Assembly (NCBI GenBank): GCA_000091205.1
Contig: AP006498.2
Direction: 5' to 3' (one strand)
Length of the DNA: 64,000 bases
Source of the DNA: Cyanidioschyzon merolae
Taxonomy: Eukaryota
How positions within the stretch are numbered: the first letter of the stretch is position 1; the number at the start of each line of letters is the position of its first letter. Below are positions 1-64,000 of the stretch, in pieces. The translations under genes and the position numbers were made by a program. The notes under the pieces are model-generated. The model was not told the DNA's origin and did not search any database. It worked only from the letters and a program-made list of their open reading frames with translations.

Positions 1-1220
1 TAGATCGGGTTCAGGAATAGCGAAGAGCTTCGCGCTTAAGATCGATATTTGCACTTTTTGAGATTCAGCTCAGCCCCGACGGTTCCAGCCACCGCGACAT
101 ACACCAACGACACGGTTTGGAGCACAAATGGAGCGTTATATGAACGTCTGGAAAAGACTACAAAGCGCGTATGGGATCCTCGCTCACGCATGCTGCAACC
201 TGGCGACTCCGCCGGCACCCGTGCGACCAGCGGCAGTGAGTCCTTTATCTGGCTCTGCGGGCGACCAAGGCGATCCGATGAAGACGCCTACAGGGCAGCG
301 TTCAACAAGCGAGCAGGTAGAAACCAACTGGGAAAACGCTGGTGAGTGATCCTTGTGGTCGCAGCACACAGCCTAGACGCTAGTTCAAACAGGTGATCAG
401 CGGGAATGTTTATTGCTACAGCGCTAGCGCTGTGTAGCGCGACGATGGTTGCCAGCTTATGAGCGGCATGCGGTGAGCTAGTGTCCTTCATGGCTGGTGC
501 AACGCTTGGTCTCGAGCGACGTTGCGGCCGAGCTGGCCTCTGCGACATACAGCGACCGACTTGGCATTAGTGGCATGCTCATCGCAGGGGTTTTCCAGTT
601 GTGGAGTTCGGCTCGAAAGAAGACCGTAAACTCGCGGTCCTTCAGGAAAGTACAATGAAAGGCGACGCGTTGCCGTGATCGAAGATATGGATCCCTATGG
701 TGCACATTTATGTCGTTTTGTTTGTGAAGAAGCTGCCCGACATCATTGTAAAAACTGGACTATATAGGTAGTACGGAAAATTGGACCACGATGGCGCCTA
801 TGAGCACCAGATACGTCGCAACGAAACTTCGCACGTACAAGGTAAAAACGAGATTCGAAGAGACATGCTCGGTAGAGCAGGACATGTGGCGGCAACCGGT
901 TATCAAAATGACCTTACAGAAGTGCCCGCCATTGCGTGGCTATTCAGGGGTAGTGACCACGGTCACCGAGCGCACTGCCTATAGAGACCGAAACGCGCCT
1001 TGCATGTCGATCAGAAGGCATGTTCCATGCGGAACTTTCGCTTCTTCTGAGAACAAGAAACACCCATCAGCCATCTGGCTTTTGCCCTATCTCGCTTATG
1101 GGATCATCCGGGACTGTGTAAGCGTTTTGCGTGTTCCCTGGAAGGCACAGCCGTCACTGCAGCCCCAAGAAGGCCGTAGCTGGACACAGTGCAGCAGTGA
1201 TCGGGTAAGTGCCGATGTAT

Positions 1221-1802
1221 TCAAGACCTCATCAGCCGCTCGATTCGATTTTCAGCTTCACCGAGCGCCCAGAACACAAATCCGAACACGAGCGCCGCTA
1301 CTACGAAAATAACAGTCGCAACCACAGTGAACGTACTGTACGCAGCTGCGGCTATGATGGATAGTGGCCACCAGACCAAACCCAGAAGCAGGGCCAGCGC
1401 TGAGCTGACAATGCGCCGGGCACGGTAAATCTTTCGCGAAGCGTTCCACTGCGAAAACCTGTCAGGTGGCTGGCCCAGCTCATACAGCGTACTCGGGTCT
1501 TCAGCGATGATGAAAACTGTCTCTGGACCAAAACCAAATACTGGGTCGAGGTAGCGTACGACGATCAGGGCTGGATCGAAGCGGTTACCCTGCGGCTGTT
1601 GCGGCACCTGCGCGTAGACGCCAGCGGCGCTGGCTGGTCGCACACGCGCGCCCCAAGCGGTCTTCCTAGAGCGCCAGCTGGCGCTCCTGCAGACACCGTG
1701 CGTACCTCGCACGGTACTGTTGCCAATGCCGCTGATGCTAGTCCTTGAAACGAAACCTCGCGATAGTCCGACGAACATGAACGCGTTCCCAGTGCCTTGC
1801 AC
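1221..1802 (-). CDS. Possible small membrane protein (193-aa ORF); weak call
   Basis: The C-terminal 60 aa form two strongly hydrophobic helix-like segments (LALLLGLVWWPLSIIAAAAYSTFTVVATVIFVVAALVFGFVFWALG). No other homology is recognisable and overlapping ORFs exist on the other strand. Confidence 0.2.
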   Translation of the reverse strand: MQGTGNAFMFVGLSRGFVSRTSISGIGNSTVRGTHGVCRSASWRSRKTAWGARVRPASAAGVYAQVPQQPQGNRFDPALIVVRYLDPVFGFGPETVFIIAEDPSTLYELGQPPDRFSQWNASRKIYRARRIVSSALALLLGLVWWPLSIIAAAAYSTFTVVATVIFVVAALVFGFVFWALGEAENRIERLMRS

Positions 1803-2302
1803 AACATGAGGGCAAAACGCTCAGATGCGCATGGAATTCTCGCCGGGACGTCCAGGCGAGCTCTGATCGCTGCGGCCTTCCAGATCAATCTGGTGGCGAT
1901 GCGAAGTCGCTGCAGCGCACGCGCACACTGCACCTTCTAGGCGGAAGGGTTGCGTCGGAGACGCGATGCGCCAGCGGGGAATCGCGCCGACGCTCTCCGC
2001 GGGATACCAAGGGCGCTCTGCCTCTGTGGTGGATCCGCATTGGCGATTTAGGCACCGTTGCGGATGCCTGTGGCAGGCTCTCGACGCACGATGGAATGTG
2101 ACGAATAACCAGTGCCTCCGAGCTGCAAAGGATGGGTACTGGAACTTGGACATAGGAGCGTGGAACGATGGCTGCTTCACCGTTCGCTGATATCAAGCGC
2201 GCAATCAGAAAGGCCCGGCCGCTGTGCGTGTGTGTCAACGTTCTTTCAAACAAGAATGACCGCGCCCTGTATTCGCGCAAAACGATCGCAGTTTGGTTAT
2301 AG

Positions 2303-5300
2303 TTGGTACATCTAACCAGAAGAGCATGGATACGTGAGTACTGCAGTTTACTAGCGTATGGCCGTTGGTGGACAATCTCGGATTACAGTGCTGTCGGTGC
2401 ACTGCTCCTGCGATCAGGACCGCCAATGGAGAAACTTGTATTCGCCGATGAAGATGGCAGGTGTCGTTGCTGCAGAAGCGACGCTTGCTATTCGCAAGGC
2501 GATCGCATGCATACGTCGGTGCATGCATGCGAGCGCTGCATGACACGCATTGATCGTTGCACGCACATACGTGTCCTGTTCATGGCGGGAATTCGGAGTG
2601 TCAATTCTAGGTCGTATTCTTCGTTCGTGTTGTGCACTTGTGTTGCTAGAGTACCGACTGCAATCCGTACAATGAGTGACAGGGAAGCGCGCGCTCAGCA
2701 GAATGTCGATGAGACGCCAACGCCTGCGGTATTGCAGTCGACTGCGCAGTTGGCGCTGCAAACGCCTTGCCCCTCCTCGCGTACCGCTTGTGCTCAAGTT
2801 CTCGATTCTCCAAGCAAAAGTGCGGGGTGGACATCGCGAATGCAGAAGCGGATGCGGCGCTTGATCCAATCGGTGGCGGCAGGGCGCAAGCGCCTCTTCG
2901 CGTTCGACACGGATGCAGGAGTCGATGGCGACAGCGCGTCCCATCAAGTAAGAGAGCGCGTTTCACTGTCGCTGAACGTTGTGGAGTCGTCCGCGAACCG
3001 ATCGGATCTGCTGGATACAACTGCTGTTTCAACGATACGAACGAATACGGATGTATCCCCGGTTGGAGACAGGTCGGCTGGCTTGGATATTCCGGACCAG
3101 AACCGAGATCAGTCACTGATGTGTGTGTCTCCGTGGTGCTCTATCGAGGATGCTCGTCAAAATGCAAGCCTCCGACAATGCCAATTCCAGGCTCGAGGTG
3201 CACTCGTACAGACAAGCATGCAGCCGGGCTCCCGCGGTACCGAGACGACTCGCGTGAGCTGCTCTCCGGCACGCGTACCAAGGAGCATGCCGGTCGCCGA
3301 CAACGATCCAAATGCGCCTGCCATGGAAAGAGCCCTCACATCGTCGCCGGTAGGTCAGTGCCAAGTCTCGACACCAGTGACGATACCGCGGATACCCCGC
3401 GACTCCGAAGAGACCGATGCGGCACCGGGATCCGCACATCCGCTACGTCCACGGAACGCTTCAATCGCTGACATTCATTCGTCACCAGAGCCGTTGCAGC
3501 ATTCAGTCACGATCCGAGCTCGATCCCCAGCCATTTTCGGAGACATAGGCATTCGCGATCCTCGCACCGGGCACGACGGAGGAATCATCCAGTACGGTGA
3601 TGAACATGTGGAGCGCGTTCCAGCCGCTGCAGCGAGCCCTGCGCAGGATCTCGTTCGCCTCACGCCAGCATCAGGCGCGCTGGGAGCCGTCGAAAGCGTT
3701 CCATACGCGTTCCATGAAAACAGCTTGCAGCCTGCTCGCAAGCCCTCGCCCGACCAGCACTGCCGGGATGTTGCAACAGCTGCGGATCGGTTTCCACTCG
3801 GTATCGCGAATGAAACACCGGAGACGGAACAAACGTTATCGTTACCAAAACCTGGGGCGCTTTCCGGCCCAAGCGGCGAAATTCCATTGAACCCTGCGCC
3901 CGTGCCTACTCCGTTGCTTCTGGGAGCGTTCATGCGTGCGCAAGTTCGAAATGATCCCTTCGCGAAAGACGCGACACAGCAGGGCGGTCCCTCACAAGCA
4001 CCGAAAGATGTCCAGCGTTCCGTGCATTCGACGAGCTTCCGTCAACGCTCAATCAGTCCCGAAATGCAATATGGCGCAGCGAGTACGCTCCGCTCGAAAG
4101 TAGCGGGTGCGCTGGCGCAATCGCTCTGGCAAGCGACCCTTCGAAAGCCGTCACTGGTCGCTGTGTTCTTGCATCCAAACGTAACACCGCATGCGCTCAT
4201 CGCTCACCTCTGTTTCCGCCATGTCGCAGAGCATCGGTCGCGAGTGCTCATCCTGCTGGACGACAATCCCGCAACCAATCTGAATATCAGTTTCGTGACC
4301 AGGTATGCTGTAGAGCTTCTCGCATACTTGCGTGCTGCGCTCGGCGACCGGATGGCGGCAGCATCGGCGCTTGGATTCAGTCCGAACGCTATTGTGAACG
4401 TTGCGCTGGTGACCTCTCAGCCAATGCTTTCGCCGTCATACCGCAGAGTGCATTTTGGTCTGATCATCGTCTTGGTCGGGGGTAGCGTCGAGCAACCGTA
4501 TGCAGGTAACCCTATGGATGATCGCATCGAGCCTGCCCTTCAGGCAACCTGGCTCAAGCAGTGGCTGGCACCGGTGCCGCTCACATCGACAGTGCTCTTG
4601 CTGCCGCTCTTGCCAGACTCTGGACAAGCGATACAAATACCTGAAACAAGCAGTGGCCATCCACGTCGTCAGCGGAGTGCCTACCGTCAGTTACTCAGCG
4701 TCGTGGACGCTCCATCGATAGGACAGTCCGTCAACGGTGCCGATGTAGCTGTCACGTCCACATCCAATCCTAATGCAGGAGTGGCGCGTGTCGAAGCCCA
4801 GCTTCTCGTCACCAATCCCGAAAACGCTCTCGTACAGGAAGAATCTCTTCGCCAACGGCAATGTGCACTGGCTGCCGCCTATCGGATCACGCCAGCGGAC
4901 GCCATTTTCACGCTCGTCTGTTGCGGTGAGCGTCTGCTACGTCTGCTGCTAAACGAGACGGCAGTGGAAGTTCAGCGAGATGTACCCGCGACGGATGCGG
5001 TAACTGCCCTTCCGTGTGGCTGCCAATTTCTACAGCACACCGCCGCAGACTACAGCCACATGATACGCGAGGTAGAGGATATAATTCGTCGATCGCTACG
5101 GCACCAGACAAGTAGTCGCCGTGCTCGAAAACGTTCAGGGCGAGCACTGCGGAGCGAGGCTCATCGGCTGATCGCGTTACACACGCTCCGCCAAGCCGTA
5201 TCGATGGCTTGCTTCGAAGGCGCGGATGTTGCTCTAGCATTTTTGAACCAAGCTCACCGTGAGTATAGTCGTTTCTACGGCGACAGCGCAGCGTCTGTGC

Positions 5301-6001
5301 AAATCATCGAAAATGCGACGCTGCAGTTCTTCGATCGCGTCAGAGATACACCTGCTCCGCAGCCGCATCCACTGGTGACCATCATTCGCACAGCGCTGTC
5401 GGACATTGTGCGATCCGATACCGGAACCGAATCCGCAGCAAAGCGCAAGATTCTCATCGTCACTGAAACAAAAGCAAGTGCGGCGTTACTCAAAGCTTGG
5501 ATAGCGTCTTCAGCCCGCCCAGTTACTGGGCAAGAACGCGATACGTGTCACAGATTAGACGCTCGGCTGGCTGGAGATCGGCAATTGGTGATTCGCCACG
5601 TCGAGGAGTTCCAGCAGAATGACCAACTGCCCTCTGAAACAGTGGGTTCGCTTTGCACCTTCGAGCCCTTCGACAAAATACTGTTGATCGCACCCAGCGT
5701 TCGTATGGCTGACCTATGCGGCCGCGCCCGGCTCTGGAGCGACCTGGGATGTGGAAGCTGCTTTCAAGTTACGCTCTATACGGTACTACAAGAGGAGTTG
5801 ACTCCTCTATCCCGCTGTAGTCTGACTGTGGATTACGATTCCGAATATGCGGAAATCTGGAGCATGATGAAGCAGCGTCAGCTTCATGCGTATCACGATG
5901 AACAACAACAGCCGGACTTTGAAGCCAGCGTCAGTACATGGATAGCACCACTGAGCTGTATCGAACGTTCCAAAGTGCGTCCATCCGAGGAGACCAGATG
6001 A
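2303..6001 (+). CDS. Large hypothetical protein (1232-aa ORF; true start probably downstream of 2303, e.g. the Met at ~2673)
   Basis: It is the longest + strand ORF in the left part of the window. I recognise no catalytic motif. It has a Cys-rich N-terminal segment, a Ser/Pro/Ala-rich low-complexity middle and a Leu-rich C-terminal half. Antisense ORFs overlapping it (2414..2947, 2646..3116, 3475..3933) look like GC-rich open-frame noise. Confidence 0.4.
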   Translation: MVHLTRRAWIREYCSLLAYGRWWTISDYSAVGALLLRSGPPMEKLVFADEDGRCRCCRSDACYSQGDRMHTSVHACERCMTRIDRCTHIRVLFMAGIRSVNSRSYSSFVLCTCVARVPTAIRTMSDREARAQQNVDETPTPAVLQSTAQLALQTPCPSSRTACAQVLDSPSKSAGWTSRMQKRMRRLIQSVAAGRKRLFAFDTDAGVDGDSASHQVRERVSLSLNVVESSANRSDLLDTTAVSTIRTNTDVSPVGDRSAGLDIPDQNRDQSLMCVSPWCSIEDARQNASLRQCQFQARGALVQTSMQPGSRGTETTRVSCSPARVPRSMPVADNDPNAPAMERALTSSPVGQCQVSTPVTIPRIPRDSEETDAAPGSAHPLRPRNASIADIHSSPEPLQHSVTIRARSPAIFGDIGIRDPRTGHDGGIIQYGDEHVERVPAAAASPAQDLVRLTPASGALGAVESVPYAFHENSLQPARKPSPDQHCRDVATAADRFPLGIANETPETEQTLSLPKPGALSGPSGEIPLNPAPVPTPLLLGAFMRAQVRNDPFAKDATQQGGPSQAPKDVQRSVHSTSFRQRSISPEMQYGAASTLRSKVAGALAQSLWQATLRKPSLVAVFLHPNVTPHALIAHLCFRHVAEHRSRVLILLDDNPATNLNISFVTRYAVELLAYLRAALGDRMAAASALGFSPNAIVNVALVTSQPMLSPSYRRVHFGLIIVLVGGSVEQPYAGNPMDDRIEPALQATWLKQWLAPVPLTSTVLLLPLLPDSGQAIQIPETSSGHPRRQRSAYRQLLSVVDAPSIGQSVNGADVAVTSTSNPNAGVARVEAQLLVTNPENALVQEESLRQRQCALAAAYRITPADAIFTLVCCGERLLRLLLNETAVEVQRDVPATDAVTALPCGCQFLQHTAADYSHMIREVEDIIRRSLRHQTSSRRARKRSGRALRSEAHRLIALHTLRQAVSMACFEGADVALAFLNQAHREYSRFYGDSAASVQIIENATLQFFDRVRDTPAPQPHPLVTIIRTALSDIVRSDTGTESAAKRKILIVTETKASAALLKAWIASSARPVTGQERDTCHRLDARLAGDRQLVIRHVEEFQQNDQLPSETVGSLCTFEPFDKILLIAPSVRMADLCGRARLWSDLGCGSCFQVTLYTVLQEELTPLSRCSLTVDYDSEYAEIWSMMKQRQLHAYHDEQQQPDFEASVSTWIAPLSCIERSKVRPSEETR

Positions 6002-6960
6002 CAGGCACCGGCAGTGAAACAGTTCACAGCATATGTTCTGTCAAACAGAAACCGATTATTGATGTGCGGGCTTCATATCAATTTTCATCAGTTTCCGTTG
6101 TAGTGACGGAGTGGAGGTTGCGGAACTGGTTCAGGGACGTAGGCAGGTACCCAAGCGCTGTGTTGCGACGCTAGCGCGCGCATCGCTGGATAGACTGGAA
6201 GAGAACGCTCGTCGACTTCATCCCCTGCATATAATTTGCAGTGAGCGTGCTCATGACGTGCGTTTCGATGTCGCTTGTGATACGGTACACCTATAGGGAA
6301 GAGCGCGCTGTAGAATTGAAGCTTTTCGCAAGTGCACTCGGGCGATGCGTAGACCTTGTCTTCTTCTAGTCATTCACGTATCCAAGATAGTCGTCGCAGG
6401 ACAAATGTGCAACGTTCAATGCCTGCAGTTTTCAATCTAGGCGCTCGAATTCGAGCACTTCATCTCAGACGGAAGCGCAGCTCGCAAACGCAACGGGAAA
6501 CAGTTCATGCACTTCCACATGCTGAACGCCTAGGTGTCTCCACCGTATCATATCTGTAACCTAGGAATTTAACGGTCTGCAGATCCGTTTGATCAATAGT
6601 CACATTCCAGCAGGCGATAAAGTACAGCTTCCAGGCGAACTTCTTGATGAGGAGTGACCCGAACTCTGCACTTGTGAGGGCGAAGCGTTTAGCGCCTTAT
6701 ATCCGGGATCGCCGGAGCTCGAACAATTCGGGCCTGAGGCTGCAAAACTTGGCCAACCTTGGGAAGTCACCGGGAGGCTGTACGCTGAGGGCAGAACCAT
6801 TCTCTGTTATTTATCCGTCATCATGGATGACCAAAGCTATTCTGGGCGTTTTCAGAAAAGCGCTGCAGGTTCGTATGCAAACCTAGACCCAGGTCATACT
6901 CGCGTAAGACTGAACCGGAGCAGATTCACTTTGGTAACTCGGACGCACACGCTGGAGCTT

Positions 6961-8291
6961 TGGTCACTTCCCACTGTGACCAACGCCAGGTTTTTCGAAC
7001 CTTCTCTGAGACTGCTTCGTTTTCCCCCCGCCTGAGTCCGGATAGAAAAACGCGGGCGTCTCCTTTCCCTGTACAACCGTTGTTAGCAGTCGAAAGATAT
7101 TCACGGCAGCTTCCGGGTCCCGGCTTCGATGCTTCCAGCTGCTATCCATGCAATGGTTGCACCGACGGTAGTTGCGTTGAACGCCTCGCTTGCCGTCTCC
7201 ACCTTGTTTCTATGCAACTTCGGTGTACCCTCGGCAACGGTGCCACTTGACTGTGAGCAGGTGTTCTCGAGTGTCCGCCACCACACCCATTCAGAGCGCC
7301 TCGCCATGCCACGTGAGCAACGCTCGCTTCACCGCTCGCTGTACGCTCTGGACGAGTACAGAAGGCTCCCGTGGGTGCCTCTTCCGTGTCTGCAGCCCAG
7401 TGCAGTGGCCCGTGACCATGGGCTCGTTCGAGGTAGTGCCCTCGCCGAGTACTCGCTCTGGTGCACATGCCGGCGCACGCCGTTCTGCTGGACACTAGAA
7501 CTTTGGATCGCGGAGTTCCCGATGACGGAGCAAGGACCGCATGGAAAAGCCAGGCTGGTGAGGAGGCCGTCCAGTCTCGATGCGTCTACGCTCCCTTCGC
7601 GCTACGCGGTGACGCATCGTGTAATGGAAGCGACCGCTGCGGTGATTCGAGGTCTAGTCCATGACCCTTTTGAATGCAGAGAGAAGAGCGGGGAGCCTCT
7701 CGGTGCATGTGCTGTGAACGTTATCAGACTGTTGCCAGGGTCCATATTGTCGACGACCACAAAGGCGGGCGGCTTTGTCATTCGAAAGGCATCGATTATT
7801 TGTCGTGACAAGTGCAGTGAAGCGTAGGCATGAGCTTGTGAACAGGTCGCCAAGCGACGATATCGAGTGTATTTCCCCGTCAGCCCAGCGGTGCGAATTG
7901 TTGCACCCACGAGTTGCCTCGGAACAGAGCGATCGCCATCTCGAAGAATGGATGATTAGAGCATGTCAGGCGTACACCGGGCGGAGCCGCTGGAAGCTTG
8001 TTGGCGTGATTGGATGCAGCAATTGGTTATTGTATGAATCCTCTTTCGAGGGCGTGGCATGTTGTCTTGGTTCCAATGAAGTACGGAATTCCGGCTTCGG
8101 TGCGTCGGAGCATAGGAGCATCGAAGGAAAGAGTCGTTCTGGAAACACGACTGAGCATCCCAGCACTACGTATGCATCCATAAACCCGTATTGCTGCATT
8201 TCGTATCCCAATGCTGTGCTTCTCAAAAAAAAAAGTCCAGAAAGATCGCTTACGAGAAACGGAGCGGGCCGTTCAGCGTGCCATTTTAATT
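6961..8291. repeat. Left arm of long inverted repeat pair A (~1331 bp), near-identical to the reverse complement of 9990..11317
   Basis: ORF translations from 6964..7149(-), 7129..7827(+), 7602..7910(-) and 7775..8341(+) recur almost residue-for-residue on the opposite strand at 11130..11339(+), 10452..10904(-), 10369..10677(+) and 9992..10504(-). Outer and inner boundaries come from direct reverse-complement comparison of the sequence. Only a few substitutions are seen, plus a homopolymer length difference (A10 at 8225..8234 versus T8 at 10047..10054). Confidence 0.85.
8225..8234. repeat. A10 homopolymer inside IR-A left arm (T8 in the right arm at 10047..10054)
   Basis: Direct read of the sequence. 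The length difference between arm copies shifts ORF frames between the two arms. Confidence 0.8.
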
Positions 8292-8575
8292 GGACTTGCC
8301 TACATAGCACTGCACGGGCTAGGCATCGTTTCGCTCGTTGACCACCGTGGCCGCATATTCGTCACCATACATTCCACTCATACGTTCGCAAAGTGTGAAA
8401 CACACTCTATCAAGGGTCTGCTAACCCAAACAAGAAGCGTGTCGCAACGCAGCAGAGCAAATGCCGCCCATCGTTCCAGCCTCCTCCCATTCTGAGCAGT
8501 GGCGCGTGCCAGGAGATAACGTAGGCTCTGGAATCAAACGGGAACCTGCGCTGCCGTGGAATCTCGGGATACTGG

Positions 8576-9607
8576 GTGCTTGCTCAAGGCCAAAGGTCTT
8601 CAAGAGAGCCCCAGATGGTTTTTCTCGAAAAGCTCGACGACTTGCTCAAAGGATATGCGCCTGCTCGTGTTGTTATGACTGGATTCGAGCTCGGTGTCTT
8701 TACGATGATCGCTGAAGGAAAGACTACTGCGGAGGAGGTAGCCCGTGCTGCAGCGTCTTCGACCCGCGGGATGCGCATGCTTCTGGACGCTTTGACTAGT
8801 CTGGAGCTCCTGCAAAAACACAATGATCGCTACCAGCTGGTGCCGGGATCCGAGGCAGCGCTTGTGAAAAGCAGTCCTCAGTACATCGGTTCTATGTGGG
8901 AGACGAACCACCTGTGGAGCGCGTGGAGCGCGCTCACCCAAGTTGTGCGTACAGGCAAGCCCTACACTCGCCTCGAAACCGAGAGCGACGCAGCGCGCTT
9001 TTTCCCTATGCTGATCCGCAGTCTACACGTTTACAACTTGGAGCCAGCCCGTAAACTCGCCGGGCTTCTGTTACCATCACAGATACCACCAGACAGTCGT
9101 GTTCTCGATGTTGCCTGTGGAAGTGCCGTCTGGAGTATCCCTTTCGCGGAAGCGTCTTCAGAGGTACGACTTGATCTCCTTGATTTCGGGGATGCGCTTG
9201 CTGTGGCACGGAGCTATGTTGAACGGCATAAGGTGGATGCCCAGGTTTCGTACATCCAAGGGGACTTGAAACATACAGACTTGGAGAATGATCGATATCA
9301 TCTTATTATTCTCGGGAATATCGTTCATTCGGAAGGGGCAGCCTCATCTCGGGATCTCATTCAACGTTGTGCACGGGCGCTACGCTCAGGCGGCAAGCTC
9401 GCCATTATTGACCTGTTTCCGAATGAGGAGCGCACTGGACCGCCACGGGCAGTTCTCTTCGCCCTTAATATGCTTATTAACACTAGCGAAGGTGACGTTT
9501 TCAGTGTATCCGAGTATAACCAATGGTTCGAGGATGCAGGTTTGAGTGAAGGCACTCTAGTGCAACTGGGATCCACAACTACAGCGCTGCTGGCGGCTAA
9601 ACCCTGA
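8576..9607 (+). CDS. Class I SAM-dependent O-methyltransferase: bacterial-type Dimerisation2 plus Methyltransf_2 (CrtF/caffeate-OMT-like family)
   Basis: The N-terminal winged-helix dimerisation region (VVMTGFELGVFTMIAEGKTTAEEVARAAASSTRGMRMLLDALTSLELLQKHNDRYQLVPGS) is followed by the SAM-binding motif LDVACGSAVWSI, an acidic loop LDLLDF, the GDL motif and a C-terminal LNML...GDVFSVSEYNQWFEDAGL segment typical of O-MTases. It sits as a single ORF in the unique core between the IR-A arms. The true start may be the Met at MVFLEKLDD. Confidence 0.75.
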   Translation: MLAQGQRSSREPQMVFLEKLDDLLKGYAPARVVMTGFELGVFTMIAEGKTTAEEVARAAASSTRGMRMLLDALTSLELLQKHNDRYQLVPGSEAALVKSSPQYIGSMWETNHLWSAWSALTQVVRTGKPYTRLETESDAARFFPMLIRSLHVYNLEPARKLAGLLLPSQIPPDSRVLDVACGSAVWSIPFAEASSEVRLDLLDFGDALAVARSYVERHKVDAQVSYIQGDLKHTDLENDRYHLIILGNIVHSEGAASSRDLIQRCARALRSGGKLAIIDLFPNEERTGPPRAVLFALNMLINTSEGDVFSVSEYNQWFEDAGLSEGTLVQLGSTTTALLAAKP

Positions 9608-9989
9608 GCAAGCGCAGCACCCGACGAGCACTGCTGGTTACTGCTGGGCAAGCAGTTACCAGATTCTCGGTGACATGATGTCGATCCAGCTGCAATACCG
9701 TCCTGAATAGGAACGCCGCAAAGTCATACGCAGATTAGAATAGTTTTAAAGAGGGATATCATTTCGGAGCCACTGACACATGGTTCGCAGACCAATCGGT
9801 TGGTGCACAGCGTTCGGGCAGCAGGTCGCCAGTGGTATGCAACAGAACTTGAGTGAACATAGAAGGCGGCAATAAACGGAAACGAGTATTCGTGTCATCG
9901 CTCGCTTTGGTAGCAAGATCATCCCCTGTACAATGCATCCGGGAGAAGTCAGTCTCTCGAGTGCAGATATAGGCACTGCTCGCATACCA

Positions 9990-11317
9990 GATTAAAATGG
10001 CACGCTGAACGGCCCGCTCCGTTTCTCGTAAGCGATCTTTCTGGACTTTTTTTTGAGAAGCACAGCATTGGGATACGAAATGCAGCAATACGGGTTTATG
10101 GATGCATACGTAGTGCTGGGATGCTCAGTCGTGTTTCCAGAACGACTCTTTCCTTCGATGCTCCTATGCTCCGACGCACCGAAGCCGGAATTCCGTACAT
10201 CATCGGAACCAAGACAACATGCCACGCCCTCGAAAGAGGATTCATACAATAACCAATCGCTGCATCCAATCACGCCAACAAGCTTCCAGCGGCTCCGCCC
10301 GGTGTACGCCTGACATGCTCTAATCATGCATTCTTCGAGATGGCGATCGCTCTGTTCCGAGGCAACTCGTGGGTGCAACAATTCGCACCGCTGGGCTGAC
10401 GGGGAAATACACTCGATATCGTCGCTTGGCGACCTGTTCACAAGCTCATGCCTACGCTTCACTGCACTTGTCACGACAAATAATCGATGCCTTTCGAATG
10501 ACAAAGCCGCCCGCCTTTGTGGTCGTCGACAATATGGAACCTGGCAACAGTCTGATAACGTTCACAGCACATGCACCGAGAGGCTCCCCGCTCTTCTCCC
10601 TGCATTCAAAAGGGTCATGGACTAGACCTCGAATCACCGCAGCGGTCGCTTCCATTACACGATGCGTCACCGCGTAGCGCGAAGGGAGCGTAGACGCATC
10701 GAGACTGGACGGCCTCCTCACCAGCCTGGCTTTTCCATGCGGTCCTTGCTCCGTCATCGGGAACTCCGCGATCCAAAGTTCTAGTGTCCAGCAGAACGGC
10801 GTGCGCCGGCATGTGCACCAGAGCGAGTACTCGGCGAGGGCACTACCTCGAACGAGCCCGTGGTCACGGGCCACTGCACTGGGCTGCAGACCCGGAAGAG
10901 GCACCCACGGGAGCCTTCTCTACTCGTCCAGAGCGTACAGCGAGCGGTGAAGCGAGCGTTGCTCACGTGGCATAGCGAGGCGCTCTGAATAGGTGTGGTG
11001 GCGGACACTCGAGAACACCTGCTCACAGTCAAGTGGCACCGTTGCCGAGGGTACACCGAAGTTGCATAGAAACAAGGTGGAGACGGCAAGCGAGGCGTTC
11101 AACGCAACTACCGTCGGTGCAGCCATTGCATGGATAGCAGCTGGAAGCATCGAAGCCGGGACCCGGAAGCTGCCGTGAATATCTTTCGACTGCTGACAAC
11201 GGTTGTACAGGGAAAGGAGACGCCCGCGTTTTTCTATCCGGACTCAGGCGGGGGAAAACGAAGCAGTCTCAGAGAAGGTTCGAAAAACCTGACGTTGGTC
11301 ACAGTGGGAAGTGACCC
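9990..11317. repeat. Right arm of inverted repeat pair A (reverse complement of 6961..8291)
   Basis: See the left arm. The inner junction is at 9990/9991 (attaaaatgg) versus 8281..8291 (ccattttaatt). The outer junction is at 11317 versus 6961. Confidence 0.85.
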
Positions 11318-11709
11318 AGATTTACTGCGTACGCGATAGTAAGTAGACATGTTCCAGTTTAGGTCGATAAGGGTGTAAGGCACAGATACAGCGAATCTCG
11401 TGGAATACTACATGCGAAGGGCACCGCCTAGCGTACGCATGAGCTGCGCGTTGTACCCAAAACTGCAAAAGATTGCTCGCATGACTCAGATGCAGGTGCC
11501 TTGTCGGTAGGAAGTGCACATACGCGGCGTGCATGCGTCTCTTCTTGTCGTTGGCACGCTGCCAATGGCGGCTCTTGCATCACTGAGCACCTTCGACAGT
11601 TCGCTCGTACACGTCGTGCCCGAATAGAAATCTCGAAGCGCGAGGAGGACACGGTTCGGTGGTCGCTTTGAGGCGTGCACTGAGCGCCGCACCACAGCTG
11701 AACGCTGGC

Positions 11710-13191
11710 TTATGAGTGCGTCGCAGTGGACGCATCGCCGAAACGCTTTCGCGTCAACGGAATACCAGCTGCTCGGAGTACTCGCCGCATCTGGGTCGAA
11801 AGACCAAGCTCCTCCAGAGCTATCGCCCGTACCCAGCGACCTTGATCTCCATCATCCAGAAAGCATGGATTACCTGTAACTTCCACCCGAAACACCTGAA
11901 TATCCTGCCGAATATGCGTGAAGAGGTGCCGCACCATCTTTGGTATCGGGGTGATGGATACAACACTCAGCTTAAACGATTTCTGGGAATTGAGCGCTGC
12001 AGCAAGTTGTCTGAACACTTCCGATCCGGCCGCGCTCTCCCCGCCATCTTTCTCTTCCGGTTCGATGAATCCTTGCTGCGCTAGCGGATGCGGGTCAGCA
12101 TGGGGCAGGCGCTCCACCACGATGTTCGGTACCTCCCAGAGGCCACCAAGCAGGCCGTGCGAGGCGCGGCGTCTGACGTAATACAATGTCTCTGTGCTGT
12201 CTGACGCGGCATGAGGAGCAACAGAAGCGACCAACACGAAAGCTAAAAGCAGTTCTTGGCGAGCTCTGACGCGCGGCATATGACGTTGCAATTTCAGTTT
12301 TCCCTCGGAGATTTCCGCAACACCATAGGGCGTACTCTGCCGAACCGAAATGGGAAGCGCGGCCGCCCTGCAAAACTTCTGAACTGGGCACACCGCACAT
12401 GCCTCTTCTGTTACCTGTGCCGTGCACAGAGATCTCCCGAGGTCGAAAACAGCCTGGTTCCAGTCCCCTGGCCGGTTTGCATCCACGAGCTCCGAAGCTA
12501 CCGCTGCTAGGAGGCGCTTTCCATCTCCTTTCCACACGTTCGTGCAGCACATGCCAGCAAGGCGCGATACGACTCTCGTTGCGTTGCCATCGATTGCGGG
12601 AACCACTGCCCCGAACGCTATCGAGGCGATGGCGCTGGCAGTGTACACCCCAATACCTGGAACTTGTTCCAGATCCCGGACGGATGCGGGTATTTTGCCA
12701 CGGTTTTGTGCTACGATCCACTTGGCACCGGCGTGCAGCATCCGAGCACGGCGGTAGTATCCGAGGCCGGCCCACTGCTGCAACACCTCTTCCTCGGTAG
12801 CCGCAGCGAGCGCCTCAACGGTCGGAAAGCGTCGCATCCACTCCATGAAATACATCTCTACTGTCTTGACTCGAGTCTGCTGAAGCATCACTTCACTGAC
12901 GTAGACTTGGTAGGGATCGGGACGACCGCCCCGTTGGCGCCACGGTAACTGTAGCGCCTGGCTGTCGTACCAGCGCAAAAGTGCGCCCCGTAGCTGAGCA
13001 AGCTCTTCGAGGTCCCAAAGTCTCAGCTTTTCCGTAGCGAGGTGCTGGTGTCGAGCACTGCCACGCTTCGTGTGCGAGTTGAGCTGAACGTTGCGCTCTT
13101 TCATGTGAGCTGGAGCGGCTACCTTCTTGTGGCACAAGTTTGGTTTCAGAATGGACCCGCTTCGTCTAAGCGCACACACACTATAGGCCAT
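11710..13191 (-). CDS. MUTYH: Adenine DNA glycosylase MutY / MUTYH homologue (HhH-GPD glycosylase plus C-terminal NUDIX-like domain)
   Basis: There is a long collinear match to MUTYH by recall: LRWYDSQALQLPWRQ..YQVYVSEVMLQQTRVKTV..W..FPTVEALAAATEEEVLQQWAGLGYYRRARMLHAGAKWIV...VPGIGVYTASAIASIAFG...IDGNATRVVSRL. The helix-hairpin-helix GPD region is present, and so is a Cys cluster (CTAQVTEEACAVCPVQKFC) consistent with the 4Fe-4S loop. The C-terminal part is NUDIX-like. The start may be the internal Met at ~13107. Confidence 0.9.
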   Translation of the reverse strand: MAYSVCALRRSGSILKPNLCHKKVAAPAHMKERNVQLNSHTKRGSARHQHLATEKLRLWDLEELAQLRGALLRWYDSQALQLPWRQRGGRPDPYQVYVSEVMLQQTRVKTVEMYFMEWMRRFPTVEALAAATEEEVLQQWAGLGYYRRARMLHAGAKWIVAQNRGKIPASVRDLEQVPGIGVYTASAIASIAFGAVVPAIDGNATRVVSRLAGMCCTNVWKGDGKRLLAAVASELVDANRPGDWNQAVFDLGRSLCTAQVTEEACAVCPVQKFCRAAALPISVRQSTPYGVAEISEGKLKLQRHMPRVRARQELLLAFVLVASVAPHAASDSTETLYYVRRRASHGLLGGLWEVPNIVVERLPHADPHPLAQQGFIEPEEKDGGESAAGSEVFRQLAAALNSQKSFKLSVVSITPIPKMVRHLFTHIRQDIQVFRVEVTGNPCFLDDGDQGRWVRAIALEELGLSTQMRRVLRAAGIPLTRKRFGDASTATHS

Positions 13192-13776
13192 CAGACACGT
13201 AAGAATCTATACCAGTCTCATTGCGAGTGATTCTAGTTGCTGGTCGTGGGGCACTAGCTGCAGACCCCGTGAAGCGCGTGCTCAAAGCTGCTGCGTTTGC
13301 CGTAGAGCGTTGGCCGTAAACGTTCCAGTGAGGAAACATTTCTGGTCTGCGCAACGTGGCAAACGACGTGTGCTTTGTAGCGTGGGAAAGGGAGCCCTTT
13401 TTTCTTTGGTTCGTCAGGTGCTTGATCACCACAATCGTTCGTCTTTCGCGTCGCGGTGGTGGATTCATTTGGTCCGAGCGTTCGTACTGCACACACCGGC
13501 CATACCTGTTGTCGTCGCCACGAGCGAGAGGACACGGCCATCCGGGACTTTTGTTGGGGAAAGGGCACAAGTAAAGGCCTCCTTCTACCCTTATAGGAAG
13601 CAGGTTGCGGTGCTTCGGACCAATCGACTTGTGGTGTACAACCTGGGTTGCAGAGAGGGTGCTTTCTCGCTGCACAGCGAAGCAGTGCGGCGCTCAAACG
13701 AGGCGGGCAGCGTTCGCCGCAGCGGCAACGGCAGCGTCGCAGGGTGGCAGGCTCCGGACACGGCTCAGAGCGCGTA

Positions 13777-14589
13777 ATGGAGCCAGGCTCACCAGCGGGC
13801 GCGGGTGCTGAAGCCCCGGCTTTTTACAGTGAGCGCAAGCTCTCTAGAAAGCAGCTCAAGAAACTTGCAAAAGCTGAGCGAGAGTATGAGGAAGAGCGTC
13901 GCAAAGAACTAGAGGCTGCTCAGGCTGTGGATACCGCTCAAAAACGCGAGCTCGCTCGTATTGAGTCGATTCTCCGGACCCATGCTTTACGAATGGAGTA
14001 CGTGGAACCCGATGGTCACTGCCTCTTCCGAGCACTCGTTCGGCAACTTCGCCCTCTCATTCAGTCGGGACTTTTCGACACATACTTCCCTGCGGCGGAT
14101 ACAGAGACGCGCAGCGCTCTCTTGACCTGGAGCACGATTCCTGATGAAATGGAGGCGGTTTGGTTGTTGCGGAAGACGCTGGCCTCGTTCATTCGTCGTC
14201 GGGGAACCGAGTTTTTCCCCTTCATCGTCGGTGAGTTGGATCCCCAAGGAACGCTTCTCGACGCTAGTGACGATCCAGCAGAGCGTGTCGCGCAGTACTG
14301 CGCTCGACTCGAGGATGGAACGCTCTGGGGAGGCCAGCCCGAACTCCAAGCGGTCGCGCTCGCCCTGCGGTGTCGCGTTTTCGTCTTTGCCGACCCAGAG
14401 ATTCTACCCAATGGGATGCTCGTCATGGGGGCCGATGACGCATCCACAGACACTGGGGCAGAATCCGTGACAGCGCTTCGGGTATCCTTCCACAAGCAAT
14501 TCTTCTCTCTAGGCGAGCATTACCATGCGGTGGTTCCAGCGGATGACTCCCGCGGCGACGCCCGGGATCCCAGGATATCAGCATCGTGA
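13777..14589 (+). CDS. OTU-domain deubiquitinase, OTUD6-like (N-terminal coiled coil plus OTU cysteine protease)
   Basis: The Cys box is DGHCLFRALVRQL (OTU consensus DGNCLFRA) and the C-terminal His box is GEHYHAVVP. The N-terminus is a Lys/Glu-rich coiled coil (KKLAKAEREYEEERRKELEAAQ), as in OTUD6. The ORF track starts at 13648. The Met at 13777 (MEPGSPAG...) is the more plausible start, since an in-frame stop-free GC-rich extension lies upstream of it. Confidence 0.75.
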   Translation: MEPGSPAGAGAEAPAFYSERKLSRKQLKKLAKAEREYEEERRKELEAAQAVDTAQKRELARIESILRTHALRMEYVEPDGHCLFRALVRQLRPLIQSGLFDTYFPAADTETRSALLTWSTIPDEMEAVWLLRKTLASFIRRRGTEFFPFIVGELDPQGTLLDASDDPAERVAQYCARLEDGTLWGGQPELQAVALALRCRVFVFADPEILPNGMLVMGADDASTDTGAESVTALRVSFHKQFFSLGEHYHAVVPADDSRGDARDPRISAS

Positions 14590-14950
14590 ACCGAGCATTG
14601 CAAACTCTGAATGCCTCGGGAAGGATGCGGATATCACGGGTTTCTGGCGGACGGTCTTCCCATCAGCAGAGCATTCTGCAGCGAATTTCGCTCATGAGCC
14701 TCTGGATAGAACGATGCGCGTCACCCTTGCTCGATCAAGATGCTGAGCGAGAGCGCCTTTTCAGCGTACTACCGAGAGATCGCCACGTCAGCGAGTAAGT
14801 TTGTAGCCCGGATAGCACTGGAAAGCAGCCTCCATGCTACTCGCGTACGTCGTGCGCTAGCCGTTAGGGTGGGTATCCTGGACCGTTCCGCACGCTATGT
14901 GCAAGCGGTACGACGCAGGTCACAAGTGTGTCCTCGTCGCGAAAAAACAT

Positions 14951-16075
14951 TCAACTGCGCTGCTCCTCTGATGTTGTTTGAAGAACGCGCCCTCGCAGTT
15001 GCAGAGAACGCCAGGTTTGTTCGATCATGCAGAGAGCTGCCTCGAACTCGACCGTCGAACGAAATTCCCCAAAAATATAGCTTTGATCCTCACTGGTTAC
15101 GAGTCGCAGGTTCATCCCCTTTCCCCGTTGTACTTTTGTCACGTCTTGCAGCGCAAGCAGGAGACGGATCGGCTCGTGTCGAATGAAGCTCGGACGAATA
15201 TCGGTCTCGTAGGACGTTTCGTCAAACATGCGAGCAGCATCCATACTACTGAGGAAAGCCACATGCGTTTTTGTGATAAACAGACGTCCTGGTAGAAGGT
15301 AACGACGCTCCGGTGTGAGATCGTTGTGACTACAACGATAACGCTGAACAAGCGCTACGCGAAAAGCATCGACAACTCGTTGGGCTCGGGTTGTGTCATG
15401 TTCGGCATCAGGCGCGCCCTCTGGACCGCCTGTGTCTCGTTGCTCCGAAGCTCCTAATTCCCGGCTTTCTTTCTGGGCAAAATATCGCTCAAAGAGCTTC
15501 TGGAAACATGCTGGATCGTTGCTCTCGAGGAGTGCAGCGAACGCAGCGTCCGCGTCGACAACATCAGAAGAGACCACTGAGTTTTTTGACTCTCTTGCGG
15601 GTTCCAAGAAGCGATATCCTGATTCGTCTAAGTTCATATGCGCGGAAACGAAGTTTGAGAAGGAGCGCCACGAGTCCAGCAGGCTGCCAGAAGCGGCCTC
15701 ACCGGGGTCGGGCGGTTTATGCTCACCGCGTTGCTCGCTCGAGACACTCTCACTCGTTGTATGCTGCTCCTCATAAAGCGTGCCAACAAGCGTACTGAGC
15801 TTGCTCAAACGTTTCCGCAACTCCAAGGAGGCGTGTTCTAACGTCTCTTGCGCTTTACGGGCGGCGTCCTCGAGTCGCTGGTTCAGCTCCGCTTTCGACG
15901 TGGCCGAGTTTGTACTGGAGTCGACTGCTGGCACGACACTTGTCAGATGCTGAATCGCTTCCTGTTCTTCAGTATCTTCAGCGGACTTGAGTGCCTCTGC
16001 GTCCGACGGTGCTGACGACGTCATGTTCGGGTAAGAAAACCCGTTCGCGTAACCTGTTCCTCGAGCCGCCAGCAA
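14951..16075 (-). CDS. GRAM-domain-like protein with acidic/Ser-rich N-terminal half
   Basis: The C-terminal segment RYLLPGRLFITKTHVAFLSSMD...IRPSFIRHEPIRLLLALQDVTKVQRGKGMNLRLVTSEDQSYIFGEFRSTVEFEAAL follows the GRAM pattern (G.L[YF]IT...[IV].F.S... then ...Y.F). The rest is low-complexity. It is convergent with the OTU gene. Confidence 0.4.
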   Translation of the reverse strand: MLAARGTGYANGFSYPNMTSSAPSDAEALKSAEDTEEQEAIQHLTSVVPAVDSSTNSATSKAELNQRLEDAARKAQETLEHASLELRKRLSKLSTLVGTLYEEQHTTSESVSSEQRGEHKPPDPGEAASGSLLDSWRSFSNFVSAHMNLDESGYRFLEPARESKNSVVSSDVVDADAAFAALLESNDPACFQKLFERYFAQKESRELGASEQRDTGGPEGAPDAEHDTTRAQRVVDAFRVALVQRYRCSHNDLTPERRYLLPGRLFITKTHVAFLSSMDAARMFDETSYETDIRPSFIRHEPIRLLLALQDVTKVQRGKGMNLRLVTSEDQSYIFGEFRSTVEFEAALCMIEQTWRSLQLRGRVLQTTSEEQRS

Positions 16076-18384
16076 CGCTCGTAAGCCGGTACACCCGGGA
16101 GCACTGAATATCGGAATGCCTGCACCGCCACACCCGTTTTTATTTTGTTTGTTTGTTTTTCTTGCAGGTATTCAACATAAGCGGTTTATTGTGTGGATTG
16201 AGGCAAAGTTGCTGGGAGAATTTATGCTAGCGTTCATAGCTTGGGAACAACCGCCTTACTTGGACGAAGTCAGTCGAGATTCGGTCAGCAGCTGAATGAA
16301 CCAATCCACCACCAGTACGTATTCTGAACATCGTGCATCCAAAACAGCACAAGTCAAACGCTATCAAGATGCATATATCCTGGTGAATCCATCATGCTAC
16401 GTACATTGTTTGCGCAATATTATCAAAGACGCTACAGAAAGTAACTTATCCGTGCCTTTGATACAAACGTGGATGAAGAGATACGGATGGACAGCGGAAA
16501 GCCCGCGCTGCGATTCGAGACGCTCGCGCACCCAATCACGGACAATCACGTTCGGTACCGAAACGCGAACGCTTCCTACATGAGCGACCGGATTTCGTGT
16601 CAGTCGCCAAGACTTCATTCAGCAGCTGTGGTAGACCTGTATATGAGCACGCTATGGCGGGCAAACCGCTTCCTGGAAGAAGAGACATGCGAGCATGACG
16701 ACAATATCAGCCCTGGCGGCGATGCTCTTGCCTGGTCGCCTACGAATCGTAACACGGACATGATCGTCCAGTGGGCCATGCTTCGTCGGACCACGTTCCG
16801 TGGCTTCTTCTTCTCACATTTTTCTGCCCGTCTCGTAGATAACGTCACTATCCATCACGCCAGTGCGGTTCCGGAGCATGTATCAGGCAGTAGCACTGAG
16901 CTGCTCTTCGTGTGAGTCTGTTCGTCCTGGTGCAATGCAGCCGAGTGCGTCTTCTCTGTTCTAGAACTGTCTTTTTTCCACTCGCCAATCAATAGACTAG
17001 TCGTTCGCATCCATGGCGCGGAAAGATGCAGGACGTCACAGAGGTTCACATAACAACGGATTCGAACAATGCTCGCCTGGTTTCATTCGCCTTGAAGCAT
17101 CCCATCAAGTATCTGTTCGTACGAGTCCCGGACGCAGGGCAACCGGGCGTCCATATTTCTCTGGAGTTTTTCCATCAGGAATTCGTGTGACAACGCAAGG
17201 GATGCTCAGTGCAGGGGATTCCATGCGGACTGATCCTAAGGATAGAGACATGCACACACGCTTCCTAAAATACTCGGACGCGTCTCCGTGCCATCTCGGG
17301 AATGGAAACGTCTCTAGAGCAGGTGCCAAAGAGTATGAAACGATCCTCAGAATCCAAAACAATTTGCGGGCCAACGTCGAGCGCTCCATGGTGCACATCC
17401 TGTGGACGTTGTACTGTTTTGTTGCCTCACTTTACTGGCCCAGAGAAACAGAAACGGATGGGATAGGTTCCTGAAGTCTGGACCGGAGCAAGTGACAAGC
17501 TGCTGGTGACGGAGCAGCTGGAGCTGCAAGCAAGTTCGGAGCACATGTCGTACCGAGAGCGAGAATCGCCTCTGTTCTGACAAGCTCATCGTGTTGAGCC
17601 CGGACTCGGTTCGACAGACGTCGTATGCAAAGCACGGCTGAAACCTAGTTTCTGCCTTTCTTCATGTTGCGCTACTACGTTTTCGTGAACAGATCCCTAC
17701 ACAGCAAAGCAGATATGCCCTCCGAATCGGAACGAGCTGACCGTTTGATGCGCCCCTGCCACGCAGTCCACATACACCTCATGAAAGCGCATGAAATTGC
17801 CCTAGACATTTGCGTAGTGTGCTTCATGGCCTTCTCGGTGCGCTACGCATACTCTCGGCGAACGCGTATTAAGCATTCGCACTACCTTGCGAGGAGCATT
17901 GGCGGGGCTCGTTCATGATTAACCGTTTGCAGGGAGGATATGGACAGAGGTTCATAGGATCCATAAAAACCTACGGACCATCAGTCTCACTGCACGCTGT
18001 GAAACCCAGGCATGAGTCGAGCAGCGAAACGTACTTTCATTTGTTCAATGTAGACGAAGAGAAAGATAAGGCAGCGGGCATGGGTCCCGGTTTCAAGAGT
18101 ATCGTGGCCATTGCGGCAGCTCTGTGCCAAGACGACAGCGCCAAAGATCCGAAAGCACATGAAGGTGGTTGGCTTTGTCAGGCTGAAGCACGATCGGCAT
18201 TCATGCATGATAGACGCCAGGAGGCACACCAGCAAGCGGAATGACTTCATCAGCGCTTGCCTCAACGCTCTGAGCAATGAATCGGGCGGCGAGGGAGTTC
18301 TCTCTACACCTCTTTCTGAGAGAATAAGCGCGTCGAAACTGCTCTCGCGAAAGATCTTTTGTGCGATTACGTGAGATACCCGCG

Positions 18385-18650
18385 AGATTTGCCAACGGTT
18401 TCGGCTGCACGGAGCCTAGAGACAGGCATTCGCCGAGTTTTCCAGTCAGCTGCAAAAGGAAATGACCGATCAATCGCGTCGTTTGGTGCTAGCCTATGCC
18501 GCTGGACATGCTGCAGCGTACAATAGCTGCACTGGTGCTCCTTCGACAAGCGCGCGCACCAAGTACAGGAATCGACTCTGAACGAGTACCGTCAATGATT
18601 TCACGACGATTTAGGCGCATCACGACCACGGGTGTACACCAAAAACCTGC
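18385..18650. repeat. Diverged single-unit copy of the element that carries the 93-bp minisatellite at 37075..37740
   Basis: Hand alignment of gccaacggtttcggctgcacgg...gaaatgaccgatcaatcgcgtcgtttggtgctagcct...gtgctccttcgacaagcgcgcgcacc...gatttcacgacgatttaggcgcatcacgaccacgg against 37075..37330 (gccaacggtttcgtttcgaaggggctgcacgg...gaatatgaccaacgagttgcgtcgtttggaggtagcct...gtgctccttcgacgcgcgcgtgc...gatttccatcaatgcattcaggaggataaacgggcatcacaaacatgg) gives roughly 70-75% identity over about 250 bp. Confidence 0.55.
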
Positions 18651-19900
18651 ATAGAAGAAGAGAGTGAAACAGAGCCGCATCCGCCGGGTTGTGTAGGCAA
18701 GTTGAACTAACGTCGGTTAGGGAAGCAATCAAAGGTGCAAGTCGTGCTTTGGTACGCCTCCGCAAGCAACCATGCCCGCGAGCATGCTCTGCACGGAGAC
18801 TTGAAAGCCTGGATCAACATCCGGAAATATTTCGTGGATCTGAAGCATTCAGCGGCATTGTTTGGAGCAAACTTGTCACGAGAATATTGAGTACTCTTTG
18901 TTCGCATCATGCTGAAATACGGAAGACTTTCGCTGAGATGAAAACAGCACCCAGTCTACGAAGCATTGGATTCCAGCCCAGAAGAAGGCACAGGACCGGA
19001 ACGGTACGGTAAAGGCAAGCACTCTAGAACGGTTGCAGCGCTGCACAAATGTACACCGAGAACAAGTTCACTGCGCGATTGTTGAACGATGACGATATCC
19101 CATGATTCGGTATAAGTGAGCAGGTACTGGCGTGGAGCTCCCTGGCCCTCGAGGCTGTTCTTTCGCGTCTACGGCTTCCATTGTGACGACGCTGGAACCA
19201 TGCAGAACATTGTACTCGTGTTCCCAACAACACTTGTCAATCTACAATGGGCGGCTCATGCGTGTGGAACTGTTGCTGGGGTCGGAACGCGACCTGCGCC
19301 AGTCCAATGGTCTGCGTCGAGGCGACGCTGCCGGCACCCGGGACGAGTACGATCCGCCTCCGGCAAAATGGTTCTTCGCTTTGAGGCTGCTGAGAGACAC
19401 CACCAGCGGTCGTGAAGATCGTAAGGCTCCGTGCTGCGTTCAATATACGGCACTGAGAGGTGTTTTCGGGGGGTCAGGTGAACAAGTGCAGTTTTTGGAA
19501 GCGCGCTGACGACTGGAAACTGCTGTCCGACCCGTTTGTCGGAGCGAAGAACGCTGGTTGTGGCAGCCTTTCTGAGACTCGCTGGGCACCGCTACCGGCA
19601 ATGAAGCCACTTCTCGTTGCGTGGTGCTCTCAGCGGCCAGCATGGGTGTCTAGCGTCACAAGTTTGAGGCCTGTGTACTCTTCCGTAGATACGCGATGCG
19701 GTGCGTGCTGCCGAACTCGACACCGGCCACAGCGCGTACGACGATTGCGGAACAGTTGCAGGTCACGTGTGGTCGCCTCGGGCACCGAGGCTTCGGATCA
19801 CTCGCCAACTGGAGAACTGAAGCTCTCGAAACGATCGGGCGTTCGTGGACGGGTCTTTCTGTTGGCGGTGCCTTTCATCTGGTCCACATATTCTCCGAGC

Positions 19901-20962
19901 ATGCGGTTCCTATTCCAGTTATCGGACGTGCCGCCTTCAGCGGCTCTCCTCAACCTGGGCCCAGCACTCTGCGGTGCACTAGGTTTTTTGGTTCCGATTC
20001 TCATGAAACTCGGCGGGCGATCTGCTTCGGCTTGGGGTCGCTCGGGAACGAGTGCAGCGGGTGGAGGACGAAGCGCACTTCCCTTCTCCATACCGCACTT
20101 TCCTGCTGGATTCGCGGTCGGCATCGAGCTCGGAGTCTACATGTTTCTTGGGACTGTTCTGCAGTTACTTGCACTGCGCTTTAGTCCGGCATCCCAGGTG
20201 GGTTTCCTGCTCCAGACAAGCGTCGTATTCACAGCACTTCTGCAACGATTCTGGGCGTCTCGGGCAGCTTCGGCCAAAAGTTCGCAAGACTTGCGCCAAG
20301 GCGCGGCGATCGCATGTAGCCTGTGTGGGACCACTCTGCTCATTCTCGACGATGATCCGGATATGTTTCGGAGAATGCTCAGCGGCCTGGGGCTTGCGAG
20401 TAAACCCGCTCTGCATCCGGGAATTGCGTTCATCGAGGGATGTACGCCGCTGTCTGCGAAATTGGCAGGTCAGATAAGTGCTCTGGCGGCCGCTGTGCTC
20501 TATGCACTGTTCACTATACGACTCTCAAGTGAACGGGTGCGCAAAAGCGATGCCATTACAGTTGCTTCCGTGAAAACCGCAACACTGGCCGTGCTCTCGC
20601 TGATCTGGTACTCTATGCGCGCTGACTGGCAAATGGATGCAGCGTTTTTCCACCGCGCAGGTCAATCTGGTTTAATTGCGTACATTCTGAGTACGATTTG
20701 GAACGGTATTTTCGGGACAGCACTAACGACCTGGTTGCAGGTAAAGGGCCAAGGGGCCGGTCGCGTCTCTCCTACAGAGGCGGGTATTGTGTACGCAACA
20801 AGTCCGCTCTGGGGTGCGTTTATCTCGGTAACGCTGCTCCAGGAGCGAATGGGATGGCTTGGTTGGTTCGGCTCAGCGCTCATCCTCAGCAGTGTGGTGT
20901 TAATGAATTTGCGCCAATCTGACGCAACGTCGAATGCGAACGAATCCAAGTCTGCATCATGA
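19901..20962 (+). CDS. EamA/DMT-superfamily multi-pass membrane transporter
   Basis: There are about 10 hydrophobic helices. The C-terminal half matches the EamA pattern (LAVLSLIWYS...GLIAYILSTIWNGIFGTALTTWLQVKGQ...VSPTEAGIVYATSPLWGAFISVTLLQERMGWLGWFGSALILSSVVLMNL). The ORF track starts at 19460, but the first ~147 aa look non-coding. The Met at 19901 (MRFLFQLS) is the proposed start. Confidence 0.5.
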   Translation: MRFLFQLSDVPPSAALLNLGPALCGALGFLVPILMKLGGRSASAWGRSGTSAAGGGRSALPFSIPHFPAGFAVGIELGVYMFLGTVLQLLALRFSPASQVGFLLQTSVVFTALLQRFWASRAASAKSSQDLRQGAAIACSLCGTTLLILDDDPDMFRRMLSGLGLASKPALHPGIAFIEGCTPLSAKLAGQISALAAAVLYALFTIRLSSERVRKSDAITVASVKTATLAVLSLIWYSMRADWQMDAAFFHRAGQSGLIAYILSTIWNGIFGTALTTWLQVKGQGAGRVSPTEAGIVYATSPLWGAFISVTLLQERMGWLGWFGSALILSSVVLMNLRQSDATSNANESKSAS

Positions 20963-22182
20963 ATGAGTGCTACTGGTTCCCGATGGCATCCGCTCGCGTT
21001 GAATTCATCCCTGCACGTGGCAAAACGTGCGTATTCTTGTCGTTGATGCATGGACGGTGCGATGCAGCACCATTGCAAATACCCGCTGTTCCATATTGCT
21101 CCATGTTGTTGCGGGACAAGTTTGCTATCGAACGATCGCGAGCAGGGCGACGTTGCAAGTGGCCCAGCGCTTCCAAGAAGACGGACGATTAACTTTTAGC
21201 GTACGCCTACGCGCCACTCCATGTTTACCAAGCAGACAGATGTGTACTCAGTTCTACTCGAGGCCGCCGCCGCCGCCGTACACCCACTGCCCACATCAGA
21301 CATCGGTTGCGGTGTGCAAAACTGGACAAACCCTTGGCATGCGCCTGTGCCAGCTTGTGTTTGTCAGACGAAAGCACCTGGTCCCACTTTTGACCGCCAT
21401 GTCGCCGTATCGGACGCTGGCGTTGCCGCTCAGGTGCAGATATCACCCTTACTTTGCTCGACAGACGATCGCCGTTGCGACTACCACGTCACGGATACGA
21501 CTTGGCGGGAAAATGCGCGACACGCATGCAGGCAAGACCGATCGGAGACGGCGCACGTGCTGCTATGCGTGCACTGGACACGTATCTCCTTCGGTTACAA
21601 CGACGGATTCGTAGTTGAGTCCTCCTATTTACAGAGCTTCGTATTCGTCAAACCTGTCGTGAAGCATGTCCCGCAACCTCGAAACATTCGTCACTGAGAC
21701 TCACGAAAAGGCGCAGGCCACAGGAACTTCAGTTTCGGGGAATATTTCATCCAAAAAACGGCAGGAGTCAACCGGGGCGGATCGATCGGATTCCGAGCAT
21801 CGGCGAAGCCGTGGTCTACTACCCCCAATCTTGCATTTGGATGGCCTTTGCGGCGCTGACAACTTCGACGATGCATTCATGCACGGTTATATGAGCACAT
21901 GCAGTGCTGAGCGTCCATCCTGGCTCGACAACGTGGACTTTCTCGATTGTCTTTTGCCGTGCTTCGATGTTCTGCTCGACGAACAACCGCAATCACCTGC
22001 CGAGAACGATGAGCCGGCAGAACCAACTGATACTTTTTAGAGAATCTGTACAGGTTGCCTACGGGAATGTTTGGGTGCTTGGATTGGTCGCACGCAACCG
22101 AAACCGGCAACCGCAGCGCGTTCCGCGACAAACGCGGGATCCGCTCCGTACTCCAAACGAGTGACCGGGTTCTCTGGGATGC

Positions 22183-22201
22183 CACACACACACACACACA
22201 C
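22183..22201. repeat. (CA)9 dinucleotide microsatellite
   Basis: Direct read: cacacacacacacacacac. Confidence 0.9.
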
Positions 22202-24390
22202 CCGTTCGAGGGCGCTGTGACTGTCATGCATTGCTTGATCGCTGCAATTTGTGTGTCCTGATCATACGTTCCAATAATCCCGCTCAGGCCGGGTGTGGAA
22301 TGTGACGCTGCCTGGCCTCGAAGAGTTCCTCGCATGTTGCTGGCGGCCAAGAAACATGCAGGGTGATGTGTTCGCCCAGGCTCGCGCTCGGCAGGCGTTT
22401 CAAGTGCATCGCGTGCAACCGCGTTGCTAGCGCCCAAAGTTAGCAACTGAGGGTCCTCAAAGCGCTTACGTATAGAGCTTGTAAAGACTTGTTTCATCCA
22501 GCTTTGCAGGTGCTAGCGTTGTCACCAATCGAAACGAAGCACTCAGCTCCGTGGCTTCGCCTTTGTTGTGGAGTCGGCAAGAGCGGAAGAGCGTTGCCCG
22601 GCAGCGCCTTGTCGACTATTCTCGTAGCAGTCACGAAGCAACTTCAGAGGTTCCTGGCAAGCGGACCAGTCTCGGTCGTGCTCGCCAAGGCAGGCCTCTA
22701 GTCGCTCGTACGCCTCCCTGCACCCGTGCAACTCGAGAACCTGCTCTATATCGCAAGACGTCGACTCAGAGTTTGTACGCATTTTGTTCTATAGCATTCG
22801 AGATAGATACCGCCTGAGCCTAGACTTGTACGCTATCAAGCTCTTGACGCAGCGCGCTTGCCGAAATAGGTTTTAACGGCGAGTACGCAGTCGAACGGAT
22901 GAACGACGCGCGGTTGCAGGGGTCGGCGCGTCGCGGATGCTGCGCGCAGCTTCCAGCTCAAGATCGCTTCTCCGCAGTGCGGCATCGCCGCTACCACAGT
23001 TATGAAGACGATCTTGTCTCGCGATCCCGATAGAGCACAGTGTAGTGCCGGGACGGTGGACTTGCGGACCGACGATATCGATCCAAACCGTCGGTAGAAG
23101 AACGTCCGCTGCACCGATTGGTTGCTGTGATGCATATCAACTCGAAGTTCGGGCCTAAGAAGCACCTGGACTGGTGTCAGCGCTATGGAGTTCGAGAAAC
23201 TAGCACCACTTGGAGTTGGTAACGCGTGCCGCGCTGGGTTGACGGTCTCTGGGCTGTTTGTAAGTTCGGCAAGTTTTGATATGTCTGTCGAGGTACCAGC
23301 GTGCGCCTTGCTCTGGAGATTTTGTAGAGCGTCATGGATAGCTCGAAGCCACCATGAACGCTTGATTTTTTGAAGTAAACGTTCTGCTTCTCGGATTTTC
23401 GGTGGTGCACCCGACGAAAAGACCCGTAAGACCTGAGTACGCGAAAGGAAAACGTGACCAAGGAACATTATCCAAGTGTAGCATGAGCGTTCTCAGCGAT
23501 TGCCCACTTCTCCATCATCGTTCAAACCGTCGCTTGTTTTTCTAATGCCACGAGCTCGTGGCTGGCTCACATCGAACTAGGCAGCACCCCAGGTGCAATG
23601 ATCCCAAAATATCAACAGGATGATGCGCCCAGCGCTGCGGATGAAATCATTACGGTTCGATTGCATCGTCCAAAACGCCTGTTGGACAATGTTTACATCT
23701 GAAACGCTCCCAGAAGACTGAAATCAGAGAGCATGAGCTCTTTTAAGCGGCGCCTTCCGTCATGTGCCTGGATGAATCGCAGGCTCGCGGTGACGATCTC
23801 AAACCAAGAGACTGTCACGAGCGATCGTTGATCGAGGACGCCTGCAGGCTTTGGCACCACAGCGTTCCAGCCGGAATGCGCATCAGGCGTCCAGGTCGGG
23901 CTCGCTGAACGATGTCGTGCTGTTTCGACGAGACTGCTATATGGGAATCGACTTGCACGTTATCGCGAGTGGAGCAGTCTCTACATGCAGTCGCGATTGC
24001 TCATGCATGCGCGCGTTATCCTGAAACAAGCTTGGAAACGCAGGATCTGTTGCAGCGCTTCAGTGGGCCCGAAACGGCTTATTACAGGGTCGTTCACCCT
24101 GCAACTTTAGCTGAGACGCGCTACCACGAGTGTGATCCATCTATCGTCATTAGTATGATGAAAAAAAATTGCGCCTATTGCATTAACCAGTGATGCTTCC
24201 TACGGTCCATGATTCGAACGATTCACTTTTCCCATCCTTTTCCGTCAAGCACGAAATCCGGGTGGAAAATACGCTTGCAGCATCCTTATATCACAACTTG
24301 AGCCTAGAGGTTGCACGCGCGAGTCCATCCATCATTGTCCGTGGAGAGTAGCCGCTGGAAAGGGCATTCCATTTCCGACGCCGCAGTCAG

Positions 24391-25255
24391 CACGAATGTC
24401 AGACATAAATGGGAGGGATCCACGAATAGAACGCGGGCGGTGGCTCTGAAATTAGTGTGCCTCGCAATGCCACTGGCACCAGCGTTGGCGGGCCTATGCT
24501 GCGACTGCGTCCTAGTCCCCGCTCCGCCATCTCCGACTTGGAATACGCAAGTCGCTCGCATGCCCCCGATTCCTTCAGTAGGAATCTGGTGATTTCGGTG
24601 GCAGCCTCCGGGCGCCGATGTCGCAGTTCCCGACTGTTGTCGACGCGTTTCGTGTGCAGACGATGGTTGCATCTATGCGTTGCGTGTCATTCACATGCGC
24701 CTTACATTCAGCCTCACTGCGACCTTCGCAACCGGGTGACACCTGACTTTGGACGCGTTTCCCCGTATGCCTACATCATGCTGTCCTGACCCAAAGGCCA
24801 CGAAGACGTTGCGCGTGAACACTTGCTGCATCTCTCGGTACACGCTTTGTACGTGTACAGAAGGCTCGCCTCGATGCCCGCCTGAACGTTTGCGCCCGGT
24901 GCTGCGCGCTACGATCACGGGTTTCTTCTGGGCGATCCTGTAGGGCGCGTATACTGTCCGCTACACGCGCTCGCTCTTCTACTCGCAAAGCGATTTCTGG
25001 GAAGCGAAGTTGACCGTGATGTACCGAGCACCGGAGGGGAATCCTTGCTGAAGATCAAGCAGCGTAATAAGGATGCGTCTAGGCTCCCTGCATTCGTGCA
25101 GAGCTTCGATGCATGCTGCCATGCAAGCGATCGCTGCGATGACTCAAGTCCACGCCCGAGACCCATTTTCACGCGAACAGAAGAGACCAGAGCGCCTGGA
25201 AGCATATTCCGTGGTAGGTATCATGCCATTGGCGAATGTCGTTTCGCCGATGGCG
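24391..25255. repeat. Left arm of inverted repeat pair B (~865 bp), reverse complement of 29270..30133
   Basis: ORF translations 24304..24672(-), 24457..24789(+), 24691..24918(-), 24915..25205(-) and 25045..25359(+) recur on the opposite strand at 29852..30313(+), 29735..30067(-), 29606..29833(+), 29319..29609(+) and 29132..29479(-). Boundaries come from direct reverse-complement comparison of the sequence and show a few mismatches only. Confidence 0.85.
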
Positions 25256-25870
25256 ACTCGGAAATTCGGATTTGTCTTTCGAACGGAAGCGATTACTTGA
25301 CTTGCCAAAGCTCAGCCAACCCTCTGCATGAATCTGTTCAACAAGTCGTCTCGAGATGAGGTATAGCTCTTTCTCGTCGTCATTCCGGCGGCGCGAAACT
25401 CTTCAACGAAGAGTGCCTATGGAAGCGAACGATCGAAAACTTCAATAACCCGTGATTTGAGCACGCTACTAGCCATGAAAGCAGTAGAGTGCGGACTTGT
25501 ACACCTGAATAGGATCATGGTATTCAATGTTTTACAAACCCTTGTTCGAAGTCGTCGCGTATCATCTTGATTCCTATGACGTGAGGAATTCCAGACGCAA
25601 AGCGTTGAAGCAGCCACCCACTGAAAAACAGCCGCGAATCCTTAGAAGTCGTACGAATCCATACGCCGTGATTCCTAGACTTTGAATACCGACGCTTTGC
25701 ATCTATACATGGACCGGGAGCAAATCGAATTGCAGGAACCGAGCGAGCAGCCCAATATTCCTCATAAATCCGACACGGGCATAGCGTGCGGTCGAACACG
25801 GGTCAGTGGTGGAGCATCCGCTGGATGCACCTGTCCTGGCGATCGCCAAGTCGATACTGTTTGCCTATCT

Positions 25871-27520
25871 TTAGAGTATAAAGAAACGCACAATGCGTTC
25901 AGCATAGGGACGGACCAGTTCCAGCTGCTGAACGATGTCATTCTTGATAACCAGGTTCACGAAGATGTAGGCCGCGATGACAGCAAGTGCCAAGCGACCG
26001 AGAACTTTCTCCGCCAGACCGGAACGGACAACATCCCGTACGTTCGTACGGATCCAGGTCACGAGCTCCTCGTCGCTCATGACACTAAGCTGCTCCCGAA
26101 TGAGTTTCAGTTCATCGGCCAGTGGCTTTGGAGCAATCGTGCCTGTTGTCTTGTCGTTTTCAAGCACCGGAGGTTTTGTGTCGGATATGGACCGAGCGCT
26201 TGCCGACCAGTCTCTGGTGTTAGCGTCGATGGGCACTTGCGTTGTGCTTGCTGCGCGCATGTCTTGAATGCTTTGTTGTAAACGAAACACGACATCCTCG
26301 CGTTTCTTGAGTCGCTCAACAGCCGCCTTCCAGAGCTTCGCACCCTCGGTTTCGGCGGTGTAGAGCTCACCGTCCCAATCGTAGCCACCAGTGAAAAGCT
26401 GGGAGAGTTCGCGGCGCAAGTTTTCGTCGAGAGGGCGCCCACGTAGACTTGTTATCCCACGCTTTTCTGCTTCTCGAATTGAGAATTCCGCATCTGGGTT
26501 CGACGGATCCAAGATTCCTTCTAGGAAGGGCGCCAGCGCCTTTCTCGCTGAAGCAAGGTCCTCGACTGCTGCTTCCATAAAGGCGCGACGTTGTTCAGGA
26601 GTGGCCAGTCGCATGGCGCGCTCTGCCTCTTCCGTGGGTTGCTCCGTCAGTTTCGATAGGGACGCATATTTGCACAGAATGGCTTCAATGTCGAGCCTCT
26701 CGCTTTTCAGCTTCTGTTCGAACTCACTAAAGTTACGCTTGCATATCTCCTCCAGCTTCCGCTCAAACTCTTCTTGATATGTTTCCCAGGACAGTTGGGG
26801 GTCTTCAGTGATCACCTCGTCATCGGGACGCCCGAGCGCCGCCAAACGTCGCTGGAACTGAGCCCAAGCCGTCGCTACACCACTTGCCACGGCAGCTGTC
26901 TCCGAGGCGTGCTCGGTGTGGATACGCCGCAGTGCTGTTTCGAGCTGTGCGCTTGTCATCTTCAGAGTCTTGTTTGCCTGCTCGCGGCTGTAGCCCATGA
27001 ACGCGTTTGCGCGCGCAGCTAGATACAAGAGCTGCAAGCGCAAAAGCAACAACAAGTTGCCGAAAACGCGAATCACGAGCGCTGCTGTATGCTGCGGCTC
27101 AGCCTCGCTGGACGGATCTCTAGTCCAGAAAGCGCTCTGCGTTCGTGAAGATAACTCTGGTTGCGTGCCCCTGACGTGACGCACGCGATCGCCGGCAAAG
27201 GTTCCAGATTTGACAAGGTTTCGAGATAGCGTTCCGACCTGTGCCCTGAATTCACGAGCGACTCGAGTTCCAGCGTTCGCGAAATAGCGTAACGCCTGTG
27301 ATGCGATGCTCAAAAACTTCTGACTCGCCTCGTGGAACAGGCTTACATTCGCACTGGCCACGACGAGGAGCGCTGCTGAGATAATCAAGAAGAAGAGTAG
27401 CGGAATGATGTTGGCGAGGGCTTTCCTGTTCGACGGCGATACTGAAGCACCAGAGGGATTCGTCACGATCATGGCTATTGTTGCCCGTTGAGCTTCGACT
27501 CGTGCATTGGTGTAGAGCAT
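25871..27520 (-). CDS. Coiled-coil membrane protein with N-terminal signal-anchor-like helix and C-terminal transmembrane tail (function unknown)
   Basis: It lies within the 735-aa ORF 25871..28078. The first ~186 aa of that ORF look like non-coding read-through. From the Met at ~27520 (MLYTNARVEAQRATIAMIVTNPSG...) there is a hydrophobic helix (IIPLLFFLIISAALLVVASA), then about 400 aa of heptad-like charged sequence, and a C-terminal hydrophobic anchor (LALAVIAAYIFVNLVI). No enzymatic motif is recognised. Confidence 0.45.
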   Translation of the reverse strand: MLYTNARVEAQRATIAMIVTNPSGASVSPSNRKALANIIPLLFFLIISAALLVVASANVSLFHEASQKFLSIASQALRYFANAGTRVAREFRAQVGTLSRNLVKSGTFAGDRVRHVRGTQPELSSRTQSAFWTRDPSSEAEPQHTAALVIRVFGNLLLLLRLQLLYLAARANAFMGYSREQANKTLKMTSAQLETALRRIHTEHASETAAVASGVATAWAQFQRRLAALGRPDDEVITEDPQLSWETYQEEFERKLEEICKRNFSEFEQKLKSERLDIEAILCKYASLSKLTEQPTEEAERAMRLATPEQRRAFMEAAVEDLASARKALAPFLEGILDPSNPDAEFSIREAEKRGITSLRGRPLDENLRRELSQLFTGGYDWDGELYTAETEGAKLWKAAVERLKKREDVVFRLQQSIQDMRAASTTQVPIDANTRDWSASARSISDTKPPVLENDKTTGTIAPKPLADELKLIREQLSVMSDEELVTWIRTNVRDVVRSGLAEKVLGRLALAVIAAYIFVNLVIKNDIVQQLELVRPYAERIVRFFIL

Positions 27521-28269
27521 GCTCGCCGTCGACGCTCGAGTCTCTCCCGGGAACGGGTCACCACTAGGGATAGATACCGCTCGGCAGCATGCAGCAGTCC
27601 TTGCCTTCTTTGCGCAACCATGACGCTGTATGGTCACCATCGCGCGCCTTTTGCGAGCATAGCTATCTGTTTCAGAAAATTTTTCCCCAGAGAGCAACTT
27701 AGTTTGAAGCTTGATCCTTTTGTGCACAGTGCGTTTCGGCGCCTGCTCGTTCAATTTTCGTACGAAATAAGGCTCACGGAATGCAAATACACTCAGCAGG
27801 TCTTTGCGTCGATGCTCGGACTTGAGCGTCAATCGCCATCGACAAGGCAGCGCGTTTTCGCAAAAGCGCCACGTGCGTATACCTCCTAAAAACGAACAGA
27901 GAAAGCCGTTTCGTGTGGCGGCATTCTTGCTTATCGTAAACTCGGCCCCTAAACTTTGTTTTGCCGGTTGGAAAACGCGCAACCGTTCGCTTGTGGTTGC
28001 TAGCGACCCTGGGTTCGCTGCCCGCTCGCCAGCACCGAGCAGCCCCAGTGACTGGTGCAGCCAAGCTAACTCGCCCATGGTATGTGCACGTTCACCTCAG
28101 CTTCTAGTTTCTTTCGCACACGATGTCTCTGCATGAGGCTGAACCGTCGCCCCTCGTATCCTATGAAACGTACTTTTGAGCGTTTCCGCGCACCCAGCAC
28201 TGCCTTCGCCGCCCTAGCACTATTCAAAAGCGCGCTCTTTGAGCGGCCTTCAAATCGGCAATCCGTAAG

Positions 28270-28895
28270 AGCATCCGCGCGATCGACGATGACTGCTGAG
28301 CACTCAGCGATGCCTAGGTCAGACTTGTCTCAAATGCAAGTCTTTCACCTCAATTGTGTTCCACAGCTAGGCGCTTGTCATGAACTGCTTTTTCGCGGTT
28401 TATAGGCGACGCCTTCCAAATGCGTCCATTTGATGACATGAAAAGGCTAAGGGGAAGGTATGGACATGCAGGAGGGGGTTTCGAGGGACCGATGTTGCCG
28501 TGTGCTGGGAGAAGTACGAAAAATATCCCCTTTTCACGGACTATCAAGCAAAGAAGAGCAAGTGACGTAGAAGAGTACGAAAAGAGCATCCGCGCGATCG
28601 ACGATGACTGATGAGCACTCAGCGATGCCTAGGTCAGACTTGTCTCAAATGCAAGTCTTTCACCTCAATTGTGTTCCACAGCTAGGCGCTTGTCATGAAC
28701 TGCTTTTTCGCGGTTTATAGGCGACGCCTTCCAAATGCGTCCATTTGATGACATGAAAAGGCTAAGGGGAAGGTATGGACATGCAGGAGGGGGTTTCGAG
28801 GGACCGATGTTGCCGTGTGCTGGGTGAAGTACGAAAAATATCCCCTTTTCACGGACTATCAAGCAAAGAAGAGCAAGTGACGTAGAAGAGTACGA
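28270..28895. repeat. Tandem duplication, 2 copies of a ~313-bp unit
   Basis: The stretch agcatccgcgcgatcgacgatgactg[c/a]tgagcactcagcgatgcctaggtcagacttgtctcaaatgcaagtctttcacctcaattgtgttccacagctaggcgcttgtcatgaactgc...aagagcaagtgacgtagaagagtacgaa occurs at 28270..28583 and again at 28584..28895. Identical peptides appear in ORFs 28350..28589(-) and 28665..29096(-). Confidence 0.85.
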
Positions 28896-29269
28896 AGAAA
28901 GAGAGTGGAGATAGACGAGGAAGGTTTTCGTCCCACGAGCCAATGACGGGGCTGTAATGGCACAAAGGACAAGCGTTCGAGGAATCCTTACAGAGGTGAA
29001 TCGAATCAGCTGCACTGCATACATGAAATTCGTAAAACGAGACTTCAAAGCCGCCATCAATGTCAGACGATGTCTGGTACTGAAGACGAGACCCACTGAG
29101 CTGAACCGAGAGAACTTCTTGAGGCGTCAGCTCAGACTCGAAGTTTGCGCGGAGAAACTGAAACCAATAGCAGGCGGCCGGTCCAAAAAGCAGGCAGACC
29201 TCTGCGAAAGGATGCGCGTATACAACCTACGTGATCGCGAGCTGCTCTTCTTTTTGCCGACCATAGATA

Positions 29270-30133
29270 AGATTCGGTGAAACGACATTTGCCAATGGCA
29301 TGATACCTACCACGGAATATGCTTCCAGGCGCTATGGTCTCTTCTGTTCGCGTGAAAATGGGTCTCGGGCGTGGACTTGAGTCATCGCAGCGATCGCTTG
29401 CATGGCAGCATGCATCGAAGCTCTGCACGAATGCAGGGAGCCTAGACGCATCCTTATTACGCTGCTTGATCTTCAGCAAGGATTCCCCTCCGGTGCTCGG
29501 TACATCACGGTCAACTTCGCTTCCCAGAAATCGCTTTGCGAGTAGAAGAGCGAGCGCGTGTAGCGGACAGTATACGCGCCCTACAGGATCGCCCAGAAGA
29601 AACCCGTGATCGTAGCGCGCAGCACCGGGCGCAAACGTTCAGGCGGGCATCGAGGCGAGCCTTCTGTACACGTACAAAGCGTGTACCGAGAGATGCAGCA
29701 AGTGTTCACGCGCAACGTCTTCGTGGCCTTTGGGTCAGGACAGCATGCTGTAGGCATACGGGGAAACGCGTCCAAAGTCAGGTGTCACCCGGTTGCGAAG
29801 GTCGCAGTGAGGCTGAATGTAAGGCGCATGTGAATGACACGCAACGCATAGATGCAACCATCGTCTGCACACGAAACGCGTCGACAACAGTCGGGAACTG
29901 CGACATCGGCGCCCGGAGGCTGCCACCGAAATCACCAGATTCCTACTGAAGGAATCGGGGGCATGCGAGCGACTTGCGTATTCCAAGTCGGAGATGGCGG
30001 AGCGGGGACTAGGACGCAGTCGCAGCATAGGCCCGCCAACGCTGGTGCCAGTGGCATTGCGAGGCACACTAATTTCAGAGCCACCGCCCGCGTTCTATTC
30101 GTGGATCCCTCCCATTTATGTCTGACATTCGTG
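29270..30133. repeat. Right arm of inverted repeat pair B
   Basis: See the left arm. The outer junction is at 30133 (..tctgacattcgtg) versus 24391 (cacgaatgtcaga..). Confidence 0.85.
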
Positions 30134-30775
30134 AAGAGCGCGCCGCGTCGACTACTTTGCCGCGATGCGCGCCGCTTTCGTGGCGACGGTGTCGCGGATA
30201 CTCGCAGGCACACGACCTTCGGTGGATCGTTGCCATCCCAGGCACGTCCGCTGGCAATCGTTCGGCCATGTATGCGACGCATCACGAGTTCCGCCTGGAA
30301 TGTGAAGCGATGAACGCCATCCGATCGCGATCATAGGATCGACATCGATGCCCTGAAATCCACACACAGCATCTCATACGCTTGCCTGACCGTGCTCCCT
30401 TTACCCCAGCGATCTGGTATCCAGAACAGATGCCGTCTCTTCGCCGAGGCACCTTCCATGACGCAGAACCTCTAACCCGCGCCTACGCTCTCTCCCTAGT
30501 TCCATCGGTCCTATTCAAAGCTCGCCGATACCGAATTGATAAATGTCATAGTTTGTGCGCTGCACCAAGAGTGCAGGTCGGGCGAGATGGATTCGCGCTT
30601 CCACCGCGTCGGCTGCTTGCCGTCGTCAGCGCTGGAACGACGCGGCACCTTCGCGCAGCAGGGCGATCTTGTGGCGCTCGTCGCCCGCGCAGGCTGCTGG
30701 GCAGCGTGAGCAGCCAGCGGATACGATCCCGTCGTACACAGCTGCAGCGGTACGAGGTATTCTGGTTGTAATTCG

Positions 30776-31558
30776 GTGATCAGGGTGTTCAAGATGTTCG
30801 GGTTTGTTATCCCAGCGAATAGGGCGAGGTTGCACCTTCACTACCCACAACCGAAGAACAATAACGGTTGTGTCTCAAGGCGTCGGTTAGGAGCGCTGCA
30901 AAAACCGCAGCTGCGCAAGCCCTGCCCGGTGGTCGCGTGCGCTCCGGGCAACAATACGCCGCCGTCGGTACCCGAAAAGACTACGGCTCGTCTGTCGCTC
31001 GCGCAGCGCTTGTCGATACCGCTGCTTACGATGACGACAACGATACCTGGCGTTGTTCTGGCTGCAGAGGAAACGGCGGCCCCGGAGTCACCTCTGAAAG
31101 CGCTCTTCAAAAGCTTGCCGCTGTCGCTTGTGCATCCACTGGTCATGGACGGTGTCCTGCTCGGAACGCTGTACGCATTCTATCTGGGGTACCAGGCGCG
31201 TACGATGCGTACGACCAAAGACAAGGAACTGAAGATGAAGCTGGCGCAGGCCAAACCCGGCGATCGGCACTATCAAATCGCGAGCATCCTTCTCGCCGTG
31301 ATGACGGTGACCACATTCGAGGGCATGGCCAATACGTACACTCGTACTGGGAAACTCTTTCCGGGACCGCATCTGTACGTTGGTCTGGCCTCGGTGGCGC
31401 TCATGAGCATGATGGCTAGCCTGGCACCGGCGATGCGGCGGGGGAATACCGCAGCGCGCAACGCACATTTTGCCATGGCGTTCGCAGTTACTGGCGGGCT
31501 TGTCTGGCAGCTTCAGAGCGGTTTCGAAATCGTGCTTAAGCTTTTAGGATGGAAGTAG
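30776..31558 (+). CDS. Small multi-pass membrane protein (about 4 TM helices in the C-terminal 150 aa) with a basic/hydroxylated N-terminal extension; DUF4079-like by recall, uncertain
   Basis: Helices: VHPLVMDGVLLGTLYAFYLGY, IASILLAVMTVTTFEGMA, GPHLYVGLASVALMSMMASL and FAMAFAVTGGLVWQL. The N-terminal 90 aa are rich in R, S, T and P, resembling an organellar targeting sequence. The start is uncertain (alternatives MFGFV... or MTTTIPG...). Confidence 0.4.
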   Translation: MIRVFKMFGFVIPANRARLHLHYPQPKNNNGCVSRRRLGALQKPQLRKPCPVVACAPGNNTPPSVPEKTTARLSLAQRLSIPLLTMTTTIPGVVLAAEETAAPESPLKALFKSLPLSLVHPLVMDGVLLGTLYAFYLGYQARTMRTTKDKELKMKLAQAKPGDRHYQIASILLAVMTVTTFEGMANTYTRTGKLFPGPHLYVGLASVALMSMMASLAPAMRRGNTAARNAHFAMAFAVTGGLVWQLQSGFEIVLKLLGWK

Positions 31559-32547
31559 ATTGAGGTCCATCGTAAAGTGCTGTCGCAGGATCATGACAAC
31601 ATGATCGCAGCCGAGAAAAAGCGATCGACATAGAAGCACCAGAGCAGCATCACTCGGGCGGAGCGGTGATTTTCCCGCGCGACACGCATCGCATCATGCG
31701 TGTCTGCGCACGGATGCCGGCACCGATGCGTGCACACGTGCACGCATGTCATTCGAGTCGACAGCACACCGGCCGCACCTCGCCGGATGATGATACTTTG
31801 GAGCGCTTTACTTTTGATGATGCCTAGTTAAAGTTGCGAGCCAGTGCCTAGTTGTCATCGCTAAAATGCTGCGACGGCATGACGGGTAACGCACCGTTGC
31901 ATTGCAGCAACTGAGACGAGATGTTTCGGACCCGGCGCCTCGCTGAACACCGGTACAGCGCAGTCGCGAGTCGATCCGAACCAAACCATGCAACCAGTGA
32001 TTCGGACTGAGTATCCTCAGAAGCGAGCGACGCTTCGCTGTGGAGCTGCTCGCACGCCATTCTATGCCATTCGTGACACAGAGCGCCACGCGTACCATCC
32101 TGAATGCCCACATGAACTGCAAGGACTTGCCGGACCGTGAAATCCAGTGTAGATAGCGCCGGGCACCAGAAACGTCATATCCATTGCAACTGTCCTATCT
32201 GCAAAGTAATCATAATCATGACGTAAAAAGCTGTAGGTGCGGAGCTGCAACCCTAGACGCTGCATGCGCAGGCAGACGAGACAAGTGTCCACGCGGACTC
32301 CGACGAAGCTTGCTGCGTCGGGCTCTCGATCCGAGTAAACCGGATACGGCATCGTGTCGGCTCGCTTAAGTTATTTATGATCTTGGGAGCGTCACGGCTG
32401 GTCTGACCTCCTACACTGCGAAGTGTGTATAGATTCGCTGTCTGGTGGACCAAGGTTTTCAGGGTTACTGCTCGGGTCGTCTGGTACACGAACGGGCTCG
32501 TATCGTGGCCCAGCACTAACTTCAGCGCTGCGCCAGCATCCAGCGAT

Positions 32548-34506
32548 CTAGAGGACGGCATTATGAGCGCCGTCGTCGCCTACGGGCGACACTCCGCCGC
32601 TGACGTTGCCGCTGATGCTCGCTGGTGTACCGGGACGGATTGCGTGATCGCCACAGTCTTCAATGCGGTTCAGGAGATCTTGAATTTCCTGCTCTTCGTA
32701 TACGTGAAGACCATGCAGGGCAAGGCGCAAAAAAATCGGCAAATCTGTGCCTTCGAGCGTGCAGTAGTTCAGCAAGGCCTTGCCGCTGACCTGCAGCGCT
32801 CGACACAGCCGGACGCTGATGCTACCCAGCAGCTGAGCGGCTGTTTCCGCCTTGATGTCTGCCAGGTTCCGAATGCTTTCTCGCATGTCCGATGGCAGGT
32901 AATAAAAGCAAACATTCGTCGCAGGATAAGACCGATCAAGCGGCCAGTGTACCAGGAGGAAGCACGGTCGCTTCGCCATGGCCTCAGCAATAGCGCGTGC
33001 GTTGCGAGCAGCGGCTTCCACGCGGGCCCCGAAACCAGCACTGCCACGCCACATCCACATCAGCCAGAACTTGAGCGCATCAGAGCGGCGGCTACACGTC
33101 AGCGTCATGTCGCCAATATCGTACTGCGCATCGGTATCGAGGTCGTCGTGAAACAGATACGGTGCTCGCGCAGCGTGCGCGGCCTGAAGCAAACCGCGCT
33201 CCCGAACTAACAGAATCGAGCACTGCAGCGGTGCATTGAGTAGCTTATGAGCATTCAGCACAAACGAATTTGCGTATTTTTCAAGCCCAGCCAGCGCCAC
33301 CGGACGAAATCTCTCCGAAAATAAGAAAGAGCCGCCTAAGGCTCCGTCCACGTGCACCCAAAACGTCGGCTGAGGCAAGCGCTCCCGAATCATGGTGTCT
33401 GCCTCAAGGCGCTGTTCCAGCTCTGCTGACGCTGACTCTACGGAATTCAATGGAAATGCCTCTGCCAGAACTGTCCAGATTTCGGGCAGAGGGTCGAACG
33501 CACTCAAAACAGTCGTACCCGCTGTCACGTTCACGAATACGCTGGAAAGCGGCCGGGTGTTGCGAAAGCAGTGAATGAGTCGACGCAACGCCTCCGGGTC
33601 CATGCGGCCTTGCTCGTCACAGGGCACCAGCACGACATCCGAGCAGTCCTCACCGGGTGCATCACAGAACCCGAGCATGGCCGCATTCCGTCGAACGCTG
33701 TAGTGGCCTTGGACCGACGTGAAGATCCCCATTCGCCGCTCGTTGCAGTGATGGCGCTGGGTACGCTTTGTCTGCGGTCGCCTGGCATTCATTTGAAACA
33801 CGTGGCGCGCTGTCGTCAGTGCAATAAGGTTCGCATAGCTGCCGCCAGGACAGAAGATACCATCACCCTGCAGCGGTGTCTTCCAGCCGATGCACGAACT
33901 CAGCGCTTCAATAACCCGTCGTTCGAGAAGCACCAGATACGGCGCAGCGGAAAACGTATCCGCAGAGTTGTTTAACACCGAGCAGATGAGGTCAGCTATT
34001 TGTCCTACTGGATCCGAGCCGCCGTAGAGACGGTGCAAAAAGAAGGCGTGCTTCGTCCGTACCGAATACCGAAGAAGGTCTTCGAGAAACTGTTCCAGCA
34101 AGTCGCGCGAACCTGCACTCTCCCCGCTGATAACACATTGTACATAGTGATCAAGCTGTCGCCAAATAGCACTTGGTGGTACGTACACGAGCGGCAACTG
34201 CGCCTCGGGTGTCCGTTCCACACCATTTTCACTGCCCGCGTCGCTTGACGTGCAGAGTCCCAGTTTTCGCTCGACGATCCCGAGCAGTTCCTGGAGCTCT
34301 CGCGCAAACTCTATCTCACCCCCAAAACCCACTTCTTTTAGTTTGTTGGTCGCACTACCGGGAGCATTCCGGGTTTCCATACGGTGAGCAGCTCCGAGCG
34401 GAGCCTCTGGAGACTCGGCATCCCGACGCGAATGTCCGAAGCGCGCCGCTGCACGCTGGATCCTCTGCCGGCGAGGTTCGAAACATGTGGCCTTTTCGGT
34501 GCTCAT
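32548..34506 (-). CDS. Group II pyridoxal-phosphate-dependent decarboxylase (glutamate / cysteine-sulfinate / aromatic amino-acid decarboxylase family)
   Basis: Family N-terminal region: LLEQFLEDLLRYSVRTKHAFFLHRLYGGSDPVGQIADLICSVLNNSADTF..APYLVLLERRVI. PLP-lysine motif: NAHKLLNAPLQCSILLV (family consensus N.HK..G.P.QCS.LL). The HVDGALGG and DxxxxCxGG-like segments are also present. Confidence 0.85.
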   Translation of the reverse strand: MSTEKATCFEPRRQRIQRAAARFGHSRRDAESPEAPLGAAHRMETRNAPGSATNKLKEVGFGGEIEFARELQELLGIVERKLGLCTSSDAGSENGVERTPEAQLPLVYVPPSAIWRQLDHYVQCVISGESAGSRDLLEQFLEDLLRYSVRTKHAFFLHRLYGGSDPVGQIADLICSVLNNSADTFSAAPYLVLLERRVIEALSSCIGWKTPLQGDGIFCPGGSYANLIALTTARHVFQMNARRPQTKRTQRHHCNERRMGIFTSVQGHYSVRRNAAMLGFCDAPGEDCSDVVLVPCDEQGRMDPEALRRLIHCFRNTRPLSSVFVNVTAGTTVLSAFDPLPEIWTVLAEAFPLNSVESASAELEQRLEADTMIRERLPQPTFWVHVDGALGGSFLFSERFRPVALAGLEKYANSFVLNAHKLLNAPLQCSILLVRERGLLQAAHAARAPYLFHDDLDTDAQYDIGDMTLTCSRRSDALKFWLMWMWRGSAGFGARVEAAARNARAIAEAMAKRPCFLLVHWPLDRSYPATNVCFYYLPSDMRESIRNLADIKAETAAQLLGSISVRLCRALQVSGKALLNYCTLEGTDLPIFLRLALHGLHVYEEQEIQDLLNRIEDCGDHAIRPGTPASISGNVSGGVSPVGDDGAHNAVL

Positions 34507-37261
34507 GTCTATTGTTTAGAGGAGCGCAATTACCCTGCTTGGCAAGTGGGGTACCAGTGCGTCTGTCCAAAAGTTGGACACGTACGCGGTGCTTGCACCG
34601 AAGCGAGAAGCAGCGTGCAGTGCTTCTACGTTGAAACGAAGAAGCGATGCCTGGCCATCGCGCACGCGGAGCGTACCCGGAACGACAGCACTCGTGCCTA
34701 CCAGCTTCCAAGGATGGACGCTGGTAGGCACGCTGCATAAGAGTGCCTTGCGTTTCCGGGGAACGTAGGTCGTTTCAGTGTAGAGGTGCTGTGGATATCG
34801 AGTGCGCTCTGGTATGGTAGAAGCCTGCCGTCTCGGGTCGCGGGAGGATCGACTCACGAGAGGCGTCTCGTTTCCGCTCGGACCAGAACTCTTTATGTAT
34901 AAAGCCTCGAGTTGGGAGAAATGTAAGAATTCCTTCAAGAAAACAGGAATTCTGGATATGCATCCGGTCCACGGGCTGCGTCTTTGATAGATACGTGCTC
35001 GCGTCGAATGCTTCGTGGTGTAGCACCCGTACGAGTCACCACTTGCCACCGGGAAACGCATGTGCTGCGGAGCGCTACAGTGCAGAACACTGGCCAAGCA
35101 CGAGCACCTCGCGAGGTGTCTGGGTCCGCGGTTGGACCGCACCGGAGCATCCTACGGTGCAGAACCTGGTACCAGCTGGTTATGCTTTCTGGAACGCGTA
35201 CTGGCGAGAAACCTTGGTAATACCTCGAATGAAGCGCACCCAGGATAGGACGCATTCGCACTCCTACCGCGTCAAATCCTAGATTGCAGGCACAAGCGAG
35301 CATGAAAACGTTGACAGATGAGGCAAAATCGAAGCAGAATCGACGTAGCCCTGAAACTCCGATTCAAATGCATGATGATGAAGCGAACTACAATGGCCTC
35401 GAGGCAGCATTGACGTCTCCGTAAAACATTTGACAAGGAATCAAGGTAGCTGCCTGGTTCATGACCTGGCGCGAGCAGAGCTCGTGCTCTGGACGCTGGT
35501 GCGTCGGATCCATCAACCGCATCAAGCGAGGCTCTGTTGCAGGAGCAGTTTGCGCGTAACATGCTTCTTGACGCTGAGGAGTCGAAGAATGTAATGGAAT
35601 GCTCCGAAATTATGCACGCGTTACCTGTAATCCGGGAAACGACCCCAGTCCGACGAAAACGCATCCACCTGCCGCTCATCGTAGTGCATGAGGCGTCCAG
35701 GGGATCATTTGGGATGCACTGGTTATACTCAGATTAGCGCATTCCGGAATACCTGTATCAGCATGCCCGCTTCGCTTTCGTATGATGCTCTCGCAGTAGT
35801 ACTCGTAAGACGCACGTTCATCCCAGTCGATTAGACTTCATTCGGCAGTAGTGGAATACATTTTCGGTGGGCAATCAAAAAGGGGCAAACCGCTGTTCGC
35901 AAAGTCGTAACAGTCAAGCATTCCGGGAACATCAACGTTCGCAGCGACGCTACCGTTTGGTCACATACAAATCATGAAACGGACGCGATCGCTCAACACA
36001 TGATCCACAGTTGAAGCACGCTTCTTGGCTTTTTATTCCCACAATCTTCGGTGCTGCTCATGGGGAACGTCGCTTTCGATCACTAAAAAGCGATAAGAGG
36101 ATGATGTGGCTGAAATAGGTACTGAGCTGCGCTGCGTGGCATCCCGTTCTAAGTGCTTCACTCCAGCCGAAGGCGTGTTCTCTATTGTGAAGAGCCACGC
36201 TGGCACTTACCGGTCCATAGATGCGTCGCTCGTTCCTATGACACCAAAGTCTTTCGACAGGCGCTTCTCTAACGTCACCAATCCTAAACCGCTGTATTGC
36301 TTCGCTGCGAATGCGCGGGAGTGAGCGGAAAACGCGCTCCGGTCCGTGGGCATGCTCGCGACCGCGAGGGTGACGAAAAGATACTTGAGGAAACGGAGAT
36401 CCATAGATAGATATGACGAGTCTCAGACCTATAGTCGAATCTGTTCGTCTGAATGCCGAGTAGAAAGCGGGTAAAGCGCAAAGCGATTACGTTCCTATCA
36501 CTCCTTCAAGTCAAGGTGGCAGAGGAGAGGGAGTCGGTCTCTGCTAACGAGCATGCAGCATTCGAACAGCTTCACGAGGACCGTAGGCGGAGCTCTTTCC
36601 AGGTTCCGCTTTAACAAGCAGGAAGTGCAATGAAGTTTCCAGAAACAACGGAGACCAGTAGACTGTCATTATGCACGCACTCTGTGAAACCCAGGCCGGG
36701 TCGAGCAACGAGACTCATGATCAGCCGCTCACGGTATATGAATCCGACGAATATCTAATGGAATGGATCTCGTGTTGGAGAACATCATGCCCGTAGCCGT
36801 ACCTCAAGGACGAGACGCCGGAGCCAGAGACCTGAACGGAGAGCAGATGAAGCTGCTCAAATATCCCAGGGCTCGGGATCGTCAGGAGTTGGACACAATG
36901 AAAAGCCACGAGGCATACCAAAAAGAGGAACAACTAGGTCAAGAGCCTCCCCGACGCTCCGAGCACCATACGGAGCAGATACGGAAGCTAGATACGCTTC
37001 ATTCAGAGCGAGTAAGTGAGCGCCCAAATGGCTCATGCGGACTATCTTTGGCAAGCGTACATGGGATCGCGCTGGGCTCGCCAACGGTTTCGTTTCGAAG
37101 GGGCTGCACGGGGAGCGTATTCACCATTTCTTCGATGAGTTGCGAAAGAATATGACCAACGAGTTGCGTCGTTTGGAGGTAGCCTGCAGCGCTTGACACG
37201 CTGGAGGTTACAAAGCCTGGAATCCTGTGCTCCTTCGACGCGCGCGTGCAACGCGTGCAGG

Positions 37262-37740
37262 AAACGTTTCTGGACGATTTCCATCAATGCATTCAGGAGG
37301 ATAAACGGGCATCACAAACATGGATGCTCGCTGCAAATCGTACAAAAGTAGCGTTTGGTATCCTGTACGATTTCCATCAATGCATTCAGGAGGATAAACG
37401 GGCATCACAAACATGGATGCTCGCTGCAAATCGTACAAAAGTAGCGTTTGGTATTCTGTACGATTTCCATCAATGCATTCAGGAGGATAAACGGGCATCA
37501 CAAACATGGATGCTCGCTGCAAATCGTACAAAAGTAGCGTTTGGTATTCTGTACGATTTCCATCAATGCATTCAGGAGGATAAACGGGCATCACAAACAT
37601 GGATGCTCGCTGCAAATCGTACAAAAGTAGCGTTTGGTATTCTGTACGATTTCCATCAATGCATTCAGGAGGATAAACGGGCATCACAAACATGGATGCT
37701 CGCTGCAAATCGTACAAACCTAGCGTTTGGTATCAAGCTG
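37262..37740. repeat. Minisatellite: 93-bp unit x ~5 tandem copies (units start 37276, 37369, 37462, 37555, 37648)
   Basis: The unit is gatttccatcaatgcattcaggaggataaacgggcatcacaaacatggatgctcgctgcaaatcgtacaaaagtagcgtttggta[t/c]tctgtac. Copies 2-4 are perfect and the terminal copy diverges. Both strands are open through the array (ORFs 37246..37788 + and 37208..37717 -), so the reading frame is uninformative. Confidence 0.9.
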
Positions 37741-38298
37741 AATGCACTTTTTAGAGTACCTTGGGCTGGTTGGGTGTCAGATTCCTAAACAGTAGACGAT
37801 GAGACGCGAGCGCAAGCTGCACCAGGATTTCACAGCCTCGATCTACATCCGGAAACGTCTCGTGCTTCCGCAACGTGCATCGACTTTGTGTCCAGCGAAT
37901 ACTTGCGTGCATCCTCTAGGACTCAGTTAAGGTTCTGTGGTGAAACGCTGCACACTTTCCATGAAAAACATCAGTGCACAGAAAAAGGAGCATCGGATTC
38001 GTGCCTGGAACTCTGTCCCGGCCTACGATATGAACAGCCATCACAGCGAAGCTCCAGCACCGTACGTACACACAGGGAACGAATTCACTTGACACTTGGT
38101 GAACGATCATGGTACTCCATCGCTCGATGCGACTGAGCATCGCGAAGATTGATCGTATACCTCCGGAGCAAGTCCGGAGATCGACGACATCGCGACTTGA
38201 CGGCGTCTGGACGCCATCCAGCGCTGAGCACGATCCGCAGGAAGCGATGGCTTCTGAATAAGGCCGCTAGGAACAAGACTCGTTCGCCTCGGTAGCTA

Positions 38299-38316
38299 GG
38301 TGTGTGTGTGTGTGTG
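38299..38316. repeat. (TG)8 microsatellite
   Basis: Direct read: ggtgtgtgtgtgtgtgtg, about 120 bp upstream of the SDR gene. Confidence 0.9.
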
Positions 38317-38434
38317 CGGAGTCGACCTGCACCGCACCGTGTTACTCTGGTTGACACGATAGTGCAGTTCGTACAGTATTCGAAGCGTTTCTTCAGTTCG
38401 AACTTTGTCAGCGCCAAACGATAACGGAAACTGA

Positions 38435-39598
38435 GTGCCGCGAACGCACTGCTGCGCACGAGCGTCACACTCTCCGCTCTCCATGTTTGATGCGTTTGAA
38501 GCCGACGACCTGCAGCAGTGGGGGTATGCGCAAGCTACCCTGAAGCCGCTCGCTTCCCGGTTCGAACATGCCACCAGTCTGCCGGTCGTTGTGGTCACAG
38601 GAACGACCACTGGCATAGGGCTGCACACTGCCGCTATGCTGGCGGCGAGCGGCCTCTTCCGGGTCATCGCGACCATGCGACCGTCAAGTCTACCTACGGG
38701 AGAGCCGCGTCTGCGCGAGCTAGTTCAGCGATACACAGAAAGCGGAAATACCGTGACGACGACGACGACGACGAGGAAAGTAGCCTCAGCAGATGCACTC
38801 CGAGTATGCGCGTTGGACGTCACCTCGGAGGCGTCATGGAAGGCGCTCGCTACCCAGTTACCCGGCCCTGAGCGACGTGTGGATGTTCTGATCAACAATG
38901 CGGGTTACGGTGTGTCGGGATCGACAGAACAGGTTACGGTCGAGCAAGCACAGCAGCTCTTTGACACCAATGTGTTTGGGGTCATGCGGGGCGTCCAGGT
39001 GCTGGCGCCCTACATGCGAGCCCAGTCAAAGAGAAACCAGGCGCAAGGTCTATACACCGTTCTGATTCAGATTAGCAGCTTGGCTGGGCTTCGAGCGGTT
39101 CCATTCAGTGACCTGTATTCGGCGAGCAAGTTCGCTCTCGAGGGTCTTACCGAGGCCATGCGGTACTCGCTGGAACCTTTCGGGATTCGCTGTATCTGTG
39201 TGAATCCGGGACCCGTACGTTCGGCGTTCAGCACTCGGTTTGGTATTGCGTCCCGCGACCGTGGCTGCCGGCAGATCCCCGACGAGGATCCACTCGTGAA
39301 ACACAAGCTAGACACGATGCACGACTTGTTCGTCAGAGACCTGGCGGAGCGGATGGCCAGTGCCGAGGTCGGACAAAGCAGTGCCCAGGTTGCAGTGAGC
39401 ATCGTACAGGCTGTGGTCGACGGCCTCAGTCTCAGTGAAGCGCCTTCGTTGCATTACGGTACCAGTCCAGTTGTTGACGAAACCATCCGTTGCCTGAGAA
39501 CAGACCCCGCAGCGCGCACCTCTGAACCGTATCGGCGATTCTGGGACGCAGTAGCACGAGCGCAAAAACAAGCCACCGATACAGCAGGAATGCCTTGA
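38435..39598 (+). CDS. Classical short-chain dehydrogenase/reductase (SDR), retinol/17beta-hydroxysteroid dehydrogenase-like
   Basis: Rossmann motif VVVVTGTTTGIGLHTAAMLAASG (TGxxxGxG), NNAG motif (LINNAGYG), catalytic S...YxxxK (SSLAGLRAVPFSDLYSASKFALEGL), and a PG motif (NPGPVRS). A (GAC)6 tract at 38755..38773 encodes a TTTTTT/poly-D-like insert. The probable start is the Met at 38483 (MFDAFEADD). Confidence 0.85.
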   Translation: MPRTHCCARASHSPLSMFDAFEADDLQQWGYAQATLKPLASRFEHATSLPVVVVTGTTTGIGLHTAAMLAASGLFRVIATMRPSSLPTGEPRLRELVQRYTESGNTVTTTTTTRKVASADALRVCALDVTSEASWKALATQLPGPERRVDVLINNAGYGVSGSTEQVTVEQAQQLFDTNVFGVMRGVQVLAPYMRAQSKRNQAQGLYTVLIQISSLAGLRAVPFSDLYSASKFALEGLTEAMRYSLEPFGIRCICVNPGPVRSAFSTRFGIASRDRGCRQIPDEDPLVKHKLDTMHDLFVRDLAERMASAEVGQSSAQVAVSIVQAVVDGLSLSEAPSLHYGTSPVVDETIRCLRTDPAARTSEPYRRFWDAVARAQKQATDTAGMP

Positions 39599-40241
39599 GG
39601 CATGATCTCCTCTAGCCGACAGCGAATAAGCGATTGCATCGATTGCAGGGTGACGTTCCTGGTGCGATACGAGAAAAAGACTTCATGCCTTGTATCCTGA
39701 TGCTGGTGCGGAAGCACGTGTTCCGCATCTCGATTCGTATGGTGCAGGATCGCGGTCCTTGCATCGATCTCTTAAAACACATATGCGTAGCCGGATATCC
39801 TAGCAAGAGAGTCAGGTTCCGCCGGGTTTCTTGCACAGTACCGGAACGCTGCATCGACCTAGATACCCGACATGGCATCCGTACATTCGAGTTACCGGGC
39901 GAGCGTACTTGATCCTTGCGTGGACATTTCCGATTTCCATGAAATCCTTAATGTTTCATAAAAAGCACGTTATCTTGTATTCTCTGTGATTTTGGTGCGC
40001 GTTTTTGCGCAGCTCAGTCGAGATGAGGTGCGCTGTATCGCGCGTACCGCATAGATCCTCATTCCAATCATCGGCATGGTTTTCCGCATCCAAGATATCT
40101 TCGCCATGCACCTAGTCATTCACAATCATTTCATCTGCATTGCAACGCGGTTTCACAAACAAAAACGGCTACGACAGGCATCGACCTTGTGGTGCTTCGG
40201 TACCTGCTTCGTTCAGTTTTGTGTACGCTTGGAGCATCCGC

Positions 40242-40254
40242 GTGTGTGTGTGTG
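40242..40254. repeat. (GT)6 microsatellite
   Basis: Direct read: gtgtgtgtgtgtg. Confidence 0.8.
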
Positions 40255-41469
40255 GGAATCCACGTTTGCGAAAACCACCGCTGCGATGCAACTCGCCGGT
40301 AAATACAACCACGCGATGTGCATTGTACCGCGTTCCCAGCAAGCCTGCACCCCAGCCACTCCATAATTTGCTTCGCATGGCTGAGGAAACGCGGTTCTCG
40401 CGTCCTCGACACGCTCACATGGCGCTGAAGCGAGCAACCACCGATCGTTGCACTGTGCGGTGGATGACGTCTTCCTCTCTTTCCCCGGGAGCAGAGTCTG
40501 CGGCTACTGTTCTGGAAACAAGTCCGTCCATAACAGCAATAGTTGCCATCGGAGCCTCTCATAGCAACAGCTGTTCATGATAGCAAAGACCGGTACGCAG
40601 CCTAGCACAGACGAATCTTCTTCGGCGACTGCGGTGCTGGTCACGGAGAACGATCAACCTCGATCATGACAATCGTTTCCGATTGCATCTTGTCGATTAC
40701 CGAACCTCGTATCGCAAAAACTTCTCGTGAGGAGAATCACAGCTCAGGTCGTGCCGCTGGACACTGTATGATGCTGGGGGTGCTTTATGTTGTCTGGTAT
40801 TGCACTCACTCATCGATACGCACTGCAGGGCATGAACGCATCCACCGAAGGATGCACGATGTTTACGTCACGATTCTACAACGGTGAGTTGTTGCAACGC
40901 CTCGAGGTCTATCACGATAGCCCCGTATTTGGACATGGTCGCTATCACGTGGGCCTCTGCAGATGGTAATGCTCTGTGCTCAAAAAGCGCAACAGAGGCG
41001 TGCCTGCCGATGTCCAGGACTCGCTTCCCGAAGCGCAGCGTCGAGGCATGCAAATATCTCTTCGTCTGTGTACCTTTTTGTTCCCAGTACGGAACAACGT
41101 CATCGTCGCATTGTTCCCCAGCCAGCGGACCAAAGCCTGCTGTACCAGCGAGATTGGCGTCCGCAGGCACCCTATCCACGGATACGAAACGGAAGCGCAG
41201 GCACTCGCAGTTCTATGGTCTCTGGTGTGGAATCCTCACAACGCATGCGCTTCTCGTGGCGAGTGAATTACCGCATCGCAGCAACAGCAGCATCTACCTC
41301 GTTTGCATGTGCACTTTACGAGGAGCGTGGCAGAGGCTACCGTGCGCGTCCCGTGATCATCGCACAGCTCGCTCTCCCGAGTGATACACCCTCAGTCGCC
41401 TCAAGTCAAGCATTCTTGGGTTGTATCGGCGCCTCGACAGCGACAGCGCATATGCACACACGACCGCCA

Positions 41470-42336
41470 TCAGTCAGCGTGCTTCCTACCGGAAAAAGTC
41501 GCACGCTGACGAGCCCGATTTGCGTAGATGTAGTTGGTGAAGGATCCCTCCCAGATTGTCGCGATACGGTACATCGCAAAGAGCAGCAACGTGAGCAACA
41601 GACCCAGGGTACTGCGTTCAAAAAGCGCCTCCGCAAGGAACAGCAACGAACTCCCATCGTACATCGGATGCTCAAAATGACTGAAGGGAAACGCAGAGAC
41701 CTTGGATGGTTTCAAGATTCCGAAGTAGTCCCCTAGATACGTCCCGAAGAGACCCAGCTGAAGAAAGGACGTGGTCACCAGGACAAGCCCAGTGGCAAAC
41801 GCGGCCCAGGCGACCGCGTCTACAGCCGAGGCTATCGTTCGTGGGGTGCAGAAGCGCCACACCACCGCTGGTATAAACGCCTGTGGAAACGGAGGCAAGC
41901 GCACCGCACTGGTCTGCATTGCCTCCAGCACTACCAGATCGCGATACAAGGAAAAGCTGAATACCCAACAGGCCAGCAGCAAGCAGGCGAACCGCCGTCG
42001 ACCACGGCAGAGGCGACTCCACACGCTCGTGTAGTACTCAAGTCGGGCGAGCACGTTCCATAACAGCGGTGCTGCGATGATGTACGTAATCGCTCGGGCA
42101 CTGGCGAGATCTAGGTAAGCGCTTTGTTGAGCCAAGCGCTGGGCAACCACCTCCAGTGGTTTCCGTACGAACACTGTCCAGCGCTCGAACGCCAACGCGT
42201 ACGCTCGCAGTACGATCAGAGCCTCCTTTTCCAACTGCAGAAAGCGAGCTCCTAACGTATCCATACAAAAATCGAGTGAAGCGTTGCTTTGACACAAACT
42301 CTGGAAAATACCTGGACGACTCGCAGTGTCCAGCAA
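41470..42336 (-). CDS. Polytopic membrane methyltransferase of the ICMT/PEMT (phospholipid / isoprenylcysteine carboxyl methyltransferase) superfamily; tentative
   Basis: Multiple hydrophobic helices, then a C-terminal block ...FSHFEHPMYDGSSLLFLAEALFERSTLGLLLTLLLFAMYRIATIWEGSFTNYIY. This resembles the RHPxYxG ... EE..L...FG..Y..Y signature shared by ICMT and PEMT. The match is degenerate (EHPMY, EG.F), hence the moderate confidence. Confidence 0.45.
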   Translation of the reverse strand: MLDTASRPGIFQSLCQSNASLDFCMDTLGARFLQLEKEALIVLRAYALAFERWTVFVRKPLEVVAQRLAQQSAYLDLASARAITYIIAAPLLWNVLARLEYYTSVWSRLCRGRRRFACLLLACWVFSFSLYRDLVVLEAMQTSAVRLPPFPQAFIPAVVWRFCTPRTIASAVDAVAWAAFATGLVLVTTSFLQLGLFGTYLGDYFGILKPSKVSAFPFSHFEHPMYDGSSLLFLAEALFERSTLGLLLTLLLFAMYRIATIWEGSFTNYIYANRARQRATFSGRKHAD

Positions 42337-42856
42337 ACAAGTCTAACTGGGTTACAGGGTGTCCCAGTGGCGTCTACTCTGTACAACAGAAGCGCTGGTT
42401 TCGTGTACTCGTCGACGACGCCCCGTGGCGAGCCAAGCGATGCAGAAAATGTGTCGCTTTTCGTACATAACGCAGCTTTCTTGCGTTTTGGCGCTGGTGT
42501 TACGCAGCAGCTTCTGTGTGTGAAGGCACTGAGGTCTCGAGTCGACTAGTCTCTTCAAGCGGGTACTCGTACGTTGAGCTGCGGGTGGAGGCTGGTGTTC
42601 CACAGAGGCGTCTGTGAGGAAAAAACGCGCTTCCCTGGATACCCCGCAACACACGTGGAGCCAAAGCGCTGCGGTTCCTGTCACCCCAGACCCCTACCGT
42701 GAGAAGAGCGAGGCGAAAATTGCTGTCAAAGCTTCTCTCGCTGGGTAAAGCCTCTGACACGAACTGTCGTTCTCGCTGACAGCTTTTGGCGTCCAGTGAG
42801 CGTGCAGGCAGCACGCACGAGACGCTTTCGCAGTGAATCCTCCGCATACTCGTGCG

Positions 42857-42886
42857 GGTGGTGGTGGTGGTGGTGGTGGTGGTGGT
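42857..42886. repeat. (GGT)10 trinucleotide microsatellite in the divergent intergenic region between 41470..42336(-) and OPLAH(+)
   Basis: Direct read: ggtggtggtggtggtggtggtggtggtggt. It encodes poly-His only in a spurious minus-strand ORF. Confidence 0.9.
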
Positions 42887-42988
42887 CTTCTGGAAGCGCA
42901 CTCCGCCAGCTCGCCACAGTTCTTGGAGCCAAACAAACAACATCGACGGCAATAGCTGGACCCTGGGACGTTTCCTTCACTCGTTTCC

Positions 42989-45900
42989 ATGGTAGTGGCG
43001 AACGGACGCTTTCGCTTCGCCATTGATCGCGGTGGAACGTTCACCGACATCTACGCGGAGCAACCCGACGGCACCGTGCGCTTGTTGAAGCTTCTATCGG
43101 AGGACAAGGAACACTACAGCGATGCGCCACAAGAAGGCATCCGCCGTATCATCGCCGAGTTCTACGGCACAAGGCACCACAGCACCGACACCATTGACCC
43201 ACATGTCATCGAATGGATCCGAATGGGTACCACTGTGGCAACCAACGCGCTCCTCGAACGCAGGGGAGAGCGTTGTATCCTCCTCGTTACAGCGGGTTTA
43301 CGCGACCTCCTCCAGATCGGCTACCAATCACGACCGGATATCTTTGACCTACGTGCTGCGAGACCCGCTGTTTTGTACGAGGATGTTGCAGAAATACCGG
43401 AACGTGTCCGACTGGTATCCGCCGCAGCCTACGAGTCGCTGGAAGCAGTGGAACGCCAGCACCTCATCGCTACCCGAACCGGTCAATGGGTGCAGGTATT
43501 ACGCCCACCAGCCTTGGACGTGGCGGAAAGCGCCCTCAAAGAGGCACTCCAGAAAGGCATCCGCTCGGTGGCGGTTGTCTTCATGCACGCGTACGCATAC
43601 GATACCCATGAGCAACAGGTAGGTCACCTGGCCCTCTCACTCGGTTTCCAACACGTCACGCTGTCGTCTTCGTTGACCAACATGCAGCGGGTTGTACCGC
43701 GCGGACTCACGTGTCTCGTGGACGCCTACCTGACACCATGTCTACGCAAGTACCTGGAATCGTTCCGCGACGGATTCAAAGGCCGTTTGCAAGACACCCT
43801 GGTAGAGTTGATGCAGTCCGATGGCGGCCTCTGTCCACTGGAGTCGTTTACCGGTTACAAGGCGATCCTGAGCGGCCCCGCTGGCGGTGTTGTCGGCTAC
43901 GCGAAAACCATCTATCCGTTGACGGCGCTGTCGAGTCCAGATGGAAAACCTCAACCAGTCATCGGCTTTGATATGGGCGGCACCAGCACCGACGTTTCAC
44001 GCTATGCCGGACAGCTGGAGCACGTTCTCGAGTGCGAAACAGCGGGCGTGATGATCCAGGCACCTCAGCTGGACATCCAGACGGTGGCGGCTGGCGGAGG
44101 TAGTCGCCTCTTCTATCGTTCCGGACTGTTGCAGGTGGGTCCCGAGAGCGCCGCTGCCGATCCCGGCCCCGTGTGTTATCGAAAACCCGGCGGACAACTA
44201 GCTGTTACCGATGCCAACGTGGTGCTGGGGCGTCTACAGCCGCGCTTTTTCCCATCGATCTTCGGGCCTGACCAGAACGAATCCCTCGATGTAGAGGCCG
44301 CCCGCGCAGCTTTTGCCTCCCTTCGAGAACAGCTGACCAGAGACGACCCCGAGCGGAACCTGCTGAGCATTGAAGAGCTAGCCTTGGGCTTTATCCGGGT
44401 CGCGAATGAGGCCATGTGTCGACCCATACGTTCGATGACCGAGTCTCGAGGCTACGATCCCGCCCAGCATGTTCTTGCGTGTTTTGGTGGTGCCGGTGGT
44501 CAGCACGCCTGTGCAATCGCTCGGAACCTCGGAATGTCTACCGTGTACGTGCACCGCTACGCTGGTGTGCTTTCGGCGTATGGTATCGGCTTGAGTGAGT
44601 CCGTGGAGGATCTGCAAGAGCCGTGTGCGCTAGAACTCGCACGTGACCTGGAACGAGCGCAGCAACTGCTCCAGGAGTTGGAGCTACGTTGCCGGAAAGC
44701 GCTTGAAAGACGCGGTATTGCAAGTGATCGTATCCAGTGTGAGCGATTCCTCCATCTCCGGTACCAAGGTACGGATCTGGCGATGTTGATTTCGGAACCG
44801 GGTGCTGCGGCTACCTGCGAGGATTATGCAAGCGCTTTCGAACAGGCCTATGAACGTGAACATGGGTTTTTGCTGCGAGGTCGATCGATTCTTATTGATA
44901 ATGTACGTGTACGCGTAGCTGGACAGTCTACAGTGTCGCCTGTGCAGACGTATTCCACTGATGCGACTGGTGCTGGGCATTCGGATTCGGGCGAGGATGC
45001 CGCGACACGGGCCCCGGGGCCGCAACAGCAGCAGCAACAGCAGCTCGAAACGCTCTCGTCTACTGGTGCGCTATTGTCAGTGCCAGAGCCGCTGGATATG
45101 GTTGCGGTCTACTTTGCCACTGGCTGGCATACCAGGACGCCGGTCTATGCTCTGGAGAAGCTTGCTCCATACCAGACGTTTTCTGGTCCAGCGCTGCTTG
45201 TCGATCCCGCCGGTGGTATTACGATTTTGGTGGAGCCTGCCTGCCAAGCTGCTGTGCTCGCGGATCGGACCATACGGATTGACTTGTCGTCGGTTGCTGG
45301 TGCGGCAACACACTCGAGTAGTAGCAGTAGTAGCACTGATAGTCTTTCTGTTGCTCAAAGCGTCATTCAAGTGCCGGACGCTGTCAAACGATCCATATTT
45401 GCACATCGCTTTATGAGCATTGCAGAGCAAATGGGTCGCACACTGCAACGCACTGCGGTCTCAACGAATATCAAAGAGAGACTCGACTTTAGCTGCGCAC
45501 TCTTCGACGCCAAGGGAGGTCTGGTGGCCAACGCGCCCCATATTCCCGTCCATCTGGGCTCGATGCAAGACGCTGTTCGCCAGCAGGTGACGCTCCTGGG
45601 TGCAGACTGGCTTCCCGGTGAAGTGGTGATGACCAATCATCCAGCAATGGGCGGCACCCATCTGCCGGATATCACGGTTATCACCCCGGTGTTCCACGAC
45701 GGACGACCAGTGTTCTTTGTGGCGAGTCGCGGTCATCACGCAGACGTCGGCGGACTGACCCCAGGCTCAATGCCGCCTTTCTCACGGACGCTTGCTGAAG
45801 AGGGCGCAGCCATCGCCAGTCTCAAACTCGTCCAAGGAGGCGTATTCCAGGAAGGACGTGTTCGAGAGCTTCTCCAGCACGCCGGATGTCGGTGTCTGCA

Positions 45901-47308
45901 CGATGTGCTATCGGATCTGCGAGCCCAGATCGCTGCAAATCAACGGGGTATCCAACTCATGAACCAACTGATCCAGGAACAGGGTCTTGGTGTTGTCGAG
46001 CACTTTATGCATGAGATTCAGCGCACCGCTGCTGGATTCGTACGCGATGTCTTGCGACAAGTGGGGAAGCGCCATGGGAAACGCACCCCAACGGGTCGCT
46101 GGCTGCTCGAGGCTGCCGACGTGATGGATGACGGCTCCCGGATTCAGTTGCGGGTGGAGATTGACGACAACGACAACGACAACGACAACAACAATGACAA
46201 TGACAATAATGTCGACGACGGCTGCAGTGCTGTCTTTGACTTTACAGGAACGGATGCACAGGTGGTTGCCAACTGGAATGCCCCGCCCTCGGTAGCAGCG
46301 TCCGCGATCATTTACTGTCTACGGTGCCTCATTGGACGTGATGTACCACTCAACCAGGGCTTTCTGGATCCGATTACCATTCGAATCCCGGCAGGGTGTC
46401 TGTTGGATCCTCATCCCGAAGCCGCGGTTGTCGGTGGTAACGTCCTCACCTCGCAACGCGTAACCGATGTGGTACTGCGGGCGTTTGGCGCTTGTGCTGC
46501 GAGCCAGGGCTGTATGAACAACCTCACGTTTGGTACAGAGCACTGGAGCTATTACGAAACAATTGGTGGTGGCAGTGGAGCTGGACCCGGTTGGCACGGT
46601 GAGCACGGTATTCAGGTGCATATGACGAACACGCGTATGACGGATCCCGAGCTACTCGAGTGGCGTTATCCCGTTCTTCTGCGGCGGTTTCGTTTGCGAT
46701 CCGGCTCTGGTGGTCGTGGACGTTGGTCCGGTGGCAACGGCATCGAACGAGAGCTCGAGTTTCTCGAGGACGGTATCCAGGTATCGATTCTGTCGGAGCG
46801 ACGCGTGTTTGCTCCGTTTGGTTTAGCTGGTGGTGAAGCTGGCGCCCGCGGACGCAACTGGCTCATTCGCGCACCGGACACCAGCCGTGCTGCGCGAGCA
46901 GAAACGAAGGAAACTGATCCCCAACAGACGCTAGGTGCAAGCGCTCCGAGCAGCAGCAGCAGCAGCAGTAGTAGTAGCAGTAGCGATATTGTCGGTGGTG
47001 CTGCGTTCCACGCAGGCACGGTGCAGGCGGCTGCAGGCGGCCTTGTGGACACTGCTGGGCGCGCTGGACAACCCAAGTCGCACAAAAGCGAGACGCGCTC
47101 ATCAATAGACTCCTGGACCCGTACAGAAGCGCCACTCGAGCGTGCCTGGCTGGATGATCAAGCCGGTGTTGGCTCGCACAGGCACTGGCTGGTGAACCTC
47201 GGTAACAAGCAGTCGATCCGAGTTGTTGCCGGTGATCGGATTCGCATCTGCACGCCTGGGGGTGGTGGTTATGGTACACCTGGCGCTGTTGTTGAGCGAA
47301 ACACTTGA
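42989..47308 (+). CDS. OPLAH: 5-oxoprolinase (ATP-hydrolysing), fused hydantoinase A + hydantoinase B
   Basis: The canonical N-terminus is [24 protein letters not shown]. Hydantoinase A blocks include GMGGTSTD. The C-terminal hydantoinase B half has ...HIPVHLGSM..., ...[14 protein letters not shown]... and GGGGYG near the end. It is a single 1439-aa ORF. It carries in-frame low-complexity inserts: (CAA/CAG)n 45023..45044, (AGT/AGC)n 45317..45335, (GAC/AAC)n 46162..46222 and (AGC/AGT)n 46947..46985. Confidence 0.92.
46162..46222 (+). repeat. Coding (GAC/AAC/AAT)n tract giving the [16 protein letters not shown] insert in OPLAH
   Basis: Direct read: gacgacaacgacaacgacaacgacaacaacaatgacaatgacaataat. 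Confidence 0.85.
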
Positions 47309-47590
47309 GCATCGTGCGTACAAGCGACTGAACCGAAGCACTCATCTCGGGCAGCACTGGACAAGCGCTTGCGGCTCTGCGATACCCGCTACACCTCTAG
47401 AGGACGTGTGTCTCCCTGGCAATGCCCCCGATCGTCATGCGTTCTCTGCTTCCTTTTCGATTTCAGTACTTTCCAGGATTTTGAACCTGAATAGACATAA
47501 TGTATGCATTGACGCATGCCTATGCACGGTTTTGCATTCATCCGGATACGCAAAACACGCCGAACGAATGCTAATGCTTGTTCCAGCTCT

Positions 47591-50500
47591 TTATCCTAGA
47601 CCACGATATTTTTCCTGTCGGATATAGTCGCGTTCCCATTGATGTAGATAAGGGAGTACGGGTGATGGTGTAAGCGCGTAAACGTGCCAACGTGCTCGTT
47701 CTTCTACCATAGACCACAGCTCGAGTAATATCGCGTGTAGATTCCGTAGAGCAGTATCGATCCAGGGGCGGTGATCGGTAGCCCGCTCCCTGACGCCTAC
47801 TGAAAACCGCGAAGACTGTTGGTGCTGCTGCTGCTGTTGCTGTTGTTGGCGCAAGTTGATCCACGCTCGCACCAGGAGCGGAACCAAAAACGGAGCCACG
47901 CGTCGGACGAGCCGCGGGTGCTGCTGCACCATCGCATACCAAAGCGTCGCAATACTCGCTTCTCCGGGGTACTGCTCGGTGACCCGCAACGCGAGCGCCA
48001 GAACCGGATGAAAAAGAGCTCCCGCTGGATCCGCTGAGCGATCGACCAAAGCGATCAGGAGCCGCACCAGGGTCTCCACAAGCCGGCAACGGCGTTGCGT
48101 TCCGGTCTGCGTCAACGCTCGAGCACTCGCTATCAGTAGCGCTTTCACCACGCGAAGCAATGCCTGGTGTTGACGACGCCAGTGCGTCCCGAGGCCGTGA
48201 AAGCGCGCACCACGAGCAAGGTGCTCAGGCCTGGGACGTGCAGCTGCTGCTGTGACTGCGGTTCCATATCGCTCTGGACGCTGAAGCGGGCGCCATAATC
48301 GCTCCACCAGACGTAACAGGTACCACAAAGCCGGTGTATCGTATTGAATCGATCCGTCTGGTTGGAGTTCCGGAAGCCTGTACTCCAAGAGTCTCTCGAG
48401 GACTGCCTCCAGCGTTGCGGCGTCCATGCTGGTAAGCCAAATACCCAGTCGCATCTCGATATAGCCGGCAGCGGAGCGTTGGGTGCTGCCGGCTGAGGCC
48501 GCACTCGCCTCCCCGGCGACATCTAGCACCGAGGCAGGTATTCCAGGTGCTGACGGTGCCTCGGCGCTCGACGCCAGTACCAACATACTCAGCAGCAGTG
48601 CCGTACGACCGGGTCCCAGGGAACGTTGAGTCGTTGCTGGTTGCGATTCTGGTGCGCTCAACGCCCTCCATGTGTCCTCGAAACAGTCCCAGATGAAGCG
48701 CAACGCGCGTCGGGGTAACCGTCTCGCCAGCTGCTCTAGCCAGTGCTGGATCCACAACAGACCAGCAAAGGGCTGCGAATCCAACCAGACCGGTGAACAT
48801 GTCGCCAACACAGTGACCAGTGCATTCGCCAGCGATTGTGATGGCATTTCAGTGGGTATCTCCCAGCGCTCAGTAAGCAAACGCCGCCACAGCGCCCAGC
48901 AGCGAGGACGCAACGCGCGGGGAATCTCATCCAGAGGCGTCAGTGGCTGCAACGACGACAGCAGCGGCAGCAGCAACTGGTGCTGCTGCTGCTGCTGCTG
49001 CTGCTGAGGCTCCAGCTCGTGGCCAGCTGCAAAGTTCGTCGTATTCAGCAGCGTGTCGCAACAATGCAGGTAAATCAAGCGCCATGCATCTGGTGGATGC
49101 GTCCAGAGACTGCGCAGGAAGGCGCTGCACAGTTCCTGGTAGAGACCCATGTGCTGATGCGTCCAGTACGGTACCTGTGCGTCTTCGCCAGCCAATTGCT
49201 GTTTCCAGAGAGTGCTCAGATGCTCGGCGAGCGCTGCACTACCTGTCCATCGCAAGGCAAAACGCGGACCGTATGCGAGACCCATACGACATAGCGCGAG
49301 CAACAAACGCGGTGTTCGCGTCCAGGTGTCCGGGGTCCAGGCGCAGCGCTCAAGCAATGCCAGTACCCGGGATGCAGGTAGCAGACGCAACAACGTATCT
49401 AGAAAAGGCTCCAGAAGAAACCGTTGCCGTAACCAGAGTGTTTGGGGCGCTGAGCCGTCGGTCTTGCTGGGCGACGCTTCCGCCGGCCAAACGCACTGCA
49501 GGCACTGAAACAGGGCCGCTTCCGCAGCAGTACGAAGCGCTTCCGTAGTCGTCGGCGACGTGGCCGCCGACGGTATCGTCACCGCCACCGTTGAGGCATT
49601 CGCTTCCATCCATAAATCCGATAAATGCACGATACTCCAGGTGGAAAGCGGATGCAGGTCCGCACTGCAGGGCGCCTGCGCGAACGCGCACAACAGGCGG
49701 CAGAGCAGTAGCTCGACCAAAGCGGCTACCTTGGGGGTATCGCGGGGCAACTGCGGTATTGCTGTCACCAGTCGAAGACAAGGAATGGATCGTAGCGTAT
49801 CGGCGTGCTGGCGGGCGAGGAACGCCAATACACAGCCAGCAGTCGTGGTGTAGTCGCTGTCATCATGCCTGATGCGGAGGTGCGGCGTATCGAGCCCGGT
49901 ATCCGGCGTTTCCAGCACCTGTTCCTCGCTTGGACGAATCCGGAGCTCCCAGATATCCACATCTTCACAGATCCATTCGTTGATTCGGGGTTCATCAAGT
50001 GCCATCTCCAGCACTGCATCGAGCAGAGCGCGTTCCTCGCTGATGCGCACCAGCTGGAGTGCAGCGTGTGCCCACAACATGGTGCGCTCCTGTCGTATCG
50101 GCAAGCGACAGTCGCGCTGTGGCAGCCAAAGCGCACCTAATGACGTCTCCCTGTGATGACTCCGCATTGCGGGTATCTGCAGCTGTCGCAGCCACAGCTC
50201 AAGGACGCTCCGTGTGGCGGTATCCGGCTGCCAGCTGCGCAGCTCCGTTAACAGCTGCATCGAGTCAGTGGAGAGCCCAGGCTGCATCGTTTGTTGCAGC
50301 TGCAACAACGCAAGGCTTACCCGCGCAAGCTCCGGCAGCAGTTGCGGAGCGCTTTCGCGACTCCAGCGCCAGCATGCACGGCAGGCATCGGTGATGAGCG
50401 GATCGCGGATGTCGCCAAGTGTGCTTTCGAGCGCTTCAGCTGCGGCACTGAACTGCGACGCGATCGACTCGATGCTTGTCACGAGCAACGGGAGCAGCGA

Positions 50501-52408
50501 CCACTTGGCTAAAGACGCTCGCTCTGTTCGATTTGTATCGCACCCAGCGGCTTCTGGTGACGAGGATGCAGCAGGCGCTCGAACCGATTGCTCAAGCGCG
50601 GGCTGAAGCATCTGCAATAGCTGCATAAACAGGGACCAGCGTTGCGCTACGGACCAATGCTTGGCGAGGTCCTGCTCCATCCGGAGCTGCAAGCGCGGGC
50701 TCCACCGCACTGCTTGACCTGTTTCAATGCAATGTTTGATGAGCAGCTGGAACAGACGACTGCCGTCTCGATGTCCACCGAGGTCTGTCACGAACGCGAC
50801 GCGAAAGGCGTCCACTGCCGGATCCGTTGCCGCCCTGTCAAAGAAGCAAAACGAAACGACCTGCGGATCTAGCAAGGGCTCAGTCGTGAGACGCGTCAGC
50901 AGCCGAGGCAGCAGTCGACGCTGTGCCGCCAACGGCACCATGCTCCGGAGCAGCGACGATACCGACGCATCATCGCTATCCAGTCGAGTGAAGAGGCGGA
51001 ACTGCCACGCGTCTGTGAGCACGCTGCTCCAGAGGCATCGCCATAGTTCATCAGGAAGCGACGGTAACGATGCCAAATGATGTAGGAATGTTGTCAGATA
51101 AGCGACGCCGTTGCGAGGTCGCTGGCTCTCACCAGCAACAGAATCCAGGTTTCGCGGCAGCGTGGACGCTATTCCCTGCGACGCAGCGGCTGCAGCGGAA
51201 CGAGAGCGCTTCCGTGCCGCTCCCGGGACCCGCTCTCGGGTGACCGGAGCGCTGTCGCTGACCTCCGGCGACGACGCCTGACTCAAGCACTCGGCACCCA
51301 GTCGGAAGCACTGAATCAGGCTGGCTACCGACATCAGCGTCTGGGTTGTGGTCGCGACCCGAGACCCTAGTCGCAGTGACTCATTCGCGCTACTGCCCGG
51401 ATCGAGGATAAGCGCCGGATGCTCGCCCAGCTGCTTGAGCGTATCGATTATCCAGGTTGCGTACGCAGCGCCAATGGTAGCATGTTTCCGACCGCCGCTC
51501 GCTTTCGACAGGTCATCGATGCTGCGATGGAGGAGCAATTTCAGGGGCACACCCCAGGCCGCCTCTCGTAACGATATGAGCGAGAGGCACCCCAAAAGAC
51601 CCGGTACGCTTTGGAACAAGGTCTCCAGCTGCTTCAGCGTCGCGTTCCGGAACTCGGCTCGTGCCTGGAGTCTTTCGAGGATCCGTGTGCGCACCTGTAT
51701 GAGCAGTTGGTCGAGTTGGCGGCAGCGCTCGAGCACTGGCTGCTGTTCCGCAAGCATGCAAACGCGGACCACTGCGCCGACCAGTCGTAGCAGGGCCTCG
51801 GTTGCCGGTTGGAACGCAGGTCGCTCCAGCAAAGCAACCAACACAGCGAGAACGCTTCTTAGTAGTGGCATGTGCACGAGTTCTGGGCGTCGCTTGTGCT
51901 CTGGTGCCGGTGGCGCTGATGCCAGCGCTTTCTGCTCTTGTTCAGCAGTCGCGCGGAATGACTGCTCTTCCATAGCCAGTTCATCGTCGAGCGTACGTAA
52001 CCAATACGAGGGATCTGTGCAGACGGCCGCGCTCCAGTCCACTACACAGCGACTGAGGGCAAAGACCACCACATCGACGAGCGCGCTCGAGAGCGGTAGC
52101 GGTTCGGTCGCTGCCAGACGCGTCAGCAACTGTTCAAGTTGCCTGATAAGCGCTTCCAGTTGCCGTGTAAGCTCCGCGTTTGCCGGGTTCTCTGGGTTCT
52201 CGCCAGCCGCCTCTAACTCCTGCACCGTGCCCAGTAACATGTGCGTCGTGATCTGGAGTGCCTCCCGTTCCGCTGCAGGCACAAACCAGGCGATCCCTTG
52301 ATTCGGTGTACGGTCTGCCAGTGCTGCAATGCATGCCAGCCGGTTCTCGAACGGCGTCGACTTTCGACGAGCCAGTGTGTGTACCTGGACAAAACAAGGC
52401 GGTGGCAT
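47591..52408 (-). CDS. Very large (1605-aa) Leu/Ala-rich, predicted all-alpha helical-repeat protein of unknown function
   Basis: Uninterrupted 4.8-kb ORF convergent with OPLAH. The composition is helical-repeat-like, in the manner of HEAT/ARM scaffold proteins. It contains poly-Q tracts from (CTG)n at 48981..49008 and (GCT/GTT)n at 47823..47850. No catalytic motif is recognised. The plus-strand ORFs inside it (for example 51348..52301) are antisense noise. Confidence 0.55.
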   Translation of the reverse strand: MPPPCFVQVHTLARRKSTPFENRLACIAALADRTPNQGIAWFVPAAEREALQITTHMLLGTVQELEAAGENPENPANAELTRQLEALIRQLEQLLTRLAATEPLPLSSALVDVVVFALSRCVVDWSAAVCTDPSYWLRTLDDELAMEEQSFRATAEQEQKALASAPPAPEHKRRPELVHMPLLRSVLAVLVALLERPAFQPATEALLRLVGAVVRVCMLAEQQPVLERCRQLDQLLIQVRTRILERLQARAEFRNATLKQLETLFQSVPGLLGCLSLISLREAAWGVPLKLLLHRSIDDLSKASGGRKHATIGAAYATWIIDTLKQLGEHPALILDPGSSANESLRLGSRVATTTQTLMSVASLIQCFRLGAECLSQASSPEVSDSAPVTRERVPGAARKRSRSAAAAASQGIASTLPRNLDSVAGESQRPRNGVAYLTTFLHHLASLPSLPDELWRCLWSSVLTDAWQFRLFTRLDSDDASVSSLLRSMVPLAAQRRLLPRLLTRLTTEPLLDPQVVSFCFFDRAATDPAVDAFRVAFVTDLGGHRDGSRLFQLLIKHCIETGQAVRWSPRLQLRMEQDLAKHWSVAQRWSLFMQLLQMLQPALEQSVRAPAASSSPEAAGCDTNRTERASLAKWSLLPLLVTSIESIASQFSAAAEALESTLGDIRDPLITDACRACWRWSRESAPQLLPELARVSLALLQLQQTMQPGLSTDSMQLLTELRSWQPDTATRSVLELWLRQLQIPAMRSHHRETSLGALWLPQRDCRLPIRQERTMLWAHAALQLVRISEERALLDAVLEMALDEPRINEWICEDVDIWELRIRPSEEQVLETPDTGLDTPHLRIRHDDSDYTTTAGCVLAFLARQHADTLRSIPCLRLVTAIPQLPRDTPKVAALVELLLCRLLCAFAQAPCSADLHPLSTWSIVHLSDLWMEANASTVAVTIPSAATSPTTTEALRTAAEAALFQCLQCVWPAEASPSKTDGSAPQTLWLRQRFLLEPFLDTLLRLLPASRVLALLERCAWTPDTWTRTPRLLLALCRMGLAYGPRFALRWTGSAALAEHLSTLWKQQLAGEDAQVPYWTHQHMGLYQELCSAFLRSLWTHPPDAWRLIYLHCCDTLLNTTNFAAGHELEPQQQQQQQQHQLLLPLLSSLQPLTPLDEIPRALRPRCWALWRRLLTERWEIPTEMPSQSLANALVTVLATCSPVWLDSQPFAGLLWIQHWLEQLARRLPRRALRFIWDCFEDTWRALSAPESQPATTQRSLGPGRTALLLSMLVLASSAEAPSAPGIPASVLDVAGEASAASAGSTQRSAAGYIEMRLGIWLTSMDAATLEAVLERLLEYRLPELQPDGSIQYDTPALWYLLRLVERLWRPLQRPERYGTAVTAAAARPRPEHLARGARFHGLGTHWRRQHQALLRVVKALLIASARALTQTGTQRRCRLVETLVRLLIALVDRSADPAGALFHPVLALALRVTEQYPGEASIATLWYAMVQQHPRLVRRVAPFLVPLLVRAWINLRQQQQQQQQHQQSSRFSVGVRERATDHRPWIDTALRNLHAILLELWSMVEERARWHVYALTPSPVLPYLHQWERDYIRQEKYRGLG

Positions 52409-52650
52409 GGAGGCTGGCTAGCGGCCGCACGCCTTTTCGGCTGCTGCCAGCAAACGAAACGTCTTTGAGGTTGCTGGAGCAGTACGACCAGATACTCGAC
52501 AATACCCGGAAGTACAGATCGGATCGAAATAAGCGTTCTGACAACGAGTGCCAAACGCGTGCTGTATACGATAAGCACAGGCGGCTGTGGCGGCGGCACG
52601 CCTGCCGATCTGGTGGCATTTTCGCAGGCAGGCATTCGCATCTGTCCACT

Positions 52651-53077
52651 TGGGTGACAGGCGCATGGAAGCCTGCAGTGCTCGTTAGGTTTCTGGATTT
52701 CGATTCTTTCCGAACTTTAGAAATGTACAGTATCAAAAAGCAGGAATGCGAGCTTACGGATCCGCGAGTCATTCAAGAATTTGCGCTCGTCTGCTCCAAG
52801 TGACTCCTGCGACACCCTGCCGCCCGAATGTGTGACGTCACTGGGAATCCAGATGACTCGCGACACCTACCAGCGAGGACTGATTCCTAAAATTAAAGAC
52901 ATGTTGAGCCACGATGGATACGTACGGGTTCCTGCTGCTCGTTCTTACGAAGAAAATGCCAATGGCAAGCGAGCCTCACGCGACAAATCCGTCTGGTGCA
53001 GGCCGTGGGTCAGCGATCGCCGCCAACGTCGGATTCGGGTCTTGAACGCTGCCAGCAACATCCACCAACTGCTGACA
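52651..53077 (+). repeat. Direct repeat copy 1 (427 bp), about 98% identical to 57281..57707; termini 5'-TG...CA-3'
   Basis: Base-by-base comparison shows about 6 mismatches over 427 bp. Identical peptides appear in ORFs 52258..52803/52781..53089 and 57143..57433/57411..57992. It contains the palindromic octamer TGACGTCA at 52833..52840. It lies about 240 bp 5' of the 1605-aa gene start. Confidence 0.9.
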
Positions 53078-54184
53078 GTAGCGCTTTAGGGGAAAGACAA
53101 CTGGAGCAGGCACACATCAACATCCCGCAAAAACAGGTATTGATGATATTGCAATGCGTCCCGAACGTTTCATGTGTACACCGCCGAGCCAGCAAAAAGC
53201 GTACCTGTTCCATGCCGCGCGGACACGGGCGGAGGAAACGACATCGATCTGGGCAGCGTGCATGCAGGGGGCAACATCAGCGACATTACTATAACTTATG
53301 GGATGTTAAGGACAGCGATACAGCACGCATCATGCACGTTCATCCGTGTCACGCGTGCATCCGCCGCTTCATGTCCATGCATGTCGTTTATCGACATGCG
53401 TCCACACTGGTCTATTCGATTCGGAAAACATTGCTGCAACATATCCGTAAGGGAGAAGAGACAGGCAAGTCGTTTCGTTGACGCCATAATCGCCGCAGTC
53501 TTCGTACGCTCTCGCCTTGTGATTCGTGAGGGCGCCCGGCGACGCACCGGCGGGCGTCATTACGAGTACCAAAGGAAACAGGTCACGACTCGGGCCTCGT
53601 TCGATGACGCGCAATACCCGTCGGTGGAGCGATAAATCTGGAACATACGAGCTGCGTCGTGTGAAAATCGACAACTGGTAATCGTCATTGGTTGCATGGA
53701 GCACTGGAGCGAGCGTCTCCATGGAACCGATCTAACCTCGAGCAGTCGTGTTCTGCGGCTTGCGTACGCAATCGACTGGGCAGTGCGAGCGGCATTAGAA
53801 ACGCGAATCAGCTGGAGCGTAGTCTTGCATGAGCATTCGCTCCGGAGGTGCGCATTCCTGAATCGGAATCGTGGAGCCTGGCGTCGAACACATATGCACC
53901 ATTTGCATGCGTCTTTGACCTTGCGGGAAACAGGTCACCGTACGCTGACAACGCGAAAATATGGTGCTCGTCCTCCAAAAAATTCCCTCGTCTTGGTCGA
54001 GTACCAAAACGCAGTACAGCCTCCTTCCGTCGAGCCCGCTTCCGGGTCAAACTGGTCTGAGCCCATGTATGCGCGGTCGGCGGTGGCGAGTCTCTCGAAC
54101 GGCGCAAGTACGGGTACAGCGCCGGGCGTCGCTGGCTACACAGTGCGCAGCATCTGAGCGTTCATCTCCGATATAACGCCATCA

Positions 54185-57100
54185 TCAAGCGTCAGTGTTC
54201 TCTAGGGCGCTGACTTTGGCACGCGCCATATCGATGACAGGGTGCGGGAATCCAGCCATTTCAGCAATATGGATACCAAAGGATCTTTCGCTCGGTCCCG
54301 GGCGTAGTTCATAGAGAAAGACAAGGCTGGCAGCGGGAGTGCCTCTGCCGCGGTCATTGATTTCGCTGTCGTCGTTGTCGCGATGCACCTGAGCGACGGC
54401 GACATGGGCGTTCAGCATCCGATGGCTCCAGGCTCCTTGGGCAAGCTTGGTAAGCTCATGAAAGTGGGTCGCGAAGAGCGTCCATGAAGCGCGCGACGCC
54501 AGCGCTTCACACAAGGCGGCAGCGAGGCCGAAGCCCTCAGCTGTGCTCGTTCCGCGTCCAAGCTCGTCGACCAGAACCAGACTGGACGATGTGGCGTGCC
54601 GAAGAATGGTCGACATGTCGAGCATCTCGGCCATGAAGGTACTGATGCCGCGGGTTTGCATATCGCCAGCACCGACACGCACCAAGATCCGGTCAACTAC
54701 GGGTAACGAGGCAGCGTCGGCGGCCACGAAACAACCGCAGTGAGCCATGAGCACGGCGAGTCCGACCGAGCGCAGCGTTACCGATTTGCCGCCCATATTG
54801 GGGCCGGTAATCAGGAGCAGACGCCTCGGATGGGTGAGCACCACATCATTGGCGACAAAAGTGTGCTCGCCTTGGAGCGCGAGTTCCACCAGGGGATGGC
54901 GGAGGCCTCGCAAAATGACGCCGCTGCTTTCGTGCGCTTCGAATTCGTCCGATTCAACTAGTCGCGGGCGACAGAACTGACGCTCCGCTGATATCATCGC
55001 AAATGCGACGAGCATGTCCAGAAGCGCAAGGACGTGGCCGAGAACCTCGAGCATGGACGCATATTTGGCAAAGTGTCCAAACACTTGCGCCAATGTGGAG
55101 CGCTGCACCGCCACATAGCGTTGCTCCGCGGCGGTGTACGCGCTACTCCAGCGCCGAAGAGCGCTCGTTGTGAACCGAACACCGTCCTTGCGCGTTTCAA
55201 GGACGGTAATGGATTCTTTGCCGCGAATGCAAACTTCATCCTTGCGCGTCACCCGAAAGCAGAATCCGAGTCCGTCTTTGCGCTCTAGTTTGAGCCAGTC
55301 ACCGCCAGATCCACGCACGCCGTCATCTTGCTGGAGCGCTGCTATCGTCTGCTGATACGTCCGATTCATTTCTTCAAGACAAGTGTCCATTTCCCCACGG
55401 ATCTGGGTCATCTCAGTGCTCATGCTCGGTCGCAGCAAGTACTCGTGGTTTGTAATGCGCTCCAAATCGATGAAACGCTCCACATCTTCGATAAATTCCT
55501 GAGCTGCTGGTGCAACTGCCGCCAATCGATCAGCAATATCGCTCCGAAGCACTTGACAACACCGGGGACGGGTCTCTGTGTGCGCCAGCAACAGATCTTC
55601 CAGTTCCGAGCGCAAGGCCGGCAGTCTCACCAGGCTCTGATAGAGGCGCACCAGTTGTCGCAGCGATGTTTTGTCTCGCGCAAGTCGCCGCGCTATGGTG
55701 ATGAGATCCGCGAATCCTTTCAGATGATAATCAGCGAGTCGCTGTCGCGCGATAACATCATGGACCAGGAGCTCCACCAGATCGAGCCGTCGTTCGATGG
55801 CTTCGCGGTTACCCAGCGGTTCAATCAGGGCAGTTCGCAGCAGTCGCGAGCCCATCGGTGTTCGACACCGGTCAAGCAGGCACCAGAGGGAGCCCGGTGG
55901 AGGACTCGACGGCGATGCCGGACCGGTTTCATCGCCCCAAAGCACATGGAGTGCCTTCAAGGCAGCAGCGTCGAGCTGGAGATTCTGTCTCCAAGCGAGC
56001 TGCTCAATGCGGTAGCGACCCCGTTCACCAACGCGCTGACCCAAATCAAGAAACCTGACGCACATGTGCGCGCAATCTGTTGCTAGTTTCATCGAGAACA
56101 TCTCATCAAGCGTTAGTGCCTCGGGTCGCCAAGCGTCATCGTCACGTTGGCATGAGTCGGGAGTTTCGGATTCAGCAACAAGCCACCGAAGGTCGTGCTC
56201 GGCGCCTAGGCCTCCACGGCGCACTGGGCGGAGCATGGCGCGAGCGATGCCGCCAATCCGTTCGAGGGCAGCGTCCAACTGGTGAAGTTCATATTCGGCA
56301 AGATCGCCGTCTTGGAGGACAAGCTCTCGTGCTCCGCTCCGCACCAGAGCCCGCTCTATCCAGTCAGTTAGCAGAAAGGCTTCACCAGAGGCGTCCTCCT
56401 GGCACTCGATCACCCGAAAAAGCCCCGCATGCGGAATGCAGTGGCAAGCGGCGACCATACGGCAGTGGCGGTGCCCAGTGTTGCTCTGTTCACCTGTGGC
56501 TCTCGTACGTACAGCGAGCACGCCGGCCGTTTCACCAACAAGCGCGATGCCTTCGGCATCTACGACACTGTCGCCATCAGCGAGTCCGGAGCTGTCCTGG
56601 GCTCGCGTGTTTCCCGGTAGATAGCTTGTGAGCGGACCTACTCTAGCCGGACTGCCAGCCGCTGCGAGAAACCACTTATTCGCAATTTGTAGCGGAAATC
56701 CGAAACCGCGTGCTTCACTTGTACTCGCGCTTCCCAACCGGCTCCCTGCGGCGTAAACTGCGACGGCCTTGCCAGCCTCCAGTCCGGCCAGAACCCAGGT
56801 TGCTAGTGTCGCATTCGTGCTAGCTCGCACCCGAGCCAGGTACCATTCCAGCACCCGCTGCTGCGCTTGACACGTCACCGAAACTCGAACGCTCTCAGTT
56901 TGCAGCTGCGTAGAAAGCAGCCCGGCATCGCCGCTCAGCAACCAGAAACCAGCGGATGTCGACGCGAACTGGAGCACAAGCAGCACCGTGGAAGGATCGT
57001 ACGCAACCGCGGCATCCGCCTCCAGTTGTGACTCGAACCACTCTCGTCCAAATTTATCCACCCCAGAAACACCTCCAAAGACCTGAACGAGGGCATCAGA

Positions 57101-57250
57101 GCCGTGCGCTCCCTGTACGTGAACCATCGCTGCTAGAAGCAGGTGCACTTGTGCGAAGCTCGCGGACTCGGTTGGCGCCAAATGAAAATCCTGCGTGCTG
57201 CTGCGCAGCGTCTTAGATATATTGGTACAAACTCGACCACAGCCCCGCAT
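54185..57250 (-). CDS. MSH2: DNA mismatch repair protein MSH2 (MutS homologue 2)
   Basis: Collinear with MSH2 through the connector, lever and clamp regions (LLDRCRTPMGSRLLRTALIEPLGNREAIERRLDLVE...; ERITNHEYLLRPSMSTEMTQIRGEMD...FCFRVTRKDE...VRFTTSAL). Walker A motif: ITGPNMGGKS. The block STFMAEMLDMSTILRHATSSSLVLVDELGRGTSTAEGFGLAAAL...FATHFHELT is present. The MSH2-specific C-terminus is SFGIHIAEMAGFPHPVIDMARAKVSALE. The N-terminus may be over-extended, with an alternative Met at ~57127. Confidence 0.92.
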   Translation of the reverse strand: MRGCGRVCTNISKTLRSSTQDFHLAPTESASFAQVHLLLAAMVHVQGAHGSDALVQVFGGVSGVDKFGREWFESQLEADAAVAYDPSTVLLVLQFASTSAGFWLLSGDAGLLSTQLQTESVRVSVTCQAQQRVLEWYLARVRASTNATLATWVLAGLEAGKAVAVYAAGSRLGSASTSEARGFGFPLQIANKWFLAAAGSPARVGPLTSYLPGNTRAQDSSGLADGDSVVDAEGIALVGETAGVLAVRTRATGEQSNTGHRHCRMVAACHCIPHAGLFRVIECQEDASGEAFLLTDWIERALVRSGARELVLQDGDLAEYELHQLDAALERIGGIARAMLRPVRRGGLGAEHDLRWLVAESETPDSCQRDDDAWRPEALTLDEMFSMKLATDCAHMCVRFLDLGQRVGERGRYRIEQLAWRQNLQLDAAALKALHVLWGDETGPASPSSPPPGSLWCLLDRCRTPMGSRLLRTALIEPLGNREAIERRLDLVELLVHDVIARQRLADYHLKGFADLITIARRLARDKTSLRQLVRLYQSLVRLPALRSELEDLLLAHTETRPRCCQVLRSDIADRLAAVAPAAQEFIEDVERFIDLERITNHEYLLRPSMSTEMTQIRGEMDTCLEEMNRTYQQTIAALQQDDGVRGSGGDWLKLERKDGLGFCFRVTRKDEVCIRGKESITVLETRKDGVRFTTSALRRWSSAYTAAEQRYVAVQRSTLAQVFGHFAKYASMLEVLGHVLALLDMLVAFAMISAERQFCRPRLVESDEFEAHESSGVILRGLRHPLVELALQGEHTFVANDVVLTHPRRLLLITGPNMGGKSVTLRSVGLAVLMAHCGCFVAADAASLPVVDRILVRVGAGDMQTRGISTFMAEMLDMSTILRHATSSSLVLVDELGRGTSTAEGFGLAAALCEALASRASWTLFATHFHELTKLAQGAWSHRMLNAHVAVAQVHRDNDDSEINDRGRGTPAASLVFLYELRPGPSERSFGIHIAEMAGFPHPVIDMARAKVSALENTDA

Positions 57251-57280
57251 GCGGCAACAGCGCTGCAGCGAATCCCCTTT

Positions 57281-57707
57281 TGGGTGACAGGCGCATGGAA
57301 GACTGCAGTGCTCGTTAGGTTTCTGGATTTCTATTCTTTCCGAACTTTAGAAATGTACAGTATCGAAAAGCAGGAATGCGAGCTTACGGATCCGCGAGTC
57401 ATTCAAGAATTTGCGCTCGTCTGCTCCAAGTGACTCCTGCGACACCCTGCCGCCCGAATGTGTGACGTCACTGGGAATCCAGATGACTCGCGACACCTAC
57501 CAGCGAGGACTGATTCCTAAAATTAAAGACATGTTGAGCCACGATGGATACGTACGGGTTCCTGCTGCTCGTTCTTACGAAGAAAATGCCAATGGCAAGC
57601 GAGCCTCACGCGACAAATCCGTCTGGTGGAGGCCGTGGGTCAGCGATCGCCGCCAACGTCGAATTCGGGTCTTGAACGCTGCCAGCAACATCCACCAACT
57701 GCTGACA
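57281..57707 (+). repeat. Direct repeat copy 2 (427 bp), same orientation as 52651..53077, beginning about 30 bp 5' of the MSH2 ORF start
   Basis: See copy 1. The TGACGTCA octamer is at 57463..57470. Confidence 0.9.
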
Positions 57708-58407
57708 ACGGAAATGGAAGGACAGTCGAGACCAGCGTATTTAAAGCCAGAGATGGGAGACAGGCTAAGGAAATCGTCGCAGAAAAATTCCACAGTGACA
57801 GGGGCCGTTTACAAAAGGAAGAGTCCCAAAATATACCGCTTGCACCCGATCCAGCGGCTTGACTCCGTTCGGTTGGAAGCTGGCACCGGCGTAAGATCGT
57901 CGGTAACGCGTAGAGTCCCAGACATACGGGTACGACCTACGCAATGGATCCGCGTACGGAACGAACGCTTTCTTAGAGTGCAGAATCCTTGACATCAGGC
58001 TCGGATTTCCGGTCGTGCGCTGGTCTTCCACGTCCGAGGAGGTTTCTATCACGCAGCACCGCACCTGCGAATTCCCGTAGCCACGACCCATTCTTCCGTA
58101 TGGGGATAATGGTTCGTTCATACGATCCGACAGATACCAAGCGTGCATTGTGCATCTTCTGTAACGCCTAAAATGCTGCTGCGTACACTGCACGGAAAAA
58201 GGACGCGTTCGTCACACTCCTGAACGCTCGTCGAGTCGAGACAGCGTTGCTGAGCCCGCACCCGCAGACGCGATCTTGGTGATCTATTGCCATTGGCCCA
58301 CAGTGCTGCATTGGCATTGCGAGAAACGCTGAGAACTACCCCTGCTGGAAGGACGCGCACGTTTCGAGTTAGTATGCCAGATTAGGAGTCCCGGGGGTAG
58401 AGGCTCG

Positions 58408-59469
58408 ATGCAGCTGTGGCTCGCTGACGCTGTCGCTCGCGCAGTCGTGCACGCTCGTGCAAAGGGTGCCATTTTCGGCATTGAAACGACTTCCACTGTA
58501 GTGCTCGATCACGGAATTCCATTTCTTGTGCGCATCGTGTCGAGCTTACGTGACAAACCGGTTAACGAACAAGGAGAAAGCGCTGCTAGTTCTGAAGAAC
58601 CCCCGGGACCTGTAGATGCGGCGGACGGAGCGTTAGGGCTGGCCGAGCGTGCAGCCACTTCGCACGTGGAGCTAGGCGTGTTTCCGGACCCGTTCCTGCC
58701 CTATGAAGAAGACCTGTACGTGGGCGATGTGCCACCTGCGCACGTCTGCCTGTTAAACAAGTTTAACGTTGTAGAAGGGCACCTACTCGTCGTGACCCGT
58801 GCCTTCCGGGAACAAACGCACCTGCTGGACAGCGGTGACTGCACGGCAATCTGGCACTGTCTGCGCCAGTATCCGGGCCTAGGTTTCTACAACTCCGGTA
58901 AAGTGGCCGGCGCTTCTCAGCGTCACAAGCACTTACAGCTCATACCCGTAGCTGGTGTGGAGGCTGTGCCTATTCACGAGAAAGTGGAAGAAGCGGCACG
59001 TTCCCGCGAGGAGCAGACCGGATGTTTTGTGGTACCCGCGCTGCCCTTCAAACATGCGATCATTGGCATGCACGATCTCTACTCAGAGTCTAAATCGGAT
59101 GCGGAAATCGGGGCAGCCATGCATTCCCGTTACATGCAGCTGCTGCACTTCACAATCGAGGAACTCGGTGTACCCGCTTCATCATGGATGGCGTGGGAGG
59201 CTCGGTCGCATCACCCGCCAGCGTCTGCAGTAGGCCATCCGGCAAACGACAGTGAAACGGCGCATCCGTTCCCGTATAACCTTCTCTTGACCAGCAACTG
59301 GATGATGTTGGTGCCTCGACGTCACGAAAAGTTTCTAGGAGATATAAGCGTGAATGCGTTGGGGTTTGCGGGGTTTCTTCTAGCGAAAAATGAGTCACAG
59401 AGGGATCTCATTGTGAAGCACGGCCCCTTGAAGGTCCTGGCGCAAGTGGGGATTCCCTGGAACCACTGA
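58408..59469 (+). CDS. ATP adenylyltransferase / Ap4A phosphorylase (Apa1/Apa2-like, GalT branch of the HIT superfamily)
   Basis: CLLNKFNVVEGHLLVVTRAFREQTHLLDSGDCTAIWHCL...GFYNSGKVAGASQRHKHLQLIPV matches the Apa1/2 pattern (H.LLNKFPV...H.L..T..F..Q...L ... NCG..AG.SQ.HKHLQ). It includes the HxHxQ nucleotidyl-transfer motif. Confidence 0.65.
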   Translation: MQLWLADAVARAVVHARAKGAIFGIETTSTVVLDHGIPFLVRIVSSLRDKPVNEQGESAASSEEPPGPVDAADGALGLAERAATSHVELGVFPDPFLPYEEDLYVGDVPPAHVCLLNKFNVVEGHLLVVTRAFREQTHLLDSGDCTAIWHCLRQYPGLGFYNSGKVAGASQRHKHLQLIPVAGVEAVPIHEKVEEAARSREEQTGCFVVPALPFKHAIIGMHDLYSESKSDAEIGAAMHSRYMQLLHFTIEELGVPASSWMAWEARSHHPPASAVGHPANDSETAHPFPYNLLLTSNWMMLVPRRHEKFLGDISVNALGFAGFLLAKNESQRDLIVKHGPLKVLAQVGIPWNH

Positions 59470-61101
59470 GGATCGGACAGGGCCGTCTTCGTGCGAATTG
59501 GATGTTTTTGCATTATGCTATATGGAGCAGTTGTTTCCAGCAGCGGTAGATGGATACTGTCCTTAAGTGAGGACTGTGTGAAGGGTTTTGCACCCATCAT
59601 AGTTTCCTAACGCTAGATGCAGTTGAGCGTAATCGCACGGAAACGGTTGCGAACGCAGCAGAACGAGTCCTATGTAGTTTACAATAAAACGCCTGGGATA
59701 TCGCATCTCGACAACGACGGCAGGTGCGCCATACAACAGACATTGCTCGCTATCGTCATTGGACCTCGATACACGCAGTCATATCGAATAAAAGAACATC
59801 ATTTTTGTTCAGCAAATTCCCAGGAAAATCGTTCTTGGTGGGTAGATACGGTGCGCAGACCTGGCTCGGTTGCTGATCTGCAGCGTACCAGAGCCTTGTG
59901 TCAGGCGAGAATCCGATGCCGTCATTTCTGGCTACCGTTTTTGTCTCATCGCAAGCCGTCAGCGTTTTACTCCAATGGCCACAATGAGTTCTCAGCCATT
60001 CCACTGGTAGTTCGCTCGACACAAAGCCGCTGGATGCTCTGGCAAAGCAATCGATGCTCCCGGATTTTGATCGAGGCTTTCAGGTCTTTGTGCATCAAGT
60101 GTTTTTGCGCATGATTGCTGGTGGAATCGTACCGCGGCAAGCCCTGTATCTGCAAATGCCTCGCTGAGGCATGTTCGGTCAGCTTTGCGCACACTCTCCA
60201 GCGCTTCCGGCTCTATTGCATGCGCTTCTTGTCTGCGCATTTCAGGGTGCAGGCGTGCTCGAGATGTACATATTGTTTTCCAAACGCATCGATGGGCATC
60301 GTCCAAAATCGATGCCAGTACTCGGTTTACGCCGTCGTCGAAGGAGCCGGAGCGAAGCCTATGCGCGCTACAGCATGTCCGGTGCGATACGCGATCACCA
60401 GATAACGCGACTTGTCGACGGTTCCCGTTTCCAGCTCAGAGAACAAGTTGTTGAATGCCCGCTTCTCGTCTTTGACCTATTGAAAGTATTGGCGAAAGCG
60501 GCGCGGCTTCATATATTCCTGCCAAATATCGTCTGCAGGAGCCGTTCGGACCCCGATGCACGCTCTTTATGAAGCGTCCAAATCGTTTCGCCACTCAATA
60601 CGGAGCTCTGAGCGTCGCGATGGCTCCCAACATGGTCATTCCGTGCCATGGTATCGCAGCTGGCGTCCGGCAAGCACGACTCGTGGAAATCACGAGTCGT
60701 TTAGAAGCTGAGCAGCATGATCTGATTTCCGTCTAGGTCTCCAGTGACGTCCTCTTGATGGAGAGGTACGGCAACGGCCGTGATTTCCTTGAACCCCCAG
60801 TCGACGCTCGGTAGAAACGCATTCCCGCCATTTCTATGGAAGGCTTGAAAAAGATTCTCGTTTCTCGACGTACGCCTAGGTTTCATCCTGTGCATGCAGA
60901 TTGACAGACAATCTGTTTCTGTCGTGCCTGCTTACATCTTCCCACTTGCTCCCTGCAAACGTGAAACCTTGAACGAGCTCCGCCAACATTCTTCGTAAAT
61001 TTCACCGAATTTTTCGTTGTTGATCGAAGCGATCAGTTACTTTACCTCCTCGTCTACCTGGCGACGCTGCATGGTTGTGACCTTTGTTGTGTATATCCCG
61101 T

Positions 61102-61818
61102 TTATCTTTTGGATTTAGACACACTTGATCGACGATAACACTGAAACGTGTCACTTCTATCTATGTACACACTAATCCTCTGGTAACATGTCGTCAGCGT
61201 TTCCGTCGCGGGCACGTCAACCGACCGGGGCTCGCCTTTGCAGCCCTCACGAGCAGGGGCACAACAGCGACAGAGCAGTTCGGAATTGCTGAAGTTAAAG
61301 AGCGACTTGTGGAAGAACTGCGGTCTCACGTATGCGAGCGACTCGTCTATTCATCCGTGAGCATGTAAATTGGCTTTTGACTACACACAAGATGCTTTCG
61401 ACTGGATTCAACCTCGGAGAATAGGCTGGCACGAAGAGCAGCTCAACGCCAATCCCAGCAACGTGCTGTTTGACAGATTTTTCGTGAACGAAAGCGAGTT
61501 TATCCAAGACATCGATAGAAGAATGTGAAACGTCGGAGTCAAGAAGAGTCATTGGACACCGGATGCGCTGTTGAACGATCCGGTGTGCTTAGCGATTTGC
61601 AGGCGACCAAAATGCAGCATCGCTGCTTCGACGGACGTTCTCGTCATTTTCGCGTGTCTACGGTTTACGGACAGCGTTTTGTCCGACTTTGAGTACCCAC
61701 ACGCAGACCGACCATTTCCTCCGAATGACTTGTCATTCAGTGAGATTTGCACCAGTTTCTCCTGTAAAAACCTTTCGCGATTCACTGCGGAATCGATACT
61801 TGTATTGTATTCAATCAC
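61102..61818 (-). pseudogene. Decayed Tc1/mariner-superfamily DDE transposase remnant (frameshifted; catalytic DLNPIE degraded to RLNPVE)
   Basis: Three consecutive minus-strand ORFs in different frames (61549..61818, 61295..61552, 61102..61329). The middle one reads LDKLAFVHEKSVKQHVAGIGVELLFVPAYSPRLNPVESI, which parallels Tc1 ...[38 protein letters not shown]. The upstream ORF has ...SLNDKSFGGNGR... (compare FSDESKFNLFGSDGR) and ...MLHFG (compare MVWGC). The local sequence is AT-richer than the surrounding window. Confidence 0.5.
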
Positions 61819-63163
61819 ACATGACAGTCTCCCAGGGAAGCGTACCTGTCTCTTTGTCTATCTGTGCTTCTTCATCATCGCTCATAGCCAAGGTATGGAA
61901 GCTTTTCATTACTTGGCTTCGTTGGTGGAGTTTCTCACCGGACACACGGGGTGGAATGGTCTCACACGGAGGCTGGCACGTAGCTAGCGTTAGCTCGGCT
62001 CCGTTTTGTGGGCACGAAGTTCAAATTAAGGACGACGAGAAGCCCTGTTCATCCGCCGGCTGTCTTTAGGATGACTGGATTGTATAAGAGACGTCGAGTT
62101 TCCGACGCCAGCGATGGCAGCATAAAAGCTGTCTGAGATCTTTCTTCAGTCCATAAGGTCCAGTTTTTTGTTAAATCATTACGAAAAAACTAGTAGAACA
62201 CAAAGGATGAGCAGATCCAGGCAATCCAGACGTTACTGCCTTCCATGCAGAGATGTTCGAGGCGATACCAGCGCGTTTTTGGCGTGCCCTCCCGTTATAT
62301 CGGAACGCAGAATATCTCGATTTCCATGACTCCGACATAGAGTCCCGAATGTGGCTTCGGCTTGCCACAAAAGAGCCGGGAGCGTTCCTGCATATGCGCC
62401 TATGACTAGCTGACAGGCTCACCGTCACTAGAGCTGAGCAGCTCCGCGTCGCTGCACGCTCCTGCTCACGCTGGGTGCACGAGTCGCCTCCTGGCCCCCA
62501 GCGACTGCAGTACCTGCGAGCGAAGCTTGCAAACGTCTGAAGCGATGTGCAAAGTGCGGCAAACAATCCGCACGCAGCAAGTTGTATGGTCACGTTGTGC
62601 GCTTCACGCACCATGAACGTCCACGAAACTCAAGGGCCGCCTCGCTCTTTCGTGTAGTCCGTGGGACACACCAACTGGCGCAGCGCTTTCACCCCGTCCC
62701 TCTGTCGTGTTCCTAATTCGAACGCGTGCAATCCTTATCAAACCCTCTCTCCAGAGGTGATCTCCGTAGAGAACGATGAGCATGCAACTATGCGTCAGGA
62801 AGAATACCTGCGACAGGTTCCCCACGTTCTTGCGTACGAAACAGATACCCCAGTAACAGGGCAAGGCAGAAGACGTGCCTGAGGGCCAACACTCGCACAG
62901 GCCTCTTCCGCTAGAACATCGAAATTTGGCCGCACTTTTCACACACAGACAACATTCTCGCAATAAAAACTGGTGTTACCGGTCCATTTTCATGCAACGC
63001 GGCCTCGTGTCTGGTTGTGAGCGCACCAGCTTGCCCAGCACCTCAGCGCCTACGCAATGCAGCAGAGGACCACCGCCGCTCCCCGAGAACGGTTGCGCGT
63101 ACCGGCGACGTGCCGCTGCAGTCGCTCAACTCGCGCTGGGAACAGAGCGCTTAAACAACTTGC

Positions 63164-64000
63164 ATGGCGGACTGGATCAGCAGTGGCGAGAGTTCCGAGA
63201 GCGAAGCGGAGATCAACACCATCGGAAACGTTCCTCTTCGCTGGTACGACGGCTACGAGCACATCGGTTATACCCGCGACGGGGAACCGCTCCGACGCCG
63301 TTACCCAGCGAACGCTTTGCAACAGCTTATAGCAGCTGGAGATGATCCCGAAAACTGGCGCAAACTCTATGACGAGAAAAACGATCGGGAGATCGAACTC
63401 ACAGATGAAGATGTCAAGTTGCTCGTACAGTACAAACAGCGCCTGCTATCGTCGCTGAGCGGTGACGAGGAAATCATAGCCTGGGCGCCTCGCCAGGTGC
63501 TTCCTCTGCACCAGTCCGAGGAACCCAAACGCAGATTTCTTCCGTCGAAACATGAAGCTGCACGCATTCGCAAGATCATTCGAGGACTTGAAGAGGGTCG
63601 CATCGTACCTCTCTCGCAGCGGTACCAGCAGCGAGCACAGCAGCATGCACGCTGGCGATATCCCCAGGTGGACGTATGGACCGAGGACGACGATAGCGCA
63701 TCGGATACCCTGGAACGTAAGCAGAGTCGCGCGGCTCGGGCACGTGCTCGCTCCTATGTCGCTGCACCAAAGCTTGCGCCCCCCGGACACATCGAGTCGT
63801 ATAACCCACCGGACGAAGCGTTACCCACACCCGAGGAACGCGACGCCTGGGAACGAGCAGCACCCGAAGATCGGCTGTTGCCGTACCTCCCGCAGCGATT
63901 CTCCTCGCTTCGTGCTGTGCCAGCGTACAAAGCGTATGTTGAAGAGCGCTACAAGCGCTGCTTGGACCTGTATCTCTGCCCGCGAGTCCTGCGACGTCGC
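63164..64000 (+). CDS. BOP1: Ribosome biogenesis protein BOP1/Erb1, N-terminal (BOP1NT) part; partial, continues past the right edge
   Basis: Manual translation from the ATG at 63164 (in-frame TAA at 63152) gives MADWISSGESSESEAEINTIGNVPLRWYDGYEHIGYTRDGEPLRRRY...ENWRKLYDEKNDREIELTDEDVKLL...APKLAPPGHIESYNPPDE...PTPEERDAWE...LPYLPQRFSSLRAVPAYKAYVEERYKRCLDLYLCPR. This is collinear with the conserved BOP1 N-terminal domain (IGNVPLEWYDD.PH.GYDLDG; PKL.LPGHAESYNPP.EYL; LP.KF.SLR.VPAY..F..ERFERCLDLYLCPR). No stop occurs before the window end, which is why it is missing from the ORF track. Confidence 0.85.
   Translation, partial: MADWISSGESSESEAEINTIGNVPLRWYDGYEHIGYTRDGEPLRRRYPANALQQLIAAGDDPENWRKLYDEKNDREIELTDEDVKLLVQYKQRLLSSLSGDEEIIAWAPRQVLPLHQSEEPKRRFLPSKHEAARIRKIIRGLEEGRIVPLSQRYQQRAQQHARWRYPQVDVWTEDDDSASDTLERKQSRAARARARSYVAAPKLAPPGHIESYNPPDEALPTPEERDAWERAAPEDRLLPYLPQRFSSLRAVPAYKAYVEERYKRCLDLYLCPRVLRRR

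Follow-up and report, generated by a model that had tools for sequence, protein, structure and literature searches.

A methyltransferase gene of bacterial appearance lies between two long inverted repeats within the Cyanidioschyzon merolae 10D genome, and this arrangement raises the question of whether the gene came from a bacterium and whether the repeats brought it in. Exact protein matches place the window (the whole stretch of DNA analysed here, 64,000 nucleotides in length) on chromosome 16. The locus comprises the following features.

2303 to 6001, + strand: upstream neighbour, an open reading frame of 1232 amino acids with no Pfam match, serving as a synteny anchor (tblastn).
6962 to 8293, + strand: left arm of the inverted repeat (pair 1), a full-length non-coding repeat copy, 98.7% identical to the right arm (nhmmer).
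8294 to 9986, no strand assigned: unique sequence separating the arms, within which the methyltransferase gene lies.
8576 to 8614, + strand: GTG-initiated, in-frame upstream extension, probably 5' untranslated and non-coding, judging from the database entries and from where homologue alignments start.
8615 to 9607, + strand: methyltransferase coding sequence, 330 amino acids, BAM81745.1, "similar to C-methyltransferase" (exact annotated match).
9987 to 11316, - strand: right arm of the inverted repeat (pair 1), also present in environmental contigs L009, L010, L014, L015 and L017.
11710 to 13191, - strand: MutY-like adenine DNA glycosylase, BAM81746.1, the downstream synteny anchor (Pfam HhH-GPD and NUDIX_4; exact annotated match).

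The open reading frame given in a preliminary description of this DNA (8576-9607, + strand) is present, spans 343 amino acids from a GTG and contains all of the peptide motifs quoted for it. The predicted start codon is nevertheless the ATG at 8615 and not the GTG at 8576. Translation of 8615-9607 reproduces BAM81745.1/XP_005537781.1 at every one of 330 residues, and it is this version that is annotated in NCBI and UniRef, where the 343-residue version has no exact counterpart. Close homologues all measure 330-345 amino acids, and their alignments begin at about residue 4 of the 330-residue form. The GC content of the gene (53.5%; GC3 53%) is similar to that of adjoining genes, so that composition offers no independent sign of foreign origin. 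Literature searches with the accession numbers of the methyltransferase and its likely CMP locus tags returned nothing on this locus.

Pfam searches identified two domains in the protein, Dimerisation (PF08100; E = 1.1e-13, 51.2 bits against a cut-off of 25.6, residues 18-96 of the 343-residue frame) and Methyltransf_2 (PF00891; E = 2.1e-13, 50.5 bits against a cut-off of 22.3). Of the layout proposed earlier, Dimerisation2 followed by Methyltransf_2, the second element thus stands, while the N-terminal domain is Dimerisation. Homologues reach E-values of 1e-98 to 1e-218, and the domain and family assignment is therefore no chance match. The AF2 model is of high confidence (pLDDT 94, pTM 0.89); its residues 2-75 form helices and then a beta-hairpin, and Foldseek comparison with the PDB returned full-length matches (TM 0.84-0.89) to RedM, 2r3s, MfnG, PigF, DsyB and human ASMT. 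On sequence and model, the predicted product is a family-2 SAM-dependent methyltransferase combining a Dimerisation domain with a class I Rossmann-like domain. The enzyme would be dimeric, its N-terminal part being a winged-helix dimerisation domain and its C-terminal part a Rossmann-type SAM-binding domain, and its predicted activity is SAM-dependent methylation of a small-molecule acceptor.

An alignment of 46 homologues shows D165, G169, D190, G216, H238 and E240 to be invariant and D217 to be nearly so. The stretch LDVACGSAVW is a variant of the DxGxGxG SAM-binding motif I and corresponds in the alignment to LDVGCGTGLYS in MfnG and LDVGGGTGAFA in DsyB; motif I and the acidic positions for the SAM ribose and adenine are accordingly present, at D165, G169, D190 and D217. 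H238 lies within GNIVHSEG and aligns with the histidine of LPNFLHHF in 2r3s and of FANIFHLQ in MfnG. By analogy with these solved relatives it is probably the general-base histidine after beta-strand 4, which would activate a nucleophile on the small substrate, a catalytic role attributed to it from the family.

Among known enzymes, Npun_R0239 (2r3s, of unknown function), RedM, the tyrosine O-methyltransferase MfnG, PigF and DsyB/DSYB share with the algal protein the full-length two-domain fold, the SAM-binding motifs and the histidine of the NIVHSEG motif. Unlike orthologues, however, it is only 21-27% identical to characterised family-2 enzymes, so none of these can be considered orthologous and substrate specificity is not transferable. 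Superfamily and domain layout are also common to BchU and CrtF-type C-20 methyltransferases, from which the annotation "similar to C-methyltransferase" probably derives. The protein falls outside the BchU-type C-methyltransferase family (TIGR02716), where it reaches 29.8 bits and the cut-off is 276.1, and none of the NCBIfam models reaches its cut-off.

The affinities of the protein were examined with two queries against 5.8 billion proteins, including nr, UniRef and EukProt, taking the best 120 matches to each query. Cyanidialean proteins come first (99, 75, 71 and 69% identity), and the next matches stand at 51% or lower. Named relatives from outside the Cyanidiophyceae in these best 120 matches are all bacterial, at about 44-52% identity, and belong mostly to the Acidobacteriota; the names comprise Pyrinomonadaceae, Acidobacteriota, Terriglobia, Rhodospirillales, Sumerlaeota and Gemmataceae, together with one mine-drainage metagenome. 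No eukaryote other than Cyanidiophyceae occurs among the named entries in the best 120 matches to the two queries, most entries being nameless; more distant eukaryotic homologues could rank below these 120. The majority of the bacterial and metagenomic relatives have no taxon name, and the nearest 50%-cluster representatives and top matches are almost all metagenome or MAG proteins without a name, so that the donor is placed no more closely than among bacteria. An exhaustive HMMER search retrieved 7649 cluster representatives at E ≤ 1e-3, 447 of them at E ≤ 1e-30, and a scan of GTDB genomes with the single methyltransferase protein gave one marginal match only.

Six contigs bearing homologues encode two-component systems, sigma-70 region 4, a TonB-dependent receptor, IS transposases and SBP_bac_5, and are thus bacterial in content. 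With the named outgroup relatives bacterial as well, and the algal clade nested inside them, the characterisation of the gene as a bacterial-type O-methyltransferase is borne out. The accompanying statement that bacterial members dominate its domain layout is correct for the subfamily of this methyltransferase and imprecise for Methyltransf_2 as a whole, in which plant, fungal and animal enzymes are abundant. The bacterial gene neighbourhood is not conserved: the commonest true neighbours occur in 14/85 and 11/85 of the loci, and neither has a Pfam match. A neighbouring PF04227 (Indigoidine_A/PsuG-like) gene, considered as a clue to function, was discarded; it adjoins the methyltransferase in three Acidobacteria-like loci only and is missing from three other bacterial contexts and from all of the metagenome loci (0/79, flanks of ±4 kb scanned).

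The position of the gene on the chromosome is shared with relatives of C. merolae. The order of a large gene (+), the methyltransferase (+), MutY (-), an OTU gene (+) and a GRAM-domain gene (-) is common to C. merolae, Cyanidiococcus and the MAG GCA_041825655.1. By tblastn, a homologue of the 1232-residue frame with 38-40% identity lies upstream of the methyltransferase both in Cyanidiococcus (L001) and in this MAG (L002), and the position and strand of MutY are unchanged in contigs L001-L005. Methyltransferases at the syntenic loci of these sister taxa are 69-75% identical to that of C. merolae, whereas their neighbours in the block reach 38-55%, making the methyltransferase the best conserved gene of the block. 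The finished chromosome and five or more independent assemblies all place the gene between the conserved cyanidialean gene and MutY, and this physical linkage to native eukaryotic genes means that it is not contamination. The sister loci contain neither an inverted repeat nor any copy of the repeat family. Once the arms are subtracted, C. merolae has 1282 nt of intergenic sequence upstream of the gene and 772 nt downstream, compared with 1081-1778 and 408-773 nt in the relatives, and the intergenic regions of C. merolae do not align with those of the relatives even by sensitive blastn.

Orthologues are also found in Galdieria sulphuraria, G. partita and G. phlegrea. Their presence in both deep branches of the Cyanidiophyceae indicates a gene no younger than the crown group and, combined with the synteny of repeat-free sister loci, one that has been inherited vertically within the class since before the repeats. 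That the closest homologues belong to sister taxa and occupy the same syntenic position is largely the outcome which the preliminary description had named as refuting its proposal, and it speaks against any recent or mobile origin. In neighbour-joining (NJ) analysis, the Cyanidioschyzon clade and the Galdieria clade were each recovered in 200/200 bootstraps and their union in 185/200, with a shared algal stem of 0.12 substitutions per site. The combined algal clade lies eight nodes deep among bacterial and metagenomic sequences, and the NJ tree therefore displays the pattern that Rossoni et al. 2019 (PMC6629376) adopted as their criterion, algal monophyly with nesting among at least three non-eukaryotic sequences. 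As the trees are NJ only, long-branch attraction could account for the union of the two long branches of the algae.

Together, the domain family, fold, synteny, repeat-free relatives, bacterial named outgroups and algal monophyly observed here make it likely that the gene was donated by a bacterium to the cyanidiophycean ancestor and then inherited vertically, and that the inverted repeats came later and had no part in it. On this reconstruction, from which we infer the direction and timing of transfer, a bacterium would have passed the gene to the ancestor of the Cyanidiophyceae, red algae of hot springs, before Galdieria and Cyanidioschyzon split. Vertical descent under purifying selection would have followed, with a fixed chromosomal position in the Cyanidioschyzon/Cyanidiococcus lineage, and the non-coding repeat copies would have arrived to flank a gene that was already resident.

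The gene resembles the horizontally acquired orthogroups of Cyanidiales described by Rossoni et al. 2019 (PMC6629376) in being present in both Galdieria and Cyanidioschyzon and in its linkage to native genes. Its identity to bacterial relatives (44-52%) may be compared with mean values of 41-46% for those orthogroups, and the GC content of the transferred C. merolae genes in that study is, as here, no different from that of native genes. The same authors list OG0002431, a Cyanidiales-wide "rather unspecific SAM-dependent methyltransferase", among 96 orthogroups derived by horizontal transfer, and the gene studied here probably belongs to it. An already annotated gene of a model alga would then also probably figure on a published list, as part of a well-documented class that makes up about 1% of cyanidialean genes and is of bacterial origin; if it is not OG0002431, it is a further candidate of the same kind.

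Two separate transfers from related bacterial donors, one into Galdieria and one into the Cyanidioschyzon/Cyanidiococcus lineage, would account for the fact that the C. merolae protein is 43-46% identical to its Galdieria orthologues but 44-50% identical to bacterial proteins, and for mean NJ distances of 0.95 to Galdieria versus 0.89 to the close bacterial set. "Multiple HGT" orthogroups described by Rossoni et al. 2019 (PMC6629376) provide a precedent. Against such a scenario, which we regard as unlikely, stand the recovery of the algal copies as monophyletic in most NJ bootstraps and the stem that they share.

It is quite unlikely that the gene descends from an early eukaryotic or plastid-bearing ancestor, was kept only in the Cyanidiophyceae and merely looks bacterial. 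Such differential loss is discussed as a standing alternative for orthogroups of this type (Rossoni et al. 2019, PMC6629376), and both the occurrence of the gene in the two deep branches of the class and a composition indistinguishable from native genes are in keeping with it. The best 120 matches to either query, however, hold no other named eukaryote, and the algal clade lies several nodes inside the bacterial and metagenomic sequences instead of forming a sister to all of them. Moreover, the identity to bacterial proteins is high for a split as old as that between eukaryotes and bacteria, and many independent losses would be needed.

The inverted-repeat position reported for the gene was confirmed, with arms of about 1.33 kb separated by a 1.69-kb spacer, and the arms recur in independent metagenome assemblies. 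Recent entry into C. merolae as cargo of an element bounded by these 1.33-kb repeats is highly improbable, for although the gene lies exactly between 98.7%-identical inverted arms and its nearest relatives beyond the algal class are bacterial, it occupies the orthologous site both in Cyanidiococcus and in another, third cyanidialean genome, where inverted repeat and family copies are lacking, Galdieria orthologues exist, the arms have neither Pfam-matching open reading frames nor terminal inverted repeats of their own, the same repeat family brackets ordinary eukaryotic genes (CMP105C and, as direct repeats, MSH2), and a protein identity of about 50% to bacteria does not fit a recent transfer. 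A mobile cassette would be missing from the orthologous site or found at differing sites; here the gene is in place in the relatives. The proposal that the inverted repeats were the vehicle of acquisition is thus not supported, the sister loci indicating that the repeats are secondary. As synteny makes the gene older than the repeats, they are uninformative about how it was acquired, and the location of a gene between inverted repeats should not in itself be read as evidence of mobility.

Four further copies of the family, forming two more pairs, were located in the window by nhmmer, in which the left arm matches other copies at E = 1e-43, 5e-30 and 1e-9.

24385 to 25797, + strand: full-length family copy, left member of pair 2, with 24391-25250 99.5% identical to its inverted partner.
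29274 to 30139, - strand: truncated family copy, right member of pair 2.
52642 to 53165, - strand: internally deleted family copy retaining both ends, copy A of pair 3.
57272 to 57854, - strand: internally deleted family copy, copy B of pair 3, in direct orientation to copy A, with which it is 98.8% identical over 428 nt.

Pair 2 brackets CMP105C (25871-28078, - strand) and pair 3 brackets MSH2 (54185-57250, - strand). Across the three pairs in the 64-kb window, the two members of a pair share 98.7-99.5% identity, and copies from different pairs about 57%. The family is specific to C. merolae, diverged and non-coding. Open reading frames in the arms have no Pfam match, so that neither a transposase nor an integrase can be recognised; a search of the arms for terminal inverted repeats found none, and the alignment, inspected by eye, revealed no convincing target-site duplication at their boundaries. 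The arms contain no tRNAs and show no similarity to plasmids, and the whole 64-kb window contains no Rfam family. A single gene between long, near-identical inverted repeats recalls composite transposons and foldback or Pack-type elements. The locus differs from all of these in its ancestral syntenic position, in having no recognisable transposase or terminal inverted repeats, and in that another pair of the family is arranged as direct repeats.

Literature searches turned up no account of inverted repeats in the C. merolae nuclear genome, and the family of about 1.3 kb may be so far undescribed. C. merolae is regarded as nearly repeat-free and serves for gene targeting through homologous recombination; with near-identical 1.3-kb repeats flanking genes, genome stability and construct design could therefore both be affected. 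A lineage-specific repeat family that brackets three unrelated genes, one of them on a segment that perhaps inverts, may matter more than the methyltransferase itself.

The possibility of inversion arises from metagenome contigs, among which the methyltransferase spacer is oriented either way with respect to the MutY flank. In L008 and L012 the MutY-side flank and arm are joined to the 5' end of the methyltransferase gene, and in L009, L010 and L011 the arrangement is that of 10D. The environmental arms are mosaics of several haplotypes in which arm-specific SNPs are not diagnostic for inversion as opposed to assembler choice, and the two orientations could represent either real inversion or assembly ambiguity. 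Flip-flop inversion mediated by inverted repeats is known from plastid genomes and the yeast 2-micron plasmid. The present locus is like these in having a unique segment between long inverted repeats and in showing both orientations among assemblies; unlike them, it is nuclear, implicates no site-specific recombinase and is known in both orientations from contigs that are probably short-read metagenome assemblies. We suggest, tentatively and with some doubt, that the repeat family spreads by local duplication to bracket genes, and that the pair flanking the methyltransferase drives flip-flop by homologous recombination, with both isomers coexisting in hot springs. Many other contigs, of 1.74-1.81 kb, consist of the spacer with short stretches of both arms. 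Comparison of 10D with the environmental contig L006 shows polymorphism of 0.6% in the coding sequence, 2.8% in the 5' non-coding part of the spacer and 1.3% in its 3' non-coding part.

The open reading frame (ORF) that the preliminary description placed at 8576-9607 on the plus strand is present with the peptides quoted for it, but the ATG at 8615 is a better start than the GTG at 8576, because only the resulting 330-aa form, and not the one of 343 aa, is publicly annotated as a protein, and because homologues are 330-345 aa long, with alignments beginning at about residue 4. Exact sequence matches assign the window to C. merolae 10D and to the chromosome with the CMP genes, presumably chromosome 16 going by the letter code of C. 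merolae locus tags. The genome is a finished and annotated eukaryotic one with a GC content of 55-56% and nearly no introns. The following ORFs are identical to annotated 10D proteins:

8615-9607, plus strand: methyltransferase coding sequence, exact match to BAM81745.1 / XP_005537781.1, "similar to C-methyltransferase", 330 aa
11710-13191, minus strand: A/G-specific adenine glycosylase (MutY-like), BAM81746.1
25871-28078, minus strand: CMP105C
47591-52408, minus strand: CMP113C
58408-59469, plus strand: BAM81758.1

Of the two domains proposed for the protein, Methyltransf_2 was recovered (PF00891, 2.1e-13), while the matching N-terminal model is Dimerisation (PF08100, 1.1e-13) rather than Dimerisation2, each scoring above its Pfam gathering score. 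The AlphaFold2 model, computed from an alignment of 46 sequences, is confident (mean pLDDT 94, pTM 0.89) and was matched by Foldseek over its full length to RedM, Npun_R0239 (2r3s), MfnG, PigF, DsyB and human ASMT, with TM scores of 0.84-0.89. The fold is thus like that of solved family-2 methyltransferases throughout, although identity to them is only 21-27% (sequence-level E = 4e-33 to 5e-15). Little or no variation is seen among the 46 homologues in the SAM-binding motif LDVACGSAVW, at the acidic residues D190 and D217 or at H238 of GNIVHSEG, and these sites align with their counterparts in 2r3s, MfnG and DsyB. By analogy, the protein would be a dimeric SAM-dependent methyltransferase with His238 as general base and a small-molecule acceptor. 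No NCBIfam equivalog reached its cut-off for the methyltransferase; the BchU C-methyltransferase model, which scores 29.8 bits against a cut-off of 276.1, is probably the source of the public "similar to C-methyltransferase" annotation. Alignments to bacterial homologues reveal no N-terminal extension and therefore no hint of organelle targeting.

On three Acidobacteria-like contigs, a PsuG-like gene (PF04227; Indigoidine_A / pseudouridine-5'-phosphate glycosidase-like) adjoins the methyltransferase homologue, in two arrangements:

L019, 5027-5932: methyltransferase homologue with PF04227 gene
L021, 7045-7956: methyltransferase homologue with PF04227 gene
L022, 5032-5937: methyltransferase homologue with PF04227 gene

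Assignment of a function through this neighbour was dropped, as the pairing occurs in none of three other bacterial contigs and none of 79 metagenome loci; no annotated neighbour is common among the bacterial and metagenome loci.

Homologues were sought among 5.8 billion proteins, and the best 120 matches per query were examined. Identity to the C. merolae methyltransferase is 99% within the C. merolae cluster, 75% in Cyanidiococcus yangmingshanensis (KAK4530772.1, 330 aa; 71% for a truncated 289-aa model from the same species) and 69% in a third cyanidialean known from Yellowstone-type metagenomes and from MAG GCA_041825655.1, after which it falls abruptly to at most 51%. Below this fall, all named matches among the best 120 are bacterial (Pyrinomonadaceae, Acidobacteriota, Terriglobia and Rhodospirillales), and the best 120 of a second search, with the homologue P0060 as query, add Sumerlaeota, Gemmataceae and a mine-drainage metagenome. 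Six homologue-bearing contigs, of up to 3.4 Mb, have clearly bacterial gene content. The family is large, since an exhaustive HMMER search returned 7649 cluster representatives with E ≤ 1e-3, of which 447 reach E ≤ 1e-30, the top ten being metagenome or MAG proteins. In one Cyanidiococcus assembly (GCA_013995675.1; L001, 9941-10932), where the public model is 289 aa, the gene is split into three tblastn segments in differing frames; a second assembly carries the intact 330-aa protein, and the broken frames are more likely assembly frameshifts than a pseudogene.

P0060 is the neighbour-joining sister of the cyanidialean clade (138/200 bootstraps). Its contig (L026, 1-7314; JGI 3300050354), with 40% GC and very few long ORFs, pointed to an intron-rich eukaryote, and P0060 proved to be a Galdieria protein, with 82% identity to a G. 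sulphuraria "O-methyltransferase" when used as query. Further copies were found in G. sulphuraria, G. partita and G. phlegrea, and the gene is therefore present in both deep branches of the Cyanidiophyceae. On this environmental Galdieria contig the methyltransferase ORF is uninterrupted amid almost no other long ORFs. The gene is therefore a single exon although the genome is rich in introns, as would suit an origin in bacteria.

To place the algal copies, we used a neighbour-joining tree with Kimura-type correction only, comprising 335 trimmed columns and 135 sequences, of which 3 were Cyanidioschyzon-type, 7 came from Galdieria, 85 were close relatives from bacteria or metagenomes and 40 were representatives at a greater distance. 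The Cyanidioschyzon and Galdieria clades were each recovered in 200 of 200 bootstraps and joined to one another in 185. With midpoint rooting, the algal clade lies eight nodes deep, within the main block formed by the 85 close bacterial sequences, and its sister is a small group including a Rhodospirillales MAG sequence. The gene was thus rightly described as bacterial-type, its named relatives outside the Cyanidiophyceae being bacterial among the best 120 matches to either query and the algal clade being nested among bacterial sequences. These sequence comparisons favour a single ancient bacterial acquisition before the Galdieria/Cyanidioschyzon split, with the caveats that neighbour joining was the only method, both algal lineages form long branches, and C. 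merolae is slightly more similar to bacteria (44-50% identity) than to Galdieria (43-46%). The last of these observations would suit two parallel bacterial acquisitions, one per algal lineage, but the union of the algal copies in the tree speaks against this scenario, which we consider improbable.

About 1% of the genes in cyanidialean genomes are of bacterial origin, with 33 candidates in C. merolae 10D, and such candidates generally resemble native genes in GC (Rossoni et al. 2019, PMC6629376); at 53.5% GC and 53% GC3, the methyltransferase gene is like its neighbours. The same study lists OG0002431, a "rather unspecific SAM-dependent methyltransferase", as an HGT-derived orthogroup common to all Cyanidiales (PMC6629376), and the gene fits this orthogroup by description alone. 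The gene is probably an ordinary ancient bacterium-to-alga transfer, vertically inherited thereafter and already catalogued.

Gene order around the methyltransferase was the decisive test of the proposed cassette. The succession of a large gene lacking Pfam domains (plus), the methyltransferase (plus), the MutY-like gene (minus), an OTU gene (plus), a GRAM-domain gene (minus) and the next gene (plus) is shared by the Cyanidiococcus locus (L001) and those of the third cyanidialean (L002-L005). The closest homologues thus occupy the same syntenic position in sister taxa, which is the outcome named as refuting in the preliminary description, and the proposal that the gene is mobile cargo fails. 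The methyltransferase is the best conserved member of this block (69-75% amino-acid identity vs 38-55% for its neighbours), and 10D and an environmental allele differ at 0.6% of coding sites, compared with 2.8% and 1.3% in the non-coding spacer sequence on either side; such conservation indicates a putatively functional methyltransferase gene under purifying selection.

The inverted repeat of the preliminary description is real, its arms of about 1.33 kb being 98.7% identical and separated by a 1.69-kb spacer containing the gene. At the syntenic loci of Cyanidiococcus and the third cyanidialean there is no inverted repeat, nor was any copy of the arm family detected. Without the arms, the C. 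merolae intergenic lengths (1282 nt upstream, 772 nt downstream) agree with those of the relatives (1081-1778 and 408-773 nt), as would be expected if one arm or both had been inserted only in the lineage of C. merolae.

The window was compared by alignment with ten metagenome contigs whose allele is 99% identical. Three have the 10D arrangement across an arm, leading from the methyltransferase 3' end through the arm to MutY (L009, L010) or from the large gene through the arm to the methyltransferase 5' end (L011). Two from separate projects, L008 (8350-11440; ENA, k141_972340) and L012 (1854-5137; JGI 3300002182), instead lead from the MutY-side flank through the arm to the methyltransferase 5' end, and thus represent the inverted isomer, as confirmed by the unique sequence to either side of the arm. 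Many contigs of 1.74-1.81 kb (L006, 1760 nt; cluster members, 1738-1813 nt) consist of the spacer and short stubs of the arms; such assemblies, breaking at the repeat, are independent evidence that the inverted repeat exists in wild populations. Arm-internal SNPs in the environmental contigs are a mosaic of several haplotypes, and the arms exceed the inserts of short-read sequencing, the likely technology behind these assemblies. For both reasons, the inverted spacer may be either a true recombinational flip-flop or an arbitrary assembler path across the 1.33-kb repeat.

Self-comparison of the window revealed two further near-identical pairs of repeats:

6962-8293 and 9987-11316, inverted: pair 1, bracketing the methyltransferase
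24385-25797 (full-length) and 29274-30139 (truncated), inverted: pair 2, bracketing CMP105C
52642-53165 and 57272-57854, direct: pair 3, internally deleted with both ends kept, bracketing MSH2

Profile and single-sequence nhmmer searches identified all six elements as diverged collinear relatives. Matches to arm 1 lie at 24465-25232 and 30059-29290 for its first half (E ~1e-43) and at 25266-25760 for its second half (E = 5e-30). The copies at 57823-57572, 57517-57296, 53097-52943 and 52887-52666 match at E = 1e-9 to 4e-4. The elements thus form a non-coding family of about 1.3 kb with six copies in 64 kb, 98.7-99.5% identical within pairs and about 57% between them. No Pfam match was obtained for the ORFs of the arms, the arms have neither terminal inverted repeats nor similarity to plasmids, and the 64-kb window contains no tRNA or Rfam match. 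Read from the coordinates, one copy of each pair precedes the gene that the pair brackets, and it is always the same end that faces the start codon. Because the repeats also bracket ordinary eukaryotic genes, they are no mark of foreign DNA. The link drawn between the gene and its inverted repeat was mistaken. The family may be a locally hopping non-autonomous mobile element, a promoter-like module that duplicates, or an element of another kind; together with the possible inversion, this gene-bracketing family is more unusual than the methyltransferase itself.

The MSH2 ORF (54185-57250, minus strand) encodes 1021 aa from its first ATG, compared with 980 aa in the NCBI model BAM81757.1, and the 1021-aa form likewise occurs among database proteins; only about 20-50 nt, depending on the nhmmer search used, separate the start of this longer ORF from the inner end of the pair 3 copy at 57272-57854. 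The window also contains two near-perfect tandem repeats, one at 28267-28896 (315 nt x 2, 99% matches), flanked by CMP105C on one side and the truncated copy of pair 2 on the other, and a second at 37268-37733 (93 nt x 5, 98% matches).

What the first reader, a model, noticed from the sequence alone, without database searches (positions are those of the whole stretch)
24391..30133. Second inverted-repeat cassette: 0.86-kb arms enclosing a 4-kb core with one coiled-coil membrane protein gene
The architecture matches cassette A but the arm sequences are unrelated: 24391..25255 against the reverse complement of 29270..30133, with about 99% identity. The core holds the 25871..27520(-) coiled-coil tail-anchored protein gene and a 313-bp tandem duplication (28270..28895). 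Two independent, young, long inverted-repeat pairs each bracketing a single gene within 64 kb is unlikely by chance. It suggests either an active foldback-like element family with variable arms, or a genome prone to palindromic duplication.
Basis: seen in the sequence. Interest (0 to 1): 0.65.

Follow-up and report, generated by a model that had tools for sequence, protein, structure and literature searches.

The report
Inverted repeats flanking a flippable gene
In the red alga Cyanidioschyzon merolae, one conserved gene sits between two near-identical 860-bp inverted copies of old non-coding repeat DNA, and this one-gene segment points the opposite way in a sister genus, so it is best read as a recombination-prone invertible segment and not as a transposon.

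Summary
The inverted repeat is real. Arms 24391-25250 and 29274-30133 differ at 4 of 860 positions and lie 4023 nt apart. The window is C. merolae 10D chromosome 16. The core holds CMP105C (25871-28078, minus strand, 735 aa) and a 315-bp tandem duplication.

- The arms of cassettes A and B are related. They share about 59% identity over about 1.2 kb and belong to one non-coding repeat family, "U".

A foldback transposon is not supported:
- There are no target-site duplications or shared termini.
- The right arm copies only part of a resident U copy.
- Both cores hold ancestral syntenic genes.

The arms evolve in concert. They differ by 0.5% within 10D but by about 2% from a wild strain that has the same repeat boundaries.

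With all eleven neighbouring genes collinear, the CMP105C orthologue is inverted in Cyanidiococcus, which has no repeat at this locus. In a third lineage the gene has the 10D orientation and is bracketed by its own, unrelated 248-nt inverted repeat. One metagenome contig shows the flipped isomer, but short-read assemblies cannot phase 860-nt arms.

Best reading: a local inverted duplication, homogenised by gene conversion, that allows inversion by homologous recombination. This is a known kind of structure and of moderate interest.

The parts
24391..25250 (.). Left arm of the inverted repeat (860 nt). It is the outer part of a resident, full-length copy of non-coding repeat family U.
   Evidence: Searches give the arm alignment, with 4 mismatches against the right arm. 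One search finds no coding signal. Searches show homology to the cassette A arm.
25251..25704 (.). Continuation of the resident U copy inside the core. It is single-copy within cassette B and homologous to the inner part of cassette A's arm.
   Evidence: A 6969-8223 aligns with B 24462-25704, and the homology runs across the arm's inner edge.
25871..28078 (-). CMP105C (BAM81750), 735 aa. It is a protein family known so far only from cyanidiophycean red algae, with two predicted hydrophobic helices, a long helical middle and a highly conserved C-terminus. Its function is unknown.
   Evidence: One search gives the exact match. Searches give the orthologues at 55%, 47% and 26% identity. One search finds no Pfam family. 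One search gives a helical but low-confidence model.
28267..28896 (.). A 315-bp tandem duplication (2 copies, 2 mismatches) upstream of CMP105C. Every relative's contig carries a single copy.
   Evidence: Logan contigs L009, L010 and L012 pass through without a branch.
28766..29206 (.). A segment of the core that has a 74%-identical paralogue next to RPL3 and CRT-like genes elsewhere in a related genome. It represents another dispersed repeat, called W here.
   Evidence: L008 q2955-3400.
29274..30133 (.). Right arm of the inverted repeat. It is a copy of only the outer 860 nt of unit U and has sharp edges.
22543..22782 (-). Left boundary marker outside the invertible segment. It is a conserved small twin-Cx9C ORF that keeps the same orientation in all three genera.
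30794..31558 (+). Right boundary marker outside the invertible segment. It is the DUF4079 gene (BAM81751), which keeps the same orientation in all three genera.
6944..8290 (.). Cassette A left arm, a full-length U copy that is a 59%-identical relative of the cassette B arm.
9991..11335 (.). Cassette A right arm, the inverted partner at about 98-99% identity. The core between the A arms holds methyltransferase gene BAM81745 (8615-9607, plus strand).
52650..53077 (.). Direct-repeat copy D3a (428 nt), which is partly related to U. Together with D3b it brackets the MutS-family gene at 54185-57250(-).
57280..57707 (.). Direct-repeat copy D3b (5 mismatches against D3a). It lies within a longer resident U-like copy, because homology to U continues to 57786.

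Best explanation
Cassette B is a genuine feature of C. merolae chromosome 16. An 860-bp piece of a resident, non-coding, old dispersed-repeat copy (family U, left of CMP105C) was duplicated in inverted orientation into the intergenic region on the other side of that gene. Since then the two arms have been kept nearly identical by intrachromosomal gene conversion. Because they are long, near-identical and inverted, they are substrates for homologous recombination, and a crossover between them flips the 4-kb core that carries the complete CMP105C gene with its own upstream and downstream DNA. The flip is expected to be nearly neutral for expression. The steps shown here are the structure itself, the relation of the arms to family U and their non-transposon character, concerted evolution of the arms, and opposite orientation of this one gene between genera while all neighbours stay collinear. 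The inferred steps are that the orientation change happened by recombination between the arms, and that flipping continues within populations.
For: 1. The repeat is real and present in wild strains.
2. The arms are non-coding. They are unannotated: BAM81745 to BAM81751 are consecutive genes and none lies in an arm.
3. The arms belong to family U. A-left and B-left share 59% identity over 1170 nt (E=1.5e-64), with stop codons in all frames.
4. The duplicated segment ignores the ends of unit U. B-right holds only U's first ~790 nt, while B-left continues to about 25704. In the same way, D3a copies only 428 nt of a longer resident copy at D3b.
5. There are no TSDs or TIRs and no residual homology beyond the sharp edges.
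6. Concerted evolution: the 10D arms differ at 4 of 860 sites. The arms of the L017/L018 strain differ from either 10D arm at 16-18 of 860 sites, yet have identical repeat boundaries. All 16 sites at which L018's arm differs from both 10D arms are sites where the two 10D arms agree. Diagnostic sites are mosaic between strains.
7. Inversion: with MT, MutY, OTU, GRAM, EamA, CHCH, DUF4079, PLP-decarboxylase, adh_short, PEMT and oxoprolinase all collinear and in the same orientation, the CMP105C orthologue is on the opposite strand in Cyanidiococcus yangmingshanensis (L014).
8. The inverted interval is at most 3.6 kb.
9. A third lineage (L015) is sister to Cyanidiococcus by 7 genes. There the gene has the 10D orientation and is bracketed by its own inverted repeat of 248 nt, 92% identity and a 4259-nt spacer. 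Distances to the gene are similar: 1265 and 811 nt, against 1195 and 620 nt in 10D.
10. Contig L018 reads right flank, arm, core from its left end, then the next arm, which is the flipped isomer.
Against: 1. Short-read assemblers cannot phase across 860-nt near-identical arms. L018 (flipped) and the five contigs with the standard arrangement (L005, L008, L009, L029, L017) may therefore all be arbitrary graph paths, so flipping within the species is unproven.
2. Cyanidiococcus, the genome with the flipped gene, has no repeat, so recombination between arms cannot be shown for that event.
3. No outgroup could be obtained, because L019 is too short. The ancestral orientation is unknown.
4. The L015 arms share no detectable sequence with the 10D arms. 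A common origin of the repeat cannot be distinguished from independent origins.
5. By a rough count (1 of about 11 genes), the coincidence in L015 has p of about 0.1.
6. Cassette A's gene has the same orientation in 10D and Cyanidiococcus.
7. The arm sequences taken from metagenome contigs may be collapsed consensus of both arms, which weakens the site-by-site conversion argument. It does not weaken the 0.5% versus 2% contrast.
Confidence: 0.55

Rival explanations
1. The inverted repeat is a by-product of an inversion, not its cause. Under the staggered-break model, an inversion of the gene segment with staggered single-strand breaks at one breakpoint, followed by fill-in, duplicates the 860 nt between the nicks and leaves it in inverted orientation at both ends of the inverted segment.
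For: 1. The arms have sharp edges, no TSDs, and boundaries unrelated to the ends of repeat unit U.
2. The gene orientation in 10D is opposite to that in Cyanidiococcus, which has no repeat, as expected for a pre-inversion state.
3. L015 would then be a second, independent inversion with its own unrelated arms, which explains the lack of arm homology between the two lineages.
4. Inverted duplications at inversion breakpoints are documented in Drosophila (PMC3355041, listed).
Against: 1. It needs two independent inversions of the same gene, in the 10D and L015 lineages, given the tree (10D,(L014,L015)).
2. It does not explain cassette A, whose gene has the same orientation as in Cyanidiococcus.
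3. It does not explain the direct-repeat pair around MutS.
4. It does not by itself explain concerted evolution of the arms, although conversion could follow formation of the repeat.
5. If L018 is real, flipping occurred after the repeat existed.
Confidence: 0.22
2. Two independent insertions, or local hops, of a mobile member of repeat family U landed in opposite orientations in the two intergenic regions next to CMP105C. Under this reading the orientation difference between genera is unrelated to the repeat.
For: 1. U is a discrete repeat family with at least three loci in 64 kb.
2. C. merolae has 12.7% repeats, against 0.59% in Cyanidiococcus (PMC9812998).
3. Local hopping would explain why the partners lie exactly one gene apart.
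Against: 1. No individual copy has TSDs or TIRs.
2. B-right and D3a end at points unrelated to U's ends.
3. Partners are about 99% alike while different loci are only about 60% alike. Three anciently diverged copies would each have had to move recently.
4. The outer termini of the A and B arms share no motif.
5. No transposase is present in the window.
Confidence: 0.1
3. Cassettes A and B are foldback-type or composite transposons that carry a passenger gene between long terminal inverted repeats.
For: The architecture is arm, single gene, inverted arm, and it occurs twice in 64 kb with arms of one family.
Against: 1. The 'passenger' genes (the methyltransferase and CMP105C) sit at the same syntenic positions in Cyanidiococcus and L015, which lack these arms.
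2. There are no TSDs.
3. The arm extents do not respect the family's ends.
4. No copy of either cassette was seen in another context in any fetched contig.
Confidence: 0.04
4. The structure is an assembly artefact or collapsed allelic sequence in the 10D reference.
For: None was found. Palindromic misassemblies do exist in general.
Against: 1. There is a 4-kb unique spacer, and the arms are 99.5% identical, not 100%.
2. Independent assemblies of wild strains contain core-arm-flank for both arms: L005, L009 and L029 for the left arm, and L017 for the right arm.
3. Other contigs stop about 30 nt inside the arm edge, as expected at a true repeat.
4. The 10D sequence is a finished reference assembly (PMC1955436).
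Confidence: 0.01

Closest known systems
Inversions mediated by non-allelic homologous recombination between inverted segmental duplications, such as human polymorphic HsInv inversions (Aguado et al. 2014, PMC3961182)
   Same: In both cases long, highly identical inverted repeats bracket a unique segment. Both orientations are found between or within species. Breakpoints lie in the repeats. The arms exchange sequence by gene conversion. The inversion mostly relocates intact genes without disrupting them.
   Different: The scale here is much smaller, with 0.86-kb arms and a 4-kb single-gene core in a 16.5-Mb haploid algal genome. Within-species polymorphism is not demonstrated here. The genome with the opposite orientation has no arms left.
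Inverted duplications generated at inversion breakpoints by staggered breaks (Drosophila; e.g. PMC3355041)
   Same: The result is an inverted segment flanked by inverted copies of ordinary local sequence, with sharp edges and no TSDs. The orientation differs from that of a related species lacking the duplication.
   Different: That model makes the repeat a consequence of one inversion. It does not predict concerted evolution, the direct-repeat pair around MutS, or a repeat-flanked gene (cassette A) that is not inverted.
Foldback (FB) and composite transposons
   Same: Long inverted arms surround a central segment that can contain a gene, and the arms of different copies belong to one family.
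   Different: Here there are no TSDs, no conserved termini and no transposase. The arm boundaries do not respect the repeat unit. The central genes are ancestral residents of the locus.
Flip-flop inversion between large inverted repeats of plastid genomes, and site-specific invertible segments (2-micron FLP/FRT, bacterial invertons)
   Same: An inverted repeat brackets a segment that exists, or can exist, in two orientations. In plastid genomes the repeat copies also evolve in concert.
   Different: This is a nuclear locus. No dedicated recombinase and no short recombination sites were found. The whole gene, with its promoter region, lies inside the segment, so no on/off switch is expected.
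The 253-copy, 3.2-kb interspersed repetitive element of C. merolae (Nozaki et al. 2007, PMC1955436)
   Same: It is an old, non-coding-looking dispersed repeat that fills intergenic regions of the same genome.
   Different: That element fits family V in this window (16113-19122, 35817-38139, 59776-62227). It does not fit family U, the source of the arms. No U-V similarity was detected.

Membership tests
Foldback / TIR-type or composite transposon | Target-site duplication flanking the element or each arm | tested here: not met
   no direct repeat lies adjacent to the outer edges of cassette A or B, or around any individual U/D3 copy.
Foldback / TIR-type or composite transposon | Conserved terminal sequences shared among family members, with copies ending at the family's termini | tested here: not met
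   the outer 100 nt of the A and B arms are not similar (z=1.7). B-right and D3a end inside the unit.
Foldback / TIR-type or composite transposon | The element, with its cargo, is absent from the orthologous site of relatives or present at non-syntenic sites | tested here: not met
   the 'cargo' genes (methyltransferase, CMP105C) occupy the same syntenic positions in Cyanidiococcus and L015. Only the arms are missing or different.
Foldback / TIR-type or composite transposon | Transposase encoded in the element or elsewhere in the genome for this family | tested here: inconclusive
   no transposase domain occurs in the window's ORFs of 200 aa or more. The rest of the genome was not available.
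NAHR-type invertible segment (inversion mediated by inverted repeats) | Long inverted repeats of high identity bracketing a unique segment | tested here: met
   860 nt, 99.5% identity, 4023-nt spacer.
NAHR-type invertible segment (inversion mediated by inverted repeats) | Both orientations of the bracketed segment observed among related genomes with collinear flanks | tested here: met
   the gene is on the minus strand in 10D and L015 and on the plus strand in Cyanidiococcus, with eleven neighbouring genes collinear. The inverted interval is at most 3.6 kb.
NAHR-type invertible segment (inversion mediated by inverted repeats) | Breakpoints map within the repeat arms, with both isomers carrying the arms | tested here: inconclusive
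   L018 shows the flipped isomer with arms, but it is a short-read contig that cannot be phased. Cyanidiococcus has no arms.
NAHR-type invertible segment (inversion mediated by inverted repeats) | Sequence exchange (gene conversion) between arms | tested here: met
   arm-to-arm divergence within 10D is 0.47%, against 1.9-2.1% between strains that share the same repeat boundaries. Diagnostic sites are mosaic.
Staggered-break inversion with breakpoint duplication | The arm sequence is single-copy, at one breakpoint only, in the uninverted ancestor | not testable with these tools
   Intergenic DNA of Cyanidiococcus and L015 no longer aligns with that of 10D. No close relative lacking one arm was recovered.
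Site-specific invertible switch (inverton, FLP/FRT-like) | A dedicated recombinase, short specific sites, and a promoter or gene part outside the invertible segment | tested here: not met
   Searches find no recombinase domain. The core contains the whole CDS plus 1.2 kb upstream and 0.6 kb downstream.

The most novel reading that the evidence does not exclude
C. merolae, and at least one other cyanidioschyzonacean lineage, may have a systematic process that copies pieces of intergenic repeat DNA across exactly one neighbouring gene, in either orientation. This window alone has three such young pairs in 64 kb. The inverted pairs would then persist for long periods through concerted evolution as standing flip-flop sites. 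Under this reading the repeat around CMP105C pre-dates the split of Cyanidioschyzon from the Cyanidiococcus/L015 clade and has driven recurrent single-gene inversions. That would make such pairs a main engine of the micro-inversions seen between these very compact genomes.
Probability: 0.15. Interest if true: 0.6.

Novelty: new member of a known kind. Interest (0 to 1): 0.4.

Why it matters
C. merolae is a model organism with a finished, extremely compact genome and highly efficient homologous recombination. A catalogue of gene-bracketing repeat pairs would have several uses:
- It would identify loci that can invert (inverted pairs) or delete and duplicate (direct pairs) spontaneously. This matters for strain stability, gene targeting and interpretation of re-sequencing data.
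- It would explain part of the doubling of intergenic length relative to Cyanidiococcus.
- It would offer a tractable haploid system for measuring rates of gene conversion and inversion between repeats.

For this particular locus, the practical message is that the orientation of CMP105C may differ between strains, and that short-read assemblies cannot determine it.

Tried and rejected
1. Rfam and tRNA scans of the window gave no hits, so the arms are not known RNA genes.
2. Codon-model scoring and ORF look-ups gave no coding signal and no annotated protein in the arms. tblastx between the A and B arms shows stops in all frames.
3. A protein search with the longest arm ORF (A arm, 232 aa) found only its own 90% cluster, so it says nothing about genome-wide dispersal of U.
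4. For an outgroup orientation, the only contig carrying the distant homologue P0052 is 2.6 kb and has no neighbouring genes.
5. AlphaFold2 on CMP105C with 5 sequences gave pLDDT 41.7. That is too poor for a fold search, so none was run. Pfam gave nothing above threshold, and no paper mentions CMP105C.
6. L008 seemed to show a different upstream neighbour (RPL3/CRT-like). The junction lies in a 74%-identical paralogous repeat, exactly where identity jumps to 100%, so the contig is probably chimeric. It was not used as evidence of rearrangement.
7. More arm-spanning contigs were sought through DUF4079 and CMP105C variants. None crossed the right arm, and one more standard left-arm crossing was found (L029).
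8. A search for residual homology beyond the arm edges and for TSDs or TIRs was negative.
9. A search for a special feature at the recurrent contig break near 29552/24972 found nothing.


Full report
**Source and observation**

The core ORF is a 100% match to CMP105C (BAM81750) of Cyanidioschyzon merolae 10D, on a 908,485-bp contig whose CMP gene prefix points to chromosome 16. The window has the expected features of this genome. GC content is about 55%, and long intronless ORFs lie on both strands, including 5-oxoprolinase, MutS, MutY and a PLP-decarboxylase. There are no tRNA or Rfam hits.

The inverted repeat is real. Its arms are 24391-25250 and 29274-30133, each 860 nt, with 4 mismatches and a 4023-nt spacer. 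The 315-bp tandem duplication lies at 28267-28896. Cassette A is also real, with arms 6944-8290 and 9991-11335 around a methyltransferase gene.

**What the arms are**

The arms carry no coding signal under a codon model trained on the window's secure genes. None of their ORFs is an annotated protein. Accessions BAM81745 to BAM81751 are consecutive and account for the methyltransferase, MutY, OTU, GRAM-domain, EamA, CMP105C and DUF4079 genes.

A 6969-8223 aligns collinearly with B 24462-25704 at about 59% identity over 1170 nt (E=1.5e-64). Translated matches occur in all frames and contain stops, so the similarity is at the DNA level. I call this roughly 1.3-kb non-coding unit U.

The A-B homology runs about 450 nt past B's inner arm edge into the core. 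B-left is therefore a resident full-length U copy, and B-right holds only U's outer part.

A third young pair exists. It is 428 nt long, has 5 mismatches, and is in direct orientation (52650-53077 and 57280-57707). It brackets the MutS gene and is partly related to U. Again one partner lies in a longer resident U-like copy and the other is a sub-segment copy.

The window also holds another old family, V, with three copies of about 2.5-3 kb at about 60% identity. V fits the 253-copy, 3.2-kb interspersed element described by Nozaki et al. 2007 (PMC1955436). Cho et al. 2023 report 12.7% repeats in C. merolae against 0.59% in Cyanidiococcus, and intergenic regions twice as long (PMC9812998).

**Not a transposon**

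- No target-site duplications flank the cassettes or any single copy.
- There are no terminal inverted repeats within copies.
- The outer ends of the A and B arms share no motif.
- No residual homology extends beyond the sharp arm edges.
- No transposase or recombinase domain is found in the window's ORFs.
- Both cores contain genes that sit at the same syntenic positions in other genera.

**The repeat in wild strains and concerted evolution**

Metagenome and Logan assemblies contain strains 98-99.7% identical to 10D.

- Contigs L005, L009 and L029 cross the left arm from the core into the left flank.
- L017 crosses the right arm from the core into the right flank.
- L010 enters the right arm from the core.
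- L003, L004, L023 and L025 stop about 30 nt inside the right arm's outer edge, as de Bruijn assemblers do at a repeat.

The repeat therefore exists, with the same boundaries, in diverged strains.

The arms of the L017/L018 strain differ from either 10D arm at 16-18 of 860 sites (1.9-2.1%). The two 10D arms differ from each other at only 4 sites (0.47%). All 16 sites at which L018's arm differs from both 10D arms are sites where the two 10D arms agree. The four diagnostic sites are mosaic between strains.

A repeat that is older than the strain split, yet more uniform within a genome than between strains, is the signature of gene conversion between the arms. One caveat applies: arm sequences from short-read contigs can be consensus of both arms.

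**Inversion between genera**

A sensitive search found orthologues of CMP105C. Two of them lie on long assemblies.

L014 is Cyanidiococcus yangmingshanensis 8.1.23 F7. Its neighbouring genes are methyltransferase (+), MutY (-), OTU (+), the 363-aa gene (-), EamA (+), the CHCH-containing ORF (-), DUF4079 (+), PLP-decarboxylase (-), adh_short (+), PEMT (-) and oxoprolinase (+). All have the window's order and strands, but the CMP105C orthologue is on the plus strand instead of the minus strand. DNA alignments confirm this. The inverted interval is at most 3.6 kb, lying between the conserved CHCH ORF and DUF4079. L014 has no inverted repeat there, and its spacers are only 426 and 568 nt.

L015 is GCA_041825655.1, an unnamed lineage. 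It is sister to Cyanidiococcus in all seven genes compared. Its gene has the 10D orientation and is bracketed by its own inverted repeat of 248 nt, 92% identity and a 4259-nt spacer. The distances to the gene resemble those in 10D: 1265 and 811 nt, against 1195 and 620 nt. A third partial copy of this repeat lies nearby. The L015 arms share no detectable sequence with the 10D arms.

By a rough count, the chance that the only inverted gene among 12 is one of the two flanked by inverted repeats is about 0.17. The chance that L015's single repeat pair brackets this same gene is about 0.1.

**A possible flipped isomer**

Contig L018 (8.4 kb) reads right flank 33857->30134, then an arm, then the core from 25251 upward to 29273, then 111 nt of the next arm. 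This is the inverted isomer. Five other arm-spanning contigs show the standard arrangement.

Both isomers contain exactly the same junction k-mers, and the wild arms are essentially identical. Short-read contigs therefore cannot establish linkage across an arm. This evidence is suggestive only.

**Mechanism**

The best-supported account has three steps:

1. A local inverted duplication of part of a resident U copy was placed across one gene.
2. Gene conversion has kept the arms uniform.
3. The arms serve as substrates for homologous recombination that flips the core.

The main rival is that a staggered-break inversion created the arms. This fits the sharp edges and the repeat-free, oppositely oriented Cyanidiococcus locus. 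It needs two independent inversions of the same gene, and it does not cover cassette A or the direct pair around MutS.

How the duplicates arise one gene away, in either orientation, is not established. Template switching during repair, or a larger duplication followed by loss of the redundant gene copy, are both conceivable but untested.

**The gene**

CMP105C is known so far only from cyanidiophycean algae. Its orthologues are 55%, 47% and 26% identical. It has a poorly conserved N-terminal third, a hydrophobic helix near residue 230, a long helical region, and a very conserved C-terminal hydrophobic helix and tail. It has no Pfam family, and the AlphaFold model was unusable (pLDDT 41.7). 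Because the whole gene and its upstream region lie inside the core, flipping should not act as a switch.

**Verdict**

The transposon reading is rejected. The locus is a small nuclear example of a well-known class: an invertible segment bracketed by inverted repeats that evolve in concert. It comes with a clear cross-genus orientation difference and sits in a genome that appears prone to one-gene-spanning local duplications. Interest is moderate.

Noticed in passing
window 22543-22782 (-): A 79-aa ORF with twin C-x9-C motifs. Its Pfam CHCH match (E=5e-4) is below the curated cut-off. It is 77-84% identical at the protein level to sequences in Cyanidiococcus (L014 8875-9069) and L015 (13339-13521). 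It appears to be unannotated in 10D, because no accession falls between BAM81749 and BAM81750. It is likely a real small mitochondrial intermembrane-space-type protein gene.
   Followed up: partly
window 16113-19122, 35817-38139, 59776-62227: Three copies of about 2.5-3 kb of an old repeat family at 58-63% identity fill large gene-free intergenic regions. They fit the 253-copy, 3.2-kb interspersed element reported by Nozaki et al. 2007, but the WSV486-like ORF was not checked.
   Followed up: partly
window 52650-53077 and 57280-57707: A 428-nt direct repeat pair (5 mismatches) brackets the MutS-family gene at 54185-57250(-). It is partly related to the U family of the cassette arms. Recombination between the two copies would delete or duplicate the gene.
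   Followed up: partly
window 37175-37825: This is a tandem array of 93-bp units. The relatives' contigs (L002, L020, L021, L023) carry about three fewer units (37362 joins 37640). This is either a copy-number polymorphism or assembler collapse.
   Followed up: no
window 28267-28896: The 315-bp tandem duplication upstream of CMP105C is single-copy in every relative's contig. That includes k=31 Logan contigs, which would branch at a duplication junction. It is probably specific to the 10D lineage.
   Followed up: partly
L008 1-3400 and window 28766-29206: Contig L008 joins RPL3 and CRT-like genes to the CMP105C core. The join passes through a 74%-identical paralogue of window 28883-29206, and identity jumps to 100% exactly at the start of the 315-bp unit. 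This is either a chimeric assembly through a dispersed repeat or a real recombinant.
   Followed up: partly
window ~29551-29553 (left-arm equivalent ~24972): Two independent contigs end at the same point inside the arm. L010 approaches from the core side and L024 from the flank side. No hairpin or repeat was found there. Strain SNPs cluster at 24972 and 24976.
   Followed up: partly
L015 1694-1903, 3649-3824, 6914-7054, 18138-18300: The unnamed sister lineage (GCA_041825655.1) has several short tandem duplications (70-95 nt periods) in its intergenic regions. Cyanidiococcus has almost none in the same region.
   Followed up: no

What the first reader, a model, noticed from the sequence alone, without database searches (positions are those of the whole stretch)
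52651..57707. 427-bp direct repeats with TG...CA termini bracket MSH2 and each sit just 5' of a minus-strand gene
The copies at 52651..53077 and 57281..57707 are in the same orientation and about 98% identical. They begin with TG and end with CA, the canonical LTR termini. The 4.2 kb between them contains no gag or pol and holds only the host MSH2 gene (54185..57250, minus strand). Copy 2 starts 30 bp upstream of the MSH2 ORF start. Copy 1 lies about 240 bp upstream of the start of the 1605-aa gene (47591..52408, minus strand). So both copies occupy promoter-proximal positions of minus-strand genes, and both carry the palindromic octamer TGACGTCA (CRE-like). Possible explanations are a solo-LTR pair from one retroelement family, a duplicated promoter module, or a segmental duplication that could mediate deletion of MSH2 by unequal recombination. 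Loss of MSH2 by direct-repeat recombination would create a mutator state, which makes this arrangement worth attention.
Basis: partly seen in the sequence, partly recalled or inferred. Interest (0 to 1): 0.7.

Follow-up and report, generated by a model that had tools for sequence, protein, structure and literature searches.

The report
Direct repeats flanking algal MSH2 gene
Two nearly identical 428-bp stretches of non-coding DNA bracket the mismatch-repair gene MSH2 in the red alga Cyanidioschyzon merolae; they are a plain two-copy local duplication, not retrotransposon ends, but they appear to exchange sequence and could in principle recombine to delete MSH2.

Summary
A 428-bp direct repeat lies at 52650-53077 and 57280-57707, with 5 mismatches and no gaps. 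It brackets MSH2 in C. merolae 10D, on the 908,485-bp chromosome that carries CYME_CMP113C. At least 11 independent metagenome assemblies show the same arrangement, or break inside the repeat, so it is not an assembly artefact.

The solo-LTR reading fails. There are no target-site duplications and no terminal inverted repeat beyond TG/CA. No third copy turned up in the window, in a metagenome scan or in the protein-ORF search. The published genome reports no LTR retrotransposons. The TGACGTCA octamer occurs at chance frequency. The unit is non-coding, has no RNA-family match and evolves as fast as other intergenic DNA.

The best reading is a lineage-specific local duplication of intergenic DNA, partly homogenised by gene conversion. 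Lineage-specific bases are shared by both copies within a strain.

Two metagenome contigs join the outer flanks through a single hybrid repeat and lack MSH2. That is what a pop-out would produce, and also what an assembler skipping a loop would produce. I cannot tell which.

Interest is modest, but the question is cheap to test in a genetically tractable, recombination-proficient haploid alga.

The parts
52650..53077 (+). Repeat copy 1 (R1), 428 bp. It lies in the spacer between the MSH2 stop and the CMP113C start, 242 bp upstream of the CMP113C ATG.
57280..57707 (+). Repeat copy 2 (R2), 428 bp. It lies in the divergent intergenic region between MSH2 and the Ap4A phosphorylase gene, 153 bp upstream of the annotated MSH2 ATG (30 bp from the longest-ORF ATG) and 700 bp upstream of the Ap4A phosphorylase ATG.
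52736..52998 (.). Longest block of perfect identity between the copies in 10D: 263 bp, matching 57366-57628. It is the likely recombination core.
53078..57279 (.). Unique 4,202-bp segment between the copies. Together with one repeat it forms the 4,630-bp unit that a crossover between R1 and R2 would excise.
54185..57127 (-). MSH2 (BAM81757.1, 980 aa as annotated; the ORF is open up to ATG 57250).
47591..52408 (-). CYME_CMP113C, a 1605-aa hypothetical protein found here only in C. merolae and its two relatives, with no detectable domain. It is the gene downstream of R1.
58408..59469 (+). Ap4A phosphorylase II-like gene (BAM81758.1), transcribed divergently from MSH2.
57483..57992 (+). Unannotated 169-aa ORF that starts inside R2. 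The R1 equivalent (52853-53089) is cut to 78 aa. It is not a gene: it is truncated to 86 aa in three strains, has no homologues and has no domain.
52833..52840 (.). TGACGTCA octamer (second copy at 57463-57470), at chance-level frequency.

Best explanation
R1 and R2 are a two-copy, non-mobile, lineage-specific local duplication of 428 bp of non-coding intergenic DNA in Cyanidioschyzon merolae. One copy lies on each side of MSH2. The duplication arose after C. merolae split from Cyanidiococcus and from a second related lineage, and before the sampled C. merolae strains diverged. Possible origins are a tandem duplication of the 4.6-kb unit followed by loss of the redundant MSH2 copy, or templated repair synthesis; this step is inferred. 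The copies have not drifted apart freely because they recombine with each other. Ectopic gene conversion homogenises the centre, while the ends keep copy-specific bases. Being direct repeats with a 263-bp perfect core in a haploid, recombination-proficient alga, they are also a substrate for crossover or single-strand annealing. Either would excise the 4,630-bp unit and leave an MSH2-null chromosome with one hybrid repeat. That the structure allows this is shown. That it happens in nature at a measurable rate is not shown. No dedicated function (promoter module, RNA, protein) is indicated.
For: The repeat is real, sharply bounded and limited to two copies. The species and genes are identified. 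Four independent spanning contigs and seven MSH2 contigs of repeat-to-repeat length confirm the arrangement in wild populations. The orthologous loci in Cyanidiococcus yangmingshanensis (L007) and a second lineage (L005/L006) keep the same order: Ap4A phosphorylase, MSH2, the 1519-aa gene, oxoprolinase. They have no flanking repeat, and their MSH2-to-next-gene spacer is about 911 bp against 1,777 bp here. No third context for the unit was found. A 25-mer scan of metagenome contigs hit only this locus. A search of 5.8 billion protein clusters with the repeat-encoded ORF returned only the copy-1-type (78 aa) and copy-2-type (169 aa) products. Concerted evolution: copies within a strain differ at 0-7 sites, while orthologous copies between strains differ at 4-15 sites. 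Offset 310 is C in both 10D copies and G in both copies of all four other strains. Offsets 147 and 279 are private to both copies of L022 and L023 respectively. Offsets 23 and 383, near the ends, stay copy-specific in both 10D and L022. The unit is non-coding and apparently unconstrained. It diverges 0.9-2.6% between strains, against 0.1-0.55% for CDS and 0.4-1.9% for intergenic DNA. It has no Pfam, Rfam or tRNA hit and no fold signal. Direct-repeat pop-out by homologous recombination is an established laboratory tool in this species (URA marker recycling, review PMC8504449). Contigs L011/L012 and L018 show exactly the predicted single-hybrid-repeat junction.
Against: Identity of the two copies within metagenome contigs (0 differences in L013 and L014) can be an artefact of a collapsed repeat node. 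Only the 10D copies come from a finished clone-based genome, so the gene-conversion argument rests on few sites. The complete 10D genome could not be searched directly. The metagenome collection scanned misses short contigs: L002, from the same sample as L011, was not returned. Diverged extra copies therefore cannot be fully excluded. Which copy is ancestral, and how the duplication arose, cannot be determined, because no intergenic similarity survives in the available relatives. The MSH2-less contigs are ambiguous. Sample 3300005573 also holds a 4,710-bp MSH2 'loop' contig (4,630 + 80 bp overlap). Together the two are just an alternative decomposition of the same assembly graph.
Confidence: 0.75

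Rival explanations
1. Solo-LTR pair, or the two LTRs of a retroelement family.
For: The literal TG...CA ends and the direct orientation.
Against: There is no target-site duplication of 3-8 bp around either copy or the pair, and no terminal inverted repeat beyond 2 nt. No third copy was found. The interior is a syntenic host gene. Nozaki et al. 2007 report that all 26 retroelements of C. merolae are non-LTR and that no LTR retrotransposon was found. The left boundary is ambiguous by one base (TTG).
Confidence: 0.02
2. Functional duplicated promoter or regulatory module. R carries the MSH2 core promoter and its copy now drives or co-regulates CMP113C. This is compatible with the duplication origin.
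For: Both copies lie 5' of minus-strand genes in the same orientation, 153-242 bp from the start codons.
Against: Any insertion into the tandem MSH2-CMP113C spacer is automatically 'upstream of CMP113C', and direct orientation is expected from a tandem-duplication origin. The positional argument is therefore weak. TGACGTCA is at chance frequency and absent from the orthologous upstream regions. No E2F, TATA or MSA-like motifs were found. R evolves at least as fast as the surrounding intergenic DNA. The relatives express the same gene pair without the repeat.
Confidence: 0.15
3. Evolved mutator switch. The repeats are maintained because reversible or recurrent excision of MSH2 generates adaptive hypermutator sub-lineages.
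For: Two contigs from different samples carry the precise deletion junction. There are signs that the copies recombine. Pop-out between direct repeats works in this species.
Against: The deletion contigs can be explained by assembler loop-skipping; an MSH2 loop contig exists in the same sample. There is no recombinase or other dedicated machinery. The repeats show no sequence constraint. The relatives lack them. Deletion in a haploid would be irreversible unless the circle re-integrates or the lineage outcrosses.
Confidence: 0.05
4. Assembly duplication in the reference sequence.
For: None beyond the high identity.
Against: The 10D genome is a finished telomere-to-telomere sequence. Four independent contigs from different metagenomes span both copies with unique flanks, and in two of them (L022, L023) the copies differ from each other.
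Confidence: 0.01
5. Duplicated 5' exon or a small protein-coding gene (the 169-aa ORF that starts in R2).
For: An ATG-initiated ORF of 169 aa begins at offset 204 of R2, and prokaryotic gene callers call it.
Against: It is not annotated in 10D: the BAM accessions of the three flanking genes are consecutive and the ORF is not in the protein collection. It is truncated to 86 aa in L013, L014 and L018. It has no domain. It shows no similarity to the ORFs at the same position in the relatives. Its only homologues anywhere are its own two copies. It diverges at the intergenic rate.
Confidence: 0.02

Closest known systems
Low-copy direct repeats as substrates of non-allelic homologous recombination, e.g. 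Alu-mediated genomic deletions of human MSH2/EPCAM in Lynch syndrome (PMC3591251, PMC3770653)
   Same: Direct repeats of a few hundred bp in or around MSH2, whose recombination deletes MSH2 sequence and leaves one hybrid repeat at the junction.
   Different: Here the repeat is a unique two-copy unit, not a dispersed mobile family. It brackets the whole gene in a haploid unicellular alga. No deletion has been demonstrated.
Engineered URA5.3 marker-recycling cassettes in C. merolae (Takemura et al. 2018, as described in review PMC8504449)
   Same: The same organism and the same geometry: a gene sandwiched between directly repeated sequence, removed by homologous recombination between the repeats.
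   Different: That system is artificial, its repeats are identical, and pop-outs are recovered only under 5-FOA selection. The natural repeats are 1.2% diverged and nothing selects for loss of MSH2.
Solo LTRs of LTR retrotransposons
   Same: Size of a few hundred bp, direct orientation, TG...CA end dinucleotides.
   Different: No TSD, no terminal inverted repeat, no dispersed copies, no gag/pol anywhere nearby, and the species is reported to lack LTR elements.
Bacterial mismatch-repair gene switches, e.g. the mobile element in mutS of Vibrio splendidus (PMC5296598) and, from my own knowledge, the SpyCIM1 island in mutL of Streptococcus pyogenes
   Same: A DNA rearrangement at an MMR gene that can generate mutator sub-populations.
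   Different: Those are mobile elements with their own recombinases that interrupt and restore the gene reversibly. Here there is no recombinase, the gene itself would be lost, and nothing shows that the switch operates.

Membership tests
LTR / solo-LTR | 4-6 bp target-site duplication flanking each solo LTR, or the element as a whole | tested here: not met
   At least 3 mismatches for every k from 3 to 8, at both possible left boundaries, for each copy and for the pair. The only exception is a trivial 3-mer with 1 mismatch.
LTR / solo-LTR | Short terminal inverted repeats ending in TG...CA | tested here: not met
   Only the TG/CA dinucleotides match. Bases 3-12 do not pair, and the true left boundary is TTG.
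LTR / solo-LTR | Membership of a dispersed family with full-length gag-pol elements in the genome | tested here: not met
   Two copies only in the window. The 25-mer metagenome scan hit only this locus. The ORF-based protein search found only the two known contexts. The literature reports no LTR retrotransposons in C. merolae. A direct BLAST of the whole genome was not possible with these tools.
LTR / solo-LTR | PBS next to the 5' LTR and a polypurine tract next to the 3' LTR when the pair is read as one element | tested here: not met
   The sequence after R1 is GTAGCGCTTTAGGGG and the sequence before R2 is ...GCAGCGAATCCCCTT. Neither is a tRNA-complementary TGG... site or a purine run.
Low-copy repeat / NAHR substrate | Two or more copies in direct orientation with high identity and an uninterrupted identical block of a few hundred bp | tested here: met
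   428 bp, 98.8% identical, 263-bp perfect core, 4,630 bp start to start.
Low-copy repeat / NAHR substrate | Evidence of sequence exchange (gene conversion) between the copies | tested here: met
   Lineage-specific bases are shared by both copies (offsets 147, 279, 310). Copies within a strain are more alike than orthologous copies between strains. Caveat: the metagenome contigs may carry collapsed repeats.
Low-copy repeat / NAHR substrate | Recombinant products: a deletion allele with one hybrid repeat | tested here: inconclusive
   L011/L012 (JGI 3300005573) and L018 (JGI 3300050379) have exactly this junction. It is indistinguishable from assembler loop-skipping, and an MSH2 loop contig (L002) exists in the same sample.
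Promoter / cis-regulatory module | Transcription start site inside or just downstream of the unit | not testable with these tools
   No transcript or TSS data were available.
Promoter / cis-regulatory module | Enriched or conserved transcription-factor motifs, or purifying selection | tested here: not met
   TGACGTCA occurs at chance level (0.93 expected, one independent occurrence) and is absent from L005 and L007. No E2F, TATA or MSA-like motifs were found. Divergence is at or above the intergenic level.
MITE / DNA transposon | Terminal inverted repeats plus TSD | tested here: not met
   No inverted repeats were found in 50000-60000.
Structured non-coding RNA gene | Rfam match or a thermodynamic or covariation signal | tested here: not met
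   No Rfam hit at E<=1, no tRNA, fold z-scores of -1.5 and +1.5.

The most novel reading that the evidence does not exclude
The two MSH2-less contigs are real. In natural hot-spring populations of C. merolae, crossover between R1 and R2 recurrently excises MSH2, producing MSH2-null hypermutator sub-lineages in a haploid eukaryote. These lineages could be rescued by circle re-integration or by the recently described sexual cycle. The repeat would then act as a built-in, recombination-driven mutator polymorphism.
Probability: 0.12. Interest if true: 0.75.

Novelty: new member of a known kind. Interest (0 to 1): 0.35.

Why it matters
If the repeats only mark an old local duplication, the finding is a small annotation note on a famously repeat-poor model genome, plus a clean example of concerted evolution between two short non-coding repeats 4.6 kb apart. 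It would matter more if the pop-out is real. MSH2 loss gives a mutator phenotype, and MSH2 itself normally suppresses recombination between slightly diverged repeats (my own knowledge from yeast). The locus would then be a self-limiting, natural source of hypermutators in a haploid eukaryote. C. merolae is genetically tractable, so this can be tested with one PCR. There is also a practical point. Laboratory strains of 10D could silently lose MSH2, and short-read assemblies of this species routinely break or mis-join here.

Tried and rejected
1. LTR or transposon reading. The TSD and TIR search was negative. No third copy appeared in the window by blastn with word size 7, in metagenome contigs by 25-mer, or among 5.8 billion protein clusters by the repeat-encoded ORF. 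The literature says the species has no LTR elements.

2. Non-coding RNA. Rfam at E<=1, ARAGORN, and folding of both strands against shuffles were all negative.

3. Coding sequence. There is no Pfam or NCBIfam hit. The small ORFs are not in the annotated proteome, are not conserved in the relatives, and are truncated in some strains.

4. CRE-like octamer as a signal. It occurs at chance level and is not conserved.

5. Decayed homology beyond the repeat ends, which would indicate an older, larger duplication. None was found.

6. Repeats at the orthologous loci of the relatives. None flank MSH2.

7. Function of CMP113C, to judge a shared-promoter idea. There is no Pfam hit even at E<=5, no NCBIfam hit, and no meaningful PDB hit.

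8. I tried to find out whether sample 3300050379, the source of the second MSH2-less contig, also holds an MSH2 contig.

9. The exact-protein look-up for the 10D chromosome itself failed because the record is not indexed. The whole genome could therefore not be searched.
Full report
**What is there.** The window holds a direct repeat of 428 bp at 52650-53077 (R1) and 57280-57707 (R2), 4,630 bp start to start.
- The copies differ at five positions (52672, 52702, 52735, 52999, 53032) and have no gaps. Identity is 98.8%, and the longest perfect block is 263 bp.
- Homology ends abruptly on both sides. Local alignments of 60-400 bp of the flanks score no better than shuffled sequence.
- A sensitive blastn of the unit against the whole window finds only these two copies.

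**Where we are.** The gene between the repeats is MSH2.
- The 1021-aa ORF has MutS domains III, IV and V. Its best solved relative is human MSH2 at 358 bits, against 175 for MSH3.
- Residues 42-1021 of the ORF (980 aa) are 100% identical to the whole of BAM81757.1, 'mutS family DNA mismatch repair protein MSH2' of Cyanidioschyzon merolae 10D, on a 908,485-bp chromosome.
- The 1605-aa ORF is CYME_CMP113C (BAM81756.1, hypothetical). The 353-aa ORF at 58408-59469 is an Ap4A phosphorylase II-like protein (BAM81758.1).
- The three accessions are consecutive. None of the small ORFs in the two intergenic regions is in the protein collection. Both repeat copies therefore lie in DNA annotated as intergenic.
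- The annotated MSH2 start is ATG 57127. The 152 bp between it and the upstream ATG at 57250 diverge between strains at 0.7-3.3%, like intergenic DNA and unlike the CDS at 0.2-0.4%. R2 is thus about 153 bp, not 30 bp, from the probable start codon.

**Not an artefact.** The 10D genome is a finished telomere-to-telomere sequence (PMC1955436). Environmental relatives about 99.3% identical to the window occur in many metagenome assemblies.
- Four contigs from different samples span both copies with unique flanks: L013 (the same contig as L009), L014 (same as L008), L022 (same as L010), and L023.
- Seven more assemblies give MSH2 contigs of 4.2-4.7 kb. The four I aligned to the window (L001-L004) start and stop inside the repeats, as expected for a real 428-bp repeat in short-read data. 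The other three (L032-L034) were not aligned, but their lengths fit.
- Most contigs that carry the Ap4A phosphorylase gene also end inside or just right of R2.

**Not an LTR.**
- No target-site duplication of 3-8 bp flanks either copy or the pair. The termini share nothing beyond TG/CA.
- The sequences adjoining the inner sides of the copies are neither a primer-binding site nor a polypurine tract.
- The interior is a host gene in a conserved neighbourhood. In Cyanidiococcus yangmingshanensis (L007, MSH2 60% identical) and in a second lineage (L005/L006, 59%), the order is the same: Ap4A phosphorylase, MSH2, a 1519-aa homologue of CMP113C, oxoprolinase. There is no repeat around MSH2 in either.
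- Nozaki et al. 2007 state that all 26 retroelements of C. merolae are non-LTR and that no LTR retrotransposon was found.
- I could not BLAST the whole genome, so I used two indirect searches for a third copy.
  - A 25-mer from the invariant centre, scanned against JGI metagenome contigs, hit only two contigs, both at this locus.
  - The repeat-encoded ORF, searched against 5.8 billion protein clusters that include gene calls on many C. merolae-containing assemblies, returned only two clusters. These are the 169-aa product that reads out of R2 and the 78-aa product that reads out of R1.
- Both searches have limited power for short or diverged copies, but they agree.

**Not a gene, an RNA or a recognisable regulatory element.**
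- The 169-aa ORF that starts in R2 has no domain and no similarity to the ORFs at the same position in the relatives. It is cut to 86 aa in three strains.
- Rfam at E<=1 and a tRNA search find nothing. Neither strand folds better than shuffles, with z-scores of -1.5 and +1.5.
- TGACGTCA occurs in the window only in the two copies. With 0.93 occurrences expected, one independent occurrence is what chance gives. It is absent from the relatives' loci, and no E2F, TATA or MSA-like motifs are present.
- Between strains the unit diverges by 0.9-2.6%. That is at or above the neighbouring intergenic DNA (0.4-1.9%) and far above coding sequence (0.1-0.55%). Nothing suggests constraint.

**The copies talk to each other.** I compared 10D with the four spanning contigs.
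- Copies within a strain differ at 0-7 sites. Orthologous copies in different strains differ at 4-15 sites.
- Three sites carry a lineage-specific base in both copies. Offset 310 is C/C in 10D and G/G in all four others. Offset 147 is T/T only in L022. Offset 279 is C/C only in L023.
- Offsets 23 and 383, near the two ends, keep the same copy-specific bases in 10D and L022.
- This is the pattern of gene conversion acting on the centre of an old duplication.
- Caveat: metagenome assemblers can traverse one collapsed repeat node twice. That probably explains the zero differences in L013 and L014. The argument therefore rests mainly on 10D (finished), L022 and L023.

**The MSH2-less junction.** Two contigs join the CMP113C flank directly to the Ap4A phosphorylase flank through a single 428-bp repeat, with exact boundaries. 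They are Ga0078972_1004368 (38,991 bp, sample 3300005573; L011/L012) and Ga0506617_00082 (14,408 bp, sample 3300050379; L018).
- In the first sample the single repeat is a hybrid. Its left part differs from the R2-left sequence on that sample's MSH2 contig, and its right part differs from the R1-right sequence.
- A crossover between R1 and R2 would give exactly this. So would an assembler that walks flank, repeat, flank and emits the loop separately.
- That same sample does contain the loop as a 4,710-bp contig, which is 4,630 bp plus an 80-bp overlap.
- Short reads cannot separate the two readings. I put the chance of a real deletion allele at roughly one in five to one in eight.
- I could not find out whether sample 3300050379 also holds an MSH2 contig.

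**Mechanism.**
- Shown: a two-copy, sharply bounded, non-coding duplication that is specific to the C. merolae lineage and older than the sampled strain diversity.
- Well supported: ectopic gene conversion between the copies.
- Inferred: the origin. One route is tandem duplication of the 4.6-kb unit followed by deletion of the redundant MSH2 copy, which would explain both sharp boundaries and the direct orientation. The other is templated repair synthesis. The extra 865 bp in the MSH2-CMP113C spacer relative to both outgroups hints that R1 is the derived copy.
- Inferred from established knowledge: direct repeats of this size recombine in organisms that rely on homologous recombination. C. merolae integrates DNA by homologous recombination, and its URA marker is routinely removed by recombination between directly repeated terminators (PMC8504449). 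From yeast work (my own knowledge), mismatch repair itself suppresses recombination between slightly diverged repeats. MSH2 would then partly protect its own locus.

**Comparison with known things.** The arrangement works like any low-copy repeat pair that predisposes to non-allelic homologous recombination. The closest named example is Alu-mediated deletion of human MSH2/EPCAM. The closest in the same organism is the engineered marker-recycling cassette. It resembles bacterial MMR-gene switches only in its possible outcome, not in its machinery. It is not a member of the LTR family, because three defining features were tested and not met.

**Verdict.** This is a new member of a known kind: a local direct repeat that is a substrate for non-allelic recombination. 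Interest is modest (0.35). It would rise substantially if the cheap junction PCR or read-mapping test showed genuine MSH2 pop-out alleles.

Noticed in passing
window 6962-8290 and 9991-11316: A pair of inverted repeats of about 1.3 kb, 99% complementary, flanks an O-methyltransferase gene (8576-9607, +). It lies next to a MutY-like gene (11710-13191, -; HhH-GPD + NUDIX_4). The arms hold ORFs of 232 and 188 aa with no Pfam match.
   Followed up: partly
window 24379-25250 and 29274-30145; also 28267-28881: A second inverted-repeat pair (872 bp, 99%) flanks a 735-aa ORF with no domain (25871-28078, -), with a 315-bp tandem duplication nearby. A 61-bp stretch (24818-24878 / 29646-29706) is 75% similar to 7319-7379 in the first pair. 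The four arms may therefore belong to one family, possibly the 253-copy 3.2-kb interspersed element of Nozaki et al. 2007. High-identity local repeats bracketing single genes occur three times in this 64-kb window.
   Followed up: partly
window 37175-37825 and 18535-18634: A tandem array of 93-bp units (about 7 copies, the inner ones 98-99% identical). One 100-bp stretch is 74% similar to 18535-18634.
   Followed up: no
L031:1-386 joined to window 57754 onward: A Logan contig (SRR29605740) carries the 3' end of a thioredoxin gene (WCGPC motif, stop codon). It is joined to the Ap4A phosphorylase upstream region 47 bp to the right of the R2 boundary, instead of to R2 and MSH2. It is either a structural variant with a breakpoint next to the repeat or a chimeric contig. 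Contig L027, from a neighbouring run, starts at 57743.
   Followed up: partly
window about 61295-61552, and beyond the window end (L012:12888-13145 and 17525-18016): Fragments of DDE_3 (PF13358) transposase ORFs lie downstream of the Ap4A phosphorylase gene and on both sides of the BOP1 gene. They are presumably among the eight 'bacterial-like' transposons reported for this genome.
   Followed up: no
window 54185-57250 (-), N-terminal about 380-450 residues of MSH2: Pfam detects only MutS domains III-V. Domains I and II are not recognised, and the alignment to human MSH2 starts at residue 381 (human 258). The same is true of the relatives' MSH2. The N-terminal mismatch-binding and connector region appears highly diverged in C. 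merolae and both relatives.
   Followed up: no
window 57128-57250: An older protein record (UPI00024A9DA2, 1021 aa) and some metagenome gene calls start MSH2 at ATG 57250, while the current annotation starts at 57127. Strain divergence in the 41-codon extension is intergenic-like, which favours 57127.
   Followed up: yes
window 47591-52408 (-): CMP113C (1605 aa) is conserved next to MSH2 in all three lineages compared. It has no Pfam, NCBIfam or PDB relative even at permissive thresholds.
   Followed up: partly
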